64,000 nucleotides of DNA from Novakomyces olei (taxonomy: Eukaryota). Positions within the stretch are counted from its first letter, which is position 1; each line of letters starts with the position of its first letter. Below the pieces are notes generated by a model. The model saw nothing but the letters and a program-made list of their open reading frames with translations. It was not told the DNA's origin and made no database searches. Below are positions 1-64,000 of the stretch, piece by piece. The position numbers were made by a program, and so were the translations under genes. The stretch covers positions 1,426,001 to 1,490,000 of the forward strand of contig JADEYG010000004.1 of NCBI GenBank assembly GCA_016906335.1, given 5' to 3'.

Positions 1-417
1 GGCGACAACGTATGGCTACTCCGTAAACACCTTCGTACGGACCGGCAGTCCGACAAACTCGACTACAAACGTCTCGGACCTTTCCAAATACTCGAACGCA
101 TCGGTACTCGATCATACAAGCTGAAGCTACCACAGTCTATGCGTGTTCATCCAGTATTTCATATTTCGCTACTGGAACCATACAAAACCTCCTCTCAATT
201 CCATCGGCAGCAACTCCAACTTCCCGATCCAGTCGTTTCCGACCAAGAACCTGAGTATGAAGTCGAATCTATCCTAGATCACCGGAAATTGGGACGACAT
301 ACGTACTATCTGGTCCACTGGAAAGGTTACTCTATCGCCGAACGCACCTGGGAACCACTCAAAAACCTTCAAAACGCTAAGTCACTGGTCCAAGAGTACC
401 ATAGGACACGAAACTAG
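1..417 (+). CDS. Gypsy integrase C-terminus (GPF motif) plus chromodomain, partial
   Basis: Frame open from base 1: ...KLDYKRLGPF...VHPVFHISLLEPY...EYEVESILDHR...YLVHWKGYSIAERTWEP. Confidence 0.92.
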   Translation, partial: GDNVWLLRKHLRTDRQSDKLDYKRLGPFQILERIGTRSYKLKLPQSMRVHPVFHISLLEPYKTSSQFHRQQLQLPDPVVSDQEPEYEVESILDHRKLGRHTYYLVHWKGYSIAERTWEPLKNLQNAKSLVQEYHRTRN

Positions 418-679
418 CGCCCAGACTACCGCCAGTACACCTCTATGGCCACCCAGTCCACCTTGATCCTCTTACGCTTCCGCTTACCCCTCAAACTGCC
501 AGATATCCCAACAACCAATTATCCTATCCCAAAAGTTGGGTTAAGTCCCGACAAACTACCACCACTCGCGAAATCAGGGTTAACCAATAACCCTAGGGTT
601 TACATTTATTGGAGTGGACAGTAGGGTTATTTAGGGTTATTTAGGGCTTATAAATTATTACTCTGCGAAGCATTAATTT

Positions 680-715
<36 letters not shown>

Positions 716-717
<2 letters not shown>

Positions 718-1130
718 ATTCTTGGGTCGCCGGTTCCGATTCCGATGGCGGGGCCTCACTCTCAACGGGCTCCTCCACCTCGTGCTCCTCCTCAAGCTTA
801 TGCAGCATTTCGAACGCTCTCAAACGCGCATTCGCCGACACGAGCTCCTCTTGAGCCGATTTCAAGGCCGCGCGCAATTCCAACACATACTGCGTAATCG
901 CCTCTAGGGGGTCCTCTCGACCGCGCTTAACCCCGCGGGCCCCCCCACAAGCGTTGCTGCATGTCACTAAGCTCGAACGGGTACTCGCCGTCACACGGCT
1001 TTCCCGCATTCGCACAACGCAAACACTTTGGCTTTTGGCGACCCGTTCGACGCACCCACACACAATCGTGGGGTTTGCCAAACGCAGTACACCTCGAGCA
1101 CGGACCAGCAACACTTCTCTTCTGCTCTTC
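716..1130 (-). CDS. Antisense accessory gene of E1: Zn2Cys6-like cluster plus coiled coil and acidic tail (1-nt frameshift at the C7 run 940-946; start not resolved)
   Basis: Frame 1130->927 reads PCSRCTAFGKPHDCVWVRRTGRQKPKCLRCANAGKPCDG (not in the ORF track). Removing one G joins it to REDPLEAITQYVLELRAALKSAQEELVSANARL...EPATQE*. Confidence 0.7.
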
Positions 1131-1236
1131 CTATGGATGGATCAAATTTTTTCTCTCACCCTCCTTTTATTCAGTATTTGTCGCTACATTACTTATTTGC
1201 CCTCACAGGAGTTCGCGCCTCCGAGGGGGGGTATCG

Positions 1237-1722
1237 TGTAATGAACCACTTAGGGTTAGTTAGGGTTAGGGTTATAAATATAGTTTAGGGTTATGGTTAG
1301 GGTTTACCCCACCTAGGATCCCTACCTAGGATCCCTTCCTAGGATCCTTACCTAGGATCCCTACCTAGGATCCCTTCCTAGGATCCCTTCCTAGGATCCC
1401 TTCCTAGGATCCCCTCTTCATTACTTACCTTTTTCCCCTCTTTTATTTCGTCTATACACTTCCGCGCGTTTATTTACTTTGCGCTATTTATTTGTTTACT
1501 TCTTTCCGTTTCCGGCGCAGCCCCTTCGCAGCGTGCTGCGCCTTCCTCCTCCGTCCGTAGCTTATAAATAGCGCCGTGGTGAGCCCAGCTCCCCACGGGT
1601 TAATCTATTCTATTCAATTTCTCTATTTAATTTTCTAATATATTTTCTAATATATTTTCTTTTACTTTCAGACGCCTACGTTTCGCTTCGCCTTTCTTCC
1701 CTCCTTTCCCCCTTTCCTCACA
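1237..1722 (+). repeat. 3' LTR of E1, with TTAGGG-like motifs (1250-1305) and a ~14-bp CCTAGGATCCCT tandem array (1312-1413)
   Basis: TG...CA termini, PPT just upstream, TATAAATA at ~1563. Confidence 0.75.
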
Positions 1723-1837
1723 TCTTCGCATAAGTAAGCCATTTGACCATAGAGGTTCTCCAAGATTGGAATTCTCTGTGGGTCATAGAATGCCCATTCA
1801 GCTTTGCTGGTTCAGGCAGCTTGATTTTGAAATCCAT
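1723..1837 (-). pseudogene. B1 gag N-terminus, interrupted by E1
   Basis: MDFKIKLPEPAKLNGHSMTHREFQSWRTSMVKWLTYAK matches B2/B3 gag starts. Confidence 0.85.
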
Positions 1838-1881
1838 TTCTATTGAATGAAACCAATCGAACAGTGTTTTTAATTATTAAA

Positions 1882-2630
1882 CTAATAAAGAGTATTCAAA
1901 AATCCTGGTTGCTGTTTTCCGCTCTCCAAGTGTTTGTGATAATCTCTTTCAACTTTATCCGGATCTTCTCCTTTGTAAAGTCGAACCTTAAATTCGTCCT
2001 CCACAGTATTGTCCAGCAAGTATTTAGTTTTATTTCTTTTGTGTAGCTCTTGTATTCTGTCAGCTACCAATTTGTTGTAGGTCTCTTCGTACTTCAGCCT
2101 AGCTGCTGCCTTGCTCGTCCAATGAGCCTGCTTTCGGAAAATTTCTTCCTCGGTTATAGGCGTTCGAATGACTGGAGTTGGAGCCTGAGCCTCGACTAAG
2201 GCTGGTGGTGCGACGGCAATTGGCGTTGGAGCTTTGTTGACTTTGGGGGGCTTTGGAAAAGGTCGCAATGCCGCGTCAACAGCTCTCTGAAGTCCACTTT
2301 GTTTTCGCTCTTTGAATGCCTCCGATCGGCGAGCGTTTCTTTGTCTTCTCTTTGACAATTGTAAAGTCAAGTTGTCAGAAGATGTTGCAGGAGACGGTGT
2401 ACACTGATCGGTTGATCCAGATTCAGTGACGTAGTCCTCCACTACAGGAATATGATGTGGGCGGTCTTGTCCTGCCTGCACCTTGTTCCTGGGTGGATCT
2501 GTCTTTGCCTGACGCAAAAGATTTGCGCAAGGCTCAGAATAGATTCTCCTGTAAATCCGTCGGTTTTTTCCAGACGGTTGCACTGACGATGTTAGCAGTG
2601 AAAAAATATGTTAAGTGAGGATTACTCACT
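1882..2630 (-). CDS. B1 ORF0 (~233 aa, unknown function); ATG predicted from A2630 + TG 2582-2581 after removing intron 2583-2629
   Basis: Homologous to the ORFs at 4172-4882 and 6327-6998. Intron signals GTGAGT...GCTAAC...CAG. Confidence 0.78.
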
Positions 2631-2947
2631 GTTGTAACAATATAAATTAGACCTAGCTAAGAGATCTATCTTTTAGACTATGGGAAGTTGGGTCCTTTTA
2701 TAGACTTTTTGTGAAGCAGATAGGACGGAGATAGGAAGGAAATAGGAAGGAAATGATGAGTAATGATGATGAATCATTGATGAGTAATGATGACTCATTG
2801 ATGAGTAATGATGATGAATCATTGATGAGTAATGATGACTCATTGATGAGTAATCAATCTTGATTAGATTTGATTAGATCAATCTTGATTAGATTTGATT
2901 AGATCAATCTTGATTAGATTTGATTAGATCAATCTTGATTCCTAACA
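2609..2947 (-). repeat. B1 5' LTR with internal tandem repeats (GATGAGTAATGATGA; TCAATCTTGATTAGATTTGATTAGA)
   Basis: TGTTAGG...TTAACA termini, TATAAAA at 2702-2696, U5 motif shared with B2/B3. Confidence 0.85.
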
Positions 2948-3594
2948 CATTTCAGTCATCTTTGTCAGTGAGGCATGTCCTTGACTTCTGTGAATATCAT
3001 AGCCATTATGTTTAGACAAATTAAAAACAGAAGTAGCTTTTAGCAATCCAGAAATATAAAATTCGCCATTTGATGAGCGCATAATGCTCGTCAGGAATTT
3101 TCCTTTTCGTTGAATTTCAAGATTTTCGAAGTCAACTTTTAGATTATTATCCAGTAGAAGACCAAGAGAAATTAGATTGCAAGGTGCATTCTCAACGTAG
3201 CAGACATTATAGATTGTTGCCTCTTTGCCATTGAGAACTATCTCAATGTCACCTTGTCTGTCCGCAGTAATACTTTGTCCATTGGCTATTTTTAATGATT
3301 TTTTAATTAATTTTATATTAACAAGCCAATCCAGACGATTTGTAATATGTACGCCAGCTCCAGAATCAATAACAAATGTAGCGCTATCACTTTCAGTAGG
3401 CTCAGTTTCATTTGTTGCATAGTCATTATTAAGTCTCGCCATTAATGCTATTTTTTCAGTATCCTTTTTTGTATTTTTCTTCTTTAAAAACCAGCATTGT
3501 TTGACAGAATGACCAGGCTTCTTGCAATAAGAGCATTTGACCTTTTTATTATTATTTCCAGCATAATTGACCACTTTAGAAGGTTCATCCCCTT
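2948..3594 (-). pseudogene. Ty1/Copia polyprotein fragment: CCHC knuckle, protease, pre-integrase. Continues in frame from 31537-32155.
   Basis: CSYCKKPGHSVKQC, FVIDSGAGVHIT, IHRSQGHAS. TSD CCCTT at 3590-3594 and 31532-31536. Confidence 0.88.
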
Positions 3595-3792
3595 TGTTAT
3601 AACTGTGGAAATTACTCACTGTTATAACTTTTAGATTAATTAAATCTACCCTTAAACTATGGAAAACCTTGTCCTTTTATAGACGTCAAGGCTCAGCTCT
3701 TATCTTCGTAATTTGCCAAGAGATAGGATTAAGACTTTCCTATCAATTAGTAATCAGATAGGATCAGAAGTGACCGATCAATTAGTAATCAC
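3595..3792 (-). repeat. Partial B2-type LTR (U5/R side), inverted
   Basis: Reverse complement of 3955-4152; ends at ATCAC against the start of the next LTR. Confidence 0.9.
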
Positions 3793-4152
3793 TGTTAGGC
3801 CATAGTGTAGATAGTAAAATTAAAATTAAAAATGACATAATTAAATTAAATTAATTCACTCCAAATACGGAATCTAACCGATTTGGAGGAATATTTAATT
3901 ACTGATCATTAAATCAAGCCACTGATCGGGTATCTGTATCCTATCAATGATAAGGTGATTACTAATTGATCGGTTACTTCTGATCCTATCTGATTACTAA
4001 TTGATAGGAAAGTCTTAATCCTATCTCTTGGCAAATTACGAAGACAAGAGCTGAGCCTTGACGTCTATAAAAGGACAAGGTTTTCCATAGTTTAAGGGTA
4101 GATTTAATTAATCTAAAAGTTATAACAGTGAGTAATTTCCACAGTTATAACA
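3793..4152 (+). repeat. B2 5' LTR
   Basis: TGTTAGGCC...TTATAACA, TATAAAA 4066-4072, matches copies at 31040 and 31207-31531. Confidence 0.92.
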
Positions 4153-4882
4153 ACTTTTTTCACTGCTAACATTGTCAGTGAATCCGTCAGGAGACAGCCG
4201 ACGGCCTCGCATTGTCTACTCTGAGACATTTGCAAATCTCTTGAAGCAGGCAAAAACCGATCCAAAGGTTGTTGTCTCGGCTGGCTCTATCCGCCGAAGC
4301 AATACACCTAAGGATAAGGATAAAACCTCTGTGTCTGGACTTACCGACCAGAGTGCCCACTCAGAGAAAAATACCTCGATTCATCAATTGAATAAGAGGA
4401 AAGAAAGAAACGCTCGCCGATCGCAGGCATTCAAAGAGCGTAAACTCAACGGTCGAATTTCCAAGGGGCCTGAATCAATTGCTGCTATTGCGGCAAAGGT
4501 GCTCAGAAAACCTCCTCCACCAGCGCCGAGACTTGGTCCTTACCCAGCTCTTACAGCTCCTTCAGTTTCGCCGGCCACTATTTCTACTACAACTCCTCGT
4601 TTACCTCTATCAGCGGAAGAAGTTTTTCGAAAACAAGCGCACTGGACAAGCAAAGCGGCGGCCAATCTACGTTACGAGGAAACATACAACAAATTGGTGG
4701 CCAATCGCATTCAAGAGCTACACAATAGGAAGAAAACAAAATATCTTCTGGAGAACATCGTTGAGGACAGATTCAAAATTCGTCTCTACAGAGGAGAAGA
4801 TCCAAACAAAGTTGAGAAGGATTATTACGATCACTTGAAAAGTGGACAGCAATCACCAGCGTTTTCGAATACTTTGTATTAG
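4127..4882 (+). CDS. B2 ORF0 (~234 aa); ATG predicted from A4127 + TG 4179-4180 after removing intron 4128-4178
   Basis: ACA|GTGAGT...GCTAAC attgt CAG|TG AAT CCG; conserved in three copies. Confidence 0.78.
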
Positions 4883-4948
4883 TCTTTTATATTTAATATA
4901 TTTAATTCTTTATCAATTTAATTTAAATTGATTAAAATATATTTTAAT

Positions 4949-5978
4949 ATGGACTTCAAAATCAAGCTGCCTGAACCAGCAAAGCTGAATGGTCATTCAA
5001 TGACCCATAGGGAGTTCCAATCATGGAGAGGCTCTATGGTTAAATGGCTGACATATGTCAAAGCAGGAGGCAGTGTCACCGGGATTTCAGATATAGACTT
5101 AATTAGCATGTTCCTCGAATCGAACGCTACAATCTATGCTGAAGAACTCAGGGACAATGCTGGTGTAACGACAGATCAGATGCTTGATCATCTGGAGCGA
5201 AGCATTGTACCCAACGACTATTTACCACGCGCTTACAGCAAGTTTGTTACCTTCGCTCAAGGAACAAAAAGCATTAGCCAATATGCCACGCAACTTAAAT
5301 TGAAATCAATGGAACTAGAAATAGTTAACGAAGCCATCTTGATTCAACAATTCATCCATGGGCTAAATGAGAGAACAAAGCCTCAAATAATGGGATCTTT
5401 GAGAAGTGCATTTGGAAACCAGTCGGGAAACAACACAGGAATGACGAAATGGAAATGGCAAAGTGTGGTTGATGTGGCAACAGGCTACGATTTTACTGCA
5501 ACAAGACCATACGTAGGAAACATGAATCCTAAACAAGGCAACCAACAAACTGAAACAAAGGCAACTACTTCTGAGAAGAAAGAACCAGAGAAGCCAGCCC
5601 TCAGAACAAGATGTACCTTTTGTCGCCGCACTGGGCACACGTACGAGCAATGCTTTAAACGAAAGAATCAATCAACCATCAGTGCTCTTAAAGAAGATTC
5701 TGGAATAGTTAGCGAAGAAATCAAACTTGATTACAATTGTTCTGCTGTCCAAAACACAAACCAACAATTTCTAGTTAATTTACCTGTGGAAATAAATGAT
5801 GAAGAAATCAAATGTCAGGTCCTGATTGATACTGGAAGTGATATTGACGTTATTGACTCAAACTTTTGCAATGTTCACCGACCAACATACAAAGAAAGTG
5901 ACCACAAAATTCAAATGGCCTTTCAAGGATCGAAAACTGTGAGCAGATATATGGCCAAAGTCATGTTCAAGGGGAGCG
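4949..5978 (+). CDS. B2 gag (capsid, CCHC knuckle) plus protease, interrupted by B3
   Basis: CTFCRRTGHTYEQC, VLIDTGS; resumes at 20892 (ELNCAVARL). Confidence 0.9.
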
Positions 5979-6301
5979 TGTTAGGAGTGTAGATAATAAA
6001 TAATTAAACATTGAATTACTTAAAGGGTCCTAAACGTGTACGGATTAAAATTAAACATTGAATTACTTAAAGGGTCCTAAACGTGTACGGATTAAATCTG
6101 GAACCTCGGCATTTGATTAATAATTAATCACGCCATAGCGGAAGCTGACTCATGATTAGTCAAGGCTGACTCATAATTAATCACGCCATTTCGGGCTTTC
6201 GGACTACAGGAGTCTATAAAAAGGACACGGTTTCCCATAGTTTAGAACATAGTTTTTTCTATCTTTTAATTTATTTGTTACAACAGTGAGTTACCCTCAC
6301 A
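5979..6301 (+). repeat. B3 5' LTR
   Basis: TGTTAGGAG...CCCTCACA; lacks an 18-bp palindromic segment present in the 3' LTR. Confidence 0.92.
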
Positions 6302-6998
6302 CATTTTTTCACTGCTAACTAGGACAGTGACTCCCCCGTCTGGACAACGCCGACGGATTTACCCTCACGTTTTCTCTGAGCCTTTTGCAAATCTTTTGCG
6401 TCAGGCGAAAACTGATCCTCCTAAGGATAAGGTGTTGACTGGATATTGCCGTCAATACCCGGAGTCCAAGGAGCGAAAACAAAACTCTGAGTCTGGACCT
6501 GCCGACCAGAGTGTTCGACCCTCTTCCAGCTTGACTCTTCAGCTGTCGAAGAGAAGAGAAAGAAACGCTCGCCGTTCAGAGGCCTTCAAGGAGCGTAAGA
6601 GAATTGAAACGGTTTCTAAACCATTTGCAACACCTCGTCCGAAACCACTTCCAACCCCGATTCCGGCCCCGCTTCCGAAACCAGTTCCAGCACCAGTTCC
6701 AGCACCAGTTCCAAGATTACCGCTTACGGAGGAAGAAATATTTCGAAAAGAAGCTCATTGGACAAGCAAGGTTGCGGCTCAAATCAAATACGAGGACACC
6801 TACAATAATCTTGTGGCCAAAAGAATTCAGGAACTGAGCAGGAAGAAAAAAACTAAGTATTTGCTTGACAACATCGTTGAGGACGAATACAGAATCCGTC
6901 TTTTTAAAGGAGAGGATCCAGACAAAGTTGAAAAGGACTACTACGAACATTTGGAACAAGGACGACAAAAGCCAGCCTATCTTAATACGCTTTTTTAA
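6285..6998 (+). CDS. B3 ORF0 (~223 aa); ATG predicted from A6285 + TG 6328-6329 after removing intron 6286-6327
   Basis: ACA|GTGAGT...GCTAAC tagga CAG|TG ACT CCC. Confidence 0.75.
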   Translation, partial: SELPSHIFSLLTRTVTPPSGQRRRIYPHVFSEPFANLLRQAKTDPPKDKVLTGYCRQYPESKERKQNSESGPADQSVRPSSSLTLQLSKRRERNARRSEAFKERKRIETVSKPFATPRPKPLPTPIPAPLPKPVPAPVPAPVPRLPLTEEEIFRKEAHWTSKVAAQIKYEDTYNNLVAKRIQELSRKKKTKYLLDNIVEDEYRIRLFKGEDPDKVEKDYYEHLEQGRQKPAYLNTLF

Positions 6999-7069
6999 AC
7001 TAGCTCATTAATTTGACTTAAATTTATTAATCTACTTTATTCATAAAATTAATTTAATTTTAATTAATT

Positions 7070-9326
7070 ATGGATTTTAAGATTAAATTACCTGAGCCTA
7101 CGAAATTGAATGGTCGCCCAATGACCCATAGAGAGTTCCAGTCATGGAGACACTCTATGGTAAAATGGCTCGCCTATGTCAAGACAGGCGAACATCCTAT
7201 TGCTATTTCAGATGTCGACTTGATTAGCATGTTTCTCGAATCAAATGCTTCGATCTATGCTGAGGAGCTCCGTGACAATACTTCTCAGCAAATCAAATGC
7301 TTGATCACCTTGAGAGAAGCATTGTTCCGAACGATTATCTACCTCGTGCATACAGCAAGTTTGTTACCTTCACTCAGGGCACAAGAAGCATTAGCCAATA
7401 TGCAACGCAGCTTAAGCTCAAATCAATGGAACTTGAGATAGTCAACGAGGCAATCTTGATTCAACAATTCATACATGGATTAAATGAAAGAACCAAACCT
7501 CAAATAATGGGATCATTGAGAAGTGCATTTGGAACTCAATCCGGTGATAGTTCGAACATGGCAAAATGGAATTGGCAAAACGTTGTTGATGTGGCTACAG
7601 GTTATGACTTTGCGACAGCAAGACCCTTTGTTGGAAATATGAGTACGAAAGCAGCCAGTCAGAGAATAGAGGCACGAGCTGATGTTCCTGAAAAGAGTGA
7701 ACCAGAGAAACCTATTCTCCGAACAAGATGTACTTTTTGTCGCAGAACTGGGCACACCTAGGAGCAATGTTTCAAAAGAAAGAATCAGTCAAGTGTGAGT
7801 GCTCTTCAAACAAGCACAGAAATAGATAACGAAGAAATAAAACTTGAGTATCACTGTTCCGCTGTCCAAAATACCGGTCAACAATTTCTTGTAGTCCTAC
7901 CAATTGATATAAACGGTAAAGAAATAAAATGTCAAATACTTATTGACACCGGGAGTGACCTTGACGTTATTGATTCGAACTTCTGCAATGTTCACCGACC
8001 AAAATACTATGAAAGTGACCATAAAATTGAAATGGCATTTCAAGGATCAAGAACTGTTAGCCGACACATGGCAAGAATAGGATTTAAGGGATATGAGTTG
8101 AATTGCGCAGTGGCAAGACTGAGAACCTCTGACCTTCTCATCGGAATGGGAACACTAAGCAAACTTGGAGCAATTGTCAATACCAGAAAGAGACAAATAC
8201 AATGGAAAAAAACAAGATAAACCATACGATTCAATATCACAAAAGGGGGCAGCCGTTGTAAGTTCAATCACAATTGATCCAAAGAAAAGGATTGATGTTC
8301 AGTCAGTTCGAGAACAAGACACAATTGACTCAAATAAGGTACTGGAAGTGCTACAAGACAAGTTCAAGCAAACTTTGGTAGCAAGTCCACCAAGCAAATT
8401 GCCTATAATGAGACCAGTGGTTGCAACATACGAGCCGATCGACCCACACAAGAAGTACAATATCAAAAAGTGGTATCCAAGCAAGAAACTAATGATGCCC
8501 TTAAAGCTGAAAATTGATGAACTTCTACACGCCAAAATGATATCAATTTCTACAGAAGAGCCAAGTGCCATATTATTTCCTATTCCTAAAGACAAAGACA
8601 TGGTCAACAAGCTCACAGATCCAAAAGAAATCAAGAATTATCTGCGATTTGTCAATGACGCTAGACCTCGGAATGCGAACATGAAACGCTTTTACATTCA
8701 GGTTCCTCGCATTGACATTGTAGTTCAAGATATTGCCAGAGCAAAATACAGAACTAAGATTGACTTGAAGGACGCTTTCTTCCAATCTAGAATACAGCCT
8801 GGGCAAGAACATTATACGGCATTTTGGACGCCATTTGGAATATACCAATGGAATGTGATGCCACAAGGAGATCGAAACTCTACTGCTATACAACAGCAGC
8901 TTATGGAGGAATTATTCAGACCCTACATTGGCATTTGGATGACAGTATATGTTGACGACATCATCATATACGATGACGATGTCCAGGAACACTTGGATCA
9001 CCTAGTGATTGTCTTTGGAATAATGTCTAAATGGGAACTATACGCTAGTCCAGCCAAGACCTTTCCATTCTGCAAAAGCTTTGTGGTACTAGGCAGACAG
9101 ATCAGTGATGAAGGAATCAAGATGACTGAAAAATCAAGAAACTCCATACTACGACTAGAAACTCCAAAGAACATGAAACAAATACAGAGACTGGTGGGCA
9201 TGCTAAACTGGATTTCAACGTTCATACCCAATTTATCGTCATACATCTCAACGTTCACTGAAATGAAGGAGTTTTCGTGGGATGAAACTAAGCAGAAAGG
9301 ATTTGACAAAATAAAGTCTGCAGTTC
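7070..9326 (+). pseudogene. B3 gag-protease-RT, with frameshifts (~7290, ~8210) and a stop (7759), interrupted by element A
   Basis: LIDTGS, KIDLKDAFFQ, MPQG, YVDD motifs. Confidence 0.9.
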
Positions 9327-9957
9327 TGTAAGACGGTCCTTACAGCTACAATCGCTGGAGGCCGGCCGTGTATAGTTTAAATAAAGTAAAGGAATAAGAA
9401 AGACCAGGAAAGCAGAAAGCGATTACTGTAAAGCTTACCAGGAGTAATATAATGTATTACTCCCACTTTGAGATAATCAACCCGTGAAGGGCGAGAGGCC
9501 TTCACGGGCAACTATAAACTAAACTAAGTTGCGGAGGAGCGGATGCTCCTTCGCATTCTAAACTACTCTTCCCAAACTAACTTATGCGAAGGTCGCACAA
9601 GTTAGAGCGGGAAGCTCTCAACCTAAACTAGACTATGGAAATAACTATGAATGTTCTCGCGCTAGCGGAGTGCGAAGGGTCGCACTCGCTAGCGTGCGAG
9701 AATGAGAACGGGAAGCGAGGTCCGTGCACATTGTGCATGGAGCCCCTCGCTCCCGTGGGCCAAGCTGGCTTAGTGCGCGTACCTACATGCGCACTAAGAC
9801 AACTTCTACGTCCCAAGACCATCGCATTACGCGCCGACTGGTCTTGGGCCGCGTTGGCGAAGCTTGCGACGCGCGGACATCCCAAGTCCGACTACAGGCG
9901 TCGCCCCTCGCTTCCCAACGCGGTTGTCAGGAACTCGCCAAGGCGAGGATCATGACA
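9327..9957 (-). repeat. A 3' LTR
   Basis: TGTCATGATCC...CTTACA on the minus strand. Confidence 0.95.
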
Positions 9958-10534
9958 GTATCCCCCCTCCCTTGGGCGAGGTCCCCGCGCCCGCAAAACA
10001 TAAAATATCCCAAAACAATAGTAAGGCGAAAATAAAAACAACAGATTTCCCAGCTTTCAACATAATAAGGAACATTGCAACTCTTCCACAGTCTTGTCTC
10101 AATAAAATAGCATGGGTAAATCAAATCAATCAATAAATGTTCGCATTGCCCTGCGTAAGGAAAGAAAATTAAAATGCGAGCACGAACACATGTAGACCAT
10201 ACTGTCTTCCAATTGCAAACCAAGTCGTCTCCCTGGTCAGTGTTGTCGTATCTCCTCCGTATAACGTGTGTATGTCGTGCGATAGAATAAACAATAGTCG
10301 CGTTCAATTTGTCAACGCCGTAAATGATTAAAGCGGTGTTAGCTTCATCGTTTTCGATTTTAATAATTTTTTTTTGCATGATTTTCAAAAAAGTTTTTTC
10401 CAAATAGCGATAAATAACTAGTGCGAATTGTGTATTATATCGCAGTCGTAAACAAAAATCAAGAGTTGAGTCTCGCGATTGCGTAAGATTACGTGAGTTG
10501 AATGACGTAACCTGTATCGCGATTAACGTAAACA

Positions 10535-13500
10535 TCATAGCTTCGGCTTAGCCGGGTGTAATCTGTGAAATTCTTTCACTAAATCGTCGCAATTTGTCAA
10601 ATTGCCTGCCGGCTCCCAAGTGCGATTAGCACTATCGTATCCCTTCCAATGTACGAAATATTCCAATTTGTTTCTTCGCTTCCTTGAGTCCAACACTTCC
10701 TCTACCTCCCACTCTGGTGTATTCTCGATAATTATTGGTGGTGGTGGTGCTGTCTGCTGTCGCACAATCGTAGACGTAGACTTGTACGATTCCAATAAAG
10801 AAGCATGGAATACTGGATGTATTCTCATCGTGTTCGGTAAATCCAACTTGTATGCACGTAAACCGATACGTTTCAAGATTGTAAAGGGTCCAATCTTCTT
10901 GTAATCTAACTTGTCGCTTGGCCTAGTGGTACTGATGTTCTTTCTCACTAGCCATACTTTCTGACCGACTTCAAAATCCTTGTCGACACGGTGCGTATTA
11001 GCAAACCGTGCTTGATCGCTAATGGCATGTTTGATTTCAATCTGTAAAAGGCGATGTAGTGTTCGCAAGAAATCAATCCGATTGTCCGCCGATGGACATT
11101 GCCGTGCTGTTGCTATCGTAAAACGGCATTTGGGGTGATACCCATATAAAGCGTAACTAGGCGTCGCTTTTATTGATGATTGCTCAGTATTGTTATATGC
11201 GAACTGTGCAAAAGGTAGCAAGTTTACCCAATTCGTTTGTTGGTAATTGCTGTAAATTCTCAAATATTGCTCGAGGCTCTGATTAAGCCTTTCCGTTTGT
11301 CCATCGCTCTGGGGATGGTACGCAGTTGATAACCTTTGCTTGATATCACAATGTGCGAGTAAATGCTTCGTAAAATGTGATACGAAAACTGATCCACGAT
11401 CTGAGATAATTTCTTCTGGCAGTCCAAAGTTAGCAAATACTCTGTGAGCGTATAGCAATGCTAGTTCTTTCGCGCTCATGGTCTCGCATATTGGTACAAA
11501 GATGCCTATCTTCGTAAAGCGACATACTATAACCCAAATTGAGTCGTAGTCTTTGCCTGTGATGACATCTCTTGACACCGGGAGCTTCACAATGAAGTCC
11601 ATAGCAATGCTTTCCCAAGGCTTTGTAGGTACTCGCAACGAATGTAATAGACCGTAGGGAGCATGATGCGATGATTTACTTCGTGCGCAAGTGTCGCATG
11701 ACTCCACATAGTTAAATACGTCCTTTCGCATCCTTGGCCAGTAATAGTTCCTTGTCACAAGCTCTAGCGTCTTAGCCTGTCCGGGGTGACCTGAAGTCTG
11801 CGAATCATGACATTCTTGCATGATTGATAATCGCAAATCGTTGTCTCTGGGTATGTAAATCAAACCCGAGAACATTAAAAGACCTTCCTTGTCCATTGTA
11901 TAATTCTCCAAATGAGCAGCATCGGGCTTGCTCTTTAACTCCTCAATAATATTTTTGCAAATGCTGTCCTTCTCGTAGCATTTCTTAACATCCTGTGCTA
12001 GCGTTTTGTTGTCCTCAATCGCAAACACAAATTGCGATTTGTCCAAAAGCACCATTGTTCGTTCTGGCTTTTCCTCCTCTTCGCTGCTAACGTAATCGCT
12101 TCTTCGCGATAAGGAGTCAGCCTTGTGGTTAAACTTTCCCGCACGATACACGATCACAAAATCGTAAGACGCAAGTAACTGCGACCAGCGCATTTGCCGT
12201 CTATTCAGGACACGCGCGGTCCAAAAGTACACAAGATTGCGATGATCCGTGTATATCGTGGTTTTGTGAAGGGGACTCTCCAAGTATACCCTCCATTCCC
12301 GAAGACATACAACAATAGCTAATAGCTCCTTGTCGTGAATGTCGTAGTTCGTCTCTGCGCTTGTCATCTTGCGCGAGTAAAATGCGATTGGTCTCATGTC
12401 GCCGTTTTCATCCTTTTGCGAAAGGATCCCGCCTATCGCAAAATCTGAGGCGTCCGTTTCCAAGAAGCTCGGCTTTTGTGGATCGAAGTGCACAAGAATA
12501 GGTGCGCCTAAGAATGCATCCTTCAACGCATTGAATGACTCCCTGCATTCGTCGCTAAACACGAACTTTGTATCCTTCTTTAAAAGCCGGGTAAGAGGTG
12601 CCGTAATCTTGCTGTAGTTGGCGATGAATCTTCGGTAATAGTTCGCCAGTCCCAGGAACGACATAACCTCCTTAACATTCTTTGGCTCGGGCCATGTTTC
12701 AATCGATTTGACCTTCGTATTTTCCATCGACACACCTTTCGTTGAAATCACGAAGCCAAGAAACTCCGTTGTGTCGGTATGGAATTCGCATTTCTCCAAT
12801 TTGACAAATAAATTTGCCTTGCGAAGTCTCTCCAATACTCCGCGCACGTGCTCCACGTGTTCTTCCTCTGTATTTGAGTAAATCAGTATATGTCCAAGTA
12901 AACGACAACATATCGATCCAGGCAATCTCGCAAAGTGTCGTTGGCGAGTGCTTGAAACGAAGCCGGGGCATTCGTAAGCCCAAACGGCATGACTTGGTAC
13001 TCGTAGTGGCCGTACCTCGTACGAAAGGCCGTTTTCCATTCGTCGCCTTTTCGTATCCTAACCAAATTATATGCACCGCGAAGATCCAGTCGCGTAAAAA
13101 TAGTTGCTTGGCGAATGCGATCTAGAAGTTCGGATATAAGCGGTAATGCATATCTGTTTTTGACAGTGATTGCGTTCAGACCGCGATAGTCAACGCATAA
13201 TCTAAGCGATCCATCTTTCTTTTTGACAAATAAGATCGGCGCCCCCGCGGGCGACGACGACGGTCGTATAAAACCTTTAGCGAGGTTTTCCTTGATATAA
13301 TCTCTCAGCGTTTGCAATTCGCGTTCGGCGAGCGGGTAGATCGGACCAAAAGGCGGCTTTGCATTTTCGGCCAAGGGTATCGCATGATCCCAAGGTTGAT
13401 GTTTCGGCAAAACGTCCGCGTTCTTCTTCTCAAATAGGTCGCGATATCCCTCGTAGAACCCAGGCAATGTAACGCGAGGCTTGATATCTTGCTCGTCCGT

Positions 13501-14082
13501 TGCGTACACACATAAAATACCTGATTCTCCATTACGAGCCAATCTTGCAAATTCGGTTGCGCTGACTTGCATGAATTCGGATAATGTACTGCACTTCAAA
13601 CAGTTCGCCAAACAGTAGTTCGACTTAAACTCGACGTTTGCGCGACTCCATCCGATCGTAGTCTCATGCTTGTCCAACCATGGCTTGCCCAAGATAGCAT
13701 CGTATCCACGAAGAGGTATGACATTGAAGGTCATCCTTTCTCGATGTTCGCCAATTGATATATCCATCTCGCTGGTGTGAAAGCGAATACCTCCTGACTT
13801 GATTGTCCTTCCATCAACGACTCTGATGGGCTCGGTCTCGCTCTTCTCCGTAAGCTTAATAAAAGCATGCGATGCGAGCTTCTCGCTGATAAAATTAGAG
13901 GTAGCTCCTGAGTCAATCAGGGCTCTCGCGTTCAACTCTCCATCCTCTGTCTTGACTTTCACGACGACAGTCAGATGCTTTGCTTTGTCCGGTTCCGTAA
14001 AAACTGTCATAACTTCTGGTGGCCTAAATTGTTGTTTGCCCAGATCAGGCCTTTTCATTGGACCTGGGCGTTCGCTTTTCCC
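10535..14082 (-). CDS. A pol: protease, RT, RNase H, integrase, chromodomain (small frameshift at ~12890)
   Basis: [52 protein letters not shown]...TWEP. Confidence 0.93.
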
Positions 14083-14987
14083 AAATCGGAAAATTCGTGC
14101 GTGAATGCAGCGACGTGTTGCTGATTGTACGTCTTCTTCTTCTGCTTGCATTCTCTTGCTCGATGACCCACGCGTCCACAGTTAAAGCATTTGATGTTGC
14201 TTTTGCGATGGTTGTCATCTTCCTTTTCTAAACTAATCGCGTCCACATCCATAGGAGTAAAACTTGTACTCGCGTTTGCAGCCGGGCGGTTGTTGGAATA
14301 TTTCACGGAACCGCGGCTTGCACTCTCGATGTGCCTGTCGGATATTCTTCCATCCACGCGAACTGAAATCTCAATCATTTCATTCAAAGTGCGGGGTCTG
14401 TCCATCCTGGAAAGCTCATCCTTGATGCGATCCTTCAGCCCCTGATAATACATGAACGTCAGCGCACTGTCATTGAAATCCAAGTACGAAGCAATTCTTT
14501 GAAAAATGCTCGCATAAGATGCTGCTGATCCACGTTGTCTCAAGGCGGCTAACTCTCTTTGCGCCTGACTCACCCTGTCGACCTTGCCGAAATTCGCGGC
14601 CAACGCTTCGCAAAAGGCTTCAAAAGTAGGTACTACCGAAGCGAAGTCGTTGTCGCGAAGGTGTGGTTCGAACCACGCAAATGCGGCGTCCCGCAAATAC
14701 GAAGCTGCGAACAAAACCTTCGAACGCTCGTCGCGAAACTCGTGCGGTTTCAACATGATGTAAAGGCGAAGCTGCGCCAAAAAATTCTCGACCATTCTGC
14801 GGTCCCCACGAAACGCGTCGGGCTTCATCACCGCTGGTCCGTCACTCGTCGGAGCTCTCTTAGCTCGCGAACCGATCTCCTGGGTCAGATGCGCAATGTG
14901 CGATCGCCCTTTCTCGTTCTCTGCCTTCAACTCGGCAATCTGAGCTTGCAGGGATTGCAAAAAGGTGTTAAGCTCCTCTTGCGACAT
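14055..14987 (-). CDS. A gag
   Basis: [38 protein letters not shown]. Confidence 0.93.
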
Positions 14988-15322
14988 CTTGTCTCTCGTA
15001 CCGCAAAACTCGTAATCGTAATCGTTCTTCCAGAACCGTTCTTCGTAAATTGTTCACTCAATCGTCGACTATCCAAGCCGATACTCAATAACTCAAAATA
15101 ACTGTGTTTCACCGGAACACTCGATAACTCAAAATTCTCAAACTCGAATCCACGTCCTTCCTCGACGCTTTAACCGTTTTAACTTCCGTAAAAATCCGTA
15201 AAAATAAGTACCGAACCGCGTCTTTGACTCGACGTCCGAAACTCTCTCGAATCCGAAGGAAATAAAACACAAACAATTCCAAAAAACTTCAAACTTCAAC
15301 GACCGGGACGGGTTGATTATAG

Positions 15323-15952
15323 TGTAAGACGGTCCTTACAGCTACAATCGCTGGAGGCCGGCCGTGTATAGTTTAAATAAAGTAAAGGAATAAGAAAGAC
15401 CAGGAAAGCAGAAAGCGATTACTGTAAAGCTTACCAGGAGTAATATAATGTATTACTCCCACTTTGAGATAATCAACCGTGAAGGGCGAGAGGCCTTCAC
15501 GGGCAACTATAAACTAAACTAAGTTGCGGAGGAGCGGATGCTCCTTCGCATTCTAAACTACTCTTCCCAAACTAACTTATGCGAAGGTCGCACAAGTTAG
15601 AGCGGGAAGCTCTCAACCTAAACTAGACTATGGAAATAACTATGAATGTTCTCGCGCTAGCGGAGTGCGAAGGGTCGCACTCGCTAGCGTGCGAGAATGA
15701 GAACGGGAAGCGAGGTCCGTGCACATTGTGCATGGAGCCCCTCGCTCCCGTGGGCCAAGCTGGCTTAGTGCGCGTACCTACATGCGCACTAAGACAACTT
15801 CTACGTCCCAAGACCATCGCATTACGCGCCGACTGGTCTTGGGCCGCGTTGGCGAAGCTTGCGACGCGCGGACATCCCAAGTCCGACTACAGGCGTCGCC
15901 CCTCGCTTCCCAACGCGGTTGTCAGGAACTCGCCAAGGCGAGGATCATGACA
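15323..15952 (-). repeat. A 5' LTR
   Basis: Matches 9327-9957 apart from a 1-nt indel seen by eye. Confidence 0.95.
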
Positions 15953-15957
15953 AGTTC

Positions 15958-16686
15958 AGCAAGACATAATACTCAAGCCATTTAACCCAGAGCCTCTGAA
16001 CAATGGAACAGAGAAATTATTCATGGGAATAGATGCCTCTCTAGTGGGCACTGGAGGTTGGCTAGGTCAAGGAAAAGAATGGCAAACATGCAGAATAATT
16101 GGGTTTACCTCTAAGAAACTTGGAATAGCAGAATCCCACTATCCAGTTCACGAACTTGAATATCTAGCATGCATCAGAGCATTGGAGCATTTCGAAATAT
16201 ATGCTAGAGGATATCAGGTAAATTGTTTGACAGACAATAAAGCATTAAGTCGTCTTCTTTACTCGAAGAACGTTATGCTGTCGCGACGTCATCTACGATG
16301 GATGGATTTTTTGAATGAATTTGACATCAATATTATACACGTGCCAGGAACACTTAACGTCTTAGCAGACTTATTGTCACGCTCTCATTCACACTCAAAG
16401 GTCGCTGCAATCTCTATTGAACAAACTCCAAATACAGATATAGATGAAGAGATACAAAATCTCTATCTCAAGGATACACATTGGGCAGAAATACTCGCAA
16501 TATTGAAAAGCAATGAAGAAAATCCAGATACCGAAAAACTTAAATCAAGATATTATCTCAAAGATAATCTCATTCACCTCAAATTTGATGACCGAATCTG
16601 TATTCCTTCAGGCTTCACAAACAAGATAATACAAGAACTTCATGACACATATCAAGGAGGACATGGAGGAATAAATAAGACAATAG
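15958..16686 (+). pseudogene. B3 RNase H region (first copy of a tandem RT-RNase H duplication)
   Basis: GIDASLVGTGG, ELEYLA, TDNKAL; repeated at ~17628-18356. Confidence 0.88.
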
Positions 16687-19574
16687 TCCACCAAGCAAAT
16701 TGCCTATAATGAGACCAGTGGTTGCAACATACGAGCCGATCGACCCACACAAAAAGTACAATATCAAAAAGTGGTATCCAAGCAAGAAGCTAATGATGCC
16801 CTTAAAGCTGAAAATTGATGAACTTCTACACGCCAAAATGATATCAATTTCTACAGAAGAGCCAAGTGCCATATTATTTCCTATTCCTAAAGACAAAGAC
16901 ATGGTCAACAAGCTCACAGATCCAAAAGAAATCAAGAATTATCTGCGATTTGTCAATGACGCTAGACCTCGGAATGCGAACATGAAACGCTTTTACATTC
17001 AGGTTCCTCGCATTGACATTGTAGTTCAAGATATTGCCAGAGCAAAATACAGAACTAAGATTGACTTGAAGGACGCTTTCTTCCAATCTAGAATACAGCC
17101 TGGGCAAGAACATTATACGGCATTTTGGACGCCATTTGGAATATACCAATGGAATGTGATGCCACAAGGAGATCGAAACTCTACTGCTATACAACAGCAG
17201 CTTATGGAGGAATTATTCAGACCCTACATTGGCATTTGGATGACAGTATATGTTGACGACATCATCATATACGATGACGATGTCCAGGAACACTTGGATC
17301 ACCTAGTGATTGTCTTTGGAATAATGTCTAAATGGGAACTATACGCTAGTCCAGCCAAGACCTTTCCATTCTGCAAAAGCTTTGTGGTACTAGGCAGACA
17401 GATCAGTGATGAAGGAATCAAGATGACTGAAAAATCAAGAAGCTCCATACTACGACTAGAAACTCCAAAGAACATGAAACAAATACAGAGACTGGTGGGC
17501 ATGCTAAACTGGATTTCAACGTTCATACCCAATTTATCGTCATACATCTCAACGTTCACTGAAATGAAGGAGTTTTCGTGGGATGAAACTAAGCAGAAAG
17601 GATTTGACAAAATAAAGTCTGCAGTTCAGCAAGACATAATACTCAAGCCATTTAACCCAGAGCCTCTGAACAATGGAACAGAGAAATTATTCATGGGAAT
17701 AGATGCCTCTCTAGTGGGCACTGGAGGTTGGCTAGGTCAAGGAAAAGAATGGCAAACATGCAGAATAATTGGGTTTACCTCTAAGAAACTTGGAATAGCA
17801 GAATCCCACTATCCAGTTCACGAACTTGAATATCTAGCATGCATCAGAGCATTGGAGCACTTCGAAATATATGCTAGAGGATATCAGGTAAATTGTTTGA
17901 CAGACAATAAAGCATTAAGTCGTCTTCTTTACTCGAAGAACGTTATGCTGTCGCGACGTCATCTACGATGGATGGATTTTTTGAATGAATTTGACATCAA
18001 TATTATACACGTGCCAGGAACACTTAACGTCTTAGCAGACTTATTGTCACGCTCTCATTCACACTCAAAGGTCGCTGCAATCTCTATTGAACAAACTCCA
18101 AATACAGATATAGATGAAGAGATACAAAATCTCTATCTCAAGGATACACATTGGGCAGAAATACTTACAATATTGAAAAGCAATGAAGAAAATCCAGATA
18201 CCGAAAAACTTAAATCAAGATATTATCTCAAAGATAATCTCATTCACCTCAAATTTGATGACCGAATCTGTATTCCTTCAGGCTTCACAAACAAGATAAT
18301 ACATGAACTTCATGACACATATCAAGGAGGACATGGAGGAATAAATAAGACAATAGCCGGTGTTGCGCGGACTTATTATTGGCCAGCAATGGCAAAAGAA
18401 ATTAAGGACTATGTGAAGTCGTGCGAGACGTGTGCTAAGAGCAAAATTACACCTCACAAGCCCATTGGTTTACTACAAGAGCTGAACATACCAAAGGCTC
18501 GATGGGAAACCATTGGAATGGATTTCATTACTGGGCTTCCTTTATCTGGAAAGGAAAAATACGATGCAATAATTTGTATTGTTGACCGACTCACCAAACG
18601 CGCACATTTTTGGCCAACACACACAACTATAACCGCTGAAGGCACAGCAGCTCTATTCTTGGATCGATATTTCTGCCTACATGGTCTACCAAAAATAATT
18701 ATTAGTGACCGAGATGTCAGGTTTATGTCAGAGTTTTGGACACAACTCACAAAGGTTCTTGAAGTCAAACTCAAACCATCATCAAGCTATCACCCACAAA
18801 CAAATGGGCAAACGGAAAGAACAAACAGGGTTCTCGAAGATTACCTACGCCTATTTACATATGCCAATCGTAACAACTTCACATGGCACAAATTGCTTTC
18901 GTTTGCAGAATTCTTCTATTCCTCAAGCAAACACTCTGCTATCTCGATGACTCCATTTGAAGCTGACCTAGGATACAATCCAAGAAGCTTAAGTGATCTT
19001 GCAATATCTATTCCACAAAGTCAAGACAATTCATCATTCCTTGAAACTCTAGCAGCTAATCAAATACTCTGTCAAGATGCCATAAGAGCCGCACATGACT
19101 TATCAAAGATTTATGCAGACAAAAACAGACTCAACATTGAATATGAAGTCAACGACTATGTATACCTGAGTACTGCAAACATTCGAGAAATACCTGAACT
19201 ATTTCAACATGACTTGACCAGAAAACTTCAATCCAAATACATTGGACCATACAAAATTGTTAAAAAGGTCAGTCCAGTGGCATATGAACTGGAACTACCC
19301 ACAAATTTAAAATATCATTCAGTTGTTCATATCTCACAACTCAAAAAGCACAATGCAATGACTGAACAGAACGAACGTGAACAACCAAAACCAAAAGCTT
19401 TGCGACGCTATAAAGATAATACAGAACTTTATGCTATACAAAGCATAGTTGACCACGCTTGGTTCAGAGCTGACAAAAAGTCTACAACACCTAAAAAAGG
19501 CTACACCTTACTTTACCGAGTTCGCTGGGAAGGATACAATCCTGAGGAAGACACATGGGAGCCAAAACAACACC
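16687..19574 (+). CDS. B3 pol: RT, RNase H, integrase, chromodomain (interrupted at the chromodomain end; completes 20482-~20570)
   Basis: YVDD, zinc-binding H...H...CETC, SDRD, HPQTNGQTER, KYIGPY, YRVRWEGY...TWEP. Confidence 0.93.
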
Positions 19575-20476
19575 TGTGAGGGTAACTCACTGTTGTAACA
19601 AATAAATTAAAAGATAGAAAAAACTATGTTCTAAACTATGGGAAACCGTGTCCTTTTTATAGACTCCTGTAATGGATTAATAATTCATTGTCCGAAAGCC
19701 CGAAATGGCGTGATTAATTATGAGTCAGCCTTGACTAATCATGAGTCAGCTTCCGCTATGGCGTGATTAATTATTAATCAAATGCCGAGGTTCCAGATTT
19801 AATCCGTACACGTTTAGGACCCTTTGAGTAATTCAATGTTTAATTTTAATCCGTACACGTTTAGGACCCTTTAAGTAATTCAATGTTTAATTATTTATTA
19901 TCTACACTCCTAACATCCTCCCCCACTAATTCGAGATGTGTCGAATTGTAGTTGTCAAGGAGTTGTCTGGAATGTAGTAGGTGTTGTTTTGGCTCCCATG
20001 TGTCTTCCTCAGGATTGTATCCTTCCCAGCGAACTCGGTAACGTAAGGTGTAGCCTTTTTTAGGTGTTGTAGACTTTTTGTCAGCTCTGAACCAAGCGTG
20101 GTCAACTATGCTTTGTATAGCATAAAGTTCTGTATTATCTTTATAGCGTCGCAAAGCTTTTGGTTTTGGTTGTTCACGTTCGTTCTGTTCAGTCATTGCA
20201 TTGTGCTTTTTGAGTTGTGAGATATGAACAACTGAATGATATTTTAGATTTGTGGGTAGTTCCAGTTCATATGCCACTGGACTGACCTTTTCAACAATTT
20301 TGTATGGTCCAATGTATTTGGATTGAAGTTTTCTGGTCAAGTCATGTTGAAATAGTTCAGGTATTTCTCGAATGTTTGCAGTACTCAGGTATACATAGTC
20401 GTTGACTTCATATTCAATGTTGAGTCTGTTTTTGTCTGCATAAATCTTTGATTATTTATTATCTACACTCCTAACA
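19575..20476 (-). mobile_element. Internally deleted B3-family mini-element (26 bp of 5' LTR + pol 3' end + PPT + full 3' LTR) inserted antisense into B3 chromodomain
   Basis: TSD ACACC at 19570-19574 and 20477-20481; LTR 19575-19915; LTR stub 20451-20476. Confidence 0.85.
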
Positions 20477-20545
20477 ACACCTACTACATTCCAGACAACT
20501 CCTTGACAACTACAATTCGACACATCTCGAATTAGTGGGGGAGGA

Positions 20546-20886
20546 TGTTAGGAGTGTAGATAATAAATAATTAAACATTGAATTACTTAAAGGGTCCTAA
20601 ACGTGTACGGATTAAAATTAAACATTGAATTACTTAAAGGGTCCTAAACGTGTACGGATTAAATCTGGAACCTCGGCATTTGATTAATAATTAATCACGC
20701 CATAGCGGAAGCTGACTCATGATTAGTCAAGGCTGACTCATAATTAATCACGCCATTTCGGGCTTTCGGACAATGGATTATTAATCCATTACAGGAGTCT
20801 ATAAAAAGGACACGGTTTCCCATAGTTTAGAACATAGTTTTTTCTATCTTTTAATTTATTTGTTACAACAGTGAGTTACCCTCACA
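20546..20886 (+). repeat. B3 3' LTR
   Basis: Follows PPT gggggagga, ends CCCTCACA. Confidence 0.92.
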
Positions 20887-20891
20887 GAGCG

Positions 20892-22377
20892 AGTTAAATT
20901 GCGCCGTTGCAAGACTTAGAACTTCTGATCTATTGATTGGCATGGGAACACTAAGTAAGCTTGGGGCAATTGTGAACACTCGCAAACGACATATACAATG
21001 GCAGGACGATGCAAATGAAAGAAGGTTTGTCAAGCCAGAAGTACTTCCTGTAGTCAGCTCAATAACAATTGATTACAACAAGAGAATTGAAGTCCAACAA
21101 GTTACAAATGAGGACTTGGTTGACCCAGAAAAAGTACTGCAGATACTTCAAGACAAGTTTGATCAAACTTTGATCAAGGATCCTCCAAGCAAGTTGCCTA
21201 TAATGAGACCTGTGGTTGCTACATATGAGCCAATTGATCCAGAAAAAAGGTATAACATAAAAAGTGGTACCCAAGCAAAAAGCTTATGTTGCCTCTGAAA
21301 GTAAAGATTGATGAGCTTTTAGAGGCAAAGATGATCTCAATCTCTAGCGAAGAACCTAGTGCAATATTGTTTCCAATTCCCAAAGACAAAGAAATGGTTA
21401 ACAAGCTAACAGATCCTAAAGAAATAATTAAATATTTGAGATTTGTTAATGATGCTCGACCTCGCAATGCAAACATGAAGCGTTTCTACATTCAAGTACC
21501 ACGTATTGACATAGTTGTACAAGACATTGCCCGAGCAAAATACAGAACTAAGATTGATTTGAAGGACGCTTTCTTTCAATCAAGAATACAACCCGGACAG
21601 GAACACTACACGGCATTCTGGACACCATTTGGGATATATCAGTGGAACGTCATGCCTCAAGGAGATCGTAATTCCACTGCTATACAGCAACAACTTATGG
21701 AGGAGCTCTTCAGACCTTACATTGGAATATGGATGACAGTCTATGTCGATGACATAATAATATATGACGATGATGTCCAAGCACATCTGGACCATCTGGT
21801 GCTAGTTTTTTGTATTATGTCAAAGTGGGAACTATACGCGAGTCCAACCAAAACATTTCCGTTTTGCAAGAACTTTGTTGTGCTGGGGAGACAAATTAGT
21901 GATGAAGGAATCAAAATGACTGATAAATCAAAAAACTCCATACTGCGACTGGAACCACCAAAGAATATTAAGCAAGTACAAAGATTGGTTGGAATGCTGA
22001 ATTGGGTTTCAACGTTCATACCAAACTTATCCTCTCACATTTCAACATTCACTGAGATGAAGGATTTTTCTTGGGACGAAACAAAACAAAAAGGCTTTGA
22101 TAAAGTCAAGAAAGCAGTTCAGCACGACATAGTACTTTCACTATTTGACCCTGAGCCCCTGAATAATGGTACAGAAAAACTATTCATGGGAATAGATGCT
22201 TCACTAGTTGGTACAGGTGGATGGCTAGGACAAGGACAAGACTGGAGAAAATGCAGAGTAATAGGCTTCACGTCGAAAAAATTAGGGATAGCTGAATCAC
22301 ACTATCCTGTACATGAACTTGAATATCTTGCATGCATACGAGCTCTTGATCATTTTGAAATATATGCTCGAGGTTAC
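20892..22377 (+). pseudogene. B2 protease end, RT, RNase H start (frameshift ~21260), interrupted by C
   Basis: YVDD, DASLVGTGG; close paralog of B3 pol. Confidence 0.9.
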
Positions 22378-23082
22378 TGTCATGATCCCCGCCTCGCGTG
22401 AACCACGACAGCGAACGACGCCTGAAGTCCTGTAGCGCCAAAGGCGATGACTTCAGGCTAGATAGATCTAAATAGCTCGCGCGAGGTAATGTTGGACATT
22501 ACTCGCGCGAAGCGCGTAAGTGGCCTAGCTCGCGAGCAGGTTGGACCTGGCTCGCGCGAAGCAGGTCCACGTCCATGCCCGCGCGACGTAGGCACGTCGC
22601 GGCGCATGACAGTAGTAGTAGCGATCGCGCATCGCTACGAAGCTAGATAGATCGATCCATAGAGTTCATAGCTCGCCACCGCTTTCCCAATGCGGATGGT
22701 CTGGGACCATCGCATTGAGATCGTGGTGGGATGAGGCTTAGGCCGCGAAGTGGCTAAGCGAGCCGCTAAGCCTCATAGGATAGTCTACATAGTCGCCCAT
22801 GGAGAGAACTCTCTCCACGGGCTTATAATCTCAAAGTTGCTACATAACCTTGTAGCAGGTAAGCTTTAGAGAAGCGCCGTCGCCTTTTCAAGGACAACGT
22901 CCTTTTCCTTTTCCTTAGTTCTTGCGCCGGGCGCAAGTCTACGTTCCCGTTTCTCGGTACTCGCTTCGCGCGGTACCCGATTGAACTTCCTTTGTCGAGC
23001 GGTCTCGCAAAGGACAGTCCGTGTTCGCCTGTAGCGACACGCGAGTTTACACCGCGGTGCTCCCCTCTAAGGGCCACCTACA
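22378..23082 (+). repeat. C 5' LTR
   Basis: TGTCATGATCC...TACA. Confidence 0.95.
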
Positions 23083-23251
23083 CTATTATAAGCCGTGAGC
23101 TCGTCTAAGCTACAGATTTACACGGCGTTGAAAGGTGTCACGCACGGAGGCGTACACAAATTTCGATTTACAAGTTTTATTTCGCACTAAGTTGTTGCGA
23201 CGAAGGGTGCTTTGCTACGGTTTAGCAGCACAAACGAATTATTGAATTACG

Positions 23252-24199
23252 ATGAGTCAAGAGGACTTGAACGCGTTTCTGCAGACGCTGCAGGCGCAGA
23301 TCGCGTCGCTCCAAGAGGAGCGCGTTAAGGACAAATCGGTTATTGAAGGCCTTCGCCAGGAAATGGGATCCCGGGGATCTCGACGATCAGGAGTCAGCGA
23401 AGGGCCAAGCATTTCGAAGCCGGATACATTCAGAGGCGATCGCAGATCGGTGGATACTTTCCTTGCACAGGTTCGCTTATACGTGAGACTCAAGCCACAT
23501 GAGTTTCGCAACGACGAAGCGAAGGTCCTGTTTGCGGTATCTTATCTGCGCGGTGCCGCTTTTGCGTGGTTTGAACCCCACTTGCGCGACCACGATGAAA
23601 GCCTAATTACCAGTGACTTTGCCCTGTTTTGCGACGAGCTCTCCACGACATTTGGGAGCGTCGACCGCATTAGTCAGGCTGAGCGGGAGCTAGCATTGCT
23701 CAAACAGCGAGGATCTGTTGCTGAGTATACTTCGCGTTTTCAGCAGATCACTTCGCACTTGGATTTTAGCGATCACAGTTTACGCTACGAATATTATCAA
23801 GGATTGAAAGATCGAATTAAGGACGAATTATCTCGGTTGGAAAAATCGCGTACATTGTCAGACTTAATTGAGAAGTCTGTACGCGTGGACGAAAGGTTGT
23901 CGGATCGTTACTACGAAAGCGCTAGCCGTACGAACGCCAAGGGCGCTTCAGGCTATAGGGGCGCGACGATCGCGAACAAAGGATACACTCCCATGGAGGT
24001 AGATGCTACCAGTTACGAAAAGAAGAGCATTACCAGCGACGAACGCCAGCGTCGAAAGAAAGAGAACAGATGTTTTACGTGCGGACGCGAAGGTCATCGC
24101 GCACGTGATTGCAAACAGAAGCAACGCAATTATGAGCAACGCATCTCGGTGGTTATGGACAGTATCACGGAACCGGGAAAAGCGAGAGCCCAGGTCTAA
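23252..24199 (+). CDS. C gag
   Basis: KPDTFRGDR, PMEVD, CFTCGREGHRARDC. Confidence 0.93.
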   Translation: MSQEDLNAFLQTLQAQIASLQEERVKDKSVIEGLRQEMGSRGSRRSGVSEGPSISKPDTFRGDRRSVDTFLAQVRLYVRLKPHEFRNDEAKVLFAVSYLRGAAFAWFEPHLRDHDESLITSDFALFCDELSTTFGSVDRISQAERELALLKQRGSVAEYTSRFQQITSHLDFSDHSLRYEYYQGLKDRIKDELSRLEKSRTLSDLIEKSVRVDERLSDRYYESASRTNAKGASGYRGATIANKGYTPMEVDATSYEKKSITSDERQRRKKENRCFTCGREGHRARDCKQKQRNYEQRISVVMDSITEPGKARAQV

Positions 24200-27100
24200 A
24201 AGAAAGGCCTGATCTGGGCGTTAATGACACGAGGCTTTCGGAGGTGATGTCAGTGGTACCCGAACCTGACAGAGGAATACATCTCACAGTTACTGCAAAT
24301 TTGAGAACTAGCAAGGGCCAGCTGGACGCGAAGGCGCTGATCGACTCAGGCGCGACGTCGAATTTTATCAGCCAGAGCCTTGCTACGAGAAGCATAATCG
24401 ATATAACGAAGAAGGCGAAGATTGAGCCACTACGAGTTGTGGATGGAAGAGCGATTCGCACCGGAGGTGTTCGCTTCCAGACTGAAAACATGGAGGTCAC
24501 CATAGGCGAACATCGCGAGACTATGATGTTTAACGTGATACCGCTCTCTGGACACGACGTTATTTTAGGAAAGCCATGGCTCGACAAACATGAGCCAAGG
24601 ATTGCATGGAGACGTGCAAAAGTCGAATTCGAGTCTTCCTATTGCTTAGCAAACTGCCTCAAGAAGCCCGAGGCACAAGACGAACCATCGCAAATCAGTG
24701 CGACGGAATTTGCTAAGCTATCGCGAGGCAACGACTCGGGATTGCTGTGCGTATACGCGACCGACGCTAAAAGCGAGGACAAAAACGTCGCTATACCTCC
24801 CGAGTATGCAGACTTTCGCGATCTTTTTGAGAAAAGAAATGCAGACATTCTACCACAGCATCAGGCGTGGGATCACGCAATACCGTTGACAGAAGGCGCG
24901 AAGCCGCCGTTCGGGCCTATATATCCTCTGGCCGAACGCGAGCTACAAACACTACGCGACTACATTAAAGACAATCTAGCGAAGGGATTCATTAGGCCGT
25001 CTTCATCGCCCGCGGGGGCTCCAATTCTTTTTGTGAAAAAGAAGGACGGTTCGCTGAGACTGTGCGTAGATTATCGCGGGCTAAACGCGGTAACTGTCAA
25101 AAATCGCTATGCGCTGCCGCTCATATCGGAGCTATTGGATCGCATTCGTCAGTCGACGATATTTACGCGATTAGATCTCCGTGGCGCGTATAATCTTGTC
25201 CGTATACGCGAAGGCGACGAGTGGAAAACCGCCTTCCGTACGCGTTATGGACATTACGAATATCAGGTTATGCCTTTCGGGCTCACGAACGCCCCGGCAT
25301 CTTTCCAAGCTCTTGCGAACGACACATTACGCGATTGTCTGGATCGCTTTGCTGTTGTATACTTGGACGACATCTTGATCTATTCGGACACCGAGGAGGA
25401 GCATGTGACGCATGTTCGCGAAGTACTGAAACGACTTCGCAAAGCAAACTTATTTGTGAAACTAGAGAAATGCGAGTTCCACACAGACACGACAGAGTTC
25501 CTAGGCTTTGTTGTCTCTACGAAAGGAGTGTCTATGGAGAAAGCGAAAGTTGATTCTATTGAGACATGGCCTGAACCCAAGAACGCGAAAGACGTTATGT
25601 CGTTCTTAGGCCTATCAAATTACTATCGCAGATTTATTGCAAACTACAGCAAAATTACCATCCCTCTCACCCGCTTACTGAAGAAGGATGCGCAGTTTAA
25701 TTTCTCCAAGGAGTGCATTGACTCTTTCCAAACTCTGAAGAACGCTTTTCTGGGTGCGCCGATCCTTGCGCATTTCGACCCGCAGAAGCCAAGTTATTTG
25801 GAAACCGACGCATCGGACTTCGCGATCGGTGGGATTCTCTCGCAGAAAGACAACAGCGACGAAATGAGACCCATCGCGTTCTACTCGCGAAAAATGACTA
25901 GCGCGGAAGTAAACTATGATATCTACGACAAAGAGCTGTTAGCTATTGTCGCATGTCTTCGCGAATGGCGAGTTTACCTGGAGAGTCCGTTACATCGCAC
26001 TACAATTTATACGGATCACCGCAATCTCATGTACTTTCTTACAGCAAGAGTACTTAGCCGTAGACAGATGCGATGGTCGCAATTGATCGCTTCCTATGAT
26101 TTCGTTATTGAATACCGTGCTGGAAAGCTAAATCACAAAGCGGATGCCTTGTCTAGGCGAAGCGATTATGTCGGCGATAAGGAACAGGAGAAACCAGAGC
26201 GAACTATGGCACTATTGGACAGATCGCACTTCCTGTTCGCGACCGTAGAAGATACAGGCATTGATGATCAGATTAAACAATGTTACGGCAAAGACAAGAC
26301 TTGCAAGGTTGTCATGGAGGACCTCGGCAAGCAGCCAGTGTCGGAACATCTGCGAAACTACAGTATAAACGAAAAGGGTCTTCTAACGTTTTCGGGTTTG
26401 CTATACATCCCAAACGACAATCGTTTGCGATTAGCTATACTACAGACATGCCATGATTCGCATGTCGCGGGTCACCCTGGCCAGGCCAAAACGTTGGACT
26501 TAGTCATGCGAAACTACTATTGGCCACGCATGCGAAAAGAGATATTTAGCTACGTCGAGTCGTGCGATACTTGTGCGCGAAACAAGCCTTCGCGACATGC
26601 ACCGTATGGACTACTACACCCATGAGAGTACCAGCGAGACCCTGGGAAAGTATCTCAATGGACTTCATTGTGAAATTACCGGAGTCGCGCGATGCGATTA
26701 CACAAAAAACCTACGACTCCATATGGGTAATCACCTGTCGATTTACGAAAATCGGAATATTTATACCAATACGCGAATCTATTAAGGCTACTGAGCTAGC
26801 TTTGATTTACGCCCATCGCGTATTTGCCAACTATGGCCTACCAGACGAAATAGTCTCTGACAGGGGTTCGGTATTTGTATCGCAGTTTACACGACACTTG
26901 CTTTCGCAATGCGATATACAGCAGAAGTTGTCTACCGCGTACCACCCACAGAGCGACGGCCAAACAGAGAGGCTTAACCAGATCTTAGAGCAATATCTGA
27001 GGATCTACAGCAACTATCAGCAAAGCAATTGGGTCAATTTGTTACCTTTTGCTCAATTCGCGTACAACAATTCAGAGCAGTCGTCTACAAAGACAACACC

Positions 27101-27725
27101 GTTTTACGCTTTTTACGGCTACAACCCGAAATGTCGCTTTACGATTTCATCTTCGCGACAATGCCCATCCGCGGATGAACGTATCGAATACCTACGGAAT
27201 CTACATCGCTTATTGAAAGTCGAAATCGAAAAGTCTCTCAGCGACCAGGCGCGCTTTGCAAATGAGCATCGCGTCGACAAAAGTTTTGCTATTGGCGATC
27301 AAGTCTGGCTAGTGCGAAAAAATATTAGCACTACGCGGCCATGCGATAAGCTGGATGCCAAGAAGCTGGGACCGTTTAGGATTATCGCACGCGTTGGTTT
27401 GCGTGCATATCGCTTGGAACTATCGAAGGCAATGCGTATACATCCTGTCTTCCACGCTTCATTGCTAGAGCGACATAACGCAGTGTCGCAGATCGCGCGA
27501 GAACAGATCGCGCCACCACCTCCAGTTATATTGGATGCTAACCCGGAATGGGAAGTCGAGCAAGTTCTAGACTCGCGCATCCGACGCAAGCAACTTCAAT
27601 ATTATGTGCATTGGAAAGGCTACGACGCCTCCGACCGCACGTGGGAGCCTGCGAAACATTTACACAACTGCATGGATTTGGTAAACGAATTCCACCGTGC
27701 ACACCCGAACAAACCTGGTTCTTAA
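24175..27725 (+). CDS. C pol: protease, RT, RNase H, integrase, chromodomain (entered by -1 frameshift; 1-nt indel at ~26620)
   Basis: [38 protein letters not shown], chromodomain. Confidence 0.93.
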
Positions 27726-27952
27726 ATGGGAATGCTAAGCGAGCTCCCTATTCGGGCGACGACCTTCAACTTTCGTCACCCACGCGAAACTAAGACTCAA
27801 CTCTTAAAGTGATTTATTGATTTATTGATTATACCGCGATTATTATTGTTTAAATTATTACGAGAAAATTATACAAAAACATATTCAATTACTTGTCGAA
27901 CAAATAATATGGGACAACGCAAGGAGGAATGGCTGTTGAGTCACGCACACAA

Positions 27953-28408
27953 TTACGGACGAGCGGCACGGAGCGAAAGAATCTCGCGCTCCAACGCACG
28001 GTTGCGGCGCTCGAGGCGAGCGATAGTCGCATCGCGCTGGGCCAGCGCACTCGAAACCGAACCGACGATCGAATTTGTTGACGGAGGACCGTCATCGGCA
28101 ATTACATGCACCTCGAATGGTGCCTGACGTCTTTCCTCCTGCGCTCGCTGTCGCGCGCGACGTCTTTCGCGGCGACGCTGCAGCTCCTCGCGCTCTCTCA
28201 CACGCTGTTCTTCACGCGCGGCAACAAGGCGCTCGTTCTCCTCATTGTCATGAAGAAAACGGCCTCCTTCGCAACGGGTGCGACGTGCCGCGCAGACCAT
28301 ACAGCGACGCACAAACGGTGCAGTGCCGAGAACGAAGCGGCACGGCAAAGAGTTTGCCACGCAATACTCGCAGGGCACGATAGCATCTCTGACATGAACA
28401 AGCGACAT
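27953..28408 (-). CDS. Antisense accessory gene of C: Zn2Cys6-like cluster, Arg/Glu helix, C-terminal coiled coil (151 aa)
   Basis: CEYC-x6-C-x12-CMVC-x6-C; intact ORF; TATATAA upstream at ~28503-28509 (minus). Confidence 0.8.
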   Translation of the reverse strand: MSLVHVRDAIVPCEYCVANSLPCRFVLGTAPFVRRCMVCAARRTRCEGGRFLHDNEENERLVAAREEQRVREREELQRRRERRRARQRAQEERRQAPFEVHVIADDGPPSTNSIVGSVSSALAQRDATIARLERRNRALEREILSLRAARP

Positions 28409-28572
28409 GTTGTTGTTGATCCGGAACGCAGAGCGAAAATTCTTGTTTTGCATCCGCAAATTACTTTATATTACTTAGATAGTTTTATTGCCGAAAGCGC
28501 ACTTATATAGCAGTCTAGTAGCTAACGTGGTTTTCATAGGCGCGGAGACCTCGCCCTAGAAAGGGGGGATAG

Positions 28573-29277
28573 TGTCATGATCCCCGCCTCGCGTGAACCA
28601 CGACAGCGAACGACGCCTGAAGTCCTGTAGCGCCAAGGCGATGACTTCAGGCTAGATAGATCTAAATAGCTCGCGCGAGGTAATGTTGGACATTACTCGC
28701 GCGAAGCGCGTAAGTGGCCTAGCTCGCGAGCAGGTTGGACCTGGCTCGCGCGAAGCAGGTCCACGTCCATGCCCGCGCGACGTAGGCACGTCGCGGCGCA
28801 TGACAGTAGTAGTAGCGATCGCGCATCGCTACGAAGCTAGATAGATCGATCCATAGAGTTCATAGCTCGCCACCGCTTTCCCAATGCGGATGGTCTGGGA
28901 CCATCGCATTGAGATCGTGGTGGGATGAGGCTTAGGCCGCGAAGTGGCTAAGCGAGCCGCTAAGCCTCATAGGATAGTCTACATAGTCGCCCATGGAGAG
29001 AACTCTCTCCACGGGCTTATAATCTCAAAGTTGCTACATAACCTTGTAGCAGGTAAGCTTTAGAGAAGCGCCGTCGCCTTTTCAAGGACAACGTCCTTTT
29101 CCTTTTCCTTAGTTCTTGCGCCGGGCGCAAGTCTACGTTCCCGTTTCTCGGTACTCGCTTCGCGCGGTACCCGATTGAACTTCCTTTGTCGAGCGGTCTC
29201 GCAAAGGACAGTCCGTGTTCGCCTGTAGCGACACGCGAGTTTACACCGCGGTGCTCCCCTCTAAGGGCCACCTTACA
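28573..29277 (+). repeat. C 3' LTR
   Basis: Matches 22378-23082 apart from single-nt indels. Confidence 0.95.
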
Positions 29278-29282
29278 GTTAC

Positions 29283-31052
29283 CAAGTCAATTGTTTGACA
29301 GACAACAAAGCTCTGAGTCGCCTCCTTTACTCCAAAAATGTTATGCTTTCACGAAGACACCTTAGATGGATGGATTTTTTGAATGAGTTCGATATTAATA
29401 TTATTCATGTTCCTGGAACTGAAAATATCTTGGCTGATCTACTTTCAAGAACACACGGAAAAACAGCGGATATAGGTGCAATTTCCGTACAAATCTCGCC
29501 CCAGAATAATTTAAAATTTGAGCTGGCCTACGAAAAGGACAAACATTGGTCCAAAATACTCACTATTTTGAAAAATCCAGACAATTTTGCAGACAATGAA
29601 AGCGTAAAAATCAAATCGCGCTACTACATCCAAGACGGTATAATACATCTCAAATACGATGATAGAATCTGCCTACCGACAGATTTCACAAACATCATAA
29701 TAAGAGAATCACATGACACCTACCAAGGAGGGCATGGAGGCATAAAGAAAACAATAGCAGGCGTAGGCCGCAAATACTACTGGCCAGGGATGGCAAAAGA
29801 AATAAATGAATATGTCAGATCATGTGAAACGTGTGCTAAAAGCAAAATTATACCTCAAAAGCCAATGGGACTATTGCAAGAACTCGATATACCGAGTAAT
29901 CGTTGGCAAACAATAGGCATGGACTTCATCACTGGACTACCAGCTTCGGGAACTCAAAAGTTTGATGCTATAATTTGCATAGTTGATCGTCTAACCAAAA
30001 GAGCTCATTTCTGGCCCACGCACACAACTGTAACAGCACAAGGAACTGCACAGCTATTTTTGGAAAGATACTTCTGTCTACACGGCTTACCAACTGCAAT
30101 AATAAGTGACAGAGATGTAAGATTTATGTCTGAATTTTGGCAGACACTTACAAAAATTCTTCAAATCAAACTGAAGCCATCATCAAGCTATCACCCACAG
30201 TCCAACGGTCAAACCGAACGTACAAATCGTGTATTGGAAGACTATCTTCGTCTTTTCATTTATGCCAATAAAAACAACTTCAGCTGGCACACATTATTAT
30301 CGTTTGCCGAATTCTTTTACTCTTCAAGCCAACACTCCGCCATATCAATGACACCCTTTGAGGCGGATCTTGGCTCCATCCCACGCAGTCTTACTGACTT
30401 ATCAATGCCCGAAACACCGAACAAAGATACTTCCTTTTTTATAAACACTCTGGAGGCCAACAAAATTCTTTGTCAAGATGCTATCAGAACAGCACATGAT
30501 TTATCAAAAATCTATGCGGATGAAAAGCGACTAAATGTTGAATATAATGTTAATGACCTGGCTTATTTAAGCACAGGCAACATACGAGAAATACCGGAGC
30601 TATTCCACGATGTTCTCACACGAAAATTACAATCAAAATACATTGGTCCATTCAAAATTATTCAAAAAATCAGTCCTGTTTCATATGAATTGGAACTACC
30701 AACATCCATAAAATATCATCCCGTTGTTCACATTTCTCAATTAAAGAAACATCATCCAATGAACAGTCACAACACCAGAGAACAACCTAAGCCTAAAGCT
30801 CTGCGACGCTACAAAGACAACACAGAATTATATTTAATTAAACAAATCGTTGATCATGGATGGTTCAAAGGATCTAAAAAATCCAATACACCGAAACAGG
30901 GGTATAAGCTTTTATACCGAATCCGCTGGGAAGGCTATGGACCTGAAGACGATACATGGGAACCTAAATCTCACTTGGCTAACTCAACCAACCTGCTGAA
31001 CAACTACAATTCGACACATCTCGAATTAGTGGGGGAGGATGTTAGGCCATAG
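29283..31052 (+). CDS. B2 RNase H end, integrase, chromodomain (ORF runs through the PPT into the LTR)
   Basis: TDNKAL, CETC, SDRD, HPQSNGQTER, KYIGPF, YRIRWEGY...TWEP. Confidence 0.92.
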   Translation, partial: QVNCLTDNKALSRLLYSKNVMLSRRHLRWMDFLNEFDINIIHVPGTENILADLLSRTHGKTADIGAISVQISPQNNLKFELAYEKDKHWSKILTILKNPDNFADNESVKIKSRYYIQDGIIHLKYDDRICLPTDFTNIIIRESHDTYQGGHGGIKKTIAGVGRKYYWPGMAKEINEYVRSCETCAKSKIIPQKPMGLLQELDIPSNRWQTIGMDFITGLPASGTQKFDAIICIVDRLTKRAHFWPTHTTVTAQGTAQLFLERYFCLHGLPTAIISDRDVRFMSEFWQTLTKILQIKLKPSSSYHPQSNGQTERTNRVLEDYLRLFIYANKNNFSWHTLLSFAEFFYSSSQHSAISMTPFEADLGSIPRSLTDLSMPETPNKDTSFFINTLEANKILCQDAIRTAHDLSKIYADEKRLNVEYNVNDLAYLSTGNIREIPELFHDVLTRKLQSKYIGPFKIIQKISPVSYELELPTSIKYHPVVHISQLKKHHPMNSHNTREQPKPKALRRYKDNTELYLIKQIVDHGWFKGSKKSNTPKQGYKLLYRIRWEGYGPEDDTWEPKSHLANSTNLLNNYNSTHLELVGEDVRP

Positions 31053-31206
31053 TGTAGATAGTAAAATTAAAATTAAAAATGACATAATTAAATTAAATTA
31101 ATTCACTCCAAATACGGAATCTAACCGATTTGGAGGAATATTTAATTACTAATCATTAAATCAAGCCACTGATCGGGTATCTGTATCCTATCAATGATAA
31201 GGTGAT
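31040..31206 (+). repeat. B2 3' LTR, U3 part only (ends at GTGAT)
   Basis: Matches 3793-3959. Confidence 0.9.
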
Positions 31207-31531
31207 TGTTATAACTGTGGAAATTACTCACTGTTATAACTTTTAGATTAATTAAATCTACCCTTAAACTATGGAAAACCTTGTCCTTTTATAGACGTCA
31301 AGGCTCAGCTCTTATCTTCGTAATTTGCCAAGAGATAGGATTAAGACTTTCCTATCAATTAGTAATCACCTTATCATTGATAGGATACAGATACCCGATC
31401 AGTGGCTTGATTTAATGATTAGTAATTAAATATTCCTCCAAATCGGTTAGATTCCGTATTTGGAGTGAATTAATTTAATTTAATTATGTCATTTTTAATT
31501 TTAATTTTACTATCTACACTATGGCCTAACA
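31207..31531 (-). repeat. Complete B2-type LTR, inverted
   Basis: Reverse complement of 3793-4152 minus a 35-bp duplication; followed by TSD CCCTT. Confidence 0.9.
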
Positions 31532-31536
31532 CCCTT

Positions 31537-32155
31537 CAGACCCCTTGCTGAGGGTGGTTGCTCTGTCAATCATTTTAATTCGAATAGTTTAAAGGTCCAC
31601 ATTTGAGATACCAACTAGAGCTTTTATTCCTTGGTATTCTTGTGGTAGGCCGTTGACATAATTTAACATCTTATCTTCCTCGTCCATTATGGCGCCAGCC
31701 GATATCGCCTCCGTTTCGAGCTCGTCGACTTTATTCATGTATGAATAAATATCTTTAAAGTTTTCAAGTTTCAAAGAATCCAAGTTCCTCATTACTTCTC
31801 GCAAGTAAGTCTTTGAATTCCTCCCATAGAGCTGTTCGAGAAAATCCAGAACTTCAGTACCAGTATCGTGGTTTATGAAGCTAAAGATCAACTCGGGGGT
31901 AACAGACGACGCTATCATACTCAACAATTGATTTTCTTTTCTTTTGTATTCAAGTTGAGATTTTGCAGTATTATTTTCTTTGAGCTGCAAAATTGACGCG
32001 TCGTCCAGCTCCTTCGATCTCCTATGTATTTCGAAAATACTTTTCCATGTTCTATAATTATAGGGATTGAGAACAGGAAGTTTAATCAGCATTTCGTTAT
32101 TAAGAGAGTTCATAATTTCAAGCTTTGATTCTTTCTCTGAAGGCTCCAGGCTCAT
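31537..32155 (-). pseudogene. Ty1/Copia gag (in-frame stop at 31589)
   Basis: LNPYNYRTW...NGLPQEYQ gag signature; ATG lies inside the PBS. Confidence 0.85.
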
Positions 32156-32159
32156 AACC
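32149..32159 (-). promoter_or_regulatory. Copia primer-binding site GGTTATGAGCC
   Basis: Directly after the LTR end ...CCAACA; resembles the internal (half-tRNA) Met-type PBS of Copia elements. Confidence 0.7.
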
Positions 32160-32654
<495 letters not shown>

Positions 32655-32706
32655 CCAACATGCATTCATTGGTTCGAGTCGCGTTCCCACCTTGACAGCA
32701 GCGGTG

Positions 32707-35408
32707 ATGGCAGAACCTTTAAGGCCAGAGCCCGGTTCGTTCGAGATAAACGATGGAATTCGACGAATGCTGAACGATAATCCCTTTACACCGCATTTAT
32801 ATTACTTTTACGAAAATCTACGTCGGATTGACAAAGCAGGCTATAGAGACCCTTCAGGACAGTATAATGCTCTTTTGCTCCATGAAAAAGGTAACGATTG
32901 GGTCTCGTCGATTTTTCTTTATGCCTAACATCTATAGACTATTTTAGGCTGGCTGGAATCTTGCTTTGGCAGTTGAGTGCTGTAGCGGAGGATGTTCAAC
33001 CTGCTATAAGTGATTTAGTTATCGACATTGCCTCTGATATCCGGCTTTACTATCATGACATTGCCCCAGTCCTGACGGCTGCATTTAAACATGATAACGA
33101 CTTAGAGATTTGGGAGAAACTGAACGATGTTGTAGCGGAAAGCCAAAGGAAGGTCGAGCGATTAAGGCAAGCTCAAAGCCAAACGAAGGAAGAGCCACCA
33201 AAACAAGCTCCTGGCACGCCACTCAATATTAATTCTATTGCGTACAATTCTAGCGAACGATTAATAGAGGTCGAAGAGCAAATCAAAGCTGAACTTAAAT
33301 TTTTCTATATCAACTTTGAGGTGGAGGATATTTTGTCCACTCAGAAAAAATCGCTCAATAAACTATCGGCGAGAGTGGTTAAAGAGGCAAACCAAGAAAA
33401 CTTACTCTTCAAAAACGGTAAATTGAAGGATTGGCCCAAATCAGCGAAGGAGGCAGCGGTGCTAGATTGGCTCAAGAGTTTTGTAACGCAAATAAGCAAC
33501 ATTTACAAGCGAATTAAAGGCACAGAGGTGCGGCGAACTACAATGTCTGCGGCGAATAAACCTCTCCCTGGAAAGTTCGCACGCAAACCTGACATTTTCT
33601 TCATAAAGCGAAATGCTGATAAACAATGGAACAACGTCTTGGTTGTGGGAGAGCTAAAAAGCAGTCGTAAGGCCGATAGCCCTGCACAAGCATGGGTTGG
33701 CCTTGCAAAGTATATAAAGGAAATATTTCGAGCGCAGGATAACCGTCGATATGTTTTGGGATTTACGCTTTGCGACTCGTCGATGAGGGTGTGGAAATAT
33801 GATCGATGTGGGGCGATAGCATCAAAAGCATTCGACATCAACAAAGCAACAGGCCTGATAGTCTACGTGATGCTGTTTTTCCTTACGATGGGAGAGAAAG
33901 AGCTGGGTTACGATCCGACAATTGTCAGTAGAGAGAAAGATAGATATATCGATATTAAACTAGGGCGGACGCGTGAGCGACTTATAATTGACAAAGTGTT
34001 GAAGACTTCGAGCGGAATTGCGTGCAGAGGCACGACGGTATGGCTGGCGCACCGAGAAGGGGATAAGAGCGCAGTCAGAGTGATCAAAGACTCGTGGCAG
34101 GAGCCGGAGCGAAGGGAAGAAGGGGAGCTGCTTAAGCTAGCGGGTACTCGTGGTGTCGAGAATATTTCGCGATATTATCACCATGAGGTGGTTCACATTG
34201 ATGGCAAGGAAGACGATCTTATGAGCAATGTGCGGAATGGATTAGACATGACCGGAGCTCTAAAAAAGGCAATTCCGGATCTTGGAGCAAGATGGTCGAG
34301 AGGATCGACCGGATCGGGCACTTCAGCACTTGACATGCGGCGAAGCAGTACTCGGTCAGCGAAATCTCCATTATGGAATATAGAGGAGAATGCGGAGGAG
34401 AGGTCCGGAGAGTCGTCGCCAGCAAAGCAGATTGATTCTTTGGATGCGAAAATCAAAAACCGAGTCCATCGACGAGTCGTTGTGTTGGACTACGGGAAGC
34501 CATTGTACAAGGCAAGTTCACACATAGAGCTACTGAAAGGGATAATGGGATGTCTTGAGGGCCACCGGTCGCTTGTGAAGAATGATATTCTGCACCGGGA
34601 CATTTCGATCGGGAACTTGATGATGAATGAGGGGTCTGAAAATCCAGGGTCTCGGCGGGCATTTCTTATTGATCTTGAGTTTGCGATCAGGATCAGCCAA
34701 GCTGGTCTGTCAGGCGCGATGGAGAGAACAGGAACGAGGCCGTTTATGGCGATACCTTTACTAGACGGAAAAGATCATACCATGATGCACGACATTGAGT
34801 CGCACTTTTGGGTGGCTTACTGGATTTTGACTCACTATTTCCAAAATGGACAGCCTATTAATCAGAATTCTCCGTATGATGATTGGAACTATGCCAGTAT
34901 GTCAAAGGTCTCGGCGTATAAATCAAAAATCGTTGAGAATCCCGATATTTTTATGCGCGAAATGTCGGAAAATTTCACTAATGACCATAAGCCTTTGATG
35001 GGATGCATGGAAAAGCTTCGCATTGCATTGTTCATGAAAGATTCAAGAGGCGTACGTATCGAACAAGGTGAAGAATTGTATGACAAAATTCTCAATATAT
35101 TGAGCAGCGAAGTGGAGCGGCTGGAAAAGCTGCAACGAAAGGGGGTCCAAGGAGGCGGTGAACTCCAGGGAGGCCAGGTCAATCAGGTCAGCCAGGGAGG
35201 CCAGGAGGCAGGGAAGCCAGAAGGGCCACGGAGGTCACTGAGGTTACGAGATCCATGGGGACAGAGAGGCCACGAAGCCTATGGCAGCTATAAATTCCAG
35301 AGAGAATATGAAAATCGTAGAGACCATGGGAATCAGGGTGGTCAGGAGGACGAAGAAATTCATGAAGGCCAGGGAGTCCCGAAGAAAAAGGCAAGAAGGG
35401 TCAAGTAG
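32707..35408 (+). CDS. Fungal-type protein kinase (FunK1 / Pkinase_fungal); intron 32891-32937
   Basis: GELK, IKDSW, HRDISIGN, LIDLEFA, RTGTRPFMA, HDIES. GTAACG..CCTAAC..TAG intron restores the frame. Confidence 0.9.
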
Positions 35409-37739
35409 GCCGGGGGCCAGTGATGTATAATACCCTTTCATTTTCGTCCAGGCTTTAAAGTCTGGCATAGTTATGGCATATTATTGAGCATATTTAAATT
35501 GCATTTTGTTTAGCATATTGTTGGCGTTTTTATTTTGATTCCATTAGTTCACCAATAGCGATACAACCCATCATGAGCATTCAAGAGCCTCGCGTATTGA
35601 ACGGACAGAAATCAAGTAATATTTTTTGACGGAGTCCCTGCCTCCACAATTCCAGTTATTGCTGGCGATTCCAACTCCATCGCCTGGCAGTACCAGTGGC
35701 GAAGGGACTGTATGAGCGCTGGAGTAATATAGAAATAGCTGTGGCAGTGGCGGTGACATGGCGACGATAGCTGGCAAGAAATATGTCGAAAGTAAGGGGA
35801 AGTCGTGACTGATACAGTATTATTTGTTGGAATGGCGTGTTGGCTGGAATGTGGCTTTAGCCGAAAGAAATAAGTATGAGTGGGTTGCGTTCGAGTGCCG
35901 GCTTCCGTCCATCGTTTTGACCTGCCACTGTTCAGGTGGACTGGCTGATTTATGAGGCTGGGACAAGGAAGGCAACTTTTATCTCATACCCGATTCTTAT
36001 GCGCATAGCGCGAGGCAAAACATTGGTGCCTGGAACCTTGATACAGGAAACAGCCGCCATGTGATGTATGCACTTACATCCCAAGTGCTTTGAGTCAATA
36101 TGAAGGATTAAATTATGGCTATTCCGAGCTCTCCAACAATTCGACCAAACCATGTTGCTCAATAACAAAAAGCTGCTCATCGGGCACAGCAGCTGAAAGC
36201 ATGGCTGTAGACCAGAATTCCTCTCATAAAAACGCTCTTCCACAAACAAACCTGTGGTATCCAAAATTAATGGAAGCAAGGTTGCCTGTCACGCGTAAAT
36301 ATGAATTGCTTGTTAGCATGGGCTTGGTAATTAATTACAGCATGTGTGCATGAATGGATTATTTGACATTCAAATTACAGTTTCGAGTAGAGGCCATGCA
36401 GTTATTTGCACGTATTTAAAGCGTGTTGCATCCTATTAGTTTGTGTTGGAAAGTTGTGTTTTATAAGCAGTGAATTAGCTTGAATGCCATCTAAATTTGA
36501 ATCTAGGTGCTACCTGTACTTATATAGTTTTCTATTTAAATCACTAAACGTAGATCAATCCTCAGTATTATTTTGATTATTTCCAACAGTCTGCAATCCA
36601 ACAGTCTGCAATGAACACGATAGAATGCATCTTTTTAAACTATTAATATTTTCGTTTATGCACGAGTTTTACAGTTTATCCATGAAGGTTGCGCGCGTGA
36701 GACGGCATCGTTACTTTGCCTACCAAAATCAAGAGACGAAATCTTTTGTTGTCCGTGTTGTAAATAATGCAAGGTGCTCATGAGACACTTGTTGCGCTTG
36801 TTTAGTAATCGCTTCGATGACTGCACGATTGAGCTTGCACATTTCGATACGTTATGTAATCTATTACAGTTTGGCCATAAAGATTTCAACTAATACGGTG
36901 AGACGGCGTGCAAACGGCCAAATTGATCTCGTCAAAACCTCCACGTTCTACAATCCACTCTTGAACAAACTACAAATAATCACATGCGAATGGAACATAA
37001 ATCTCGATAAAAAGGCCACAATCTCACCTGGATGTTGAACCTCTCTATACATCGTGGAGCAAACGCGTTAAAATATCGGGGCACTCCTTTTCACTTGCAG
37101 TTATGGCATCAGCAAGCAGTTGAGCAGCGTGCAAAACTTTTGTATCCTCACTTTGCCGCAAGCGCTTTAGTGTCTCGAACAGATGGTCGCGCTTATCTAA
37201 ATGAAAAAATGATTCTGACGGCGATAGCCAGTCGTCGCTTGTCTGTTCAGCAACGTTTGGTTTACTTTCTTTGGTACCTTTTCCTTATTCAAGCCAGTAA
37301 CCGTCATTGTCCTATTTAAAGCATCGGTAGCTTTTGGCGGCTCGGTGCGTGCAGGCTTGATTGTGCTATTCGCGGAACTTTGTAGATGTTGCATATCTCT
37401 GTGCTTTCTAAAAGTAAGCAAAAGTACGAGCGCACCGCCCTGTTGTCGAGTGCTGCGCCACGGGGTCCTCCCTTATACCGGATTCATCGCGCCCTCCTGC
37501 CTGCATTTCCGCTGTTGCTATTGACGTCATCTGCAATGCAAACAAAAAGGCGATACTGAGCCAGCTAAAAATCAAGCGTCTACAGATTCAAAAATAGGCA
37601 AAACGTCAGCCAATACAAGAAGGGGCATGGTTCCAAGCTCCCAGCACCGCCCGGGTGCCAGCCAGCTTTGTGAATTTGCCACGGCCATGCTGTTGCATGT
37701 GTTCTGGCGCCTGCAAATTTGCGGCGGCTGATGGTATGC

Positions 37740-37826
37740 GGTCGGCTGAAGGTCGGCTGAGGACCGGCTGAGGACCGGCTGAGGACCGACTGATTGTCGG
37801 CTGAGCGCGGCGGCGGCGGCGGCGGC
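37740..37826. repeat. Short tandem GGACCGGCTGA-like repeats and (GGC)n upstream of the AhpD-like gene
   Basis: Direct observation. Confidence 0.7.
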
Positions 37827-37942
37827 CAATAACTACCGCTTGGCACTGTGTTCTAGCGTGTATATATAGGGCGCTGAAAGGAAGCGTGAATCCGCAGGCG
37901 ACTGTGTAATTGCAAGCAGAGGTTTGGCTGATATAATTCACC

Positions 37943-38527
37943 ATGACGCACCTTACCGAATACCCGTTCAAGGTGGCAATACCGCTGCCGAGTGACGAGG
38001 AGATTGGGCCGGAAATGGTGAAGTATCTGCACGAAAAAGCGCAGGACTACAAGGACGGCCGCATGATGCTGGGTGCGGGTTCCCTCGGGCAGCCCATAGT
38101 GGAGCTGGCCCGGGCCATATTTAGGGTAGAGGGCGTCGACGAGAAGATCCGAGAGTTTATCTGCCTCAGGATCTGCAAGCTTTTGGGCGGCGTCAACCCT
38201 TGGGGGCCGAACCTGCGCATGCTTGACAATCTTCAAGCTTCAGAGGCGGAGAAGCAGGGCATCCAGAACGACGGGCCTGTGACCGGTGTCGACGAAGAGG
38301 CGCAGCTGATTATTCGTGCAACTGAGGAATTGACACTCAAAGGCGCCGTCTCTGACACGACATTTGAGTTGATGCGTGAGCGCTATTCCGACGATATTTG
38401 CCGCAAGTACATTGCCGTCATGTGCTGGTATAACTTTTTCAATCGTTATCTAATTTCGACCCGTGTACCGCCCGAGAGTGAACAGGGGACGATTGAGAAG
38501 GTGGGCAAAAAGACGATGCCGGCTTGA
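37943..38527 (+). CDS. AhpD-like / carboxymuconolactone decarboxylase-fold protein, intronless
   Basis: REFICLRI...W, ATEELT...VSDTTFELMRERYSD, WYNFFNR pattern; TATATA at ~37861. Confidence 0.65.
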   Translation: MTHLTEYPFKVAIPLPSDEEIGPEMVKYLHEKAQDYKDGRMMLGAGSLGQPIVELARAIFRVEGVDEKIREFICLRICKLLGGVNPWGPNLRMLDNLQASEAEKQGIQNDGPVTGVDEEAQLIIRATEELTLKGAVSDTTFELMRERYSDDICRKYIAVMCWYNFFNRYLISTRVPPESEQGTIEKVGKKTMPA

Positions 38528-39318
38528 ACTGCAGTTATCTTACCATCGTGTCTTTTGAGCGAGTAGGCCGCTCACTACGAAACTCTGTAGTAATTTTGGC
38601 CATAATCCAAACAGACCTTCATTCAACCATCAATAGCCATGATAATCATATGCAATGCCCTAGAAAATGTCGCATTCATCTTCTGAGAACCTTACATCTA
38701 TTATTCCTCACTAGCCATGACGAACTCGCAATAGCTCAAACTTTTGCTTCTCAGTCCAAATCATCATCCATTTGAATTTAATTGTCCAATGAATAGATCA
38801 TAGCCCAGCAAGTCGTGATGCCGCCGCCGAGGTTTCAGTCGATCATTTTATTTTGAAGATAGCAATGAGTCATGATTAATCTACTGGCTCTCATTTGACA
38901 CTTCACGCCTGCTATAAACTGCTTTCACAAATATAGTTTAACCAACAAGATTGCATCGGCCAGAGGGATGCCGACGGCGCCCTCATAGTGGGTCAAAATA
39001 AGCCTTTGTGCGACCGAGCTGATAGTACAGTTTTTGTGTTCTGTGAGGTGAAAGGAAGGAGAGATGTATGATAGACTATCTCAGAAAGCAACCGGCTGAA
39101 ATTGCAAACCCAAAGCTATATGTTCTGCTCTAGTCACATAATCTGGTGTTTCCGTGCGTATGTTATCGTAAATAAGATGAAACGCTGTGACAATAAATTC
39201 CGTCATATTTTGAATGCTCTAATTGTGATATTAAAACAAATGCAGCGTCTGCCACTGCTCACTTTGATATGATTGATTGCCATTTACTGGTAGAGCCTAC
39301 AGTGGTCTGTTACAGACC

Positions 39319-40167
39319 ATGGCAAGGTTAATGGATTACACAACATGTGCCGAAAGCTTGCAGCTGCTGCCTTTGCTTACTATTGTTGATTCTTCTGGCG
39401 GAGCCCTTGAAAAGATCCCTTTTGCGTTCATCGAGCGTGCTGGATCGCCTGGTGTGAAGACAGTGCAGTATCTAGTACGCACACTATACAGCATTCTTTT
39501 GATTGATGAGGGATCAGTTGTGCTAGAATGTAATGGTTTTGCGTGCGAATTGTCTGACCTTACACGACCTGCTAGATACACGTTAGTACGACCTACTTCA
39601 GATTCGCTGCGCTTTCGACCGGGACCTCAAGGCAAGTCTCGATTTAAGACGCTTCCATCGGATGGAACGGGTTCGCAATCTACGTATAGCAGATCGTCGC
39701 GTAGCTCTGCACGGCAGCAAAATTTTAGGTTAGCTGCAATCGGCCGTGACAATTCTCGATGCTTGTTGAGCGGACTTCAGAGCCTGGATGTGCTTGAAGC
39801 TTGCCATATCGTTCCGTACAGTCTCGGCCAGGAATTTCTTGATGAGATAGTTGAAGCCAACGACTCTGATGGACTGGACATCGGTCTGTATAGCCTTGTG
39901 AACTCTCTTGTACTTCGGAAAGATCTACATCGCAGCTTCGACTGTTATCTTTTTGGTATATGGTATGAAAACGGGCATTATTACGTTCATTCTTTTGAAT
40001 CGACCATGTTTTATGAGTTCCATGGTATGGAGATTACCTGGCCAGACTTCATTCCGGACACTCGCAAACCAAGCCCACTTCTGCTGAATTGGCATTATTC
40101 TCAGTGTTTGATGGCCCGATTTAGGGGATTTAAGGTCAGCATACCGCTACCAGAATGTGAACTTTGA
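39319..40167 (+). CDS. HNH endonuclease (HNH_2-type) domain protein
   Basis: RDNSRCLLSG...EACHIVP...NSLVLRKDLHRSFD...PSPLLLNWHY. Confidence 0.85.
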   Translation: MARLMDYTTCAESLQLLPLLTIVDSSGGALEKIPFAFIERAGSPGVKTVQYLVRTLYSILLIDEGSVVLECNGFACELSDLTRPARYTLVRPTSDSLRFRPGPQGKSRFKTLPSDGTGSQSTYSRSSRSSARQQNFRLAAIGRDNSRCLLSGLQSLDVLEACHIVPYSLGQEFLDEIVEANDSDGLDIGLYSLVNSLVLRKDLHRSFDCYLFGIWYENGHYYVHSFESTMFYEFHGMEITWPDFIPDTRKPSPLLLNWHYSQCLMARFRGFKVSIPLPECEL

Positions 40168-40316
40168 GAGCATCGCACCTAATTTTGTTCACAATTTACA
40201 ATGTGCAGCCGATTGAAGCTGCTAGTCGATAAAAGCTGGAGACTCTACGGCAAACAGACCCTGCTGTGGGCTACTTAGATCATTATTTGCTCGCTATATC
40301 ACGTAAGAGTTGAATA

Positions 40317-40644
40317 CTAGTCGTTCGCAGACTCCAGAACTTTTTGCCAGTCAAACTTATGAATTTTTACTGCCTCGGGTGCCACTGGTTTCTCCATGGA
40401 ATCGATTTTTTCCGACGCCACCGAGACGGAAGTCCTAGTCAGAGAACTACCCTTTGCATCAAATGCCTCCGCTTCAACAGCAGTCACCAGCTCTCCCTCG
40501 ACAATAAATTTTATTTCGAATCCAGATCGAGTAGATTCACCCAAAAGAGTCCTGGAACCGTCGGTATGTGTGGAGAAGAAGCGCCAAATCTTTGTCTCTG
40601 TGTCGCCGTTCCACGATACATATATTTCTGTTTTTGAATTGCTC
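40317..40644 (-). pseudogene. C-terminal fragment resembling fungal arylsulfotransferase (ASST)-family proteins, 5' part replaced by a Copia remnant
   Basis: IYVSWNGDTE...W...RSGFE...AEAFDAKG. Confidence 0.55.
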
Positions 40645-40949
40645 TGAAGTTTTAACCCAACAAGAATATTGTCGAAGTGAAGCAAAAAAAATATTTATGA
40701 CTTTTGAATATACAACATAAACACATTCACATTTTTAATTAATTTTCTGAATTTTACGAATTATTTATGATCTTCGATTTGAAGGGGATGTTGAACTACT
40801 GATATTAATCGAAGATCCCAATTATGTTACACTAATTCTCTCTTTAATGGTTTAACTATCTATTCATTTTATGTAAACACAAATCCATAAAATCTCAAAA
40901 CCTCGGGTAGCTAATTCACTTTATTCTCCCCCTGTTCAAAGATCCAACA
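40645..40949 (+). mobile_element. Copia 3' remnant: PPT (gaagggga) plus 3' LTR 40789-40949; left boundary approximate
   Basis: LTR is a diverged reverse complement of 32160-32323. Confidence 0.75.
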
Positions 40950-41165
40950 CAGCCAATAAGAAGGCGGGGATTGTGTATTGCACGTGAAATACGGGAGAAT
41001 CGAAACGTATCCTAACACCACATAAATCACTACATTGTCGATAAAAGATACCTGGGACATTCATGGACTGACTATTTCTGAGCCAAAATAACCCTGGAAA
41101 TTAGCGACTCATTCCGAGATCCAACTTCCGCCTTCTGCTTAATTTGATAAGCCTACAACATTTGA

Positions 41166-43214
41166 ATGGCCAGAAGTATCAATGCACGCGGGCAGCATCG
41201 AAAAGTTAAAGGTCAGAATCAGAAGAATGCACTTGATCAGACGACAATTCGTGTAACTCAGCGGCCCCCACTGTCCTGCACCGAGTGTTCGCGCAGACGA
41301 ATCAAGTGCGACCGGAAGCTTCCTTGCTACAATTGTATTGTTAGGGGACAAAAAGACTCGTGCCAACGTGAGAAGGTCTTGGTTAAGGGTAGATTAATAG
41401 AGTACTATCGCTTGAGCTGATCGACTGTTTTGCTGACATTACGCTAGGGCTGCCGAAAAGGAACATGCTGGCACACTACCTGATGAGATATCTGCTATTC
41501 GCGCTCTTATTAGCTCGGAACACCGCTCCATTAATGCAGCTTGGAACCGAATCCGCGATATGGAAGAGAAAATTTCTATCCTGCGGTCTGGACATAATGA
41601 AGAATCTCTATCCAGTTCGTTCTGCTTTACTGAATTAATAACTTCAATGTTAAATCACTTCGTGTTCAATGTCGACGTCCATCCGACAATGCCATCAGTG
41701 AATGACATCATCGGAAAGCCTAATATTGTGTTGCACTTTTTAAATATTATGCCGGATAAACAAAATTGTCTTCGTCTTGTTGATGCAAACATTTCACAAC
41801 TTGCATGGAAGCATGCCGCCTTTATCGGCCCAATTTTTGAAGAGGAAGAAAAAGTTTTCTGGCAGCATGTACAGCAGGGAAACTACGATATTGATATTCA
41901 ATGGCTGGCGCTTTATCTTGCTGTATTGAGCGTAAGACTTTCTTAGTTTTCGCAGAAGTCGTAATCTGTTTAGCTGACACAAGAATAGACTTCGGTGTTG
42001 TGGCTAGGCGAGGAATTCAATTACACTGTTGATGGTCGTTTGCAAATGGCAAATCGTTTGACTCAAGCCTCTTTAATGGCGCTATCAGCCGCAAACTTTA
42101 CTTGTAATCATAGCATTCGATCCGCACAAGCGGTTGCTGTTCTCGTTTTAAATGCTGCACATTTGGGCATATCAAATAAGCTGTGGGTAGCCCAGAGCGC
42201 CGTCACTGAAATTATGCGTTCTCGTGGCATAATGCAAATGCTTGAGAGTCCAAGAGATTATGTGCTTGAAATTCGAGTCTGGTGGGTTTTAATTCTTGGA
42301 CAATATATGGATCCGAATCTCTGTCAAAGCCATTATGCTTTCGACAGCAACCCCATTGTATATCCGTCTGTCCTTACTGATGAAGACTACATGGCTGGTA
42401 AAGCTGAACCACCACCTGGAAGCTTTTCTATGTATTATGCGGTGCGCCTTCTTACCTCGATAGGTCTGATTCATCACAAATTCAAGAGGAAAATGATCCG
42501 CGAGCCATATCAAATTCAGCGTCATGTTGAAGCGACCTTGAAAGATCTTCGCCAACTACATGCGGAAATGCCACATTATTTAAGGCGTGATCGGCCATTT
42601 CCAGCAAGCCTTTCTGATAAAGATATGGCCTGGCTGTCTTGGCAACGATTCGAACTTTCTTTAGAATTAAGTTGTGCCGCCCTTGAAGTCGGGCGTCACG
42701 TTCATGGCTTGTGGCTTCAAGACGGCGGAAGTATGGAGTCTCGAAAGTTTTGCGTAAATGCTGCATTGAAGGTCGTTGAGCTCAGAATTTCAGACGTACC
42801 TGCGCATTGGAAAAATGAATGGTAATACATTTCGCTCTATAAATAGGCTTCTATAATAGGCTAATTATTTGCAGGGCGCTAACATTACTATGTGCCTCTG
42901 CCGCCATTACTCTTGCTATCGACATTCTGGCAGGAACAGTAGGAGAGGTCGAGTGGCATAAAATAGACGCGATCAAAAGCCTGAAGGCTTCTATAATTAA
43001 TACCTCAAAGCAGTGTAATATGAGCGGGCAAATGGTTACATTATTGAGGCATCTAACCAATCTTGTCGATCGAAGAGTTCTTAACGAGGCTCGGAAGGAA
43101 GACTTATTACTTGAATTGCAATATATACTTAGCTCGTATATCCGAAAGACACCTGAATCCAATACTTTACTTCATCAAGCCTCGAGTATCGATGTTGTGC
43201 CATTTATTGAATAG
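41166..43214 (+). CDS. Zn2Cys6 transcription factor; introns ~41402-41447, 41932-41988, 42822-42874
   Basis: CTECSRRRIKCDRKLPCYNCIVRGQKDSC; middle-homology-like region; GT..CTRAY..AG introns. Confidence 0.85.
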
Positions 43215-43960
43215 TATTTGATCTAATTATGGATTTAGCAAATATTTATACCTCAATTTAATTCTTATATATCGATAAATCTTAATTTTCAAATGAAATT
43301 CTCGTGGCTAGTTTTTGATGTTCTATGTAAACCGATTTTGTTACTAATTCCACGGTTCTGTAATCTTTTCTACCTTTAAGACTAAAAGATTGATGAAATA
43401 AGAGCCATAATAATTCGACATTGATAGGATTCTGCAAATAAAGTTTTTGTTAGTGCACGTAGCAGATTTTATAAGGAAATTTTAATTCGGTCTTCTCCGC
43501 CAGAGAAGTCAAGCAGACGTATGCTTTATGGTGGGTCCAAAAATTCTCTTGTTCTAGATTAAGAACACATTTATTGCACAGTATAACATCAGCGAGTCTG
43601 TATAAGCTTAATCAGCGAATTTTTATATGCTTGAACCACGAATTCAAAATTTTCAGGTAGACCGACCCACATTTCTGGAGATCTCAATTCCATCTTCTCA
43701 CCCAATGCCGGGACTGCCAGGAATTTCGAGATAAGGCTTCGAATGTCATCAGTATGCTTTTAGATAGTCCCTGCAAGTGCATTCTGGTTATTAAAACAAA
43801 ATTTGATCTCCAATTCCTGCTAATTATCTTGCCCGCGGTCTAGTTTCTGAATCTGGCGGATATGCCGCAATTATAACCCAAGCGCGATATAAGAACCCAA
43901 TGATCCGGTTCGCATGGAACTCTATTTCATACGCCCTTCTATCGCGAATTCCCCTATCCT

Positions 43961-45525
43961 ATGGACTTCAATCGGAACCATGTTAGTCGCTGGGTGCCAC
44001 GGTCGAAGGCAATTTTGAATACATGTCTTGTTCTGACCTCGATCATAACATCTGTTACGCTGGGCTATGACGGCTCCAGTATAAATGGACTCAACATTCT
44101 TCCCGGTTATTCTTCTTACTTCAATCTTACAACTGCAACCACATCACTAAATACGGCCATTGTGTATGTGGGCAGTGGTGTCGCAGGCTTTATTGTTGCC
44201 CCGTTAATGAACCAATATTCACGCCGCGGGGTCCTATGTATTGCGGCAAGTGTCACTATAGGTAAACTTGAACTCTCTGTGAACTGAACTGATTAGAAGT
44301 GGGTACTGTGCTGCAGGGGGCAGCGCAAAACATCGCAATGTTTATAGTCGGTCGTTTTCTCATCGGCCTCGGCACGGGAATTTCTGCTGCATGTGCTCCC
44401 TCCTATTTGGCTGAAACTTTGTCACAAGATCATCGTGTATGGGGGCTTGCAATCATTTATGATTTCTGGTATGTCGGAAGTCTAATTGCTGCCGGCATAA
44501 CCTACGGAACTGCAAAGATGCCGAATTCAACTTGGTCTTGGCGCATACCATCCTTAATTCAGGCCGTTCCTGGCATCTTATGCATTGCAATTCTACCATT
44601 TGTTGTTGAATCCCCGGTCTGGCTGCTCCGAAAAGGCAAGGTTCATGCTGCCCGTGAGAATTTAGCCATCATTATGGGCCCGTCATATGGGCCCGACAAC
44701 GAAGAGGTTATATCTCGAGCAATGGTAATTGCTGAGGAGATCGAATGGGAAAGAAAGGAGGCAAAGGGTCTTTTCAAAATGTTTAACACAAAAGCTAATC
44801 GAAGGGCCATACTCATTACCTTGTCTGTCGGATTTGTAATCATGTTATCCGGAAACAACATTATATCATACTATCTTGGCACAATGTTGGACGGGGCAGG
44901 AATTACAGACTCTAACACACAGCTTGAGATAAACGTCATTTTGCAAGCTATCTGCCTTGTCATGGCATTGCTGGGCACAGCCTTTGCGAATAAACTGGGC
45001 CGTCGGATGCTATTATTTATCAGCTTGGGCTCCATGACAGTATTTCTCTTTCTATTTGGGGGGCTGATGAAGCTATACGGAACATCCTCAAATAAATCTG
45101 GAGTTTACGGTACCGTGGCCATGATTTTCCTTACTCAGATGGCCTATAGCTTTGGTCTCACTCCGCTTACTGTAATGGTCCCTCCCGAAGTCCTGAATCA
45201 TACTATTCGCGATGCCGGAATGGCGCTTTATACCTTTGCTGTGAATGCTGCAGGTATTTTTGTCACGTTTGTTTTCCCGTTTGCACTGAATAATACGAGC
45301 TTTGCCTACAAAATGTACCTTATTAACGCAGCTTGGAACATTTTGGAATTGATATTCTGCTATTATTGTTGGATTGAGACATCTGGACTTTCCCTTGACG
45401 AGATTGCGCAGCTGCTCAATTCCAAGGTGAATGGGAATGTAGTAGAGTCTGACGAAGACACGCACGTAATCGACGGAGTTTGTGCGAAGAATGCGACAGT
45501 AGAGAAGACCACGTCAAAGGTTTAG
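43961..45525 (+). CDS. MFS sugar porter (hexose/lactose-cellodextrin permease-like); intron 44262-44299
   Basis: GYDGSSINGL, GRFLIGLG, WSWRIP, ESPVWL, GRR, PPEV, IETSG. Confidence 0.92.
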
Positions 45526-46751
45526 CCTTCAGGAATCCTATATAAGCGGGCGACTATTTGCACTATGTAGTTGAATTTATACTTCTGTTATTTACCATGT
45601 TGCATGATCGCGTCTGAAGAATTGAGTAATGATATAATATTTTTAAAGTATGCATTTAGCTGGACGCGGTTTGGCGCAATTGCGCGCCATTATTTAGAGA
45701 TAATAAATATACAATCTCTTTAGAGGATACTTCTGTAGATTATAAGCATGAGCTTCAGCCGCGTTATTTGCTTTTGATTCCTTGTTAATTTCTGCATTCT
45801 CAAAGCTCTTTTGACAAATTTAAGAATAAATACTTTGTTGAACAGAGAATCAGGTAAATCTAAAGTCTCCACCGAATCGCATTTTGAAATCCCAAGAAAT
45901 TTCTGAATTTATATAATTATTTGATATGTTATTATTATAATTACTTATATCAGTATATAAAAATATTAAGATTTTAAGTATAATATTAAATATAATAAAT
46001 TATTAATAAATTATAAATAATAAAAGAATTTTTTCCATTTTTTCATGAATTTATAAAAAATCATCATTGATATATTCTTTATGAATTATGTTTGATATGA
46101 GTGTCAATTTATATTTGTTTAAGATAAAAAGGTTGGAATTTGTTCTTATGGGAGATTAAATGAATTAGAAACTCTAGATTGCTTTAGCTGAATCCCCCAA
46201 GGGTATGAGGGTTCGCTTGAGCTATATATATGTAACTATGTATTTTTGAGTGAGGTTTCTATAAAGCTAAAGTCAAACAACTGACACTCATGGTAGAGTT
46301 GTCTTAGCCGGTCAGTGAGTCGGCGAGTGTATTATTATTATTATTATAGGGGGATAAATAGATTCATATTTCAACAATATTAATATATAAATATTTTTAT
46401 ATAAACGATTTTGAAATATGGACTCTGTCAACTTATAAATTTACTGTTCTAAATACTCTCATTCCTTCAATGCAAAATTGAAACTATTACGATCTGTCTT
46501 TACCCCGTATTGCTTATCTACTTTCAGGATATGAATATATATATCTATGGATGAAACCCTTTGACCTTGGGGGAATTTCACTGTCTTTTACTGTAGCAAG
46601 ATTATTAATATTAACCGTTCGAACAAACTATCCAACAATAATTTACATCAATAATTACAACAACGATTATTAAAATATAAATATTCAAACACATTTTATG
46701 AAACATATAAAAAATATGACAAATGGACTAAAGTGAACAAATTAGTAGATA

Positions 46752-47879
46752 TTAGTAGTCTTTGACGCCTGCAAGCTTGAGGATCAAGTCGTTCTCTTCC
46801 GGCTCCTCGAAAGGACGGTTACGGCAGTAAGGGTCGGGCTGACCGCAACGTGTACGTTGGGAATAGGAACCGTTGTATATGTTGTCATTTGGCCAGTGTG
46901 TCTATTTATCAGAATAATTGAGCTTGTTGAAGGGGCACTTACTGTTCCAATACGACGACGAAAAAAATCTGCTTTCTTAGCGATGGTTTCAGGCGTTGCA
47001 TTGGCGGCAGGACCATAGCAGGTATCTTCCAAAAGGATTAGAAATGATTCAAAGTCAAGATACGGGCTTACAGACGGCAAATCGCTCTTGGTCGCTCTCA
47101 GGACACACATTGTAATGAACAGTGCGCGAGTCCCAGATGATATAGTCTCCTGGTTCAGCGCACACTTTGACTACTTCACAACCACACTCCTTGAGCCAAT
47201 TTAACTCATCAGCGTTGATATCATAATAGTCTTTGGGATCACAGTTGGAGTTTTGCTTGCTCTGAAAATAGTTTTCAATAAGTTGATGAGAGCCACGGAG
47301 AACAACAAGACCCCCGTCTCTGGGTCCACTAGGCGTGAACGTAAGCACACCCTGGACACATTGCATTCCTTGGCGCAAAGGAGATTGATCGACGTGAGGC
47401 CACGGAGCCCATGGCTTACGCATCGAGTTGGGCAACATAATATTAACCGCATCAAACGAAACTAGAAGCTCTTCAGTGCCCCAAATTTTTTTAAATGTCT
47501 CGATTGCCTTGGGCTCCATGCGAGCCTCCCACATAAAGCGTTCGTGCTGCACCGAATACTGATTATGAATTCCCGCCATCAAGCTAGCTGGCATATGATC
47601 CGGTACCCAAGTAGATCTGTCTTCGCGTTGAAAGTCATAAGGGAAACTCTCGAGCCACGAAAATATCTTCTCGATATACTGTGCACATCGTTCTGACGGC
47701 ACGACATTCTTAATTACAGCATATCCATCGCGTAGCAAATCATCCCGAAAATCCCCGTATGTAATACCATGCTGGATGGCATTGAAATTTTTCTTGAGAT
47801 TTCTTGAATGGCTGCGAGCAGAATCTAATTGACTATTCATGGGAGCCGAAGCCTCAATTTCGACGGTTGTGGTAGCCAT
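46752..47879 (-). CDS. Phytanoyl-CoA dioxygenase (PhyH)-like Fe(II)/2OG oxygenase; introns 47026-47071 and 46902-46942
   Basis: WPHVDQ, DGGLVVLRGSH, WDSRTVHYN, RFAVYTCY, GTTHWP after splicing. Confidence 0.88.
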
Positions 47880-48933
47880 CCGGTTGTATACAGCACTTCC
47901 ACAAGTGAGCAGAATGCAGTCAGTATCTTCTGTTGAAATATTTACTCCCAGGGAGTAAAGTTCGTAGCGTTTTTGAGCCTGTGTTAAACAAGCGCGCTTA
48001 ATGGCTTTTTATCTACAGTACCCTTACTTTGCCCTTTCCGACCAAGTCGACCCAGCCAAAACTCGCCCGTGGTCGAGATTGGGTTCAAAAGAAATACTAT
48101 ACATTCGGTAAGGATTACCAAATTTGACCGCGGGCAAGATTGTGACGTTACACATTAATATCTTGATGTTCTGTGAACCCTGGCACGGATGTCGAAATTC
48201 GTCGATACACCCCTCTTCAATTATACGCTGATCATAATAAAATCATCGAGCTTACTAGCGTTTTGCAAAGCAACTTCTAGTCTCTCCGGAATTAGCAGTA
48301 CATGCCAATAAAGAAGGACTGGTCGGATCTGAGACCGAAAATGTCAACATTCAAAGTCAAATTTAAATCTATGACCATTATAATCATCAATGCAATGTAC
48401 TACGAGGTAAAACGTAAAACAGTTTCTTAAATAAGACGTTAAAGCGACAATCGTCCGTCGGCAGTGGTGAAGTTTGTTGCCTAACATATACTTTATCTTG
48501 TATAAAATAATGTATGATGACATATGTTGAGAGGTTGACTCTATATAACTTATATTTAACTCATTATTTGAAATAATCACTGTCTTTACATGAATAATTC
48601 TGTCTCTACTTACTGAAATCTCCTCTAATTTCTACATTCTGTCTTTACCAGATTTATTGAATATATATATCCCTGACAGCGCCTCTGAGCCTTTAGGGAC
48701 CCTTTATCATTCTTTCTACAGTCAGATAGTTAATATCAACCGTTCGAACTTCAAGGATAATTTTAATAATTTAACACAAACTAATGGTCTCTAATATATA
48801 TTTAAGTAGCACATTAATCTCACATACTATCTTTCCATAATTAACATCTGATATACAATACTCCTCCAAAACTCCTTTCACGTTGACTATTGACGGCCTC
48901 TACTATCCGCCGGAGTTCCATGCGCCCTGGCGA

Positions 48934-49761
48934 ATGGCAGACGAAGACCAAAGTCAAGATTGGTACAAGCAAGTAGGATATGCGATTAGCTCAGAGGTAT
49001 GGATAGGACAGGGTGTCGCTTATATTGCGACTTCTCAACATGTCCCTTTTGTCTCTATTCCTCTTGAGTTTGTAACATCGGGCTCAAATCCTGTCAACAG
49101 TGTTGCATATTTGAACCGCGTTCTTGCCGGAATCATATCCAATTTACCAAGCAGTAAAATTTCAATGACTTTGAATGGCAGTCTTGTGGCGCCTGACGAC
49201 GCTATTTCTGCTGGCATGTATATTCTACAAGAGCCGCAACATGAATTCATAAAATTTCGGCCGGGACCACAGGGCAAATCTAGATCAAAATTGTTCCACG
49301 ACACCGATGGCTCATCTACGGTTAGCAGATCGTCTAGATCATCTAGTCATCAGTCTGCTTTTCGTGAGCAGCTTTTCCTTCGTGATGGAATGTGTATTGT
49401 AACTGGTGCTGATGGTCGCGACGACTTGATAGCAGCTCACATCATCCCGTTCAGTCTTGGGCAGCGTTTCTTGGACGAAATAACCGGCGGTCCCCTTTTA
49501 ATAACGCAATTCAATGAACGCAACGGAATTGTTCTAGACAGGCGTATTCACCACTTGTATGACAGATACAAGCTCGGATTTTTGGTAGCTGGTGACGACC
49601 GCATAATAATTCATTCTTTCGGGGACGAAGCTATGCAATATCATGGCCAACTTGCATTAATAAGATATCCTTGTAAAATATCTCGCAGGCCTGACCCTCG
49701 ACTTTTAAATTGGCATTACGATCAATGTCTTATGGCCCGATTTCGTGGATTTCATATATGA
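48934..49761 (+). CDS. HNH endonuclease (HNH_2-type) domain protein, paralog of 39319-40167
   Basis: RDGMCIVTG...AAHIIPF...NGIVLDRRIHHLYD...PDPRLLNWHY. Confidence 0.85.
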   Translation: MADEDQSQDWYKQVGYAISSEVWIGQGVAYIATSQHVPFVSIPLEFVTSGSNPVNSVAYLNRVLAGIISNLPSSKISMTLNGSLVAPDDAISAGMYILQEPQHEFIKFRPGPQGKSRSKLFHDTDGSSTVSRSSRSSSHQSAFREQLFLRDGMCIVTGADGRDDLIAAHIIPFSLGQRFLDEITGGPLLITQFNERNGIVLDRRIHHLYDRYKLGFLVAGDDRIIIHSFGDEAMQYHGQLALIRYPCKISRRPDPRLLNWHYDQCLMARFRGFHI

Positions 49762-50003
49762 ATATTGTTGCAGGTTTTATGAATGGAGATTCTGGCATGC
49801 CATCTGGTCAGAAATGGTCGCCAAAAACTTGGCGAAAATGCTTTCAGGTTGTTAGTGCTTGCGCTAAAAGTATTAGAGGCTTGTTGATTTACGGACTCGG
49901 CTGTTTGAGGAATATGCCGGGCTACTTCTCATCTCCTATTGCTAAGTACGATCCAAGAATTGCAATGATCAAAAATTTCCGGGCGGCTATTTTTTGAGTT
50001 GAG

Positions 50004-50370
50004 CGAGCACATCAAAACAAGCTGCAGGTTCGGTCATATTTACGGCAAGTTACGCAAAATGCAAGACTAAGTCTTAAGGGAATATTTACGGTTCCATACG
50101 CAGAAGCTTACTTCGGTTCTGGAGGAAAGTATGCTAAAGCAGGATCATATGATAAAAAGTCACATTATGGTTTTGTGATTGACAATGGTCAAGGGGTCGT
50201 GAGCCTACCGACTCAGGATGAGTAGGTTTGCAATCTAATTCCTCTTTTGCTGATGCAAACTAACGTTCTCTTGTAGTGTCGGAAAATTTGTAGTTGCGGT
50301 TCTTTTGCGCCCTAATGTTTCAAAAAATCGCAATCTTATTGTTGATTCGTTCACGACTTCGCCCTTGGGT
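50004..50370 (+). pseudogene. Degenerate partial duplicate of the NmrA-like gene, intron position retained
   Basis: RAHQNKLQVRSYLRQVT...PYAEAYFGSGGKYAKAGSYDKK...NRNLIVDSFTT matches 51581-52563. Confidence 0.8.
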
Positions 50371-50525
50371 TTCGCTCACTAAAATTTTACTAGGAGGCTG
50401 AGAGAATGATTAATTAGAAACTAATTTAATCTCGTAACGAACTACTTTTTGATATTCATCTGTCAATAATTGAATAAAACATGCTTTTTTAGTTTCAAGT
50501 TTTTTTTTGGACAAATTTCAAAGAT

Positions 50526-51077
50526 TTACTCCCAGGGATATTCCTCTGTGTATTCGTCCTTGTTCAAAATTTCGGCATTTTCATGGAGAAAAGTAGTGAT
50601 GGCTCTGTTTAGTGCGGTCAGAGTCATGGGCTCAGCGCATTGTAGAGAAAAGTGATCGGTATGTTCGTGTAATATGACTAGATTAGGAGGTAAAGGCGTA
50701 CCCTCCTTTATAACAAAGACTTTTACGTCTTTCCCTCGAAAGTTCCTCACGACTTCTTGAAAAATGACTGACCTTGGATCCCGAAGTGAGCAGCCATTTG
50801 GTTTCACAAAGTTGGGTCCTTCTGCCGGCAATACCTTTTTATTCACAGTGATGAGATCGTAGCTTTTTCTCCCCGCTGCTATTTGCTTTTCATAATCACG
50901 AAGCCTAACATTGAGCCCACTCTGTACACGCGCAAGATCCTGGGGTACTCTGTCTTTGTATTTTCCAATAAGAGGCTTGCCCGCCAAATATGACCTTGAA
51001 AATACTGGCCTTTGGAAACCAATTCGACTTGATGAGCCGCTACACCGGGTTGCGGGGCGCCAAAGACACTCGATCAT
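50526..51077 (-). CDS. Tse2-like ADP-ribosyltransferase-fold toxin domain protein
   Basis: PNGCSLR, EGTPLP..LVILHEHTDHFSLQ, LNRAIT.FL resemble fungal ADPRTs_Tse2-domain proteins (recognised from memory). Confidence 0.7.
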   Translation of the reverse strand: MIECLWRPATRCSGSSSRIGFQRPVFSRSYLAGKPLIGKYKDRVPQDLARVQSGLNVRLRDYEKQIAAGRKSYDLITVNKKVLPAEGPNFVKPNGCSLRDPRSVIFQEVVRNFRGKDVKVFVIKEGTPLPPNLVILHEHTDHFSLQCAEPMTLTALNRAITTFLHENAEILNKDEYTEEYPWE

Positions 51078-51299
51078 CTTCACAAAATAGCTGCAATATT
51101 CTGTGAAAATAATCGTTCACATATTTATTAAGATGAATCTCACTGCCCTGTATAATAATTATTCGACAAAAATTATTTTATGTTAATCTAAAGAGGCAAA
51201 ACTCTATTGATACATATATGTGATTCTTATATATGCAAAGATCAATAGGATTAAATTAATTAGGGCTAAGAAGCATTATACTTGTATATATTGTCTCCG

Positions 51300-51398
51300 G
51301 AGCCCATGACCTCACTAAACAGAGCCATTACTAAATTTCTCCATGACAATGCCGAAATTTTGAACAAGGACGAATACACAGAGAAATATCCCTGGGAA
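51300..51398 (+). pseudogene. Inverted 3' fragment of the Tse2-like gene
   Basis: Near reverse complement of 50529-50634. Confidence 0.8.
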
Positions 51399-51580
51399 CA
51401 AATTTAACAAGAATAACCATAAGCCGAGATGCTGTTATTTTTTGGTGGTAGCCGAACATCAAAAGCGTGTAATTACGAGTTTGAATGAATTCTATGAGTC
51501 TGCCTATCCAATCTCGATAGGCACCAATCGGGTCCCCAAATAATATACTCGTAGAAAAGTTAAAAGACTATATACGCCAA

Positions 51581-52563
51581 TCAATTGCCCAAATAACGTC
51601 TTACGGCGGTACTGAGATCATCTGTTTTTACACCCAAGATGCCAACGTCTGTTTTGTTATAAAGCGTTTTGCCCAATGCCCAGATTCTTTGTAGAGAAAG
51701 GCCTCTTGCTGCTGGTTCGTTTGCATCCCAAGAGGCCTTTTCAAGCATCTTTACTTCGTTTAAACTGGTATGATCAACTTTCCATGTGTGGCCAGTCTGA
51801 CGTTCAAATTCTTCTACAATACGCAGCGGTGTGGTTGTGAATGAACTAACAATAAGATTCCGATTTTTTGAAACGTCAGGCCGTAAAAGAGCAGCCACTA
51901 CAAATTTCCCGACACTGACAAGGTTAGATATCGCCTAAAATATGGATTAATGTAGAACTTGCTGCAGACTTACTCCTCCTGAGTCGTTAAGCTCACAGGC
52001 CCTTGGCCGTCTCCAATCACAAAAGCATGACGAGATCTTTTATCATATGATCCGGCTTTAGCATACTTTCCTGCGGAACCGAAATAGGCCTCTGCATACG
52101 GTCCGGTAACTATTCCCGTAAAACTAAGCTTTGTGTCCCGAGTAACTTGCCGTAAAAATGATCGAACCCTCAGTTTATTTTGATGTGCTCGTTCGTGCAA
52201 TGATTCCTCGTCATACTCAACGTCTGTACCGTACTCTGAAGGGAAGAATCGAGTCACCGTACTGGTGGGCTCTAAAGCGATTTGTATGAGCAGTTGCTGT
52301 GCTAAAACTGCTCCACCACCAACGCAGGAAACGACAGTGTCAATGTTGCGAAATGCACTTGTAATGTCATTTTCGTTCTCGATATCGCCCGCAATAATAT
52401 TGAACCCATTTTGCTCAAGGTCCTTAAAGTAATCGTGTTTTGATTGTAATGATGCAACTGAAGTGAAGACGGATAAAGCAGTAAAATTTTCTCGATTTTT
52501 GGCTATCTGCTCTGTTATATGACGGCCAATATATCCACTTGCACCAATAATCAAAACCCTCAT
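51581..52563 (-). CDS. NmrA-like / isoflavone reductase-like NAD(P)-binding protein; intron 51915-51973
   Basis: GASGYIG, DTVVSCVG, RFFPSEYGTD. Confidence 0.9.
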
Positions 52564-52997
52564 GATCGCGATTCGATTCTACGGCAATGAGGGAGACCTT
52601 GAATCCGAATATGGCTTGTGTGAATGCGCCGCCCACCAGCCCTACTATTTTAGAACTATTACTGACTCTATATTAATAATTACTCATCATTCTGCATATG
52701 GAAATGACAGTTGGCAGAAGATGGGACAGTTGAAACCTTGTGCGGGATACCGTTCACTTTGCGCCAACGCCAATAGGATGTTCTTTTTAACATTACAAAG
52801 GAGACTCGCGAAATAAGCTGCCTATATAGTTACTTACCTGATTGGCTTTACACTCAAAATTCGCAATGTAATAAACATATTAATTATAACATCGTCTGTT
52901 CCGAGATGATTTTACAATTTAATTTAATTTAATTCAACTACGATGCTGTTTAAACAGTCATATGACAGAAGCAAACCCATTATGAGACAACGACCTT

Positions 52998-53664
52998 TCA
53001 GATTTCTTCAGCAACCTCGGCTTCGCGCTCTGTTAGAGAGTTCTTGTGAGATATAGCCTTATCATCGTCCGTCATGTTCGCTTCTTGTATCACGTGAACG
53101 GGAACAATAACGTCAGATTCCTTAAAATAGTTCGTCTGGGTCGTTTTCCACATTGTCATTGTGTACATCATGATTATTCCGATGGCGCTGAGTATGAAAT
53201 ACGCGATAACCTCACGGCGATAAGAAAGCAGAGTCGAATCAATTCCAAAGGAAACACACTCGCCCGCGGCAATTCCGGCACGTAAAATACCAGCGTACCG
53301 AGCGAGTCGCTTAGGCTCATTTGTAAAAGTGCTAATAATCCACTGGCACATGATCTGATAGGAAAATTAGTAAGAATGCGTTGGAAACGCTCTATGTTTT
53401 ACCTGCCAGCAAGCATATACAATTCCGAAAAGAATGTATGCAGAGAAGGCCAAACCGAAATCGGATTTGTTTGTCCAATCAACAGCAGGTCCCTCAGCGT
53501 GCCGATCATGCGGGCTGACGTTTATCCAAACACATTGCAAAACGTAGCCAGCAATAGCGGGGATGGCAACATAAGTTACGCCAATGTACCCTCGTGTTTT
53601 GCGCTTATACTTTTCATTGTCGACAATCACAAAAGTGAGAAGTGAGGCTGGAATTTGTATCACC
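52998..53664 (-). pseudogene. UNC-93-like MFS transporter, 3' part, interrupted by repeat R1
   Basis: LARYAGILR...GECVSFGIDS; multi-TM; short intron ~53359-53401. Confidence 0.65.
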
Positions 53665-55232
53665 CTAGATATATTCAAGACGGAATTATGGCGAAATTCC
53701 ATTTTTATGTAATGTGATTCTTATTATGTATAATTCTAGTCAGGGTTTTCGCTTTTCCTTTACGCCATAATTCCATTTCGAAAAATAATTAATGTATGAG
53801 GGGGGGGTCATGCCAATTTCCTTAGCATTCCCGCGAATTATGGCGTAATTCTAATAAGAATGGTAGGAGAAACGTGGAGGCAGGGTTTTTTAGGGAGAAT
53901 TTTCCGACTAAATTCCAAATTATAATATGGGAAATTGCGCGGGAATGCTAAGGAAATTGGCATAAACGGGGGTAAGAACGACGTAAGAGCAAAAATAGTT
54001 TCCGCCTTAATTCCAAAACATTGGCAAACCATATTGCGGCGAGGGTAGGGTTGCTGAATTTATAAAATAATTATACAAGATGGTCTACACATATTATAGC
54101 TATCTGATAATATAATAAAAATATTATAAAGAGAGCCCCATAGTAATAAAGTATAATAAGAAAAACGTGAGAAAAATATGAAAAATTAAGAGTGTGTAGT
54201 CCATGTGTAGAGGTGACAAAACGTCGAAAGAACAAGTGTTTTTACAAAAAGTGTATGGTTGGTTAGAGGGGAGCAGTAGGAGTGGAAATAAATATTTGTT
54301 TACAAGATTGGAATGGAAGTTATGGAGATATAAGGGTTTAAAGATTTATAAAAAGCTCATGACGGCGCAGGATGCATTTTATGTGGCATTATAGTAATGT
54401 ATAGTAGAATAATTTATTGTAAAGTAATGTATGTATAATAATGTATAGTATAATAATTTATTGTAAAGTAATGTATGTATAATAATGTATAGTATAATAA
54501 TGTATAGTATAATAATGTATGGTATTATAATGTATTGTAAAGTAATGTAATATATGGAGGAATAATGTATAGAGGAATAATGTATGTATAATAATGTATG
54601 GTATAATAATGTATTGTAAAGTATGTATAATAATGTATGGTATAATAATATATGGTAGAATAATGTATTGTAAAGTTATTGTAAAGTAATGTATGTATAA
54701 TAATGTATGGAGGAATAATGTATGTATAATAATGTGTGGTATAATAATATATGGTAAAATAATGTATTGTAAAGTAATGTATGTATAATAATGTATGGTA
54801 TAATAATATATGGTATTATAATGTATGGTATAATAACATATGGTATAATAATATATGGTATTATAATGTATGGTATAAGAATGTATGGTAATTTAATGTA
54901 TAGGAATAATGTATGTATAATAATGTATGGTATAATAATGTATGGAGGAATAATGTATGGATGAATAATGTATGGATGAATAATGTATAGAGGAATAATG
55001 TATGGTAAATTAATGTATGGGGATTAATGTATGGAGGAATAATGTATAGGGATAATGTATGGTGTTAATATATAGTATTAATGTATGGGGGCATAATGTA
55101 TGAGATTTGTTCAGTTAGGGTTAGGGTTAATTATTGGGATAATGTGTGGGGTATTATAATGTATGAGGAAGTTGTTTTATTAGGGTTAGGGTTATTTATC
55201 ATGGAGTGGAGTAGAGAAATTGGTTGAGATTG
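53665..55232 (-). mobile_element. Repeat element R copy 1 (hairpin-CTAG end, inverted repeats, AT-rich minisatellite); possibly a non-autonomous Helitron-like element
   Basis: Same CTAGATATATTCAAGAC... boundary at 53665, 56089, 63431; interrupted at 55233 by an A-type LTR. Confidence 0.65.
54390..55100. repeat. TATAATAATGTATGG-type minisatellite
   Basis: Direct observation; the plus strand is almost C-free. Confidence 0.92.
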
Positions 55233-55421
55233 TGTCATGATCCTCGCCTTGGCGAGTCCCTGACAACCGCGTTGGGAAGCGAGGGGCGACGCCTGTAGTC
55301 GGACTTGGGATGTCCGCGCGTCGCGAGCTTCGCCAACGCGGCCCAAGACCAGTCGGCGCGTAATGCGATGGTCTTGGGACGTAGAAGTTGTCTTAGTGTG
55401 CATGTAGGTACGCGCACTAAG
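55233..55421 (+). repeat. 5' part of an A-family LTR, interrupted by D2
   Basis: Near reverse complement of 9769-9957. Confidence 0.9.
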
Positions 55422-55824
55422 TGTTATGGTTGTAGAAGGCGAAAGCCTAAAGGAGAACCCAATTGCCGGATTTCACGCCGGCTCTGGGACTATGAGAAAA
55501 TTAAGAGATAGAACTGGGTTTAAAAGATTGGGTCTCCCCAAAGTTCGATTACACGTAGCGAGAAAAGTAGAAGCAGGACCTCTATTTATATCCTCGCTAC
55601 GTAGAATATTCTAGAAACACTAACTACTTAAACGATTAAACAAACTAACAAGTAAAAGCAGTCAGAATAATAATAGTCAATAAATAATAAATAATAAATA
55701 AATAAATATTAAATAAATATTAAATATTAAATAAAGACAACAAACAAATAATAAAATAGCGCTTCAATAGCGTCGGTGCTATCGAAGACGCAATAACACT
55801 ATATAAATAAATTAAATCATAACA
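55422..55824 (-). repeat. 3' LTR of element D2
   Basis: Inverted termini TGTTATG...CATAACA; PPT gggaggggagag upstream on the minus strand. Confidence 0.82.
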
Positions 55825-56088
55825 CTACTCTCCCCTCCCGAGGCGTAACACCTGTAAGCCTGAATAAATAAACTTCTTTTTCGCGTCGTAGTAAGCAGGA
55901 AGAGTGGCTCGATAAACTTCACTCGCTTCCTGGTGCTCGTTCTCAACTTGAAGTTCCAAATCTGTTCCCTTTGCATTCTCAGCATCCCACCCGGCTAGAC
56001 GCTTGAGACGCGAATGGGTGTATGCAAACGAGTACCCAGTGATGATAGAATTCTCGAGGGTCATTACAGCATGTAACGTCGCCGGTTC
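55825..56088 (-). pseudogene. C-terminal part of a second JmjC-like cargo gene (D2), interrupted by R2
   Basis: EPATLHAVMTLENSIITGYSFA...RLAGWDA...RGE* aligns with D1 PPGTLHGVIAITDSALMGYNFA...RLIEWDA...RGE*. Confidence 0.78.
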
Positions 56089-58136
56089 CTAGATATATTC
56101 AAGACGGAATTATGGCGAAATTCCATTTTTATGTAATGTGATTCTTATTATGTATAATTCTAGTCAGGGTTTTCGCTTTTCCTTTACGCCATAATTCCAT
56201 TTCGAAAAATAATTAATGTATGAGGGGGGGGTCATGCCAATTTCCTTAGCATTCCCGCGAATTATGGCGTAATTCTAATAAGAATGGTAGGAGAAACGTG
56301 GAGGCAGGGTTTTTTAGGGAGAATTTTCCGACTAAATTCCAAATTATAATATGGGAAATTGCGCGGGAATGCTAAGGAAATTGGCATAAACGGGGGTAAG
56401 AACGACGTAAGAGCAAAAATAGTTTCCGCCTTAATTCCAAAACATTGGCAAACGATATTGCGGCGAGGGTAGGGTTGCTGAATTTATAAAATATAATTAT
56501 TATACAAGATGGTCTACACATATTATAGCTATCTGATAATATAATAAAAATATTATAGAGAGAGCCCCATAGTAATAAAGTATAATAAGAAAAACGTCAG
56601 AAAAATAAGAAAAATTAAGAGTGTGTAGTCCATGTGTAGAGGTGACAAAACGTCGAATGAACAAGTGTTTTTACAAAAAGTGTATGGTTGGATAGAGGGG
56701 TGCAGTAGGAGTGTAAATATATACTTGTTTACAAGATTGGATTAGTAATTATGGAGATATATGGGTTTAAAGATTTATAAAAAGCTCATGACGGCGCAGG
56801 ATGCATTTTATGTGGCATTATAATAATGTATAGTAGAATAATTTATTGTAAAGCAATGTATGTATAATAATGTATAGTATAATAATGTATGGTAATTTAA
56901 TGTATAGGAATAATGTATGTATAATAATGTATGGTATAATAATGTATGGTATAATAATATATGGTAGAATAATGTATTGTAAAGTTATTGTAAAGTAATG
57001 TATGTATAATAATGTATGGAGGAATAATGTATGGAGGAATAATGTATGTATAATAATGTGTGGTATAATAATATATGGTAAAATAATGTATTGTAAAGTG
57101 AATAATGTATGTATAATAATGTATGGTATAATAATGTATTGTAAAGTAAAGTATGTATAATAATGTATGGTAAATAATATATGGTAGAATAATGTATTGT
57201 AAAGTTATTGTAAAGTAATGTATGTATAATAATATATGGTAGAATCATATGGTATAATAATATATGGCATTATAATGTATGGTATAATAATATATGGTGG
57301 AATAATGTATGGAGGAATAATGTATGTATAATAATGTATGGTATAATAATATATGGGGGATTAATGTATGGGAATAATGTATGGGGAATTAATGTATGGG
57401 GGATTAATGTATGGAGAATAATGTGTATGGGGGAATAATGTATGGGGGAATAATGTACGGTGATATTTATTTAGGGTTAGGGTTATTTATGATCGAATGG
57501 AGTAGAGAATTATATTGAGATTGTTGGATATGAAAGGGAGGGAGAGAGTTGGAGTTGAGATAGGAAGTAAAGGGAAATAGAAAATGGGAATAGAGTAATG
57601 TAGAAGTTGCCAAAAAAATGTTTGATAAAGGACAGTTATTGAAAGGAAGATTGTTTTAATATTATTTAGTATTTTATAATATTTGGTTAAAGTTTAGAAA
57701 GGATCAAATAAAAATGATGATGTAAAAGTTTTAAAAGGGCGGAAAATGTGAATAATAATAGATTGAAGGGGTGTGAGGGGATGTGGAAAAGTGATGGGAG
57801 ATGAAGAAAGAAAGATTTTGGAAGAGTTGAGGGAAGCAGATGGAAGTTGATGGAGTTAGGAGGTAGGGCTATGGTTAAAGTGAGAAGAATTAGGGTTATT
57901 TAGTTCTAAGTGTATGAATGTTAGGGTTAGTAATTTATTATAAGAGAATGATAGCATGTTGGGGGAAGAAGTTTATAAAATAGAGAATGGTAATGGGGGT
58001 TAGGGTTATGGAGGAATAATGTTTGGTAAAATGATGTATGGGATTAATGTATGGGGGAATAATGTATGTAGGAATATATATGGTATAAATATAAGTATTT
58101 ATTAAGCATGGAGACTAATATAAATATATTCAAAAA
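56089..58136 (-). mobile_element. Repeat element R copy 2 (minisatellite ~56820-57460), followed by a diverged R terminus at 58137-58192
   Basis: First ~750 bp nearly identical to R1. Confidence 0.65.
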
Positions 58137-58192
58137 ATATATATTCAAGACGAAGCTATTGCGAAATTTCATTTATGTGTAATGTAATTCTT

Positions 58193-58543
58193 TGTTAGGG
58201 GGTGACCCTGGGTGATGGACTAGCCCGATATCGCGCGGGCGGAGGCAGGAAGATGGGACGAACCAGAGTACTGTCGGTGACTATTGCAACAAGGAGACTG
58301 AGGAGCCTACAGTCGCGAAGTATAGGCGTAACCCAAATTGATTTCACACAAGGGACAAGTAGAAGACAAGCCTCTATTTATAAGCTTGACCCTTGTGGTT
58401 AAACTATGAGAAAACTATTCTAGAACTATCTAAGCCACATTAAACAAATAACTAAAAGAAATTAAAGTAATAAACTGGAAAGTTGAATAAGACTCGTCGC
58501 TATATCAACCGTTCATAGCGGCCTAAATAGCGACTCCCTAACA
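58193..58543 (-). repeat. D1 3' LTR
   Basis: 8-bp inverted termini; shares motifs with the D2 LTR (cctctatttata, tattctagaa, cccaa.ttg...atttcac). Confidence 0.85.
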
Positions 58544-59533
58544 TTACTCCCCTCTCAAAAGTCGAAGTCCTTTGTTGAAATCAAAAGAAAAAGAAGAGAA
58601 AGAAGACTTAAAAACCTTTTCGTAATGCCGAAGACAAACACGATGTTCTTCAACCGCATCGCGTGTCAATTCAGCCTTACCCTTTGCGAAGTTTGCGTCC
58701 CACTCGATAAGTCTCGTAATGTCCTTGTCGAGTACGGCAAAGTTGTATCCCATCAGCGCAGAGTCGGTGATTGCGATAACACCGTGGAGAGTGCCTGGTG
58801 GAAACGTGATTGACCTATTCTCCGAGAGAATATAATACTTCAGGCCGCGCAAGTAGATGATGGCATCGCGCAATGCAAACTGATGATTTTGTCGATGCCT
58901 TGGTCCAAACCAGGAAAGATTCTCTGGTGTGGGCGGCCATGTTAGAATCATTTTTGTTCCGAAAACACCGTAGACAACTGTCCCGAACATGATGGGATCA
59001 ATGTGCACGTCTGTTACAGTCCCTGCTGGTGTAAGGACCGACGTCCAGTTTGTCGTGTTATCCGCATGCTCGTCAAGAGGACGTAGCTTTTTGGCGGAGC
59101 CCAATCGGCTAGGTTTTAAATTGTACACCGCGTATGGGTTTGCGCCCCGATCCATCCACGCTGCAAGAAATGAGATAACACTAGTGGCCTTGAGAACGAT
59201 TTGGTTCGATGCGTTGTCAATAATCTGACATGGTGAACGGGACGTTAGATCCTTGAGGAGATCTTCACACTCGATGTCGACCGTATCGTAGGCTGCTTCA
59301 TGGAGAGCTGTTTGGCGAGTGCTTAGCGTGCGCAAACACGTCAGCACACTTTCGTAATTTGTCGATTTTCCCCCGCAACGATAAAACTCCTTGATGCACG
59401 CAGACATTCTTTTGTCATGGACTGCAATCTGATGCCGTTTCCTGTCATATTGTTCGTAGAACCTTGTTCCACAATCTAAACATTCTAGCGGTCCTTGGTT
59501 TCTGGGGCGTCTGGTGCTTTTTTCTCGAGGCAT
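58544..59533 (-). CDS. C2H2 zinc finger + JmjC domain protein (KDM2/JHDM1/Epe1-like histone-demethylase fold), intact and intronless
   Basis: CLDC-x12-H-x4-H; VTDVHIDP (HxD), GTKMILTWPPT..N, FPPGTLHGV...DSALMGYNF (distal His). Confidence 0.85.
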   Translation of the reverse strand: MPREKSTRRPRNQGPLECLDCGTRFYEQYDRKRHQIAVHDKRMSACIKEFYRCGGKSTNYESVLTCLRTLSTRQTALHEAAYDTVDIECEDLLKDLTSRSPCQIIDNASNQIVLKATSVISFLAAWMDRGANPYAVYNLKPSRLGSAKKLRPLDEHADNTTNWTSVLTPAGTVTDVHIDPIMFGTVVYGVFGTKMILTWPPTPENLSWFGPRHRQNHQFALRDAIIYLRGLKYYILSENRSITFPPGTLHGVIAITDSALMGYNFAVLDKDITRLIEWDANFAKGKAELTRDAVEEHRVCLRHYEKVFKSSFSSFSFDFNKGLRLLRGE

Positions 59534-60211
59534 CGCTAAGTTCACTGCTGAGGGCTGGTAGAGTTGCGTTTGCTGAAAATATTTTCAGGCCAGTTAATTT
59601 ATATAGAACGGTTATCAATCTTAAGTAATCGTCCGTATATAATAAGTCGTACCGGTAATATATATATAACGGTATATATAATAATATAAGTAACCAATAT
59701 AATAACAACACATATAATAATATTATGTGTGGATAATAAGGTCGCTAAGTTGTCCGCTCTGGGCGTCATATTTAGCGTCACAATAAATAATCTTTTGCGA
59801 TAATAAACGGTCGCTAAGTTGCCCGCTCTGGGCGCCATATTTAGCGTCGTATGAAATAAATAATAAAGTGCGATAATAGCGTGTATACGTGATACATAGC
59901 ACAAATATTGCAGAGCATTACTCCCCCTTCAATAATAGGTGGGTTCCTTAATAGAAAAATAATAAATAAATAGAATCAATAATTAGTTCAGAAAATAGTT
60001 ATTTGGGCAAGATAGATTCGAATAGATAATAAAGAATCAATATAAAAATCAAGCTGTATGAGGTTGAGGCATACAATAACAAGGGTACCGGAGTTGAATC
60101 AGTGTCCCATTTCGTAGTAAAACAATAAAAATGTTGGTGTAATAGAAGTTTTTATCCCTGAATTAAAATCAATAAGTGATAAAAAGCATAATTAGAGAAT
60201 AATTGGTAGTT

Positions 60212-63200
60212 TCAAAGGTTGCGATTGTGATATTCGCGTAAAGCGTCTTGTGCATTAACCAAGTTTTCGTATGGTTCCCAGGTACGGTCTTCTGGTCCAT
60301 AGTTTTTCCAATGGACGTAATATTGGCGGTTCTTTCCACGTCCACGATGACTGACGATATGATCAACTTCATATTCTTCTGTGTCTTTGAGTATATCGGG
60401 CACAATTTGTTCTGTCGATTCACGATTAAATCGGTCAGGTTTGTGTCTTGAGAGCAGTGTTTCATGAAAAACATTGTGGATTTTAATATGATCTGGTAAT
60501 TCAATGCGATAAGCGGCTGGGCCAACTGTAGCTATAATGGGAAAAGGTCCGAGAAAAACATGATCGAGCTTTGGGCTTGGTCTTGATGATAAAATGTGTT
60601 CTCTTCGTATCCAAACTAAGTCGCCAATGGTGAATTTGGGTGCTTCCAGTCGTTTGCGATCATAAAAATCTTTCATTCTTTGAACTGATTGTTTGAGTAT
60701 AGATTGTGTAGAATTAAAGTGGTTTTTCCAATCCATAGCAAGTTTGTTAGCAGATTCATTCGGCGTCTGCAGTGGTGTAAAAGCGCTTCTTGGGTGATAA
60801 CCGTAGCAAGTAAAAAATGGGCTTTGTTTGGTGCTCGCGCTTATAGTATTGTTGTAAGCGAATTCGGCAAAAGGGAGCAAATCAGACCAATTGTCTTGTT
60901 GGTAATTAGAATAACAGCGTATGTACTGTTCCAAAGTTTGATTTAGTCGTTCCGTTGGCCATCTGTTTGGGGATGGTGGCTGGTTGACTTTCGTAGTGTA
61001 ACGCCAAGTTGTTGCGTTAGTGAATTCCAAAATTTGCTAACAAATCGTGTATCGCGATCCGATACGATGTCTTCTGGGATTCCATGTAGGCGGATAATTT
61101 CCTTGATAAAAATGTGTGTGAGATCGAAAGATGTAATTGTTTCGACTGTTGGTATAAAGTGAGCCATCTTTGAAAATCGGTCTATCACAACAAAAATTGA
61201 ATCAAAGGATTAGAAATAGGCAGTTTAACAATAAAGTCAATAGAAATAGACTTCCAAGGGCGGTCGGGAACGTAGAGTGGTACTAGCAGTCCATAAGGGC
61301 GATGTCTGGGGACCTTGTTTCGGGTGCAAGTAGTGCAGCCTTGTACGTATTTCTTTACGTCGCGGTGAATTCCCTGCCAAAAGTAATTTCTGGTGACAAG
61401 TTCAATGGTTTTATTGATTCCTAAATGACCAGATAGCGGGTGATCATGACACGCTGCTAGAATCTCTTGTCGATTCTCGGGTGGCACAAATGTTTTGCCT
61501 TCTTCAACGGTGTTTACTGCGATAAACTGCGATTGTTTAAGCAGTGGTTTCAATTGTATCTTTTGATATTCAATATCCGTAGTATCTGCTAAGTCGGAGC
61601 GGCGGCTCAATGCGTCAGCAGGTATGTTTAATTGACCTCTTCGATAAATAATGTTAAAATCGAACTCAGCTAAGATCTCAGCCCATCTGGCTTGTCGTCT
61701 GGTGAGTATTTTCGATGTTGTAAACGTTTGTAGGTTTTGGTGATCACTGTAGATCAGTATAGGATGTGGTGAGCCATGTAAATAATGACGCCATGTGCGT
61801 AAACTCCACACGATACACAAAAGTTCTTTGTCGTAAATGTCGTAATTTAGCTCTGCTGGTAGTAGCTTTCTACTAATGAAGGCGATAGGTCGTTTGTCTT
61901 TGCTTTGTTGTCGTAGACAGGCGCCTAAAGCAAAGTCTGAAGCGTCTGTTTCAATGACACATTGCAAATTGTTATCAATATGATCAAGCATAACATTTTT
62001 TAGAAATGATTTCTTCAAGTCGCTAAAAGCGTCGCTCTGAGCGGCGGTCCAAGCGAATGCGGTTTTTTGCTTGAGTAACTCAGTTATTGGTAATACAATT
62101 TTCGAGAAATTCGGGATAAAGCGGCGATAGTAGTTGCAGAAACCTAAAAGAATTTGCACGTCTTTGACATTCTTTGGCTGTGGCCAGTTTTGTATTGGCT
62201 CTGTTTTCGATTTTGCCATTGACAGTCCATCTTTTGATATGATATATCCTAGAAATTCAACAGTAGCTTTGTGAAATTCACATTTTTCTAGTTTCACATA
62301 TAAAGTGTGTTGTCGTAAGCGATAAAGTACTTCGCGAACATCCTGAAGGTGTTGCTCAAGGGTCTTGCTATATACTAGAATGTCGTCTAGATAAACCAAA
62401 ACTTTGACATCTAATATATCTCGAAATATGTCATTCATTAAATTTTGAAACGTCGCTGGTGCATTTGTAAGTCCAAATGGCATTACGCGATATTCAAATA
62501 ATCCATAGCGAGTACGAAATGCTGTTTTCCATTCGTCTCCTTTCTTAATTCTGATGAGGTTGTATGCACCTCGCAAATCTAGTTTAGTGAAGTAGATGGC
62601 CTGCGCTAACTTATCAATAAGTCCATCAATGCGCGGCAAAGGATAACGGTTCTTCACTGTAACTTTGTTTAAAGCTCTGTAGTCGACACAGAGTCTAAGG
62701 TCACCGTCTTTCTTCGGTGCAAATAGTACAGGTGATGCAGCTGGACTTTAGATTTTCGAATAAATCCTGATTGCAAGTTTTCTTCCAAGTACTTTAGTAG
62801 ATAGTCTTGTTCTTTCGGTGTAGTTCCATAAACTGGTCCGAATGGGATCTTGGCATCTTTCTCTAGTACGATTTCGTGATCGTATGAGCGGTGTGGCGGT
62901 AGTTCCAATTGTTCTTGCTCGCCAAATACATCTTTAAATTCCTGATACTCTTCTGGTATCTTGGTTGCAGTTGAGGTAACTTCTGTAATGTCCAATTCCA
63001 GAACGTCCTCGTTTTTGGCAGATGTAATTATGTTTTCATCGTCTGTTGAATCACTTACTTCCTCAGTGTGAGGTTCAAATTCGGTGTTCATTGATGTTTC
63101 CGTGAAGGTATTACTGGTCGTCTCCCATGCAATAGTACCTTCTTTCCAATTAATTATGGGGTTGTGCTTTCTTAGCCAATCTACTCCCAGTAACATGTTA

Positions 63201-63430
63201 TTTGTTCCGATCTCGGCAACTAAAAATCTTGTATCCGTCTCGTATCCATTGATACTCAGGTTCAAACTGTCGGTTCGCTTAATTGCTTGACGTGAACGTA
63301 TAGTTCTCCCGTCAGCCACGCGTACAGTAATAGGATTCTTTAATGGAGCAGTTTCGATCTTCAACTTATCTGCTAGCTTCCAGTGCATAAAGCTTGAGCT
63401 CGCGCCGGAGTCAACTAAAGCCGTAAAACT
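60212..63430 (-). pseudogene. D1 pol: protease, RT, RNase H, integrase, chromodomain, with frameshifts at ~62745, ~61200, ~60960
   Basis: LVDSGASS (63395-63420), [38 protein letters not shown]...TWEP. Confidence 0.92.
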
Positions 63431-64000
63431 CTAGATATATTCAAGACGGAATTATGGCGAAATTCCATTTTTATGTAATGTGATTCTTATTATGTATAAT
63501 TCTAGTCAGGGTTTTCGCTTTTCCTTTACGCCATAATTCCATTTCGAAAAATAATTAATGTATGAGGGGGGGGGTCATGCCAATTTCCTTAGCATTCCCG
63601 CGAATTATGGCGTAATTCTAATAAGAATGGTAGGAGAAACGTGGAGGCAGGGTTTTTTAGGGAGAATTTTCCGACTAAATTCCAAATTATAATATGGGAA
63701 ATTGCGCGGGAATGCTAAGGAAATTGGCATAAACGGGGGTAAGAACGACGTAAGAGCAAAAATAGTTTCCGCCTTAATTCCAAAACATTGGCCATATTGC
63801 GGCGAGGGTAGGGTTGCTGAATTTATAAAATATAATTATTATACAAGATGGTCTATACATATTCCTGCGCGAATTACGCCGTAATTCGAAATATATGTAT
63901 CGTAGTTTTTATTAGCTATATTTTTTGTTAGGGTGTTCTACGTAGAATTACGGCGTAATTCCAGTTTGAAAATTAATTAATGTATGGGAGGGGGGTCATG
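63431..64000 (-). mobile_element. Repeat element R copy 3 (to ~63860), then a diverged R-like terminal module to the window end
   Basis: Same boundary as R1/R2. 63871-64000 repeats the inverted-repeat and aattaatgtatg..ggggggtcatg layout. Confidence 0.65.

Follow-up and report, generated by a model that had tools for sequence, protein, structure and literature searches.

LTR retrotransposons are usually thought to depend on host factors for their transcription. The fungal retrotransposon gene brtn sits between pol and the 3′ LTR, and the title cited for Zhao et al. 2011 (Virology 417:248) reportedly gives it as antisense. In the passages that deal with it, brtn is described as an additional antisense gene of the Boty-like (BcGypsy1) Ty3/gypsy elements of Botrytis cinerea (PMC8365987, PMC4227169, PMC5987419), and one of these papers treats it as an additional ORF of BcGypsy1 that is absent from the B05.10 annotation (PMC8365987). 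The citing passages of the same three papers do not state which domains BRTN contains. For plants, a review (PMC7264820) covers Ty3/gypsy elements with an additional ORF placed antisense between pol and the 3′ LTR; in its main text, the word "zinc" occurs zero times. Outside the retrotransposons, a class II transposon of Zymoseptoria codes for proteins with the domain DUF3716, according to the passage of PMC8232023 that concerns them. Our literature search returned no paper joining an antisense gene of a fungal chromovirus to a zinc cluster.

Transcription factors of the Gal4 type are built in the order cluster, linker, dimerisation coil and acidic activation region, and they touch DNA via basic residues of the first loop of the cluster. 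The consensus spacing of the Zn2Cys6 domain is C-x2-C-x6-C-x5-12-C-x2-C-x6-8-C, and the linker of Gal4 has about 9 residues.

Here, we analyse an additional antisense gene in a Ty3/gypsy chromovirus, E1, inside which the window (the whole 64-kb stretch of DNA that was analysed) begins. We favour, with moderate confidence, the reading that the gene in the window is a pseudogenised copy of an additional chromovirus gene whose intact form would be an element-encoded dimeric zinc-cluster regulator.

Results

Layout of element E1

The first 417 bases of the window (plus strand) are the 3′ end of E1 pol, which encodes the C-terminal SH3-like part of the integrase and a chromodomain (Pfam SH3_Tf2-1, E 6.6e-22; Chromo, E 6.3e-17) and stops at 415-417. 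The antisense gene lies at 716-1133 on the minus strand, and the polypurine tract GAGGGGGGG follows at 1223-1231 (plus strand), so that the gene occupies the slot between chromodomain and polypurine tract to which the preliminary description had assigned it. A spacer (418-715) extends from the pol stop to the antisense stop and contains 2.9 copies of TAGGGTTATT (622-651) as well as a run of 32 A (681-712); it may serve the antisense gene as a terminator or 3′ untranslated region. The A32 run directly adjoins the antisense stop, reading as T32 on the gene strand, and contigs break there. On the other side of the gene, the stretch from the gene to the polypurine tract (1134-1222, minus strand) is, judging from its position, a candidate 5′ UTR or promoter.

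The 3′ LTR of E1 (1237-1728, plus strand; ends inferred from sequence reading) begins with TGTAATGAACC and finishes with ..TTCGCA, its end (~1728) being set at the point from which minus-strand gag sequence of a low-GC element continues. It contains TTAGGG-like repeats (1250-1306), a 13-bp array (1307-1413) and TATAAATAG (1563-1571), upstream of which lies the inverted repeat GGCGCAGC/GCTGCGCC. The array, situated in the U3 part of the LTR, consists of 8.2 copies of CCCTACCTAGGAT with 93% matches and holds the overlapping palindromes CCTAGG and GGATCC. Its length varies, since one contig jumps 118 bases here (1227 to 1346) and the contig depth at 1307-1413 is 10-25x that of the internal region. 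This array is a candidate enhancer or binding-site array.

Several further repeats and junctions were observed. Telomere-like TTAGGG repeats stand on both sides of the antisense cassette, in the spacer (622-651) and at the LTR start (1250-1306), and they occur again in the G-skewed 54-58 kb region (55115-55191, 57471-57482 and 58000-58011); within that region, large arrays with a period of 15 bp (54376-57421) lie where the GC content is low (0.31-0.33) and the GC skew very strong (0.36-0.62). With at most one mismatch allowed, TTAGGGTTAGGG occurs 7 times, compared with an expectation of 0.09. At 1718-1873 (minus strand), the 3′ LTR of E1 adjoins a truncated gag from the low-GC family (MDFKIKLPEPAKLNGHSMTHREFQSWR...), which indicates that E1 is nested in, or cut against, another element.

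A rare six-cysteine motif on the antisense strand

On the minus strand, the pattern CSRC-x8-C-x12-CLRC-x6-C is found at 1100-993, exactly as described earlier, inside a frame of 67 residues from stop to stop (927-1130) that comprises the N-terminus and the basic Cys6 domain. This first frame ends at the TAA at 929-927, and the coiled-coil and acidic part lies in an overlapping frame (716-1141), such that the second portion of the gene (716-926, minus strand) encodes a linker, a five-heptad zipper and an acidic tail before the TAG stop at 718-716.

To a relaxed expression of the motif (C-x2-C-x5-10-C-x4-16-C-x2-C-x5-10-C, uninterrupted by stops), the six frames of the 64-kb window yielded three matches, compared with a mean expectation of 0.005 in 200 Markov simulations of the window and of 0.01 in 200 simulations of 64 kb at local composition. 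One match (41277-41363) belongs to an ordinary host Zn_clus gene (Pfam E 1.6e-6, 28.6 bits, above the cut-off). The two non-host matches, one in E1 and the other in a second element of the window, element C (28271-28372), are both antisense between the chromodomain and the polypurine tract. The antisense Cys6 frame is a real element-borne gene and not a chance frame.

Two lesions in the window copy and intact copies elsewhere

In the window, a four-base step at a G7 run (940-946, minus strand; C7 on the plus strand) fuses both frames into 137 residues. The copy has no ATG, and an in-frame TAG occupies 1133-1131, the site of the start codon in intact copies. An intron instead of a frameshift was considered and rejected: the sole nearby GT..AG pair (966-926) encloses 41 bases and runs into a stop.

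Contigs of four public DNA runs (X1 to X4) were compared with positions 300-1400. The stretch is present in two of them, X1 and X2, which bear different organism labels, and no contig over 300-1400 was found in X3 and X4. Position 940 is one base short in one contig of X1 (depth 1065.2 of 1981.1) and in the single X2 contig at this site (6.61 of 6.61), as the repair that the preliminary description had proposed for the G7 run requires. The G7 version of the window is carried by another X1 contig (depth 915.9) and is therefore a real variant, not just an assembly slip. In both X1 and X2, letters inserted behind 1131 and 1133, together with A>T at 1133, produce a minus-strand ATG directly before GAA GAG. 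When the listed differences were applied by script, the X1 and X2 variants each gave an uninterrupted ORF of 138 residues (MEEQK...PATQE) with the Cys6 motif at residues 12-47. As far as the collapsed contigs show, all six cysteines are unchanged in these other copies, the point on which the earlier proposal could have failed, and over 964-1108, which spans the entire Cys6 domain, neither the X1 nor the X2 contigs differ from the window by a single base.

The window copy is thus a pseudogene with two lesions, and it cannot make the protein because its start codon is lost and an extra G, one base more than in the intact copies, shifts the frame. In run X2, the pol-end contigs (300-649) are identical to the window; the antisense-gene contig (722-1221), twice as deep, departs from it by 15 bases and 4 indels. 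The contrast may stem from different copies or from subfamilies that have recombined.

A second antisense gene in element C

Element C is full-length, with identical LTRs, and harbors an intact antisense gene (27956-28408, minus strand) encoding 151 residues with a Cys6 motif of the form C-x2-C-x6-C-x12-C-x2-C-x6-C (28271-28372) and a coiled coil. It shares with E1 the slot, the orientation, the six cysteines, the 12-residue central loop and the coiled coil that follows, and the correspondence of slot, orientation and loop asserted in the preliminary description thus stands in all three respects. However, the first loop is x8 in E1 and x6 in element C, the E1 protein ends in an acidic tail whereas that of element C has a second helical segment, and the gene of element C is intact whereas the E1 copy in the window is broken.

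The integrase end of E1 is 53% identical to that of element C, 58% to that of a minus-strand element (10535-10960) and 32% to that of the low-GC family; at 53% identity, E1 and element C belong to one clade. A blastn search of 418-1700 against the window returned only the query itself, and the LTRs of E1 and element C are unrelated at that level, as had been claimed. Both LTRs begin TGT.ATGA.CC after a G-rich polypurine tract, which in element C is AAGGGGGGA, followed by TGTCATGA at the opening of the 3′ LTR. The counterpart of E1 1134-1222 in element C contains TATATAAG.

The two antisense proteins are 26-27% identical over ~60 residues (BLASTP E 0.001-0.002, for this single pair). With the cysteines held fixed, their Cys6 domains align with a score of 4, compared with -28.6 +/- 12 in 20,000 shuffles (P 0.007). 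The alignment contains 15 invariant columns, 9 of them non-cysteine, and the non-cysteine residues in common include P10, A16, P20, V26, T29, A40 and G48, which lends modest support to homology of the Cys6 domains beyond the cysteines. The most economical interpretation is that the gene was inherited vertically in a single chromovirus clade and that the accessory protein has evolved far faster than pol.

The clade has a third representative, the minus-strand element whose integrase end is 58% identical to that of E1 (pol end at 10535); it is young, its LTR pieces (9482-9781 and 15477-15776) being identical. The AT-rich slot of ~600 bases between its pol and LTR (9930-10535) contains no six-cysteine ORF on the opposite strand; the antisense gene has been lost or replaced there, and it is therefore not kept everywhere. 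The low-GC retrotransposon family possesses a conserved ORF of ~240 residues just upstream of gag, with copies at 1882-2610 (minus strand), 4151-4882 (plus strand) and 6270-6998 (plus strand) and the motif FRKQAHWTSKAAA..YEETYNKLVA.RIQEL, which seems to represent a different type of additional ORF, in sense orientation.

Parts of the protein and the Zn2Cys6 question

The intact E1 protein is encoded by a single exon of 138 codons that is read from the 3′ LTR side toward pol. Its Cys6 core of 36 residues is basic (9 K/R, 1 D/E) and is followed by a linker of ~28 residues, a zipper of five heptads (a = L,V,L,L,L; d = I,L,A,A,F) and an acidic tail, the last 25 residues containing 11 D/E and 0 K/R. 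The coiled coil and acidic tail expected behind the frameshift are accordingly both present. The heptad register scores 9 of 13, and other registers reach at most 5.5. For the zipper part, Pfam reports weak coiled-coil families (DUF7518, E 0.0031; PspA, E 0.012; FliJ, E 0.016), and a complex prediction of the zipper homodimer gave a score of 0.04 against a mark of 0.32. From its sequence, the zipper is predicted to be a dimerisation element C-terminal to the Cys6 domain.

The cysteine spacing of element C (x2, x6, x12, x2, x6) fits the Zn2Cys6 consensus in full; that of E1 (x2, x8, x12, x2, x6) exceeds it by two residues in the first loop and fits elsewhere, and only one of the 8 residues of this loop is basic. 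The Pfam model Zn_clus (PF00172), against which the preliminary description had recommended a check, matches E1 in two stretches at 16.8 bits (E 0.0077), under its cut-off of 21 bits and about level with the unrelated Cys-rich family PSI_Plexin-B (E 0.009). The protein of element C scores 10.5 bits (E 0.69) against the same model.

An AlphaFold model based on the alignment of E1 and element C (mean pLDDT 58.9) contains short helices at residues 12-16 and 37-42, each starting at a C-x2-C. Among 48,161 PDB representatives, four chains match this model at Z of at least 2, and all four are Zn2Cys6 proteins, namely PPR1 (1pyi_B; Z 2.6, rmsd 3.6, 51 aligned), Pho7 (6o19_A; Z 2.5), GAL4 (1aw6; Z 2.5) and LAC9 (1cld; Z 2.2, rmsd 1.8, 33 of 33 aligned). 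Zn2Cys6 proteins fill the first 7 places of the Foldseek list and account for 10 of its 19 displayed rows, with E values of at least 0.94. These model-based matches are weak, being specific but not significant, and AlphaFold may be echoing the cysteine pattern. When modelled from the single sequence, the E1 domain received a higher confidence (pLDDT 68.9) and folded into four strands in hairpins, without cluster-type helices.

It is conceivable, though unlikely, that the gene is real but that its Cys6 domain is another small zinc module, such as a zinc ribbon, a treble-clef-like fold or a distant relative of DUF3716 (Pfam PF12511), and that the protein acts not by activating transcription but by protein or RNA contacts, with a role, for instance, in targeting, in the control of copy number or against silencing. 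The hairpin model, the longer first loop with its single basic residue and the sub-threshold Zn_clus score would agree with such a module, as would a weak match of E1 to DUF3716 (E 0.75), a domain that is associated with transposons in the part of PMC8232023 concerned. However, the hairpin model has no convincing structural match (Foldseek E 2.1 at best; the highest Z, 2.5, falls on unrelated folds, and the TFIIS ribbon reaches only Z 2.1), and membership of DUF3716 is not supported, since the score of 10.2 bits lies below the cut-off of 22 bits and the protein of element C has no match to this family in Pfam. The two-fold C-x2-C-x6/8-C pattern with zipper and acidic tail is, moreover, the layout of the Gal4 type, and the joint model of E1 and element C matches Zn2Cys6 structures only. 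We regard the chance that the E1 domain is a true binuclear zinc cluster as slightly better than even. The Zn2Cys6 identity put forward in the preliminary description is weakly supported: it falls short at the Pfam cut-off and in the spacing of the first loop, and the two models differ in fold.

Searches for relatives and selection on the ORF

In the protein collection, 0 of 50 candidates scored for E1 read through with X, 0 of 944 for the protein of element C, and 0 of 138 for a profile of both that was applied to longer proteins. A phmmer search with the 67-residue piece of E1 gave no match at E 0.001 among 1.84 billion representative proteins, a sequence search of the PDB gave none at E 10, and the best values in the ESM Atlas (0.80 and 0.77) belong to unnamed clusters and lie under the lead level. 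Two candidates were dismissed as chance matches: a metagenome locus (L001; 44% over residues 23-55) that lies inside a bacterial permease gene and in another context, and a tblastn match within the window (51095-50913, E 0.012) that falls in a host ORF without the motif.

Substitutions in the ORF were compared with the same changes placed at random in it. The X2 variant has 13 substitutions, of which 8 are synonymous and 5 non-synonymous, versus 8.7 non-synonymous changes expected (P 0.029); the X1 variant also has 13, of which 7 are non-synonymous, versus 8.4 expected (P 0.29). The 16 distinct changes in X1 and X2 all lie outside the 36 Cys6 codons (P 0.005), and none creates a stop, as about 0.5-0.7 of random placements would. 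The selection signal is weak to modest for X2 and absent for X1, part of the compared branch belonging to the dead copy in the window.

The gene might instead be a mere passenger, a fragment of a host zinc-cluster factor, comprising its DNA-binding domain and dimerisation element, that was taken up by an ancestor of E1 and is decaying without any function for the element, but this is distinctly improbable. The two breaks in the window copy, the lack of relatives in the protein collections searched and the related element (pol end 10535) without a Cys6 ORF in the matching slot would suit a passenger. Against it stand the intact 138-codon copies in X1 and X2 and the absence of substitutions from the Cys6 codons (0 of 16). 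Furthermore, element C shows this slot, orientation and order of domains again although the integrase ends are only 53% identical, which implies that the gene has outlasted a long divergence of the elements. An ancient host origin would be compatible with the element-encoded regulator that we favour, so that only the claim of no function competes with it. That the locus is no gene at all, but a chance frame or non-coding antisense region with an accidental cysteine pattern, is barely credible: the missing start codon of the window copy, the failure to find database relatives and the few contigs on which the gene-level evidence rests point that way, but the motif is expected just 0.005-0.01 times per 64 kb, both of its non-host matches are antisense between chromodomain and polypurine tract, other copies have an ATG and an unbroken frame of 138 codons, and the heptad pattern is clean across five heptads.

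Discussion

If the gene does encode a dimeric zinc-cluster regulator, the intact E1 protein would bind two zinc ions via its six-cysteine domain and dimerise through the zipper, and the dimer would recognise DNA sites that occur in repeats, for example within the LTR of the element itself. The acidic tail would recruit the transcription machinery, and the E1 family would thus supply its own activator in trans. We infer the regulator function, and with it that the protein binds zinc, dimerises and binds DNA, as well as its target and the direction in which it regulates. A broader proposal, which is possible but rather doubtful, is that a whole clade of fungal chromoviruses has kept, while its integrase ends diverged to 53% identity and its LTRs became unrelated, a self-encoded miniature Gal4-like activator with zinc cluster, zipper and acidic tail, transcribed from an antisense promoter by the 3′ LTR and binding the repeat arrays of the family's own LTRs.

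Such a gene, if confirmed, would be to retrotransposons what the trans-activators are to retroviruses, and hosts could readily draw new transcription-factor genes from it. Were diverged element families to keep, in one and the same slot, a gene for a DNA-binding dimer that ends in an activation tail, the elements would bring part of their own regulation with them, and this could explain bursts of activity, family-specific escape from silencing and effects of one copy on others in trans. E1 would also exemplify fast protein evolution, the length of the first loop having changed and no sequence relatives being left. Genes of this kind are under-counted, because they are antisense, lie inside repeats and are missed by gene callers. 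The value of the dead E1 copy is that it provides a second, highly diverged member, in which the six cysteines, the 12-residue loop and the zipper are the features kept and the others drift.

Compared with Gal4-type factors (Gal4, Ppr1, Put3, Lac9 and Pho7), the E1 protein likewise has six cysteines in two C-x2-C-x6-8-C halves and a basic domain followed by a linker and then a predicted coiled-coil dimerisation element, and its acidic end resembles their activation region. However, its linker of ~28 residues is longer than that of Gal4, and the protein has only 138 residues, lacks a middle homology region and is encoded inside a retrotransposon. The extra ORFs of plant Ty3/gypsy elements that the review covers (PMC7264820) resemble the E1 gene in being additions to gag and pol, but they belong to plant hosts and encode unrelated proteins. 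By analogy of position and orientation, brtn appears to be the closest known gene: like the E1 gene, brtn is an addition to a fungal Ty3/gypsy element with a chromodomain and has escaped genome annotation (PMC8365987). We class the E1 gene as a new and highly diverged addition to the accessory genes that fungal chromoviruses carry in antisense.

Follow-up and report, generated by a model that had tools for sequence, protein, structure and literature searches.

A candidate mini-intron at the LTR/PBS junction of a fungal chromovirus could complete the start codon of an open reading frame upstream of gag

Murine leukaemia virus makes glyco-Gag by initiation at an upstream CUG, with leaky scanning, and cellular genes exist in which an intron interrupts the start codon, so that two exons each supply part of the ATG. 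The major splice donor of foamy viruses and HTLV-1 lies inside R of the 5' LTR, upstream of the U5 end and the PBS; spliced mRNAs without U5 and PBS encode non-Gag proteins, while unspliced RNA serves as genome and gag mRNA (PMC3694450, PMC3434621, both in part). In foamy viruses, U1 binding at the R donor suppresses poly(A) addition within the 5' LTR, and RNA structure masks the donor of the 3' LTR (PMC3694450, in part). Errantiviruses of the gypsy/Springer type and Cer1 translate Gag and Pol from unspliced RNA, and a spliced RNA with an AUG-free first exon yields an accessory protein (PMC13097621, PMC10309623, both in part). The same excerpts place the accessory ORF 3' of pol, with an intron spanning gag-pol and a start codon apparently not split by it. 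The Springer donor lies 43 nt downstream of the 5' LTR, beyond the PBS (PMC13097621, in part), and the first exons of Cer1 (CERV) are in the frame of gag (PMC10309623, in part). Finally, there are reports of self-priming and, in other Tcn elements of basidiomycetes, of 'novel priming' (PMC7175516, PMC6317226, both in part).

We analysed a window of 64,000 nt from Novakomyces olei (assembly GCA_016906335.1, contig JADEYG010000004.1, positions 1,426,001-1,490,000, forward strand). It holds three diverged copies of one element family (family B; copies B1, B2 and B3), none of them intact. Domains and termini assign family B to the Ty3/gypsy chromovirus LTR retrotransposons, here in a fungal host. 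The pol of B3 matches the Pfam families RVT_1, RT_RNaseH, Integrase_H2C2, rve, SH3_Tf2-1 and Chromo, which is the chromovirus order of RT, RNase H, integrase and C-terminal chromodomain, and the gag of B2 matches Retrotrans_gag. B3 has TG...CA ends, a 5-bp duplication (GAGCG) and, directly before its 3' LTR, the polypurine tract GGGGGAGGA. B2 carries the identical tract at 31031-31039, and the start of its LTR matches the 3' LTR start that follows at 31040. A second LTR of B1 is absent from the window. With a Tf2-1-type SH3 domain and a chromodomain and without a tRNA-type (TGG...) PBS, family B resembles Tf1, Tj1 and Tcn1 (PMC7175516, PMC4600332, PMC6317226, all in part). We found no relatives in any database searched. 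The order of its reading frames is ORF0, gag and pol, with ORF0 inside a long leader before gag (table 1).

Table 1. Positions of family B features in the window (first letter of the window is position 1).
Feature	Position	Strand	Remarks
B1 LTR	2609-2947	-	start from TGTTAGG; end placed by analogy with B2 and B3
B1 candidate intron	2629-2583	-	47 nt; exon 1 would end at A2630, exon 2 start at T2582, G2581
B1 invariant 16-mer	2591-2606	-	at PBS position
B1 ORF0, putative exon 2	1882-2582	-	TG + 232 codons + stop; no Met codons
B1 gag start	1715-1837	-	ATG 1837-1835; remnant of the first 41 codons only
B2 5' LTR	3793-4152	+	TGTTAGG...TTATAACA, 360 nt; end set by inverted LTR copy 3594-3792
B2 TATA box	4066-4073	+	putative promoter; within 14-nt block invariant in three copies; 62 nt upstream of donor
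B2 candidate intron	4128-4178	+	51 nt; GTGAGT...GCTAAC...CAG; exon 1 would end at A4127; TG 4179-4180
B2 invariant 16-mer	4155-4170	+	TTTTTTCACTGCTAAC; PBS position, also putative U-tract and branch site
B2 ORF0, putative exon 2	4179-4882	+	TG + 233 codons + stop; no Met codons
B2 gag	4949-5978	+	Retrotrans_gag, zinc knuckle; ATG is first on unspliced RNA; split by B3 insertion
B3 5' LTR	5979-6301	+	TGTTAGG...CCTCACA; target duplication GAGCG at 5974-5978 and 20887-20891
B3 candidate intron	6286-6327	+	42 nt; exon 1 would end at A6285; TG 6328-6329
B3 invariant 16-mer	6304-6319	+	at PBS position
B3 ORF0, putative exon 2	6328-6998	+	TG + 222 codons + stop; no Met codons
B3 gag ATG	7070-7072	+	first ATG past TATA box; frameshift near 7285; in-frame TAG 7759-7761
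B3 3' LTR	20546-20886	+	fixes LTR end ...CCTCACA

The original prediction had placed an intron-like stretch across the LTR/PBS junction of all three copies, and both direct reading and re-extraction by script returned the same coordinates. The layout is shared by the three copies: ACA^GTGAGT (^, exon boundary), further on the 16-mer, then 5 nt and CAG^TG. Joining the exons gives A+TG in frame with ORF0, and the conceptual junction products begin M-Q-P-S-G (B1), M-N-P-S-G (B2) and M-T-P-P-S-G (B3). Each copy has the canonical signals GTGAGT, U6 tract, GCTAAC and CAG, separated by spacers that vary in sequence and length, and the putative branch A and the 3' G are 9 nt apart in each. All three stretches thus have the make-up of a spliceosomal intron, with GTRAGT at the 5' end, CTRAY close to a 3' YAG, and a length within the host range. 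Their 42-51 nt had been said to suit the host, and introns of host genes in the window indeed measure 35-59 nt. The caveat raised for B3 was correct as well: a TAG at 6320-6322 puts a closer AG only 3-4 nt past the branch A. With LTR ends taken from the second LTR copies of B2 and B3, the candidate donor lies 16-25 nt inside the LTR; in B2, the candidate intron begins 25 nt before the LTR terminus and includes the PBS position. Since the acceptor is internal, LTR geometry allows the intron at the 5' end only, as had been argued; the 3' LTR of B3 contains GTGAGT, and branch site and acceptor are absent after it. Three blocks are identical in all copies, namely AACAGTGAGT (10/10), the 16-mer (16/16) and CAGTG (5/5). 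Because synonymous sites are saturated between the copies (pS 0.62-0.70), these blocks must be under constraint.

The region upstream of gag differs from the rest of the element in its ATG content. Between TATA box and gag ATG, a distance of 855-883 nt, every copy has no ATG in any frame where about 14 are expected, and none of 2000 shuffles reached zero. By comparison, gag holds 29 ATGs in 1025 nt and pol 65 in 2901 nt. The gag ATG is thus the first on the unspliced leader, ORF0 needs an unconventional start, and exon 1 holds no competing AUG. The TATA box lies 62-73 nt upstream of the candidate donor across copies and is followed after about 20 nt by an invariant block, from which we infer that transcription starts upstream of the donor. 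A start at GTTAYAACAG, as in Tf1-type self-priming, would leave an exon 1 of about 9 nt or none.

ORF0 itself, about 223-234 aa long and ending 44-71 nt before gag, is a real coding gene judging by its pattern of substitution. Its dN/dS of 0.14-0.29 among the three copies indicates purifying selection, all indels are multiples of three, and the other frames contain 3-15 stops. We consider it most improbable that ORF0 is instead no gene, its frame being kept open by RNA-level constraint on a long structured leader to which the intron-like stretch would be irrelevant. Such a view could draw on the absence of ORF0 homologues from the protein resources searched and on a low-confidence AlphaFold model (mean pLDDT 54.6). 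Gene finders, however, skip ORFs without an ATG, so protein databases are expected to lack it, and RNA structure would have to account for 222-233 stop-free codons in three synonymously saturated sequences in addition to the selection pattern. A basic helix and long helices suggest that ORF0 is a nucleic-acid-binding regulator.

By chance alone, short intron-like patterns are common: the two strands of the window together hold 10 matches to a strict short-intron pattern, against a Markov-1 expectation of 10.1 +/- 3.1 (200 simulations), so a lone occurrence would mean nothing. Patterns that create an ATG are another matter, with three of the 10 observed and 0.165 expected (simulation maximum 2). 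All three are the family B copies, which are homologous and hence not independent draws. As a control, GTRAGT was found up to 80 nt upstream in none of 35 unrelated database loci that hold the 15-mer. The two elements of a second family in the window (family A) have neither a leader ORF of at least 150 codons nor an intron-like LTR/PBS pattern, so that the pattern co-occurs with ORF0 (family B 3/3, family A 0/2).

Splicing may not be the only constraint on these signals. Positions that are degenerate in splice sites, and variable in host introns, are fixed in family B (the G of GT(G/A)AGT, the A of CT(A/G)AC, the C of (C/T)AG), which points to an additional, non-splicing constraint. Counting against splicing, single-sequence folds place the 5' splice site in a stem and likewise the 3' CAG, and the candidate donor is predicted to form a hairpin with the LTR end. 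One use that would not mainly involve splicing is binding of U1 snRNP. The 5' splice site, which lies where R meets U5 in a very short R-U5, might suppress premature cleavage and polyadenylation in the 5' LTR or aid escape from nuclear surveillance, and creation of the AUG would be incidental or rare. The foamy virus case described above is a precedent, an A/T-rich stretch before the donor is a possible poly(A) signal, and the hairpin would also fit. U1 binding alone leaves the conserved branch site, the conserved CAG, their fixed 9-nt spacing and the in-frame TG unexplained, and does not account for how an ORF0 lacking Met codons and under purifying selection is translated. We regard it as improbable.

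A weightier alternative, though still rather unlikely in our estimate, is that there is no splicing and the conserved blocks form a priming apparatus of the Tf1/sushi type. The 16-mer begins 2 nt past the terminal CA of the LTR, which is the PBS position, so its conservation can be explained without splicing. It would then be the PBS and have GTTAYAACAGUGAG of R/U5 as its pairing partner, either for self-priming or in a U5-IR-like structure. In self-priming of this type, RNase H would cut the RNA duplex to free the primer. RNAalifold pairs GUUA..CAGUGAG with UUCACUG.UAAC over 11 bp, in a helix where covariation is impossible because every position is invariant. Within the LTR, the 'donor' region is the sole conserved complement of the PBS-position motif (CAGTGAG/TTCACTG, 7 bp with one G-U, and GTTA/TAAC, 4 bp), and two CAGTGA copies facing a single TCACTG would account for the unvarying degenerate positions. 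The domains of family B pol and the published priming of Tcn elements point the same way. So does family A, whose PBS likewise starts 2 nt past the CA and whose elements have clear self-priming complementarity, GGCTTATAAT/ATTATAAGCC in one and GGTTGATTAT/ATAATCAACC in the other; these 10-13 contiguous base pairs covary between the two elements and reach the roughly 10 or more contiguous nucleotides expected of self-priming.

The family B helix is shorter and interrupted, 7 bp and 4 bp being separated by a 3x1 loop. It begins elsewhere than at the PBS position's 5' end and leaves the U4-6 tract unpaired, so primer and mapped LTR end do not match self-priming of a simple kind. Were the primer at GTTAY..., just 11-20 nt of R+U5 would remain for strand transfer. 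Family B shares with the Tf1/sushi group (PMC7175516, PMC4600332, PMC6317226, all in part) a U5 hairpin that includes the LTR end and a leader segment able to pair with the PBS position. Tf1 forms a contiguous duplex with the first 11 nt of its mRNA, whereas the family B complement is split and lies just 25-35 nt from the PBS. Family A thus fits the Tf1 scheme well and family B not cleanly. Priming also gives no reason for T at position +6 of the intron or C in CTAAC, for the constant distance from branch to CAG, or for these pieces forming a textbook intron with an in-frame AUG.

Without splicing, ORF0 would depend on weak GUG/CUG initiation on unspliced RNA, most ribosomes leaking past these codons through the ATG-free leader to gag. 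In-frame near-cognate codons are present in 3/3 copies, a GTG at the 'acceptor' and a CTG inside the 16-mer, and leaky scanning needs an ATG-free leader equally; the family A leaders are ATG-free too, over 440 and 502 nt. The arrangement recalls glyco-Gag, with an AUG-free leader before the gag AUG, an upstream near-cognate codon and possibly two proteins per RNA. Unlike glyco-Gag, ORF0 is separate from gag and not an in-frame extension of it, and its near-cognate codons have a poor context. At the GTG, positions -3 and +4 are occupied by T/A/T and A/A/C, respectively; around the CTG they are T and C in every copy, so neither codon combines a purine at -3 with G at +4. For the junction AUG, position -3 is A in all three copies and favours it over the unspliced GTG.

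We therefore return to a functional leader intron whose splicing would create the ORF0 start codon and remove the PBS, a reading to which we give slightly better than even chances from sequence. Unspliced full-length RNA would be the genome and the gag-pol mRNA, on which scanning ribosomes would meet the gag ATG first. A host-type mini-intron that begins within the 5' LTR, 16-25 nt short of its end, and stops just past the PBS position would be removed to give the spliced RNA. The last A of exon 1 and TG would then form the first AUG of the spliced RNA, opening ORF0, which we infer to be made from spliced RNA only. This RNA, having lost the U5 end and PBS position, should not template reverse transcription; the geometry behind this part of the original prediction is sound. 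As to the splicing it proposed, everything expected at the sequence level holds (canonical signals in 3/3 copies, host-range length, an ATG-free exon 1 and an in-frame junction ATG), and from this the use of the candidate intron is probable rather than observed.

In its sequence, family B has the retroviral-type geometry of a donor at R/U5, an acceptor before an accessory ORF and unspliced RNA for gag. The mechanism had been put forward as undescribed. This is too broad, given that LTR-internal donors that remove U5 are known (PMC3694450, PMC3434621, both in part), but our literature search found no start codon completed by splicing from an LTR donor for an ORF upstream of gag. Unlike in foamy viruses and HTLV-1, the candidate intron would remove little beyond the U5 end and PBS position, its acceptor lies directly upstream of a pre-gag ORF rather than env or tax, exon joining would itself build the start codon, and the element is a chromovirus in a fungus. 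Unlike in cellular genes with a split ATG, the splice would choose between mutually exclusive uses of a retroelement RNA. If leader splicing occurs, it would be a previously unreported variant of retroviral-type subgenomic splicing.

Splicing and priming might also share the same nucleotides. The 16-nt U6-CACUG-CUAAC could be both PBS and U-tract/branch site, in which case each transcript could physically be either spliced or primed for reverse transcription, but not both. CACUG would act as an RNA switch, pairing with CAGUG of the donor or CAGUG of the acceptor, and since the cuts at the two splice sites are offset by one base within a repeated CAGUGA word, exon joining would necessarily write AUG. 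ORF0, an orphan basic helical protein from spliced RNA only, would in turn influence whether unspliced RNA is exported, packaged or spliced, in the manner of Rev, Rex and CERV. As a whole, this combination is speculative and unlikely; it would amount to an early/late circuit in the style of a 'complex retrovirus' in a fungal chromovirus. As a separate point, efficient splicing of an intron that removes the PBS would be a cost to the element.

Family B is an LTR retrotransposon with three diverged copies in the window (B1, B2 and B3). Its gag carries the Pfam domain Retrotrans_gag and its pol carries RVT_1, RT_RNaseH, Integrase_H2C2, rve, a Tf2-1-type SH3 domain and a chromodomain, a set that identifies the family as a Ty3/gypsy chromovirus of Tf1/sushi type. 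The leader between LTR and gag holds a methionine-less reading frame, ORF0. The original prediction was that each copy contains a short intron across the LTR end and the PBS position, whose removal joins A to TG as the start codon of ORF0. On re-reading of the sequence, the coordinates and strings of the three candidate introns matched exactly, and joining the exons yielded an ATG in frame with ORF0 in all three copies. All three share one layout. The candidate donor, ...AACA/GTGAGT, lies inside the LTR and is separated from the LTR end (...ACA) by a spacer that varies and carries indels; the invariant TTTTTTCACTGCTAAC follows after two variable bases, and five more variable bases lead to the acceptor, CAG/TG. 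The branch A is nucleotide 33, 38 or 42 of the intron depending on the copy, and lies 9 nt from the 3' G in every one. The prediction had also warned of a closer TAG in B3, and this is present, its AG 3–4 nt past the branch A; an AG so near the branch A is normally skipped by the spliceosome.

Coordinates of the features discussed (positions within the window)
Feature	Position	Strand	Description
B1		minus	truncated past 41 gag codons
B1 candidate intron	2629→2583	minus	47 nt
B2 5' LTR	3793–4152		
B2 3' LTR	begins at 31040		
B2 candidate intron	4128–4178		51 nt
B3 LTRs	5979–6301 and 20546–20886		TGTTAGG...CCTCACA; polypurine tract; 5-bp target duplication GAGCG
B3 candidate intron	6286–6327		42 nt
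Closer TAG in B3	6320–6322		
B3 gag lesions	7285; 7759–7761		frameshift; in-frame TAG
B2 5' end	3594–3792		inverted copy of final 199 nt of B2 LTR, adjoining 5' LTR start (3793)
B2 3' end	31040–31530		truncated forward LTR, directly followed by full inverted LTR
B3 3' end	19575–20473		pol end, inverted LTR, inverted polypurine region, inverted pol end, then true 3' LTR
B3 pol duplications	8384–8764 = 16685–17065; 15953–16379 = 17623–18049		99–100% identity
Fragment of a different element	2942–3593	minus	zinc-knuckle gag end, DSGA-type protease
Family-A chromoviruses	22441–23100; 15323–15776	plus; minus	LTR pairs 100% identical
Family-A LTR motifs	22826–22872; ~15420–15470	plus; minus	
HNH_2 host ORFs	39277–40167; 48841–49761	plus	
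FunK1 kinase	32895–35408		
Repeat stretches	600–720; 1250–1430; 54376–57421		41-nt poly(A) run at ~672–712

A strict short-intron pattern occurred ten times on both strands of the window, against 10.1 ± 3.1 expected from 200 Markov-1 simulations. Because the pattern is so common, the weight rests on conservation and context rather than on the pattern itself. In three of the ten matches, precisely those of the B copies, the junction creates an ATG, where 0.165 such cases were expected. Invariant across the copies are AACAGTGAGT (10 nt), CAGTG and a 16-mer at the PBS position that includes the branch site. Synonymous sites of ORF0 are saturated (pairwise pS 0.62–0.70, dS 1.3–2.0), so that the copies are effectively independent at unconstrained sites, which argues for selection on these runs within a comparative base of three copies from one window. 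Upstream of the donor, at 62–73 nt, stand a TATA block of 14 nt and, ~20 nt downstream of it, a further invariant block; both are consistent with a transcription start upstream of the donor and a predicted exon 1 of ~35–45 nt without ATG. Host introns, taken from junctions between neighbouring host ORFs in the window, measure ~35–59 nt and have donors GTAAGA, GTAAAC or GTAGAT, branch sites of the CTGAC type and TAG acceptors. On balance we lean, by a small degree, towards a working intron whose removal makes the ORF0 AUG.

ORF0 has the marks of a real protein-coding gene, since its dN/dS is 0.14–0.29, none of its indels shifts the frame and 3–15 stops interrupt the remaining two frames; that it is not a gene at all is scarcely credible. 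The proteins are 56–58% identical between copies, and no copy has a single Met codon over 222–233 codons. Between TATA box and gag ATG (883, 855 and 865 nt), all three frames of every copy lack ATG, where ~14 would be expected per copy and none of 2000 shuffles reached zero. Elsewhere ATG is frequent (29 in 1025 nt of B2 gag, 65 in 2901 nt of B3 pol). The window's two family-A chromoviruses likewise lack ATG in their leaders (440 and 502 nt), and the chromoviruses of both families evidently depend on scanning to the gag AUG. Under this constraint ORF0 needs an unconventional start. In every copy the junction AUG would have an A at −3. Of the alternatives in frame, GTG shows T, A and T at −3 in the three copies and lacks G at +4, and CTG is preceded by T at −3. 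Fusion of ORF0 to gag through a second intron was also considered and dropped, as no signals for it were seen.

ORF0 is an orphan. A protein search at near lengths gave no relatives, a HMMER profile found no match at E ≤ 0.001 among 1.84 billion representative proteins, and a sequence-profile search of the PDB returned nothing; the ESM Atlas gave no usable match, and Pfam at E ≤ 10 only two stray single-member matches and no family. Absence from protein databases is expected, since an ORF without Met is never called as a gene. At the level of contigs, none of 585 metagenome, 78 viral and 63 genome pattern matches to ORF0 was confirmed, nor was any of four viral-contig matches to B2 gag. Scans for the DNA motif gave 9 metagenome, 26 viral and 1 genome loci, all unrelated chance matches; GTRAGT lay upstream of the motif in none of the 35 metagenome and viral loci, and the genome locus is a bacterial coding sequence. 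An AlphaFold2 model from the three-sequence alignment had a mean pLDDT of 54.6 and contained helices and disorder only. In this low-confidence model a basic helix (~residues 64–90) is followed by a proline-rich disordered linker and long C-terminal helices, from which we infer, purely as a suggestion, a nucleic-acid-binding regulator. A bZIP-like reading of the basic stretch was dropped for want of Pfam support.

The invariant 16-mer begins 2 nt past the terminal CA of the LTR, the position required of a PBS, and very likely doubles as one. It is not a PBS for a tRNA 3' end, as no TGG follows the LTR. Scanning the window with Rfam and for tRNAs gave no match, hence no candidate primer RNA, and the window holds no second copy of the 16-mer complement. 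Complementarity to the element's own polyadenylated 3' end was rejected as a mere resemblance offering no workable 3'-OH. The only conserved complement of the family B motif within the LTR is the donor region itself, in a GTTA-YAA-CAGTGAG / TTCACTG-C-TAAC helix of 7 bp (one G-U) plus 4 bp. This raises the alternative that nothing is spliced and that the segment forms a Tf1-like self-priming structure, with ORF0 initiated weakly at GUG or CUG and leaky scanning to gag. RNAalifold picks the donor/16-mer helix, in which all 11 pairs are invariant, so that no covariation is possible. Single-sequence folds give instead two local hairpins: one, in predicted structure resembling a U5-IR, holds GUGAG and the LTR end and has a different stem sequence in B2; in the other, CACUG pairs with CAGUG, so that CUAAC falls in the loop and the 3' CAG is part of the stem.

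CAGUGA occurs twice, at donor and acceptor, and UCACUG once in between. Pairing within this arrangement accounts for the lack of variation at positions where splicing would tolerate it (GTG/A, CTA/G, C/TAG). Cuts placed one base apart in the two CAGTGA words would give the junction ATG automatically. Several features are not accounted for by pairing: intron position +6 is T, CTAAC keeps its C, the U-tract of the 16-mer has no partner, and branch and CAG stay 9 nt apart. Nor does pairing give a reason why a textbook intron should supply an in-frame AUG to a gene without Met. A self-primer at GTTAY... would moreover leave just 11–20 nt of R+U5 for strand transfer. We regard priming without splicing as rather unlikely.

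Family A served as a comparison. Its two elements, one nested in B3 and the other in B2, have a PBS that likewise starts 2 nt after the LTR CA and is complementary to a 10–13-nt sequence inside the LTR (GGCTTATAAT/ATTATAAGCC in one element, GGTTGATTAT/ATAATCAACC in the other). Compensatory differences between the elements keep this pairing, and such covarying complementarity is the signature of Tf1-type self-priming; self-priming has also been predicted for Tcn1-clade and Tj1 elements, according to excerpts of PMC7175516 and PMC4600332. The family-A leaders contain no ORF of at least 150 codons and no intron-like pattern at the LTR/PBS junction. Both family-A LTRs carry, in order, the self-primer, CTCAAAGT, a hairpin that differs in sequence between the elements and a conserved GGTAAGCTTTA(G/C)AG, and the motif after the self-primer looks like a 5' splice site. 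A long leader intron from GGTAAGC was rejected: it would span ~390 nt in a short-intron host, and no credible branch site or acceptor lies before gag.

If the family B intron is functional, a tiny host-type intron would act as a fate switch for the RNA of a fungal LTR retrotransposon. The unspliced form would serve both as genome and as gag-pol message. In the spliced form, a start codon that the DNA nowhere contains would open the reading frame of a lineage-specific accessory protein, and the site required for reverse transcription would be gone. The original prediction took this mechanism to be undescribed, which stands in part. Foamy viruses and HTLV-1 are known to have donors within the LTR that remove U5 when used (excerpts of PMC3694450 and PMC3434621), whereas a mini-intron confined to the U5 end and PBS that completes the start codon of a pre-gag ORF was not found in a literature search of incomplete coverage. 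By analogy with foamy viruses, as described in the same excerpt of PMC3694450, the donor could bind U1 without productive splicing, which we consider improbable here. Accessory proteins made from spliced RNA are described for the LTR retrotransposon Cer1 (CERV; excerpt of PMC10309623) and for Springer env, whose donor lies 43 nt downstream of the 5' LTR (excerpt of PMC13097621). HIV-1 has the usual order, its major donor lying downstream of the PBS.

A real splice would extend to fungal chromoviruses the expression logic of complex retroviruses, in which a donor in the LTR, a spliced mRNA for an accessory protein and a leader without AUG come together, and would show why such genes escape annotation. 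The segment offers a clean test case in which splicing, start-codon choice and priming compete on one short RNA. Even under priming without splicing, it is an unusual and instructive constraint that a 230-codon gene within the gag leader stays devoid of ATG in all frames.

None of the three B copies is intact. B3 is a bona fide insertion located within B2; its gag has a frameshift and an in-frame TAG, yet its LTRs are 99–100% identical and its ORF0 is intact, and it may be a defective copy mobilised in trans. Inverted LTR sequence adjoins B2 at both ends and lies at the 3' end of B3, where the arms of the palindrome (481 and 415 nt) are 99–100% complementary. Rearrangement, aberrant reverse transcription or an assembly artefact could have produced these junctions. 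The pol segments flanking the family-A insertion nested in B3 are duplicated, and the interior of B3 is rearranged more than by a simple nested insertion. The inverted piece of B2 LTR is directly bordered by part of another element, copia-like in appearance when judged by eye.

The window is fungal DNA rich in transposons. Its host genes encode a FunK1-type 'fungal protein kinase', a sugar transporter and HNH_2 proteins; the two ORFs with the HNH_2 endonuclease domain are paralogous, with similar C-terminal halves. Degenerate TTAGGG-like repeats, the poly(A) run, a CCTAGGATCCC(T/C)T minisatellite and a pair of large arrays, built of a 15-nt unit and strongly GC-skewed (up to 0.6), make up the three repeat stretches; the setting may be subtelomeric or satellite DNA.

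Follow-up and report, generated by a model that had tools for sequence, protein, structure and literature searches.

Results and discussion

The leader of a retrotransposon family raises the question of how a gene without any ATG can be translated, and how ribosomes reach the gag gene behind it. The family, here called B, is present with three copies (B1, B2 and B3) in a window of 64,000 nucleotides from Novakomyces olei (GenBank assembly GCA_016906335.1, contig JADEYG010000004.1, positions 1,426,001 to 1,490,000 of the forward strand); each copy carries an open reading frame, ORF0, between the 5' LTR and gag. Its sequence places family B among the Ty3/gypsy chromoviruses (Metaviridae) of fungi: the LTRs have the TG...CA ends of chromoviruses (TGTTAGG...CACA in B3), and a GAGCG duplication flanks B3. 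The pol ORF of B3 (16679-19579) contains the domains RVT_1, RT_RNaseH, Integrase_H2C2, SH3_Tf2-1 and Chromo; its identity to the nearest proteins in the databases is as low as 32%. The coordinates of the features are collected in Table 1. The gag-protease frame of B2 is interrupted at 5979 by the insertion of B3 and continues from 20892. Two of the three copies are defective downstream: in B3, a change of frame near 7285 and a stop codon at 7759-7761 disrupt gag, and in B1 gag is cut short. The window also encodes a protein with a Pkinase_fungal domain and a sugar transporter, for which most of the nearest Atlas clusters belong to Ascomycota; both point to a fungal host.

Table 1 Features of the three family-B copies, in positions of the window
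Feature	Position	Strand	Remarks
B2 5' LTR, TGTTAGG...ACA	3793..4152	+	TATA box at 4066; ends taken from LTR copies with different flanks; end +/-1 nt
B2 ATG-free leader	4066..4948	+	0 ATG
B2 predicted leader intron, 51 nt	4128..4178	+	exon 1 end A4127; exon 2 start TG 4179-4180
B2 16-mer TTTTTTCACTGCTAAC, holds branch-point motif	4155..4170	+	exact match in three leaders
B2 ORF0 exon-2 part	4179..4882	+	split-start TG, 233 codons 4181-4879, stop 4880-4882
B2 ORF0-gag spacer, very AT-rich, 66 nt	4883..4948	+	0 ATG; from reading the sequence
B2 gag-protease frame	4949..5978	+	Retrotrans_gag, E = 2.4e-8; first ATG of unspliced RNA
B3 5' LTR, TGTTAGG...CACA	5979..6301	+	TATA box at 6215
B3 3' LTR	20546-20886	+	about 94% identical to the 5' LTR
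B3 target duplication GAGCG	5974-5978 and 20887-20891		flanks both element ends
B3 ATG-free leader	6215..7069	+	0 ATG; gag ATG at 7070
B3 predicted leader intron, 42 nt	6286..6327	+	exon 1 end A6285; exon 2 start TG 6328-6329
B3 16-mer	6304-6319	+	exact match
B3 ORF0 exon-2 part, 223 aa protein	6328..6998	+	stop 6996-6998
B1 ATG-free leader	1838..2702	-	gag ATG 1837-1835; gag truncated near 1715
B1 LTR	2947 to about 2609	-	start TGTTAGG common to the B2 and B3 LTRs
B1 predicted leader intron, 47 nt	2583..2629	-	exon 1 end A2630; exon 2 start TG 2582-2581
B1 16-mer	2606-2591	-	exact match
B1 ORF0 exon-2 part, 233 aa protein	1882..2582	-	stop 1884-1882

Absence of ATG from the leaders

According to the original prediction, no ATG occurs in any frame between the LTR TATA box and the gag ATG of the three copies, where about 13 would be expected in each. 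ATG was counted directly in the intervals that begin at the TATA box and end one base before the gag ATG. Over 883 nt in B2, 855 nt in B3 and 865 nt in B1 (minus strand) no ATG was present in any frame, and the triplet right after each interval was the gag ATG; the observation is thus confirmed. The expected number agreed as well, as base composition predicts 14.6, 13.5 and 13.7 ATG for B2, B3 and B1. Dinucleotide-preserving shuffles, a stricter null, predict on average 8.8, 6.5 and 9.2 ATG, and a sequence with zero ATG was obtained in 0, 3 and 1 of 5000 shuffles, respectively. ATG is the only one of the 64 triplets missing from all three leaders. The reverse complement, CAT, occurs about as often as expected (9, 9 and 11 observed, 14.5, 9.5 and 12.5 expected), and the nine near-cognate triplets show no depletion in the three leaders. 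The dinucleotide TG is present 32-36 times per leader, in no case after an A. The check proposed with the original prediction, a count of ATG and control triplets against shuffled sequence, found on these three leaders a depletion specific to ATG.

The ATG-free runs as a whole begin upstream of the TATA boxes and extend over 1002 nt in B2 (3948-4948), 918 nt in B3 (6153-7069) and 940 nt in B1 (2776-1838, minus strand). No other ATG-free run on either strand of the window is as long; that of B2 is the longest of the three, and the fourth in rank has 687 nt. The adjoining gag and pol carry 23-29 ATG per kb, e.g., 28.8 per kb in the gag-protease frame of B2, which encodes 12 Met in 347 aa. Single substitutions able to make an ATG amount to 5.1-5.4% of all possible ones. 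The loss covers coding and non-coding parts of the leader in three lineages diverged by about 30%. These statistics rest on three copies from one window and one partly seen variant copy, and the zero counts of the three copies are not fully independent because they share ancestry. In the variant B2 leader (DNA run X2) no ATG was created by the 16 substitutions and 2 insertions among the differences listed, with 57 more over the whole compared stretch being unlisted. Taken from these counts, selection against ATG in the leader is supported.

Leaders without ATG were also present in two unrelated LTR families of the same window, C and D, that have no ORF0. The family C leader has no ATG over 335 nt after the LTR, within an ATG-free run of 564 nt, and the family D leader none over 172 nt, within a run of 453 nt. 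This fits scanning as a general rule for gag in this genome. An ATG-free leader is thus ordinary here; an AUG-purged gene within a leader is not.

ORF0 is a coding frame purged of methionine

The original prediction had described the ORF0 proteins as lacking internal Met despite strong divergence, and this holds. The proteins of 234 aa (B2), 223 aa (B3) and 233 aa (B1) contain no internal Met, and those of B3 and B1 are 56-58% identical to B2, so the frame stayed open in all three copies at an amino-acid divergence of 42-44%. The dN/dS ratio is 0.14-0.29 across copies (0.25-0.29 for B2 against B3 and B1), and of the 15 ORF0 substitutions listed for the X2 variant, 10 are synonymous. Gag and pol of the element have a Met content of 3.5-3.6%, versus 0 in ORF0. 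Among the 30 stop-to-stop ORFs of at least 200 aa in the window, three are free of Met, all of them ORF0. This conservation marks ORF0 as a genuine coding frame. Lacking an ATG, it escapes gene finders.

Synonymous sites of ORF0 are saturated (dS 1.3-2.0), hence ancestry cannot keep the out-of-frame sites free of ATG. When the same proteins were redrawn with synonymous codons according to the ORF0 codon usage, 1.7-3.5 ATG were obtained; the probability of zero was 0.10, 0.06 and 0.015. Given the protein, the out-of-frame depletion is therefore modest copy by copy. Permutation of the codon order of ORF0 yielded 3.8-5.5 ATG, with a probability of zero of 0.002-0.012.

The protein is rich in basic and helical segments. 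Structure prediction from the three-sequence alignment gave helices and disorder with a mean pLDDT of 55.8 and a pTM of 0.25, a quality too poor for the model to be used in a fold search. No Pfam domain was found in ORF0 at E ≤ 0.01; at E ≤ 10 two stray matches appeared (E 0.11 and 0.16), each in one of the three members. No sequence relatives were detected in the PDB at E ≤ 10, in 5.8 billion proteins by a word-indexed search at near lengths, in 1.84 billion representative proteins by an HMM search at any length, in metagenome contigs searched with peptide patterns and an intron DNA pattern, in viral contigs or in the ESM Atlas. A bZIP-like basic region had been considered for the stretch KRRERNARRSEAFKERK; it was rejected, as no bZIP was among the Pfam matches even at E ≤ 10. 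By analogy to Rev and CERV, one might guess at a nucleic-acid-binding regulator. Read-through from ORF0 into gag was also dismissed: stops intervene, and the gag ATG lies in the ORF0 frame in B2, out of frame in B3 (740 nt apart).

A predicted leader intron and a predicted split start codon

Without an ATG, ORF0 needs another start, and a conserved exon junction would offer one. Near the 5' end of all three leaders a short intron is predicted from the sequence, with the invariant signals GTGAGT, TTTTTTCACTGCTAAC, which holds the branch motif CTAAC, and CAG; CTAAC is placed about 10 nt from CAG. In 3 of 3 copies the predicted junction reads A/TG in the ORF0 frame. Exon 1 contains no ATG, and the only possible AUG of ORF0 would arise at this junction. 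A strict short-intron pattern matched four sites in 128 kb (both strands), three of which are the family-B leader introns. In a host gene of the window one intron measures about 55 nt, close to the lengths of these leader introns. The RNA runs X6, X7 and X8, which have the same species label, contained 3, 0 and 0 reads, all less than 90% alike and partly on the stretch, thus no usable reads.

The end of the LTR falls within the predicted intron in all three copies; in B2 the final 25 nt of the 5' LTR form its first part. The 16-mer starts 2 nt past the LTR end in each copy and is present in the window in three exact copies, one per leader, versus 0.07 expected by chance. From its position we infer a primer-binding site (PBS). 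In self-priming chromoviruses of the Tf1/sushi type, the PBS pairs with roughly the first 11 nt of the element's own transcript instead of with a tRNA 3' end. The 16-mer has no initial TGG, its match to the upstream GTTA..CAGTGA is only 6 bp + 4 bp, and no tRNA gene was found in the 64 kb window. The CAGTGA at both predicted splice sites is complementary to TCACTG within the 16-mer.

Two probable uses of one leader

The best reading, which we consider probable, is that unspliced RNA is scanned to gag, while spliced RNA makes ORF0. The full-length unspliced RNA would be the genome and the gag-pol mRNA. From its start to the gag AUG, about 820-860 nt downstream, it would contain no AUG, and a 40S subunit loaded at the cap would scan through all of ORF0 without starting and initiate at gag. 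Removal of the 42-51 nt intron near the 5' end would join the A of exon 1 to the TG of exon 2. The AUG at the junction, in good context (A at -3), would be the sole AUG upstream of gag and would open ORF0, so that the spliced RNA yields an accessory protein of 223-234 aa. As the price of this double use, the ORF0 protein would have shed every Met and its codons would avoid out-of-frame ATG. The intron would take in the LTR end and the PBS-like 16-mer. Since the presumed priming site is removed with it, the ORF0 mRNA could not be copied back into DNA. The splicing of the intron, the transcription start, the scanning of the leader and the production of ORF0 protein are all predicted from DNA sequence.

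Cap-dependent scanning is the simplest reading for gag, as its ATG is the first of the unspliced RNA. The original prediction explained the leaders by selection for ribosomes that cross ORF0 to reach gag. The ATG-specific depletion and the gag ATG as first ATG agree with this; the folding of the leader does not. The B2 leader folds with -232.6 kcal/mol, the shuffles with -195.7 kcal/mol (z = -5.1, 20 shuffles), and being more stable than the shuffles it is no unstructured runway for scanning. Such a stable fold would hinder simple scanning rather than help it. The missing ATG had further been taken as independent support for a splice switch. They fit the switch with its A/TG junction; their independence has to be restricted, because they fit a non-AUG start of ORF0 equally well. 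With a late transcription start after the TATA box, exon 1 would have a few nucleotides, and a junction AUG so near to the cap would be read poorly. A full-length spliced RNA would carry more than 5 kb after the ORF0 stop, which would normally invite nonsense-mediated decay.

A further model is offered tentatively, and we are inclined to doubt it somewhat. The leader might contain an AUG-less accessory gene, invisible to scanning ribosomes and gene callers, that is switched on by removal of a tiny intron. As the intron would carry the PBS, one splice would commit an RNA to ORF0 and at the same time make it unfit for reverse transcription. Complementary motifs are present at the donor (CAGTGA), in the branch region (TCACTG) and at the acceptor (CAGTGA); by pairing in alternative hairpins they could determine how much of each RNA is made.

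Alternative explanations

ORF0 might be started on the unspliced RNA by a non-AUG codon, e.g., at the in-frame GUG of the junction or at a CUG or UUG shortly before it. In that case most ribosomes would leak to gag, ATG would be purged for them, and the 'intron' signals would be kept for another purpose, for instance as PBS or as part of a structure for priming. The unspliced sequence CAG/TG does provide a GTG in the ORF0 frame of all three copies, and in B2 a CTG and a TTG also lie in frame after the upstream stop at 4148-4150 and before 4180. The 16-mer is located exactly at the expected place of the PBS, thus its conservation is explicable without splicing, and the complementarity of CAGTGA and TCACTG could be a replication structure. 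However, the perfect GTGAGT donor, CTAAC, CAG, a fungal intron length and the in-frame A/TG in three copies diverged by about 30% would be much coincidence. The context of the GTG is poor in B2 (T at -3), and near-cognate starts are usually weak. We regard this start as unlikely. Even less is to be said for a separate entry to gag, by a transcript starting in the AT-rich spacer or by internal ribosome entry, with an ORF0 that is free of Met for reasons of its own, e.g., the avoidance of truncated products from internal starts. The spacer of 47-74 nt before gag is extremely AT-rich and could hold a promoter-like or unstructured entry sequence, and the leader folds more strongly than shuffled sequence. 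Yet the missing out-of-frame and non-coding ATG would be left unexplained, as would the ATG-free leaders of families C and D, where there is no ORF0. The genomic RNA of retroelements doubles as gag-pol mRNA; an RNA starting after ORF0, without R-U5 and the PBS region, could not be a genome. We regard a separate entry as very unlikely.

An origin of the ATG-free leaders in composition, in a mutation bias such as RIP or in shared ancestry, without selection, is hardly credible. In its favour, the copies have a common ancestry, by which a single ATG-poor ancestor is counted three times, and RIP can hit fungal repeat families and destroy TG. Dinucleotide shuffles that keep the AT and TG content nevertheless predict 6.5-9.2 ATG, TG itself remained abundant, and CAT at its normal frequency speaks against a mutation bias that acts on both strands alike, as RIP does. 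RIP makes stops, whereas ORF0 stays open; the adjoining gag and pol are rich in ATG, and the synonymous sites are saturated. RIP or compositional bias was therefore rejected as the cause, on the shuffles, CAT, the open ORF0 and the ATG density of gag and pol.

Implications

If the reading of a scanned unspliced and a spliced ORF0 RNA is true, two cistrons share one eukaryotic RNA without an IRES, reinitiation or frameshift, and the upstream cistron is purged of AUG and gains its own through splicing alone. This would be a new class of accessory genes for fungal LTR retrotransposons. Such genes would be missed systematically, considering that ORF0 has no ATG and no likeness among the 1.84 billion representative proteins. 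The degree of ATG purging could serve as a computational signature for 'scanned-through' genes in the leaders of retroelements and viruses, and as a natural read-out of the distance of ribosome scanning.

Comparison with known systems

In the openly accessible literature, no retroelement with a start codon assembled by splicing or with an AUG-purged leader gene was found. The extra ORF of the 'brtn' element of Botrytis was set aside as a counterpart of ORF0; it is said to be an antisense gene. Splicing from a donor in or near the leader selects the cistron in avian leukosis virus (env) and rice tungro bacilliform virus (ORF IV), whose subgenomic mRNAs borrow an upstream AUG. There the complete AUG is part of exon 1; in family B it would be in neither exon. 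The leader of HIV-1 has about 335 nt. Upstream AUGs inserted into it lower the expression from the gag start, which was interpreted as scanning (PMC3130279). It is long and AUG-free from cap to gag AUG and holds the PBS and the major splice donor (PMC3130279). Family B resembles it in the long leader with a presumed PBS and a predicted splice donor, and in all three copies no ATG was present from TATA box to gag, as in a scanned AUG-free leader. The HIV-1 leader is non-coding, whereas the AUG-free stretch of 855-883 nt in family B holds a conserved, Met-purged gene of 223-234 codons.

Plant Ty3/gypsy elements of the Tat/Ogre group have an extra sense ORF between 5' LTR and gag with PMD or Tr28 domains (PMC4408406). 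ORF0 is likewise an added sense ORF in this interval. In contrast to these plant non-chromoviruses, it belongs to a fungal chromovirus and has neither PMD nor Tr28 nor any other Pfam domain. The passages on the plant ORFs mention neither an AUG-free design nor a split start codon (PMC4408406). Introns that touch the start codon are known from cellular genes: Yarrowia lipolytica has 42 introns whose 5' splice site directly follows one of the letters of the start codon (A, T or G; PMC13309789). For yeast GCR1, spliced and unspliced RNA are reported to give two proteins (PMC7826247). In these cellular genes the intron does not choose between two cistrons, and no downstream cistron needs an AUG-free upstream gene.

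The Ty3/gypsy element Cer1 of C. elegans makes the accessory protein CERV from a spliced RNA, with the unspliced RNA being genome and gag-pol mRNA, and CERV has no homologues beyond a narrow host group (PMC10309623). ORF0 would similarly be an LTR-retrotransposon accessory protein restricted to one lineage, its spliced RNA being predicted here. Retroviral accessory genes and CERV lie downstream of gag-pol or overlap it and use an AUG in exon 1. ORF0, unlike CERV, is located wholly upstream of gag, has nothing in common with gag and has no ATG in exon 1; its start codon is predicted to be built by splicing.

Absence of ATG from the leaders

The original prediction held that no ATG occurs in any frame between the LTR TATA box and the gag start codon of the three diverged family-B copies B2, B3 and B1, and that about 13 would be expected per copy. 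The scan agreed: the count was 0 in 883, 855 and 865 nt, with 14.6, 13.5 and 13.7 ATG expected from base composition, respectively; dinucleotide shuffles are given in the table. The depletion was specific to ATG, the sole triplet missing from all three leaders. CAT was present in normal numbers, the nine near-cognate triplets reached or exceeded their expected counts, and none of the 32–36 TG per leader was preceded by A. An ATG would arise from 5.1–5.4 % of all single substitutions. The full ATG-free runs (B2 1002, B3 918, B1 940 nt) were the three longest on both strands of the window, followed by a run of 687 nt, and gag and pol of the same elements contained 23–29 ATG per kb. As a separate observation, GGG was missing from the B3 and B1 leaders (0 versus 6.0 and 6.9 expected) and low in the B2 leader (3 versus 7.7), where CCC was low, too.

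Positions of features in the window
Feature	Position	Strand	Remarks
B1 LTR	2947 to ~2609	minus	gag truncated near 1715
B1 leader	2702-1838	minus	shuffle mean 9.2 ATG; zero in 1/5000 shuffles; predicted intron 47 nt
B2 LTR	3793-4152		
B2 leader	4066-4948		shuffle mean 8.8 ATG; zero in 0/5000; predicted intron 51 nt
B3 element	5979-20886		inserted in gag-protease region of B2; B2 continues from 20892
B3 leader	6215-7069		shuffle mean 6.5 ATG; zero in 3/5000; predicted intron 42 nt
GAGCG, 5 bp target duplication	5974-5978, 20887-20891		flanks B3
Family C element	9327-15952	minus	young LTR element, nested inside B3
Family D element	22372-29273	plus	young LTR element
GTGAGT, B3 3' LTR	20872		
GTGAGT, other 3' or solo LTRs	19590, 31230, 3617	minus	
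CAGTGA/TCACTG sets	4124-4182, 6282-6331, 2633-2579 (minus)		
Spacers, ORF0 stop to gag ATG	4880-4948, 6996-7069, 1884-1838 (minus)		
Inverted LTR piece	3594-3792	minus	199 nt
gag zinc-knuckle and protease region	2942-3593		
Second odd layout	31040-31368		U3, then inverted LTR
Repeats, left end	590-720, 1245-1430		
Pkinase_fungal gene	32895-35408		
Sugar transporter gene	44293-45525		
G-skewed block	54376-57421		

The element family and its surroundings

An LTR retrotransposon nest occupies the first 31 kb of the window. Family B is classified by sequence as a Ty3/gypsy chromovirus, with a Retrotrans_gag match in B2 gag and RT, RNase H, integrase H2C2, Tf2-type SH3 and chromodomain in the B3 pol ORF. 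The best pol relatives among 5.8 billion proteins were only 32 % identical, thus the lineage is poorly sampled. The leader analysis comprises three related copies, two of them broken downstream, with a pairwise DNA identity of ~66–73 % in the leaders. The B3 LTR pair is ~94 % identical; apart from differences of ~6 %, one LTR is longer by an indel of 18 nt, and this longer version was also present in X2, a DNA sequencing run that yielded a variant copy of the B2 leader.

Two palindromic joints were observed in the nest. An inverted copy of the 3' part of a B2-type LTR abuts the B2 LTR and directly joins a gag zinc-knuckle and protease region; as leader, ORF0 and gag N-terminus are missing, the stretch 2942–3792 represents an internally deleted element. 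In the other joint, an inverted LTR comes after U3. At the left end of the window, element fragments are separated by TTAGGG-variant repeats resembling telomeres, by tandem CCTAGGATCCC(T/C)T repeats and by a poly(A) run of 42 nt. Elsewhere, the Pkinase_fungal gene marks the host as a fungus, the closest Atlas clusters of the sugar transporter gene were mostly Ascomycota, and a duplicated block (spacing ~2.4 kb) combined a strong G-over-C skew (up to 0.6), low GC and tandem repeats of 15 nt period.

ORF0 as a coding frame

The leaders contain ORF0, a frame of 223–234 aa which by its constraint is a real coding frame: B3 and B1 ORF0 shared 56–58 % protein identity with B2 ORF0, pairwise dN/dS was 0.14–0.29 at saturated dS (1.3–2.0), and constraint peaked in the C-terminal 90 residues (pN/pS 0.18–0.28). 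Among the changes listed for the X2 variant, 10 in ORF0 were synonymous and 5 non-synonymous. The predicted lack of Met in all three ORF0 proteins was likewise found, against 3.5–3.6 % Met in gag and pol of the same elements; among 30 stop-to-stop ORFs of at least 200 aa in the window, only these three lacked Met. Nor did any ATG occur out of frame. When synonymous codons were redrawn for the unchanged proteins, 1.7–3.5 ATG were expected in ORF0 (P(0) = 0.10, 0.06 and 0.015 under ORF0 codon usage); permuted codon order gave 3.8–5.5 (P(0) 0.002–0.012). Since synonymous sites are saturated, the three out-of-frame zero counts are close to independent.

No Pfam family, PDB relative or match in the searched protein and contig collections was obtained, so that ORF0 is, within these collections, an apparent orphan. 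Its structure model was poor (pLDDT 55.8), with helices linked by disordered proline-rich segments; SEPFANLLRQAKTDP, the basic helix QLSKRRERNARRSEAFKERK and a C-terminal helical domain were conserved best. A nucleic-acid-binding regulator, like Rev or the CERV of Cer1 (PMC10309623), would be our guess.

Predicted leader intron

Near its 5' end each leader has a conserved short predicted intron, AACA/GTGAGT … TTTTTTCACTGCTAAC … CAG/TG. In all copies the last base of exon 1 is A and the first two of exon 2 are TG, so that the predicted splicing would create an ATG in the ORF0 frame with A at -3. Predicted intron lengths differ by non-multiples of three, and ORF0 stays in frame all along. A strict short-intron pattern had four sites on both strands of the window, three of them the leader introns; a nearby host gene has an intron of ~55 nt.

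Comparison of LTR copies with different flanks placed the LTR end within the predicted intron. Two bases past it, at the usual primer-binding position, starts an invariant 16-mer (three exact copies in the window versus 0.07 expected) that includes the branch motif; lying inside the intron, it would be absent from spliced RNA. CAGTGA at both predicted donor and acceptor is complementary to TCACTG of the 16-mer, thus two mutually exclusive hairpins are possible, the downstream one being predicted by folding in B2 and B3. They could tune splicing or form part of a self-priming structure. The GTGAGT donor also occurs in 3' and solo LTRs; as it sits within the LTR, each has an unpaired donor facing flanking DNA, which could splice into adjacent host sequence.

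Proposed translation of gag and ORF0

On unspliced RNA, ribosomes would scan through the leader to gag, and spliced RNA would gain the junction AUG for the synthesis of ORF0. We regard this division as probable from sequence. Absence of ATG through bias or ancestry is scarcely credible beside the ATG-specific depletion in leaders as diverged as these. An in-frame GTG at the junction position of unspliced RNA leaves room for a non-AUG start of ORF0; next to the A/TG junction of all three copies, such a start is unlikely.

The B2 leader was more strongly structured than 20 shuffled versions of it (z = -5.1), a weak point of the scanning and splicing explanation. Expression of gag from a separate promoter or IRES is quite improbable. 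A further weak point of this explanation would be the very long 3' part behind the ORF0 stop on spliced full-length RNA. The spacers between ORF0 stop and gag ATG, of extreme AT content, include runs resembling TATAT and AATAAA and might contain the polyadenylation site of a short ORF0 mRNA.

Comparison with known systems

An ATG-free leader is not unusual in itself. Families C and D, unrelated to family B, had no ATG from LTR to gag (335 and 172 nt), and the whole stretch free of ATG measures 564 nt in C and 453 nt in D; their LTRs are 631 nt (99.8 % identical) and 708 nt (99.6 %), and their gag starts are related (MSQEELN.../MSQEDLN...). Unusual in family B is that the scanned stretch holds a whole conserved gene purged of AUG. 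Leader scanning without AUG, accessory proteins from spliced retroelement RNA, extra upstream ORFs, as in plant Tat/Ogre elements ahead of gag (PMC4408406), and start codons next to or split by introns, as in fungi (PMC13309789), are known separately. The combination of an AUG-purged gene in the leader of a retroelement with a splice-assembled start codon that switches it on was not found in literature outside subscription journals and supplementary files. The classic case of leader scanning is HIV-1, for which it was supported by insertion of upstream AUG (PMC3130279); the family-B leader additionally contains the AUG-purged gene.

Follow-up and report, generated by a model that had tools for sequence, protein, structure and literature searches.

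A candidate second lineage of JmjC-carrying LTR retrotransposons, represented by a probably interrupted 3' end in a chromovirus-rich region of Novakomyces olei

An LTR retrotransposon in the genome of Novakomyces olei, termed D1, appears to contain an ORF with a C2H2 finger and JmjC-type residues between its pol region and its 3' LTR, and a reading of the sequence alone had proposed that a second, diverged element nearby, D2, has the same architecture of JmjC ORF, polypurine tract (PPT) and LTR. The locus thus raises the question whether D2 is the end of another JmjC-carrying lineage, and whether such cargo is an old, maintained trait or a one-off capture. The comparisons reported here suggest that D2, which is probably interrupted, is likely to be the 3' end of another JmjC-carrying LTR retrotransposon lineage that has diverged deeply from D1. 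The positions of the features are summarized in Table 1.

The 64,000-nucleotide stretch of DNA that was analysed (the window) is fungal DNA rich in Ty3/gypsy chromoviruses, and a Pfam scan of 38 of its ORFs returned gag, protease, reverse transcriptase (RT), RNase H, integrase and chromodomain, representing several families. Other ORFs of the window comprise a Tse2-type ADP-ribosyltransferase-like ORF (50526-51116, minus strand; PF18648, E 4e-36), two HNH_2 ORFs (39277-40167 and 48841-49761, plus strand), a fungal-type protein kinase ORF (32895-35408, plus strand; PF17667, E 4.5e-126), all in the part of the window that bears genes, and a sugar transporter, which is 50-54% identical to its best named matches.

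Table 1. Positions and properties of the D1, D2 and repeat A features, and the junctions between PPT and 3' LTR.
Feature	Position	Strand	Description
D2 3' LTR	55422-55824	minus	403 bp, TGTTATG...CATAACA, TATA block TATAAATAGAGG
D2 JmjC-family ORF, 3' end	55825-56088	minus	87 codons plus stop TAG (55825-55827)
D2 polypurine tract	55828-55839	minus	GGGAGGGGAGAG; doubles as the last ORF codons, (G)RGE
D1 3' LTR	58193-58543	minus	351 bp, TGTTAGGG...CCCTAACA
D1 C2H2 and JmjC ORF	58544-59584	minus	346 codons, first Met at 59533, end RGE-TAA
Second PPT-like junction in D1	59916-59930	minus	GAAGGGGGAG-TAA-TG
D1 pol	60212-63430	minus	protease, RT, RNase H, integrase, chromodomain; four overlapping frames
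D1 junction			PPT GAGAGGGGAG, spacer TAA, LTR start TG
D2 junction			PPT GGGAGGGGAGAG, spacer TAG, LTR start TG
G2 junction (JmjC-less)			PPT ...GGGAGGGGGGA, ...GGGGGGA; spacer TAC, LTR start TG
D2 insertion target, G2-family LTR nt 1-189	55233-55421	plus	98.4% identical to 9769-9957 and 15764-15952
Repeat A	53664-55232		other copy of the repeat
Repeat A', cutting the D2 ORF	56088-57524, perhaps to 58192		terminus (C)CTAGATATATTC..., hairpin, minisatellite, two TTAGGG
A-like head fragment	58139-58192		adjoins the outer end of the D1 LTR
Repeat A''	63431-63863		other copy of the repeat; cuts D1 pol at 63430/63431

The D2 ORF fragment, read on the minus strand from 56088 to 55828, encodes EPATLHAVMTLENSIITGYSFAYTHSRLKRLAGWDAENAKGTDLELQVENEHQEASEVYRATLPAYYDAKKKFIYSGLQVLRLGRGE (it starts with EPATLHAVMTLENS and finishes with GLQVLRLGRGE), followed by TAG and then directly by TGTTATGATT. 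The sequence-only reading had described it as a C-terminus homologous to that of D1, with the distal histidine in PATLHAV and with an RGE-stop ending whose stop codon touches the TG of the LTR; the coordinates and the reading of this ending are correct, and the homology was borne out. In the BLASTP comparison with D1 (E 7e-12), 29 of 87 columns were identical (33% identity between the C-termini), and the match covers residues 263-346 of D1, i.e. the last 84 of its 346 residues; a tblastn search of the whole window gave 4e-8. The BLOSUM62 local score of 110 compares with a mean of 28 (sd 4.5) and a maximum of 53 in 1000 shuffles, hence the alignment to D1 is significant. The surviving part comprises the distal iron-binding His and a C-terminal helical tail to RGE; the HxD half of the iron triad falls outside the 87 residues, leaving the distal His alone visible.

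A family profile built from 40 database homologues, with D1 and D2 left out, picked D2 out of the window's 1483 ORF pieces at E 1.6e-7 and placed PATLHAV on the distal-His strand of the family (PgtiHAV), the next conserved Trp also being in the match; no third JmjC piece was found by this profile search among the 1483 pieces, the spacers of G2 and G3 (described below) included. The D2 frame is stop-free in just 0.86% of 20000 shuffles, and the remaining five frames over the same piece contain 3-5 stops each. Because of the homology to D1 and the match to a profile that lacks both sequences, D2 is assigned as a true C-terminal piece of a divergent, predicted C2H2-JmjC family.

The assignment of this family to the JmjC class was made through D1. 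Pfam JmjC models gave no match to D1 or D2 even at E<=10, and the gathering score of PF02373 (JmjC) or PF08007 (JmjC_2) was reached by neither; a word-index search with D1 gave no match, and the first match for D1 in the protein atlas was a cluster named 'JmjC domain-containing protein' (score 0.97). D1 alone matched the PDB marginally (C. elegans KDM7 homologue, E 0.0079, over TDVHID and PPGTLHGV). In an exhaustive HMMER search, 172 cluster representatives passed E<=1e-3 and 27 of them passed <=1e-10, but <=1e-30 was reached by none; the best database homologue is 37% identical, and the named members of the family are Tilletia hypothetical proteins, some of them labelled C2H2-type or JmjC. 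Among 38 homologues scanned, three passed the Pfam JmjC cut-off and one more fell below it, and none of the 38 was found fused to RT or integrase.

In an alignment of 42 sequences, residues H194, D196, G209, W216, N222 and H267 (D1 numbering) are nearly invariant; H194, D196 and H267 correspond to the HxD...H iron-binding triad as aligned to the KDM7 homologue, and T191 and K211 line up with a Thr and a Lys of that enzyme, which we take to be co-substrate residues. The profile of this alignment matched 14 PDB chains, all of them JmjC chains of KDM7, KDM2A, PHF8 or PHF2 (E 1.5e-13 to 9e-6). As aligned, D1 is predicted to have all the residues that bind the metal and the co-substrate. The family of D1 and D2 is a divergent branch of JmjC proteins as judged from sequence, since the Pfam JmjC models mostly stay below threshold.

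The junctions between ORF and LTR are built alike in D1 and D2: both ORFs read through the PPT, both end in L(x)RGE, and in both the stop codon is the 3-nt spacer before the LTR. The D2 LTR has TG...CA termini with short inverted ends and the PPT three bases upstream, and the outer ends of the D1 and D2 LTRs fall at breaks in target homology; for D2 the limits are supported on the outside, because the homology to the LTR of another family (nt 1-189) starts at 55421 going left. No second D2 LTR was found in the 64-kb window, and no D2 gag, pol, 5' LTR, PBS or target-site duplication is visible in it; the D1 LTR is likewise unpaired in the window.

The D2 LTR had been called different from, but related to, that of D1. 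The difference is plain, as the two LTRs are alignable solely in one 55-nt block at the TATA box, with 43 identities and no similarity in reverse orientation (the local score is 40, versus 26.9, sd 3.7, for shuffles, and is matched by one of 200 shuffles); kinship is weakly supported, by this block and by the TGTTA...TAACA termini. The termini are TGTTATGA...TAACA in D2, TGTTAGGG...TAACA in D1 and TGTCATGA...TTACA in the chromovirus G2, and the LTR of the chromovirus G3 also begins with TGTCATGA. These termini, together with an identity of 46-51% between the pol of D1 and those of G2 and G3, place the LTRs in one chromovirus clade.

G2 and G3 are the closest pol relatives of D1 in the window, and no JmjC was found in either. 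G2 is a full-length element (9327-15952, minus strand) whose 631-bp LTRs share 99.8% identity, and the 578-bp stretch from its pol stop to its 3' LTR contains no JmjC remnant. G3 is full-length as well (22372-29273; 708-bp LTRs, 99.6% identical), and its chromodomain stop (27725) is separated from its 3' LTR (28567) by 842 bp; within these lies an antisense ORF (27953-28465, 170 aa) that encodes a Cys-rich motif as well as a stretch rich in Arg and Glu, and has no Pfam family.

In D1, the order on one strand is pol, a 628-bp spacer, the JmjC ORF, PPT and LTR. The pol is broken into frames at 62669-63430, 61185-62747, 60943-61209 and 60212-61036, and the adjacent JmjC ORF of 346 codons is whole, a difference that is not significant with one copy. 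The spacer contains the second PPT-like junction, some 380 bp 5' of the JmjC ATG, so that the JmjC ORF of D1 is bracketed by a duplicated PPT-TAA-TG junction. The exact 11-mer GGGGAGTAATG occurs just twice in the 64 kb, both strands counted, one copy being at the D1 LTR junction (58544-58556, minus strand) and one in the spacer; six other matches have one mismatch each and belong to the minisatellite, and the chance expectation with at most one mismatch is 0.73. A TATA box is located near 59600, and the ATG follows roughly 65 nt downstream of it; the D1 JmjC gene probably has its own promoter. The spacer region also contains a tandem duplication of about 73 bp (59732-59878).

Because the PPT-TAA-TG copy between pol and the JmjC ORF could end a pol element, the module of JmjC ORF, PPT and LTR might be a separate, perhaps non-autonomous LTR family, with the D1 pol chromovirus just nested upstream and with D2 as a second JmjC-only member. 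The occurrence of an exact GGGGAGTAATG twice in 64 kb, the second one 277 bp after the pol stop and followed by TG, agrees with this arrangement, as does the lack of paired LTRs around pol in D1 or D2. We nevertheless consider it unlikely: an LTR that started at 59917 would be left with no more than 384 bp before the ATG, with its sole TATA at about nt 312 and almost no R-U5, and it would begin with TGCTCTGC, whereas G2, G3, D1 and D2 have TGT(C/T)A termini; moreover, the LTR that follows the JmjC ORF agrees with the clade to which the D1 pol belongs, no other copy of the spacer between pol and the JmjC ORF is present in the window, and internal second PPTs are common in retroelements. Since the putative LTR from 59917 is too short before the ATG and has a terminus unlike those of the clade, the reading that we favour is that the cargo belongs to D1 and lies between copies of a duplicated PPT junction, either as a trace of its acquisition or with an internal second PPT.

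The target of D2 differs from the G2 LTR at three of 189 bases, and D2 would have inserted into this G2-family chromovirus LTR at nt 189, in minus orientation. The terminus of repeat A, (C)CTAGATATATTCAAGACGG..., adjoins D2 at 56088, an unrelated host-gene remnant at 53664, and the D1 protease at 63431. From left to right, the visible left junctions are all complete element termini (A against the host gene, nt 1 of the G2 LTR against A, the D2 LTR end against G2, A' against D2, the D1 LTR end against the A-like fragment, and A'' against D1), as a one-sided nest predicts, and we therefore infer that A was inserted into the host gene, G2 into A, D2 into G2, A' into D2, D1 into A', and A'' into D1.

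In this order of events, the mobile repeat A' would have broken D2 at the position matching codon 262 of D1, and D2 is probably interrupted, beyond mere truncation. As D2 lies inside a chromovirus LTR and is cut by a repeat with a defined terminus, its remainder (the N-terminal part of JmjC, with any pol, gag and 5' LTR that the element has) is expected to the right of the nested insertions, past the end of the window. The D2 lineage moved recently, because its target LTR is 98.4% identical to a young G2 element, the LTR pair of which is 99.8% identical.

The host-gene remnant is that of a membrane-protein gene (52998-53663, minus strand), which holds an apparent six-level nest of A, G2 LTR, D2, A', D1 and A'' (53664-64000). 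Repeat A has a hairpin (GGAATT-N7-AATTCC) 13 bases inside its defined end (C)CTAGATATATTC, an inner palindrome of about 45 bp, a 15-bp minisatellite (ATAATGTATGG...), two TTAGGG, and head-like units in tandem; C is nearly absent from its plus strand, the GC skew of which reaches 0.91. The minus-strand end (...CTAG with a subterminal hairpin) recalls Helitron 3' ends, but the flanking bases are G, G and A, and not T.

The divergence of D1 and D2 was estimated for 83 aligned codons of the single D2 copy: pS is 0.754 (saturated) and pN is 0.473, at 46% nucleotide identity over the aligned codons, and the identities at codon positions 1, 2 and 3 are 51, 54 and 34%. RIP was ruled out as the source of this divergence, since neither ORF has a RIP-type dinucleotide bias. 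Neutral decay to such a depth would destroy both frame and similarity, which argues for selection over most of the path between D1 and D2; likewise, protein similarity and an open frame that persist at synonymous saturation argue that the gene was kept under selection. These estimates support the view that the JmjC gene is old and kept, and is not a fresh one-off capture.

Two LTR lineages could have reached the same state independently, by capturing paralogous host JmjC genes at the same position, as might be suspected from the 33% identity of the C-termini and from the wide family of stand-alone homologues, with its 172 representatives at E<=1e-3. D1 and D2 are, however, reciprocal best matches among 157 other family proteins (D2 scores 29 bits to D1 and 17 to the next protein, and the C-terminus of D1 scores 22 to its best outside match), and an identical landing, with L(x)RGE in the PPT and the stop in the 3-nt spacer, would be needed twice, which renders such a double capture very unlikely. 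That D2, a mere fragment in a nest of repeats, is simply a D1-family copy that is old and has decayed, or a host-gene remnant beside a solo LTR by chance, is the least credible explanation, given an open frame at 46% nucleotide identity (0.86% of shuffles), codon positions 1 and 2 conserved over 3, LTRs that are unalignable beyond 55 nt, no RIP signature, and a specific stop-PPT-TG junction.

Outside the window, the nearest relative that was placed on DNA is 37% identical and is located on one metagenome contig of 7.8 kb. Its ORF ends in ...GCAATC TAA AGATAC, with PPT and TG absent; the contig contains no repeats, and no Pfam family was found in the ten ORFs scanned (nine of them downstream), the upstream context being limited to the 203 bp between the gene and the contig end. 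Furthermore, the JmjC Pfam family was found in none of the 120 relatives of the D1 pol that were listed. Because the outside relative lacks PPT and TG and the pol relatives lack JmjC, the architecture of JmjC ORF, PPT and LTR appears so far to be a property of D1 and D2 alone, and not of the protein family at large. The claim that the JmjC cargo is an old, maintained family trait is partly supported: synonymous saturation, conservation and the shared junction design speak for age and retention, and the outside relative, with no PPT or TG, and G2 and G3, with no JmjC, speak against a wider family trait. D2 shifts the JmjC gene of D1 from a possible one-off capture to a candidate for a maintained trait.

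Taken with the nest, the most likely history of D2 is that of an element which, like D1, ended its internal part with a C2H2-JmjC ORF of the KDM2/7 type, reading through the PPT and with the stop in the 3-nt spacer. Such an element would have, or have had, gag-pol, and the common ancestor of D1 and D2 would already have contained the JmjC gene at this position.

The chromodomain of known chromoviruses steers integration into H3K9-methylated chromatin. The cargo may be an Fe(II)/2-oxoglutarate histone lysine demethylase that counters the heterochromatic silencing of the element's own copies: this small KDM2/7-like enzyme, whose finger would bind DNA and whose expression would depend on its own TATA promoter or on a subgenomic RNA, would remove repressive lysine methylation at or near element copies, i.e. 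those that the chromodomain has steered into heterochromatin. The cargo would then oppose silencing much as Epe1 does (PMC6576747). More tentatively, and with less confidence than for the nature of D2 itself, a fungal chromovirus clade may long have carried its own C2H2-JmjC histone demethylase as an anti-silencing factor, over a span beyond synonymous saturation and in at least two lineages; the chromodomain would read heterochromatin and the demethylase would erase the mark on the element's own copies, and the gene, together with its own promoter, would have entered at a duplicated PPT junction. LTR retrotransposons seldom fix extra enzymes, and a JmjC demethylase in two deeply diverged lineages would, if true, represent a transposon-borne chromatin eraser that acts directly against the H3K9me-based silencing of LTR elements in fungi.

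No description of a JmjC gene inside an LTR element was found in full-text literature searches, which is not proof of absence. Among enzymes, D1 is like those of the KDM2/KDM7 group (JHDM1, PHF8, PHF2 and the C. elegans KDM7 homologue) in its profile match, the HxD...H triad, and the aligned Thr and Lys, and D2 is like them in the distal-His strand; unlike these enzymes, D1 is without PHD, CXXC and F-box, and is predicted as a protein of 346 aa with one N-terminal C2H2 finger, encoded inside a retroelement. With respect to position, HIV-1 nef and MMTV sag are accessory ORFs that overlap the 3' PPT or U3. Like these, the ORFs of D1 and D2 would be accessory ORFs that follow pol (or env), and they code through the polypurine tract; nef and sag run into U3, whereas the ORFs of D1 and D2 stop exactly in the spacer before the LTR, in a fungal host and with a predicted enzyme as cargo.

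Captured additional ORFs have been described for LTR retrotransposons of bdelloid rotifers (PMC5408684), and in these, as in D1 and D2, extra ORFs are common to diverged LTR lineages; cargo and host are different. Closer in function are Ty3/gypsy elements of orchids, for which an AlkB-type m6A demethylase domain is described as acquired and as acting on RNA (PMC9289625). What these would share with D1 and D2 is a Ty3/gypsy element with a fixed extra function, predicted in D1 and D2, of an Fe/2-oxoglutarate dioxygenase; in contrast to the orchid domain, the cargo of D1 and D2 is a separate ORF of the JmjC class located at the PPT of a fungal chromovirus. For the putative role of the cargo, the working model is Epe1 of Schizosaccharomyces pombe, a JmjC anti-silencing factor that acts against H3K9me heterochromatin (PMC6576747); Epe1 is, unlike the cargo of D1 and D2, encoded by a host gene and recruited by HP1/Swi6, and the likeness is at the level of the JmjC class.
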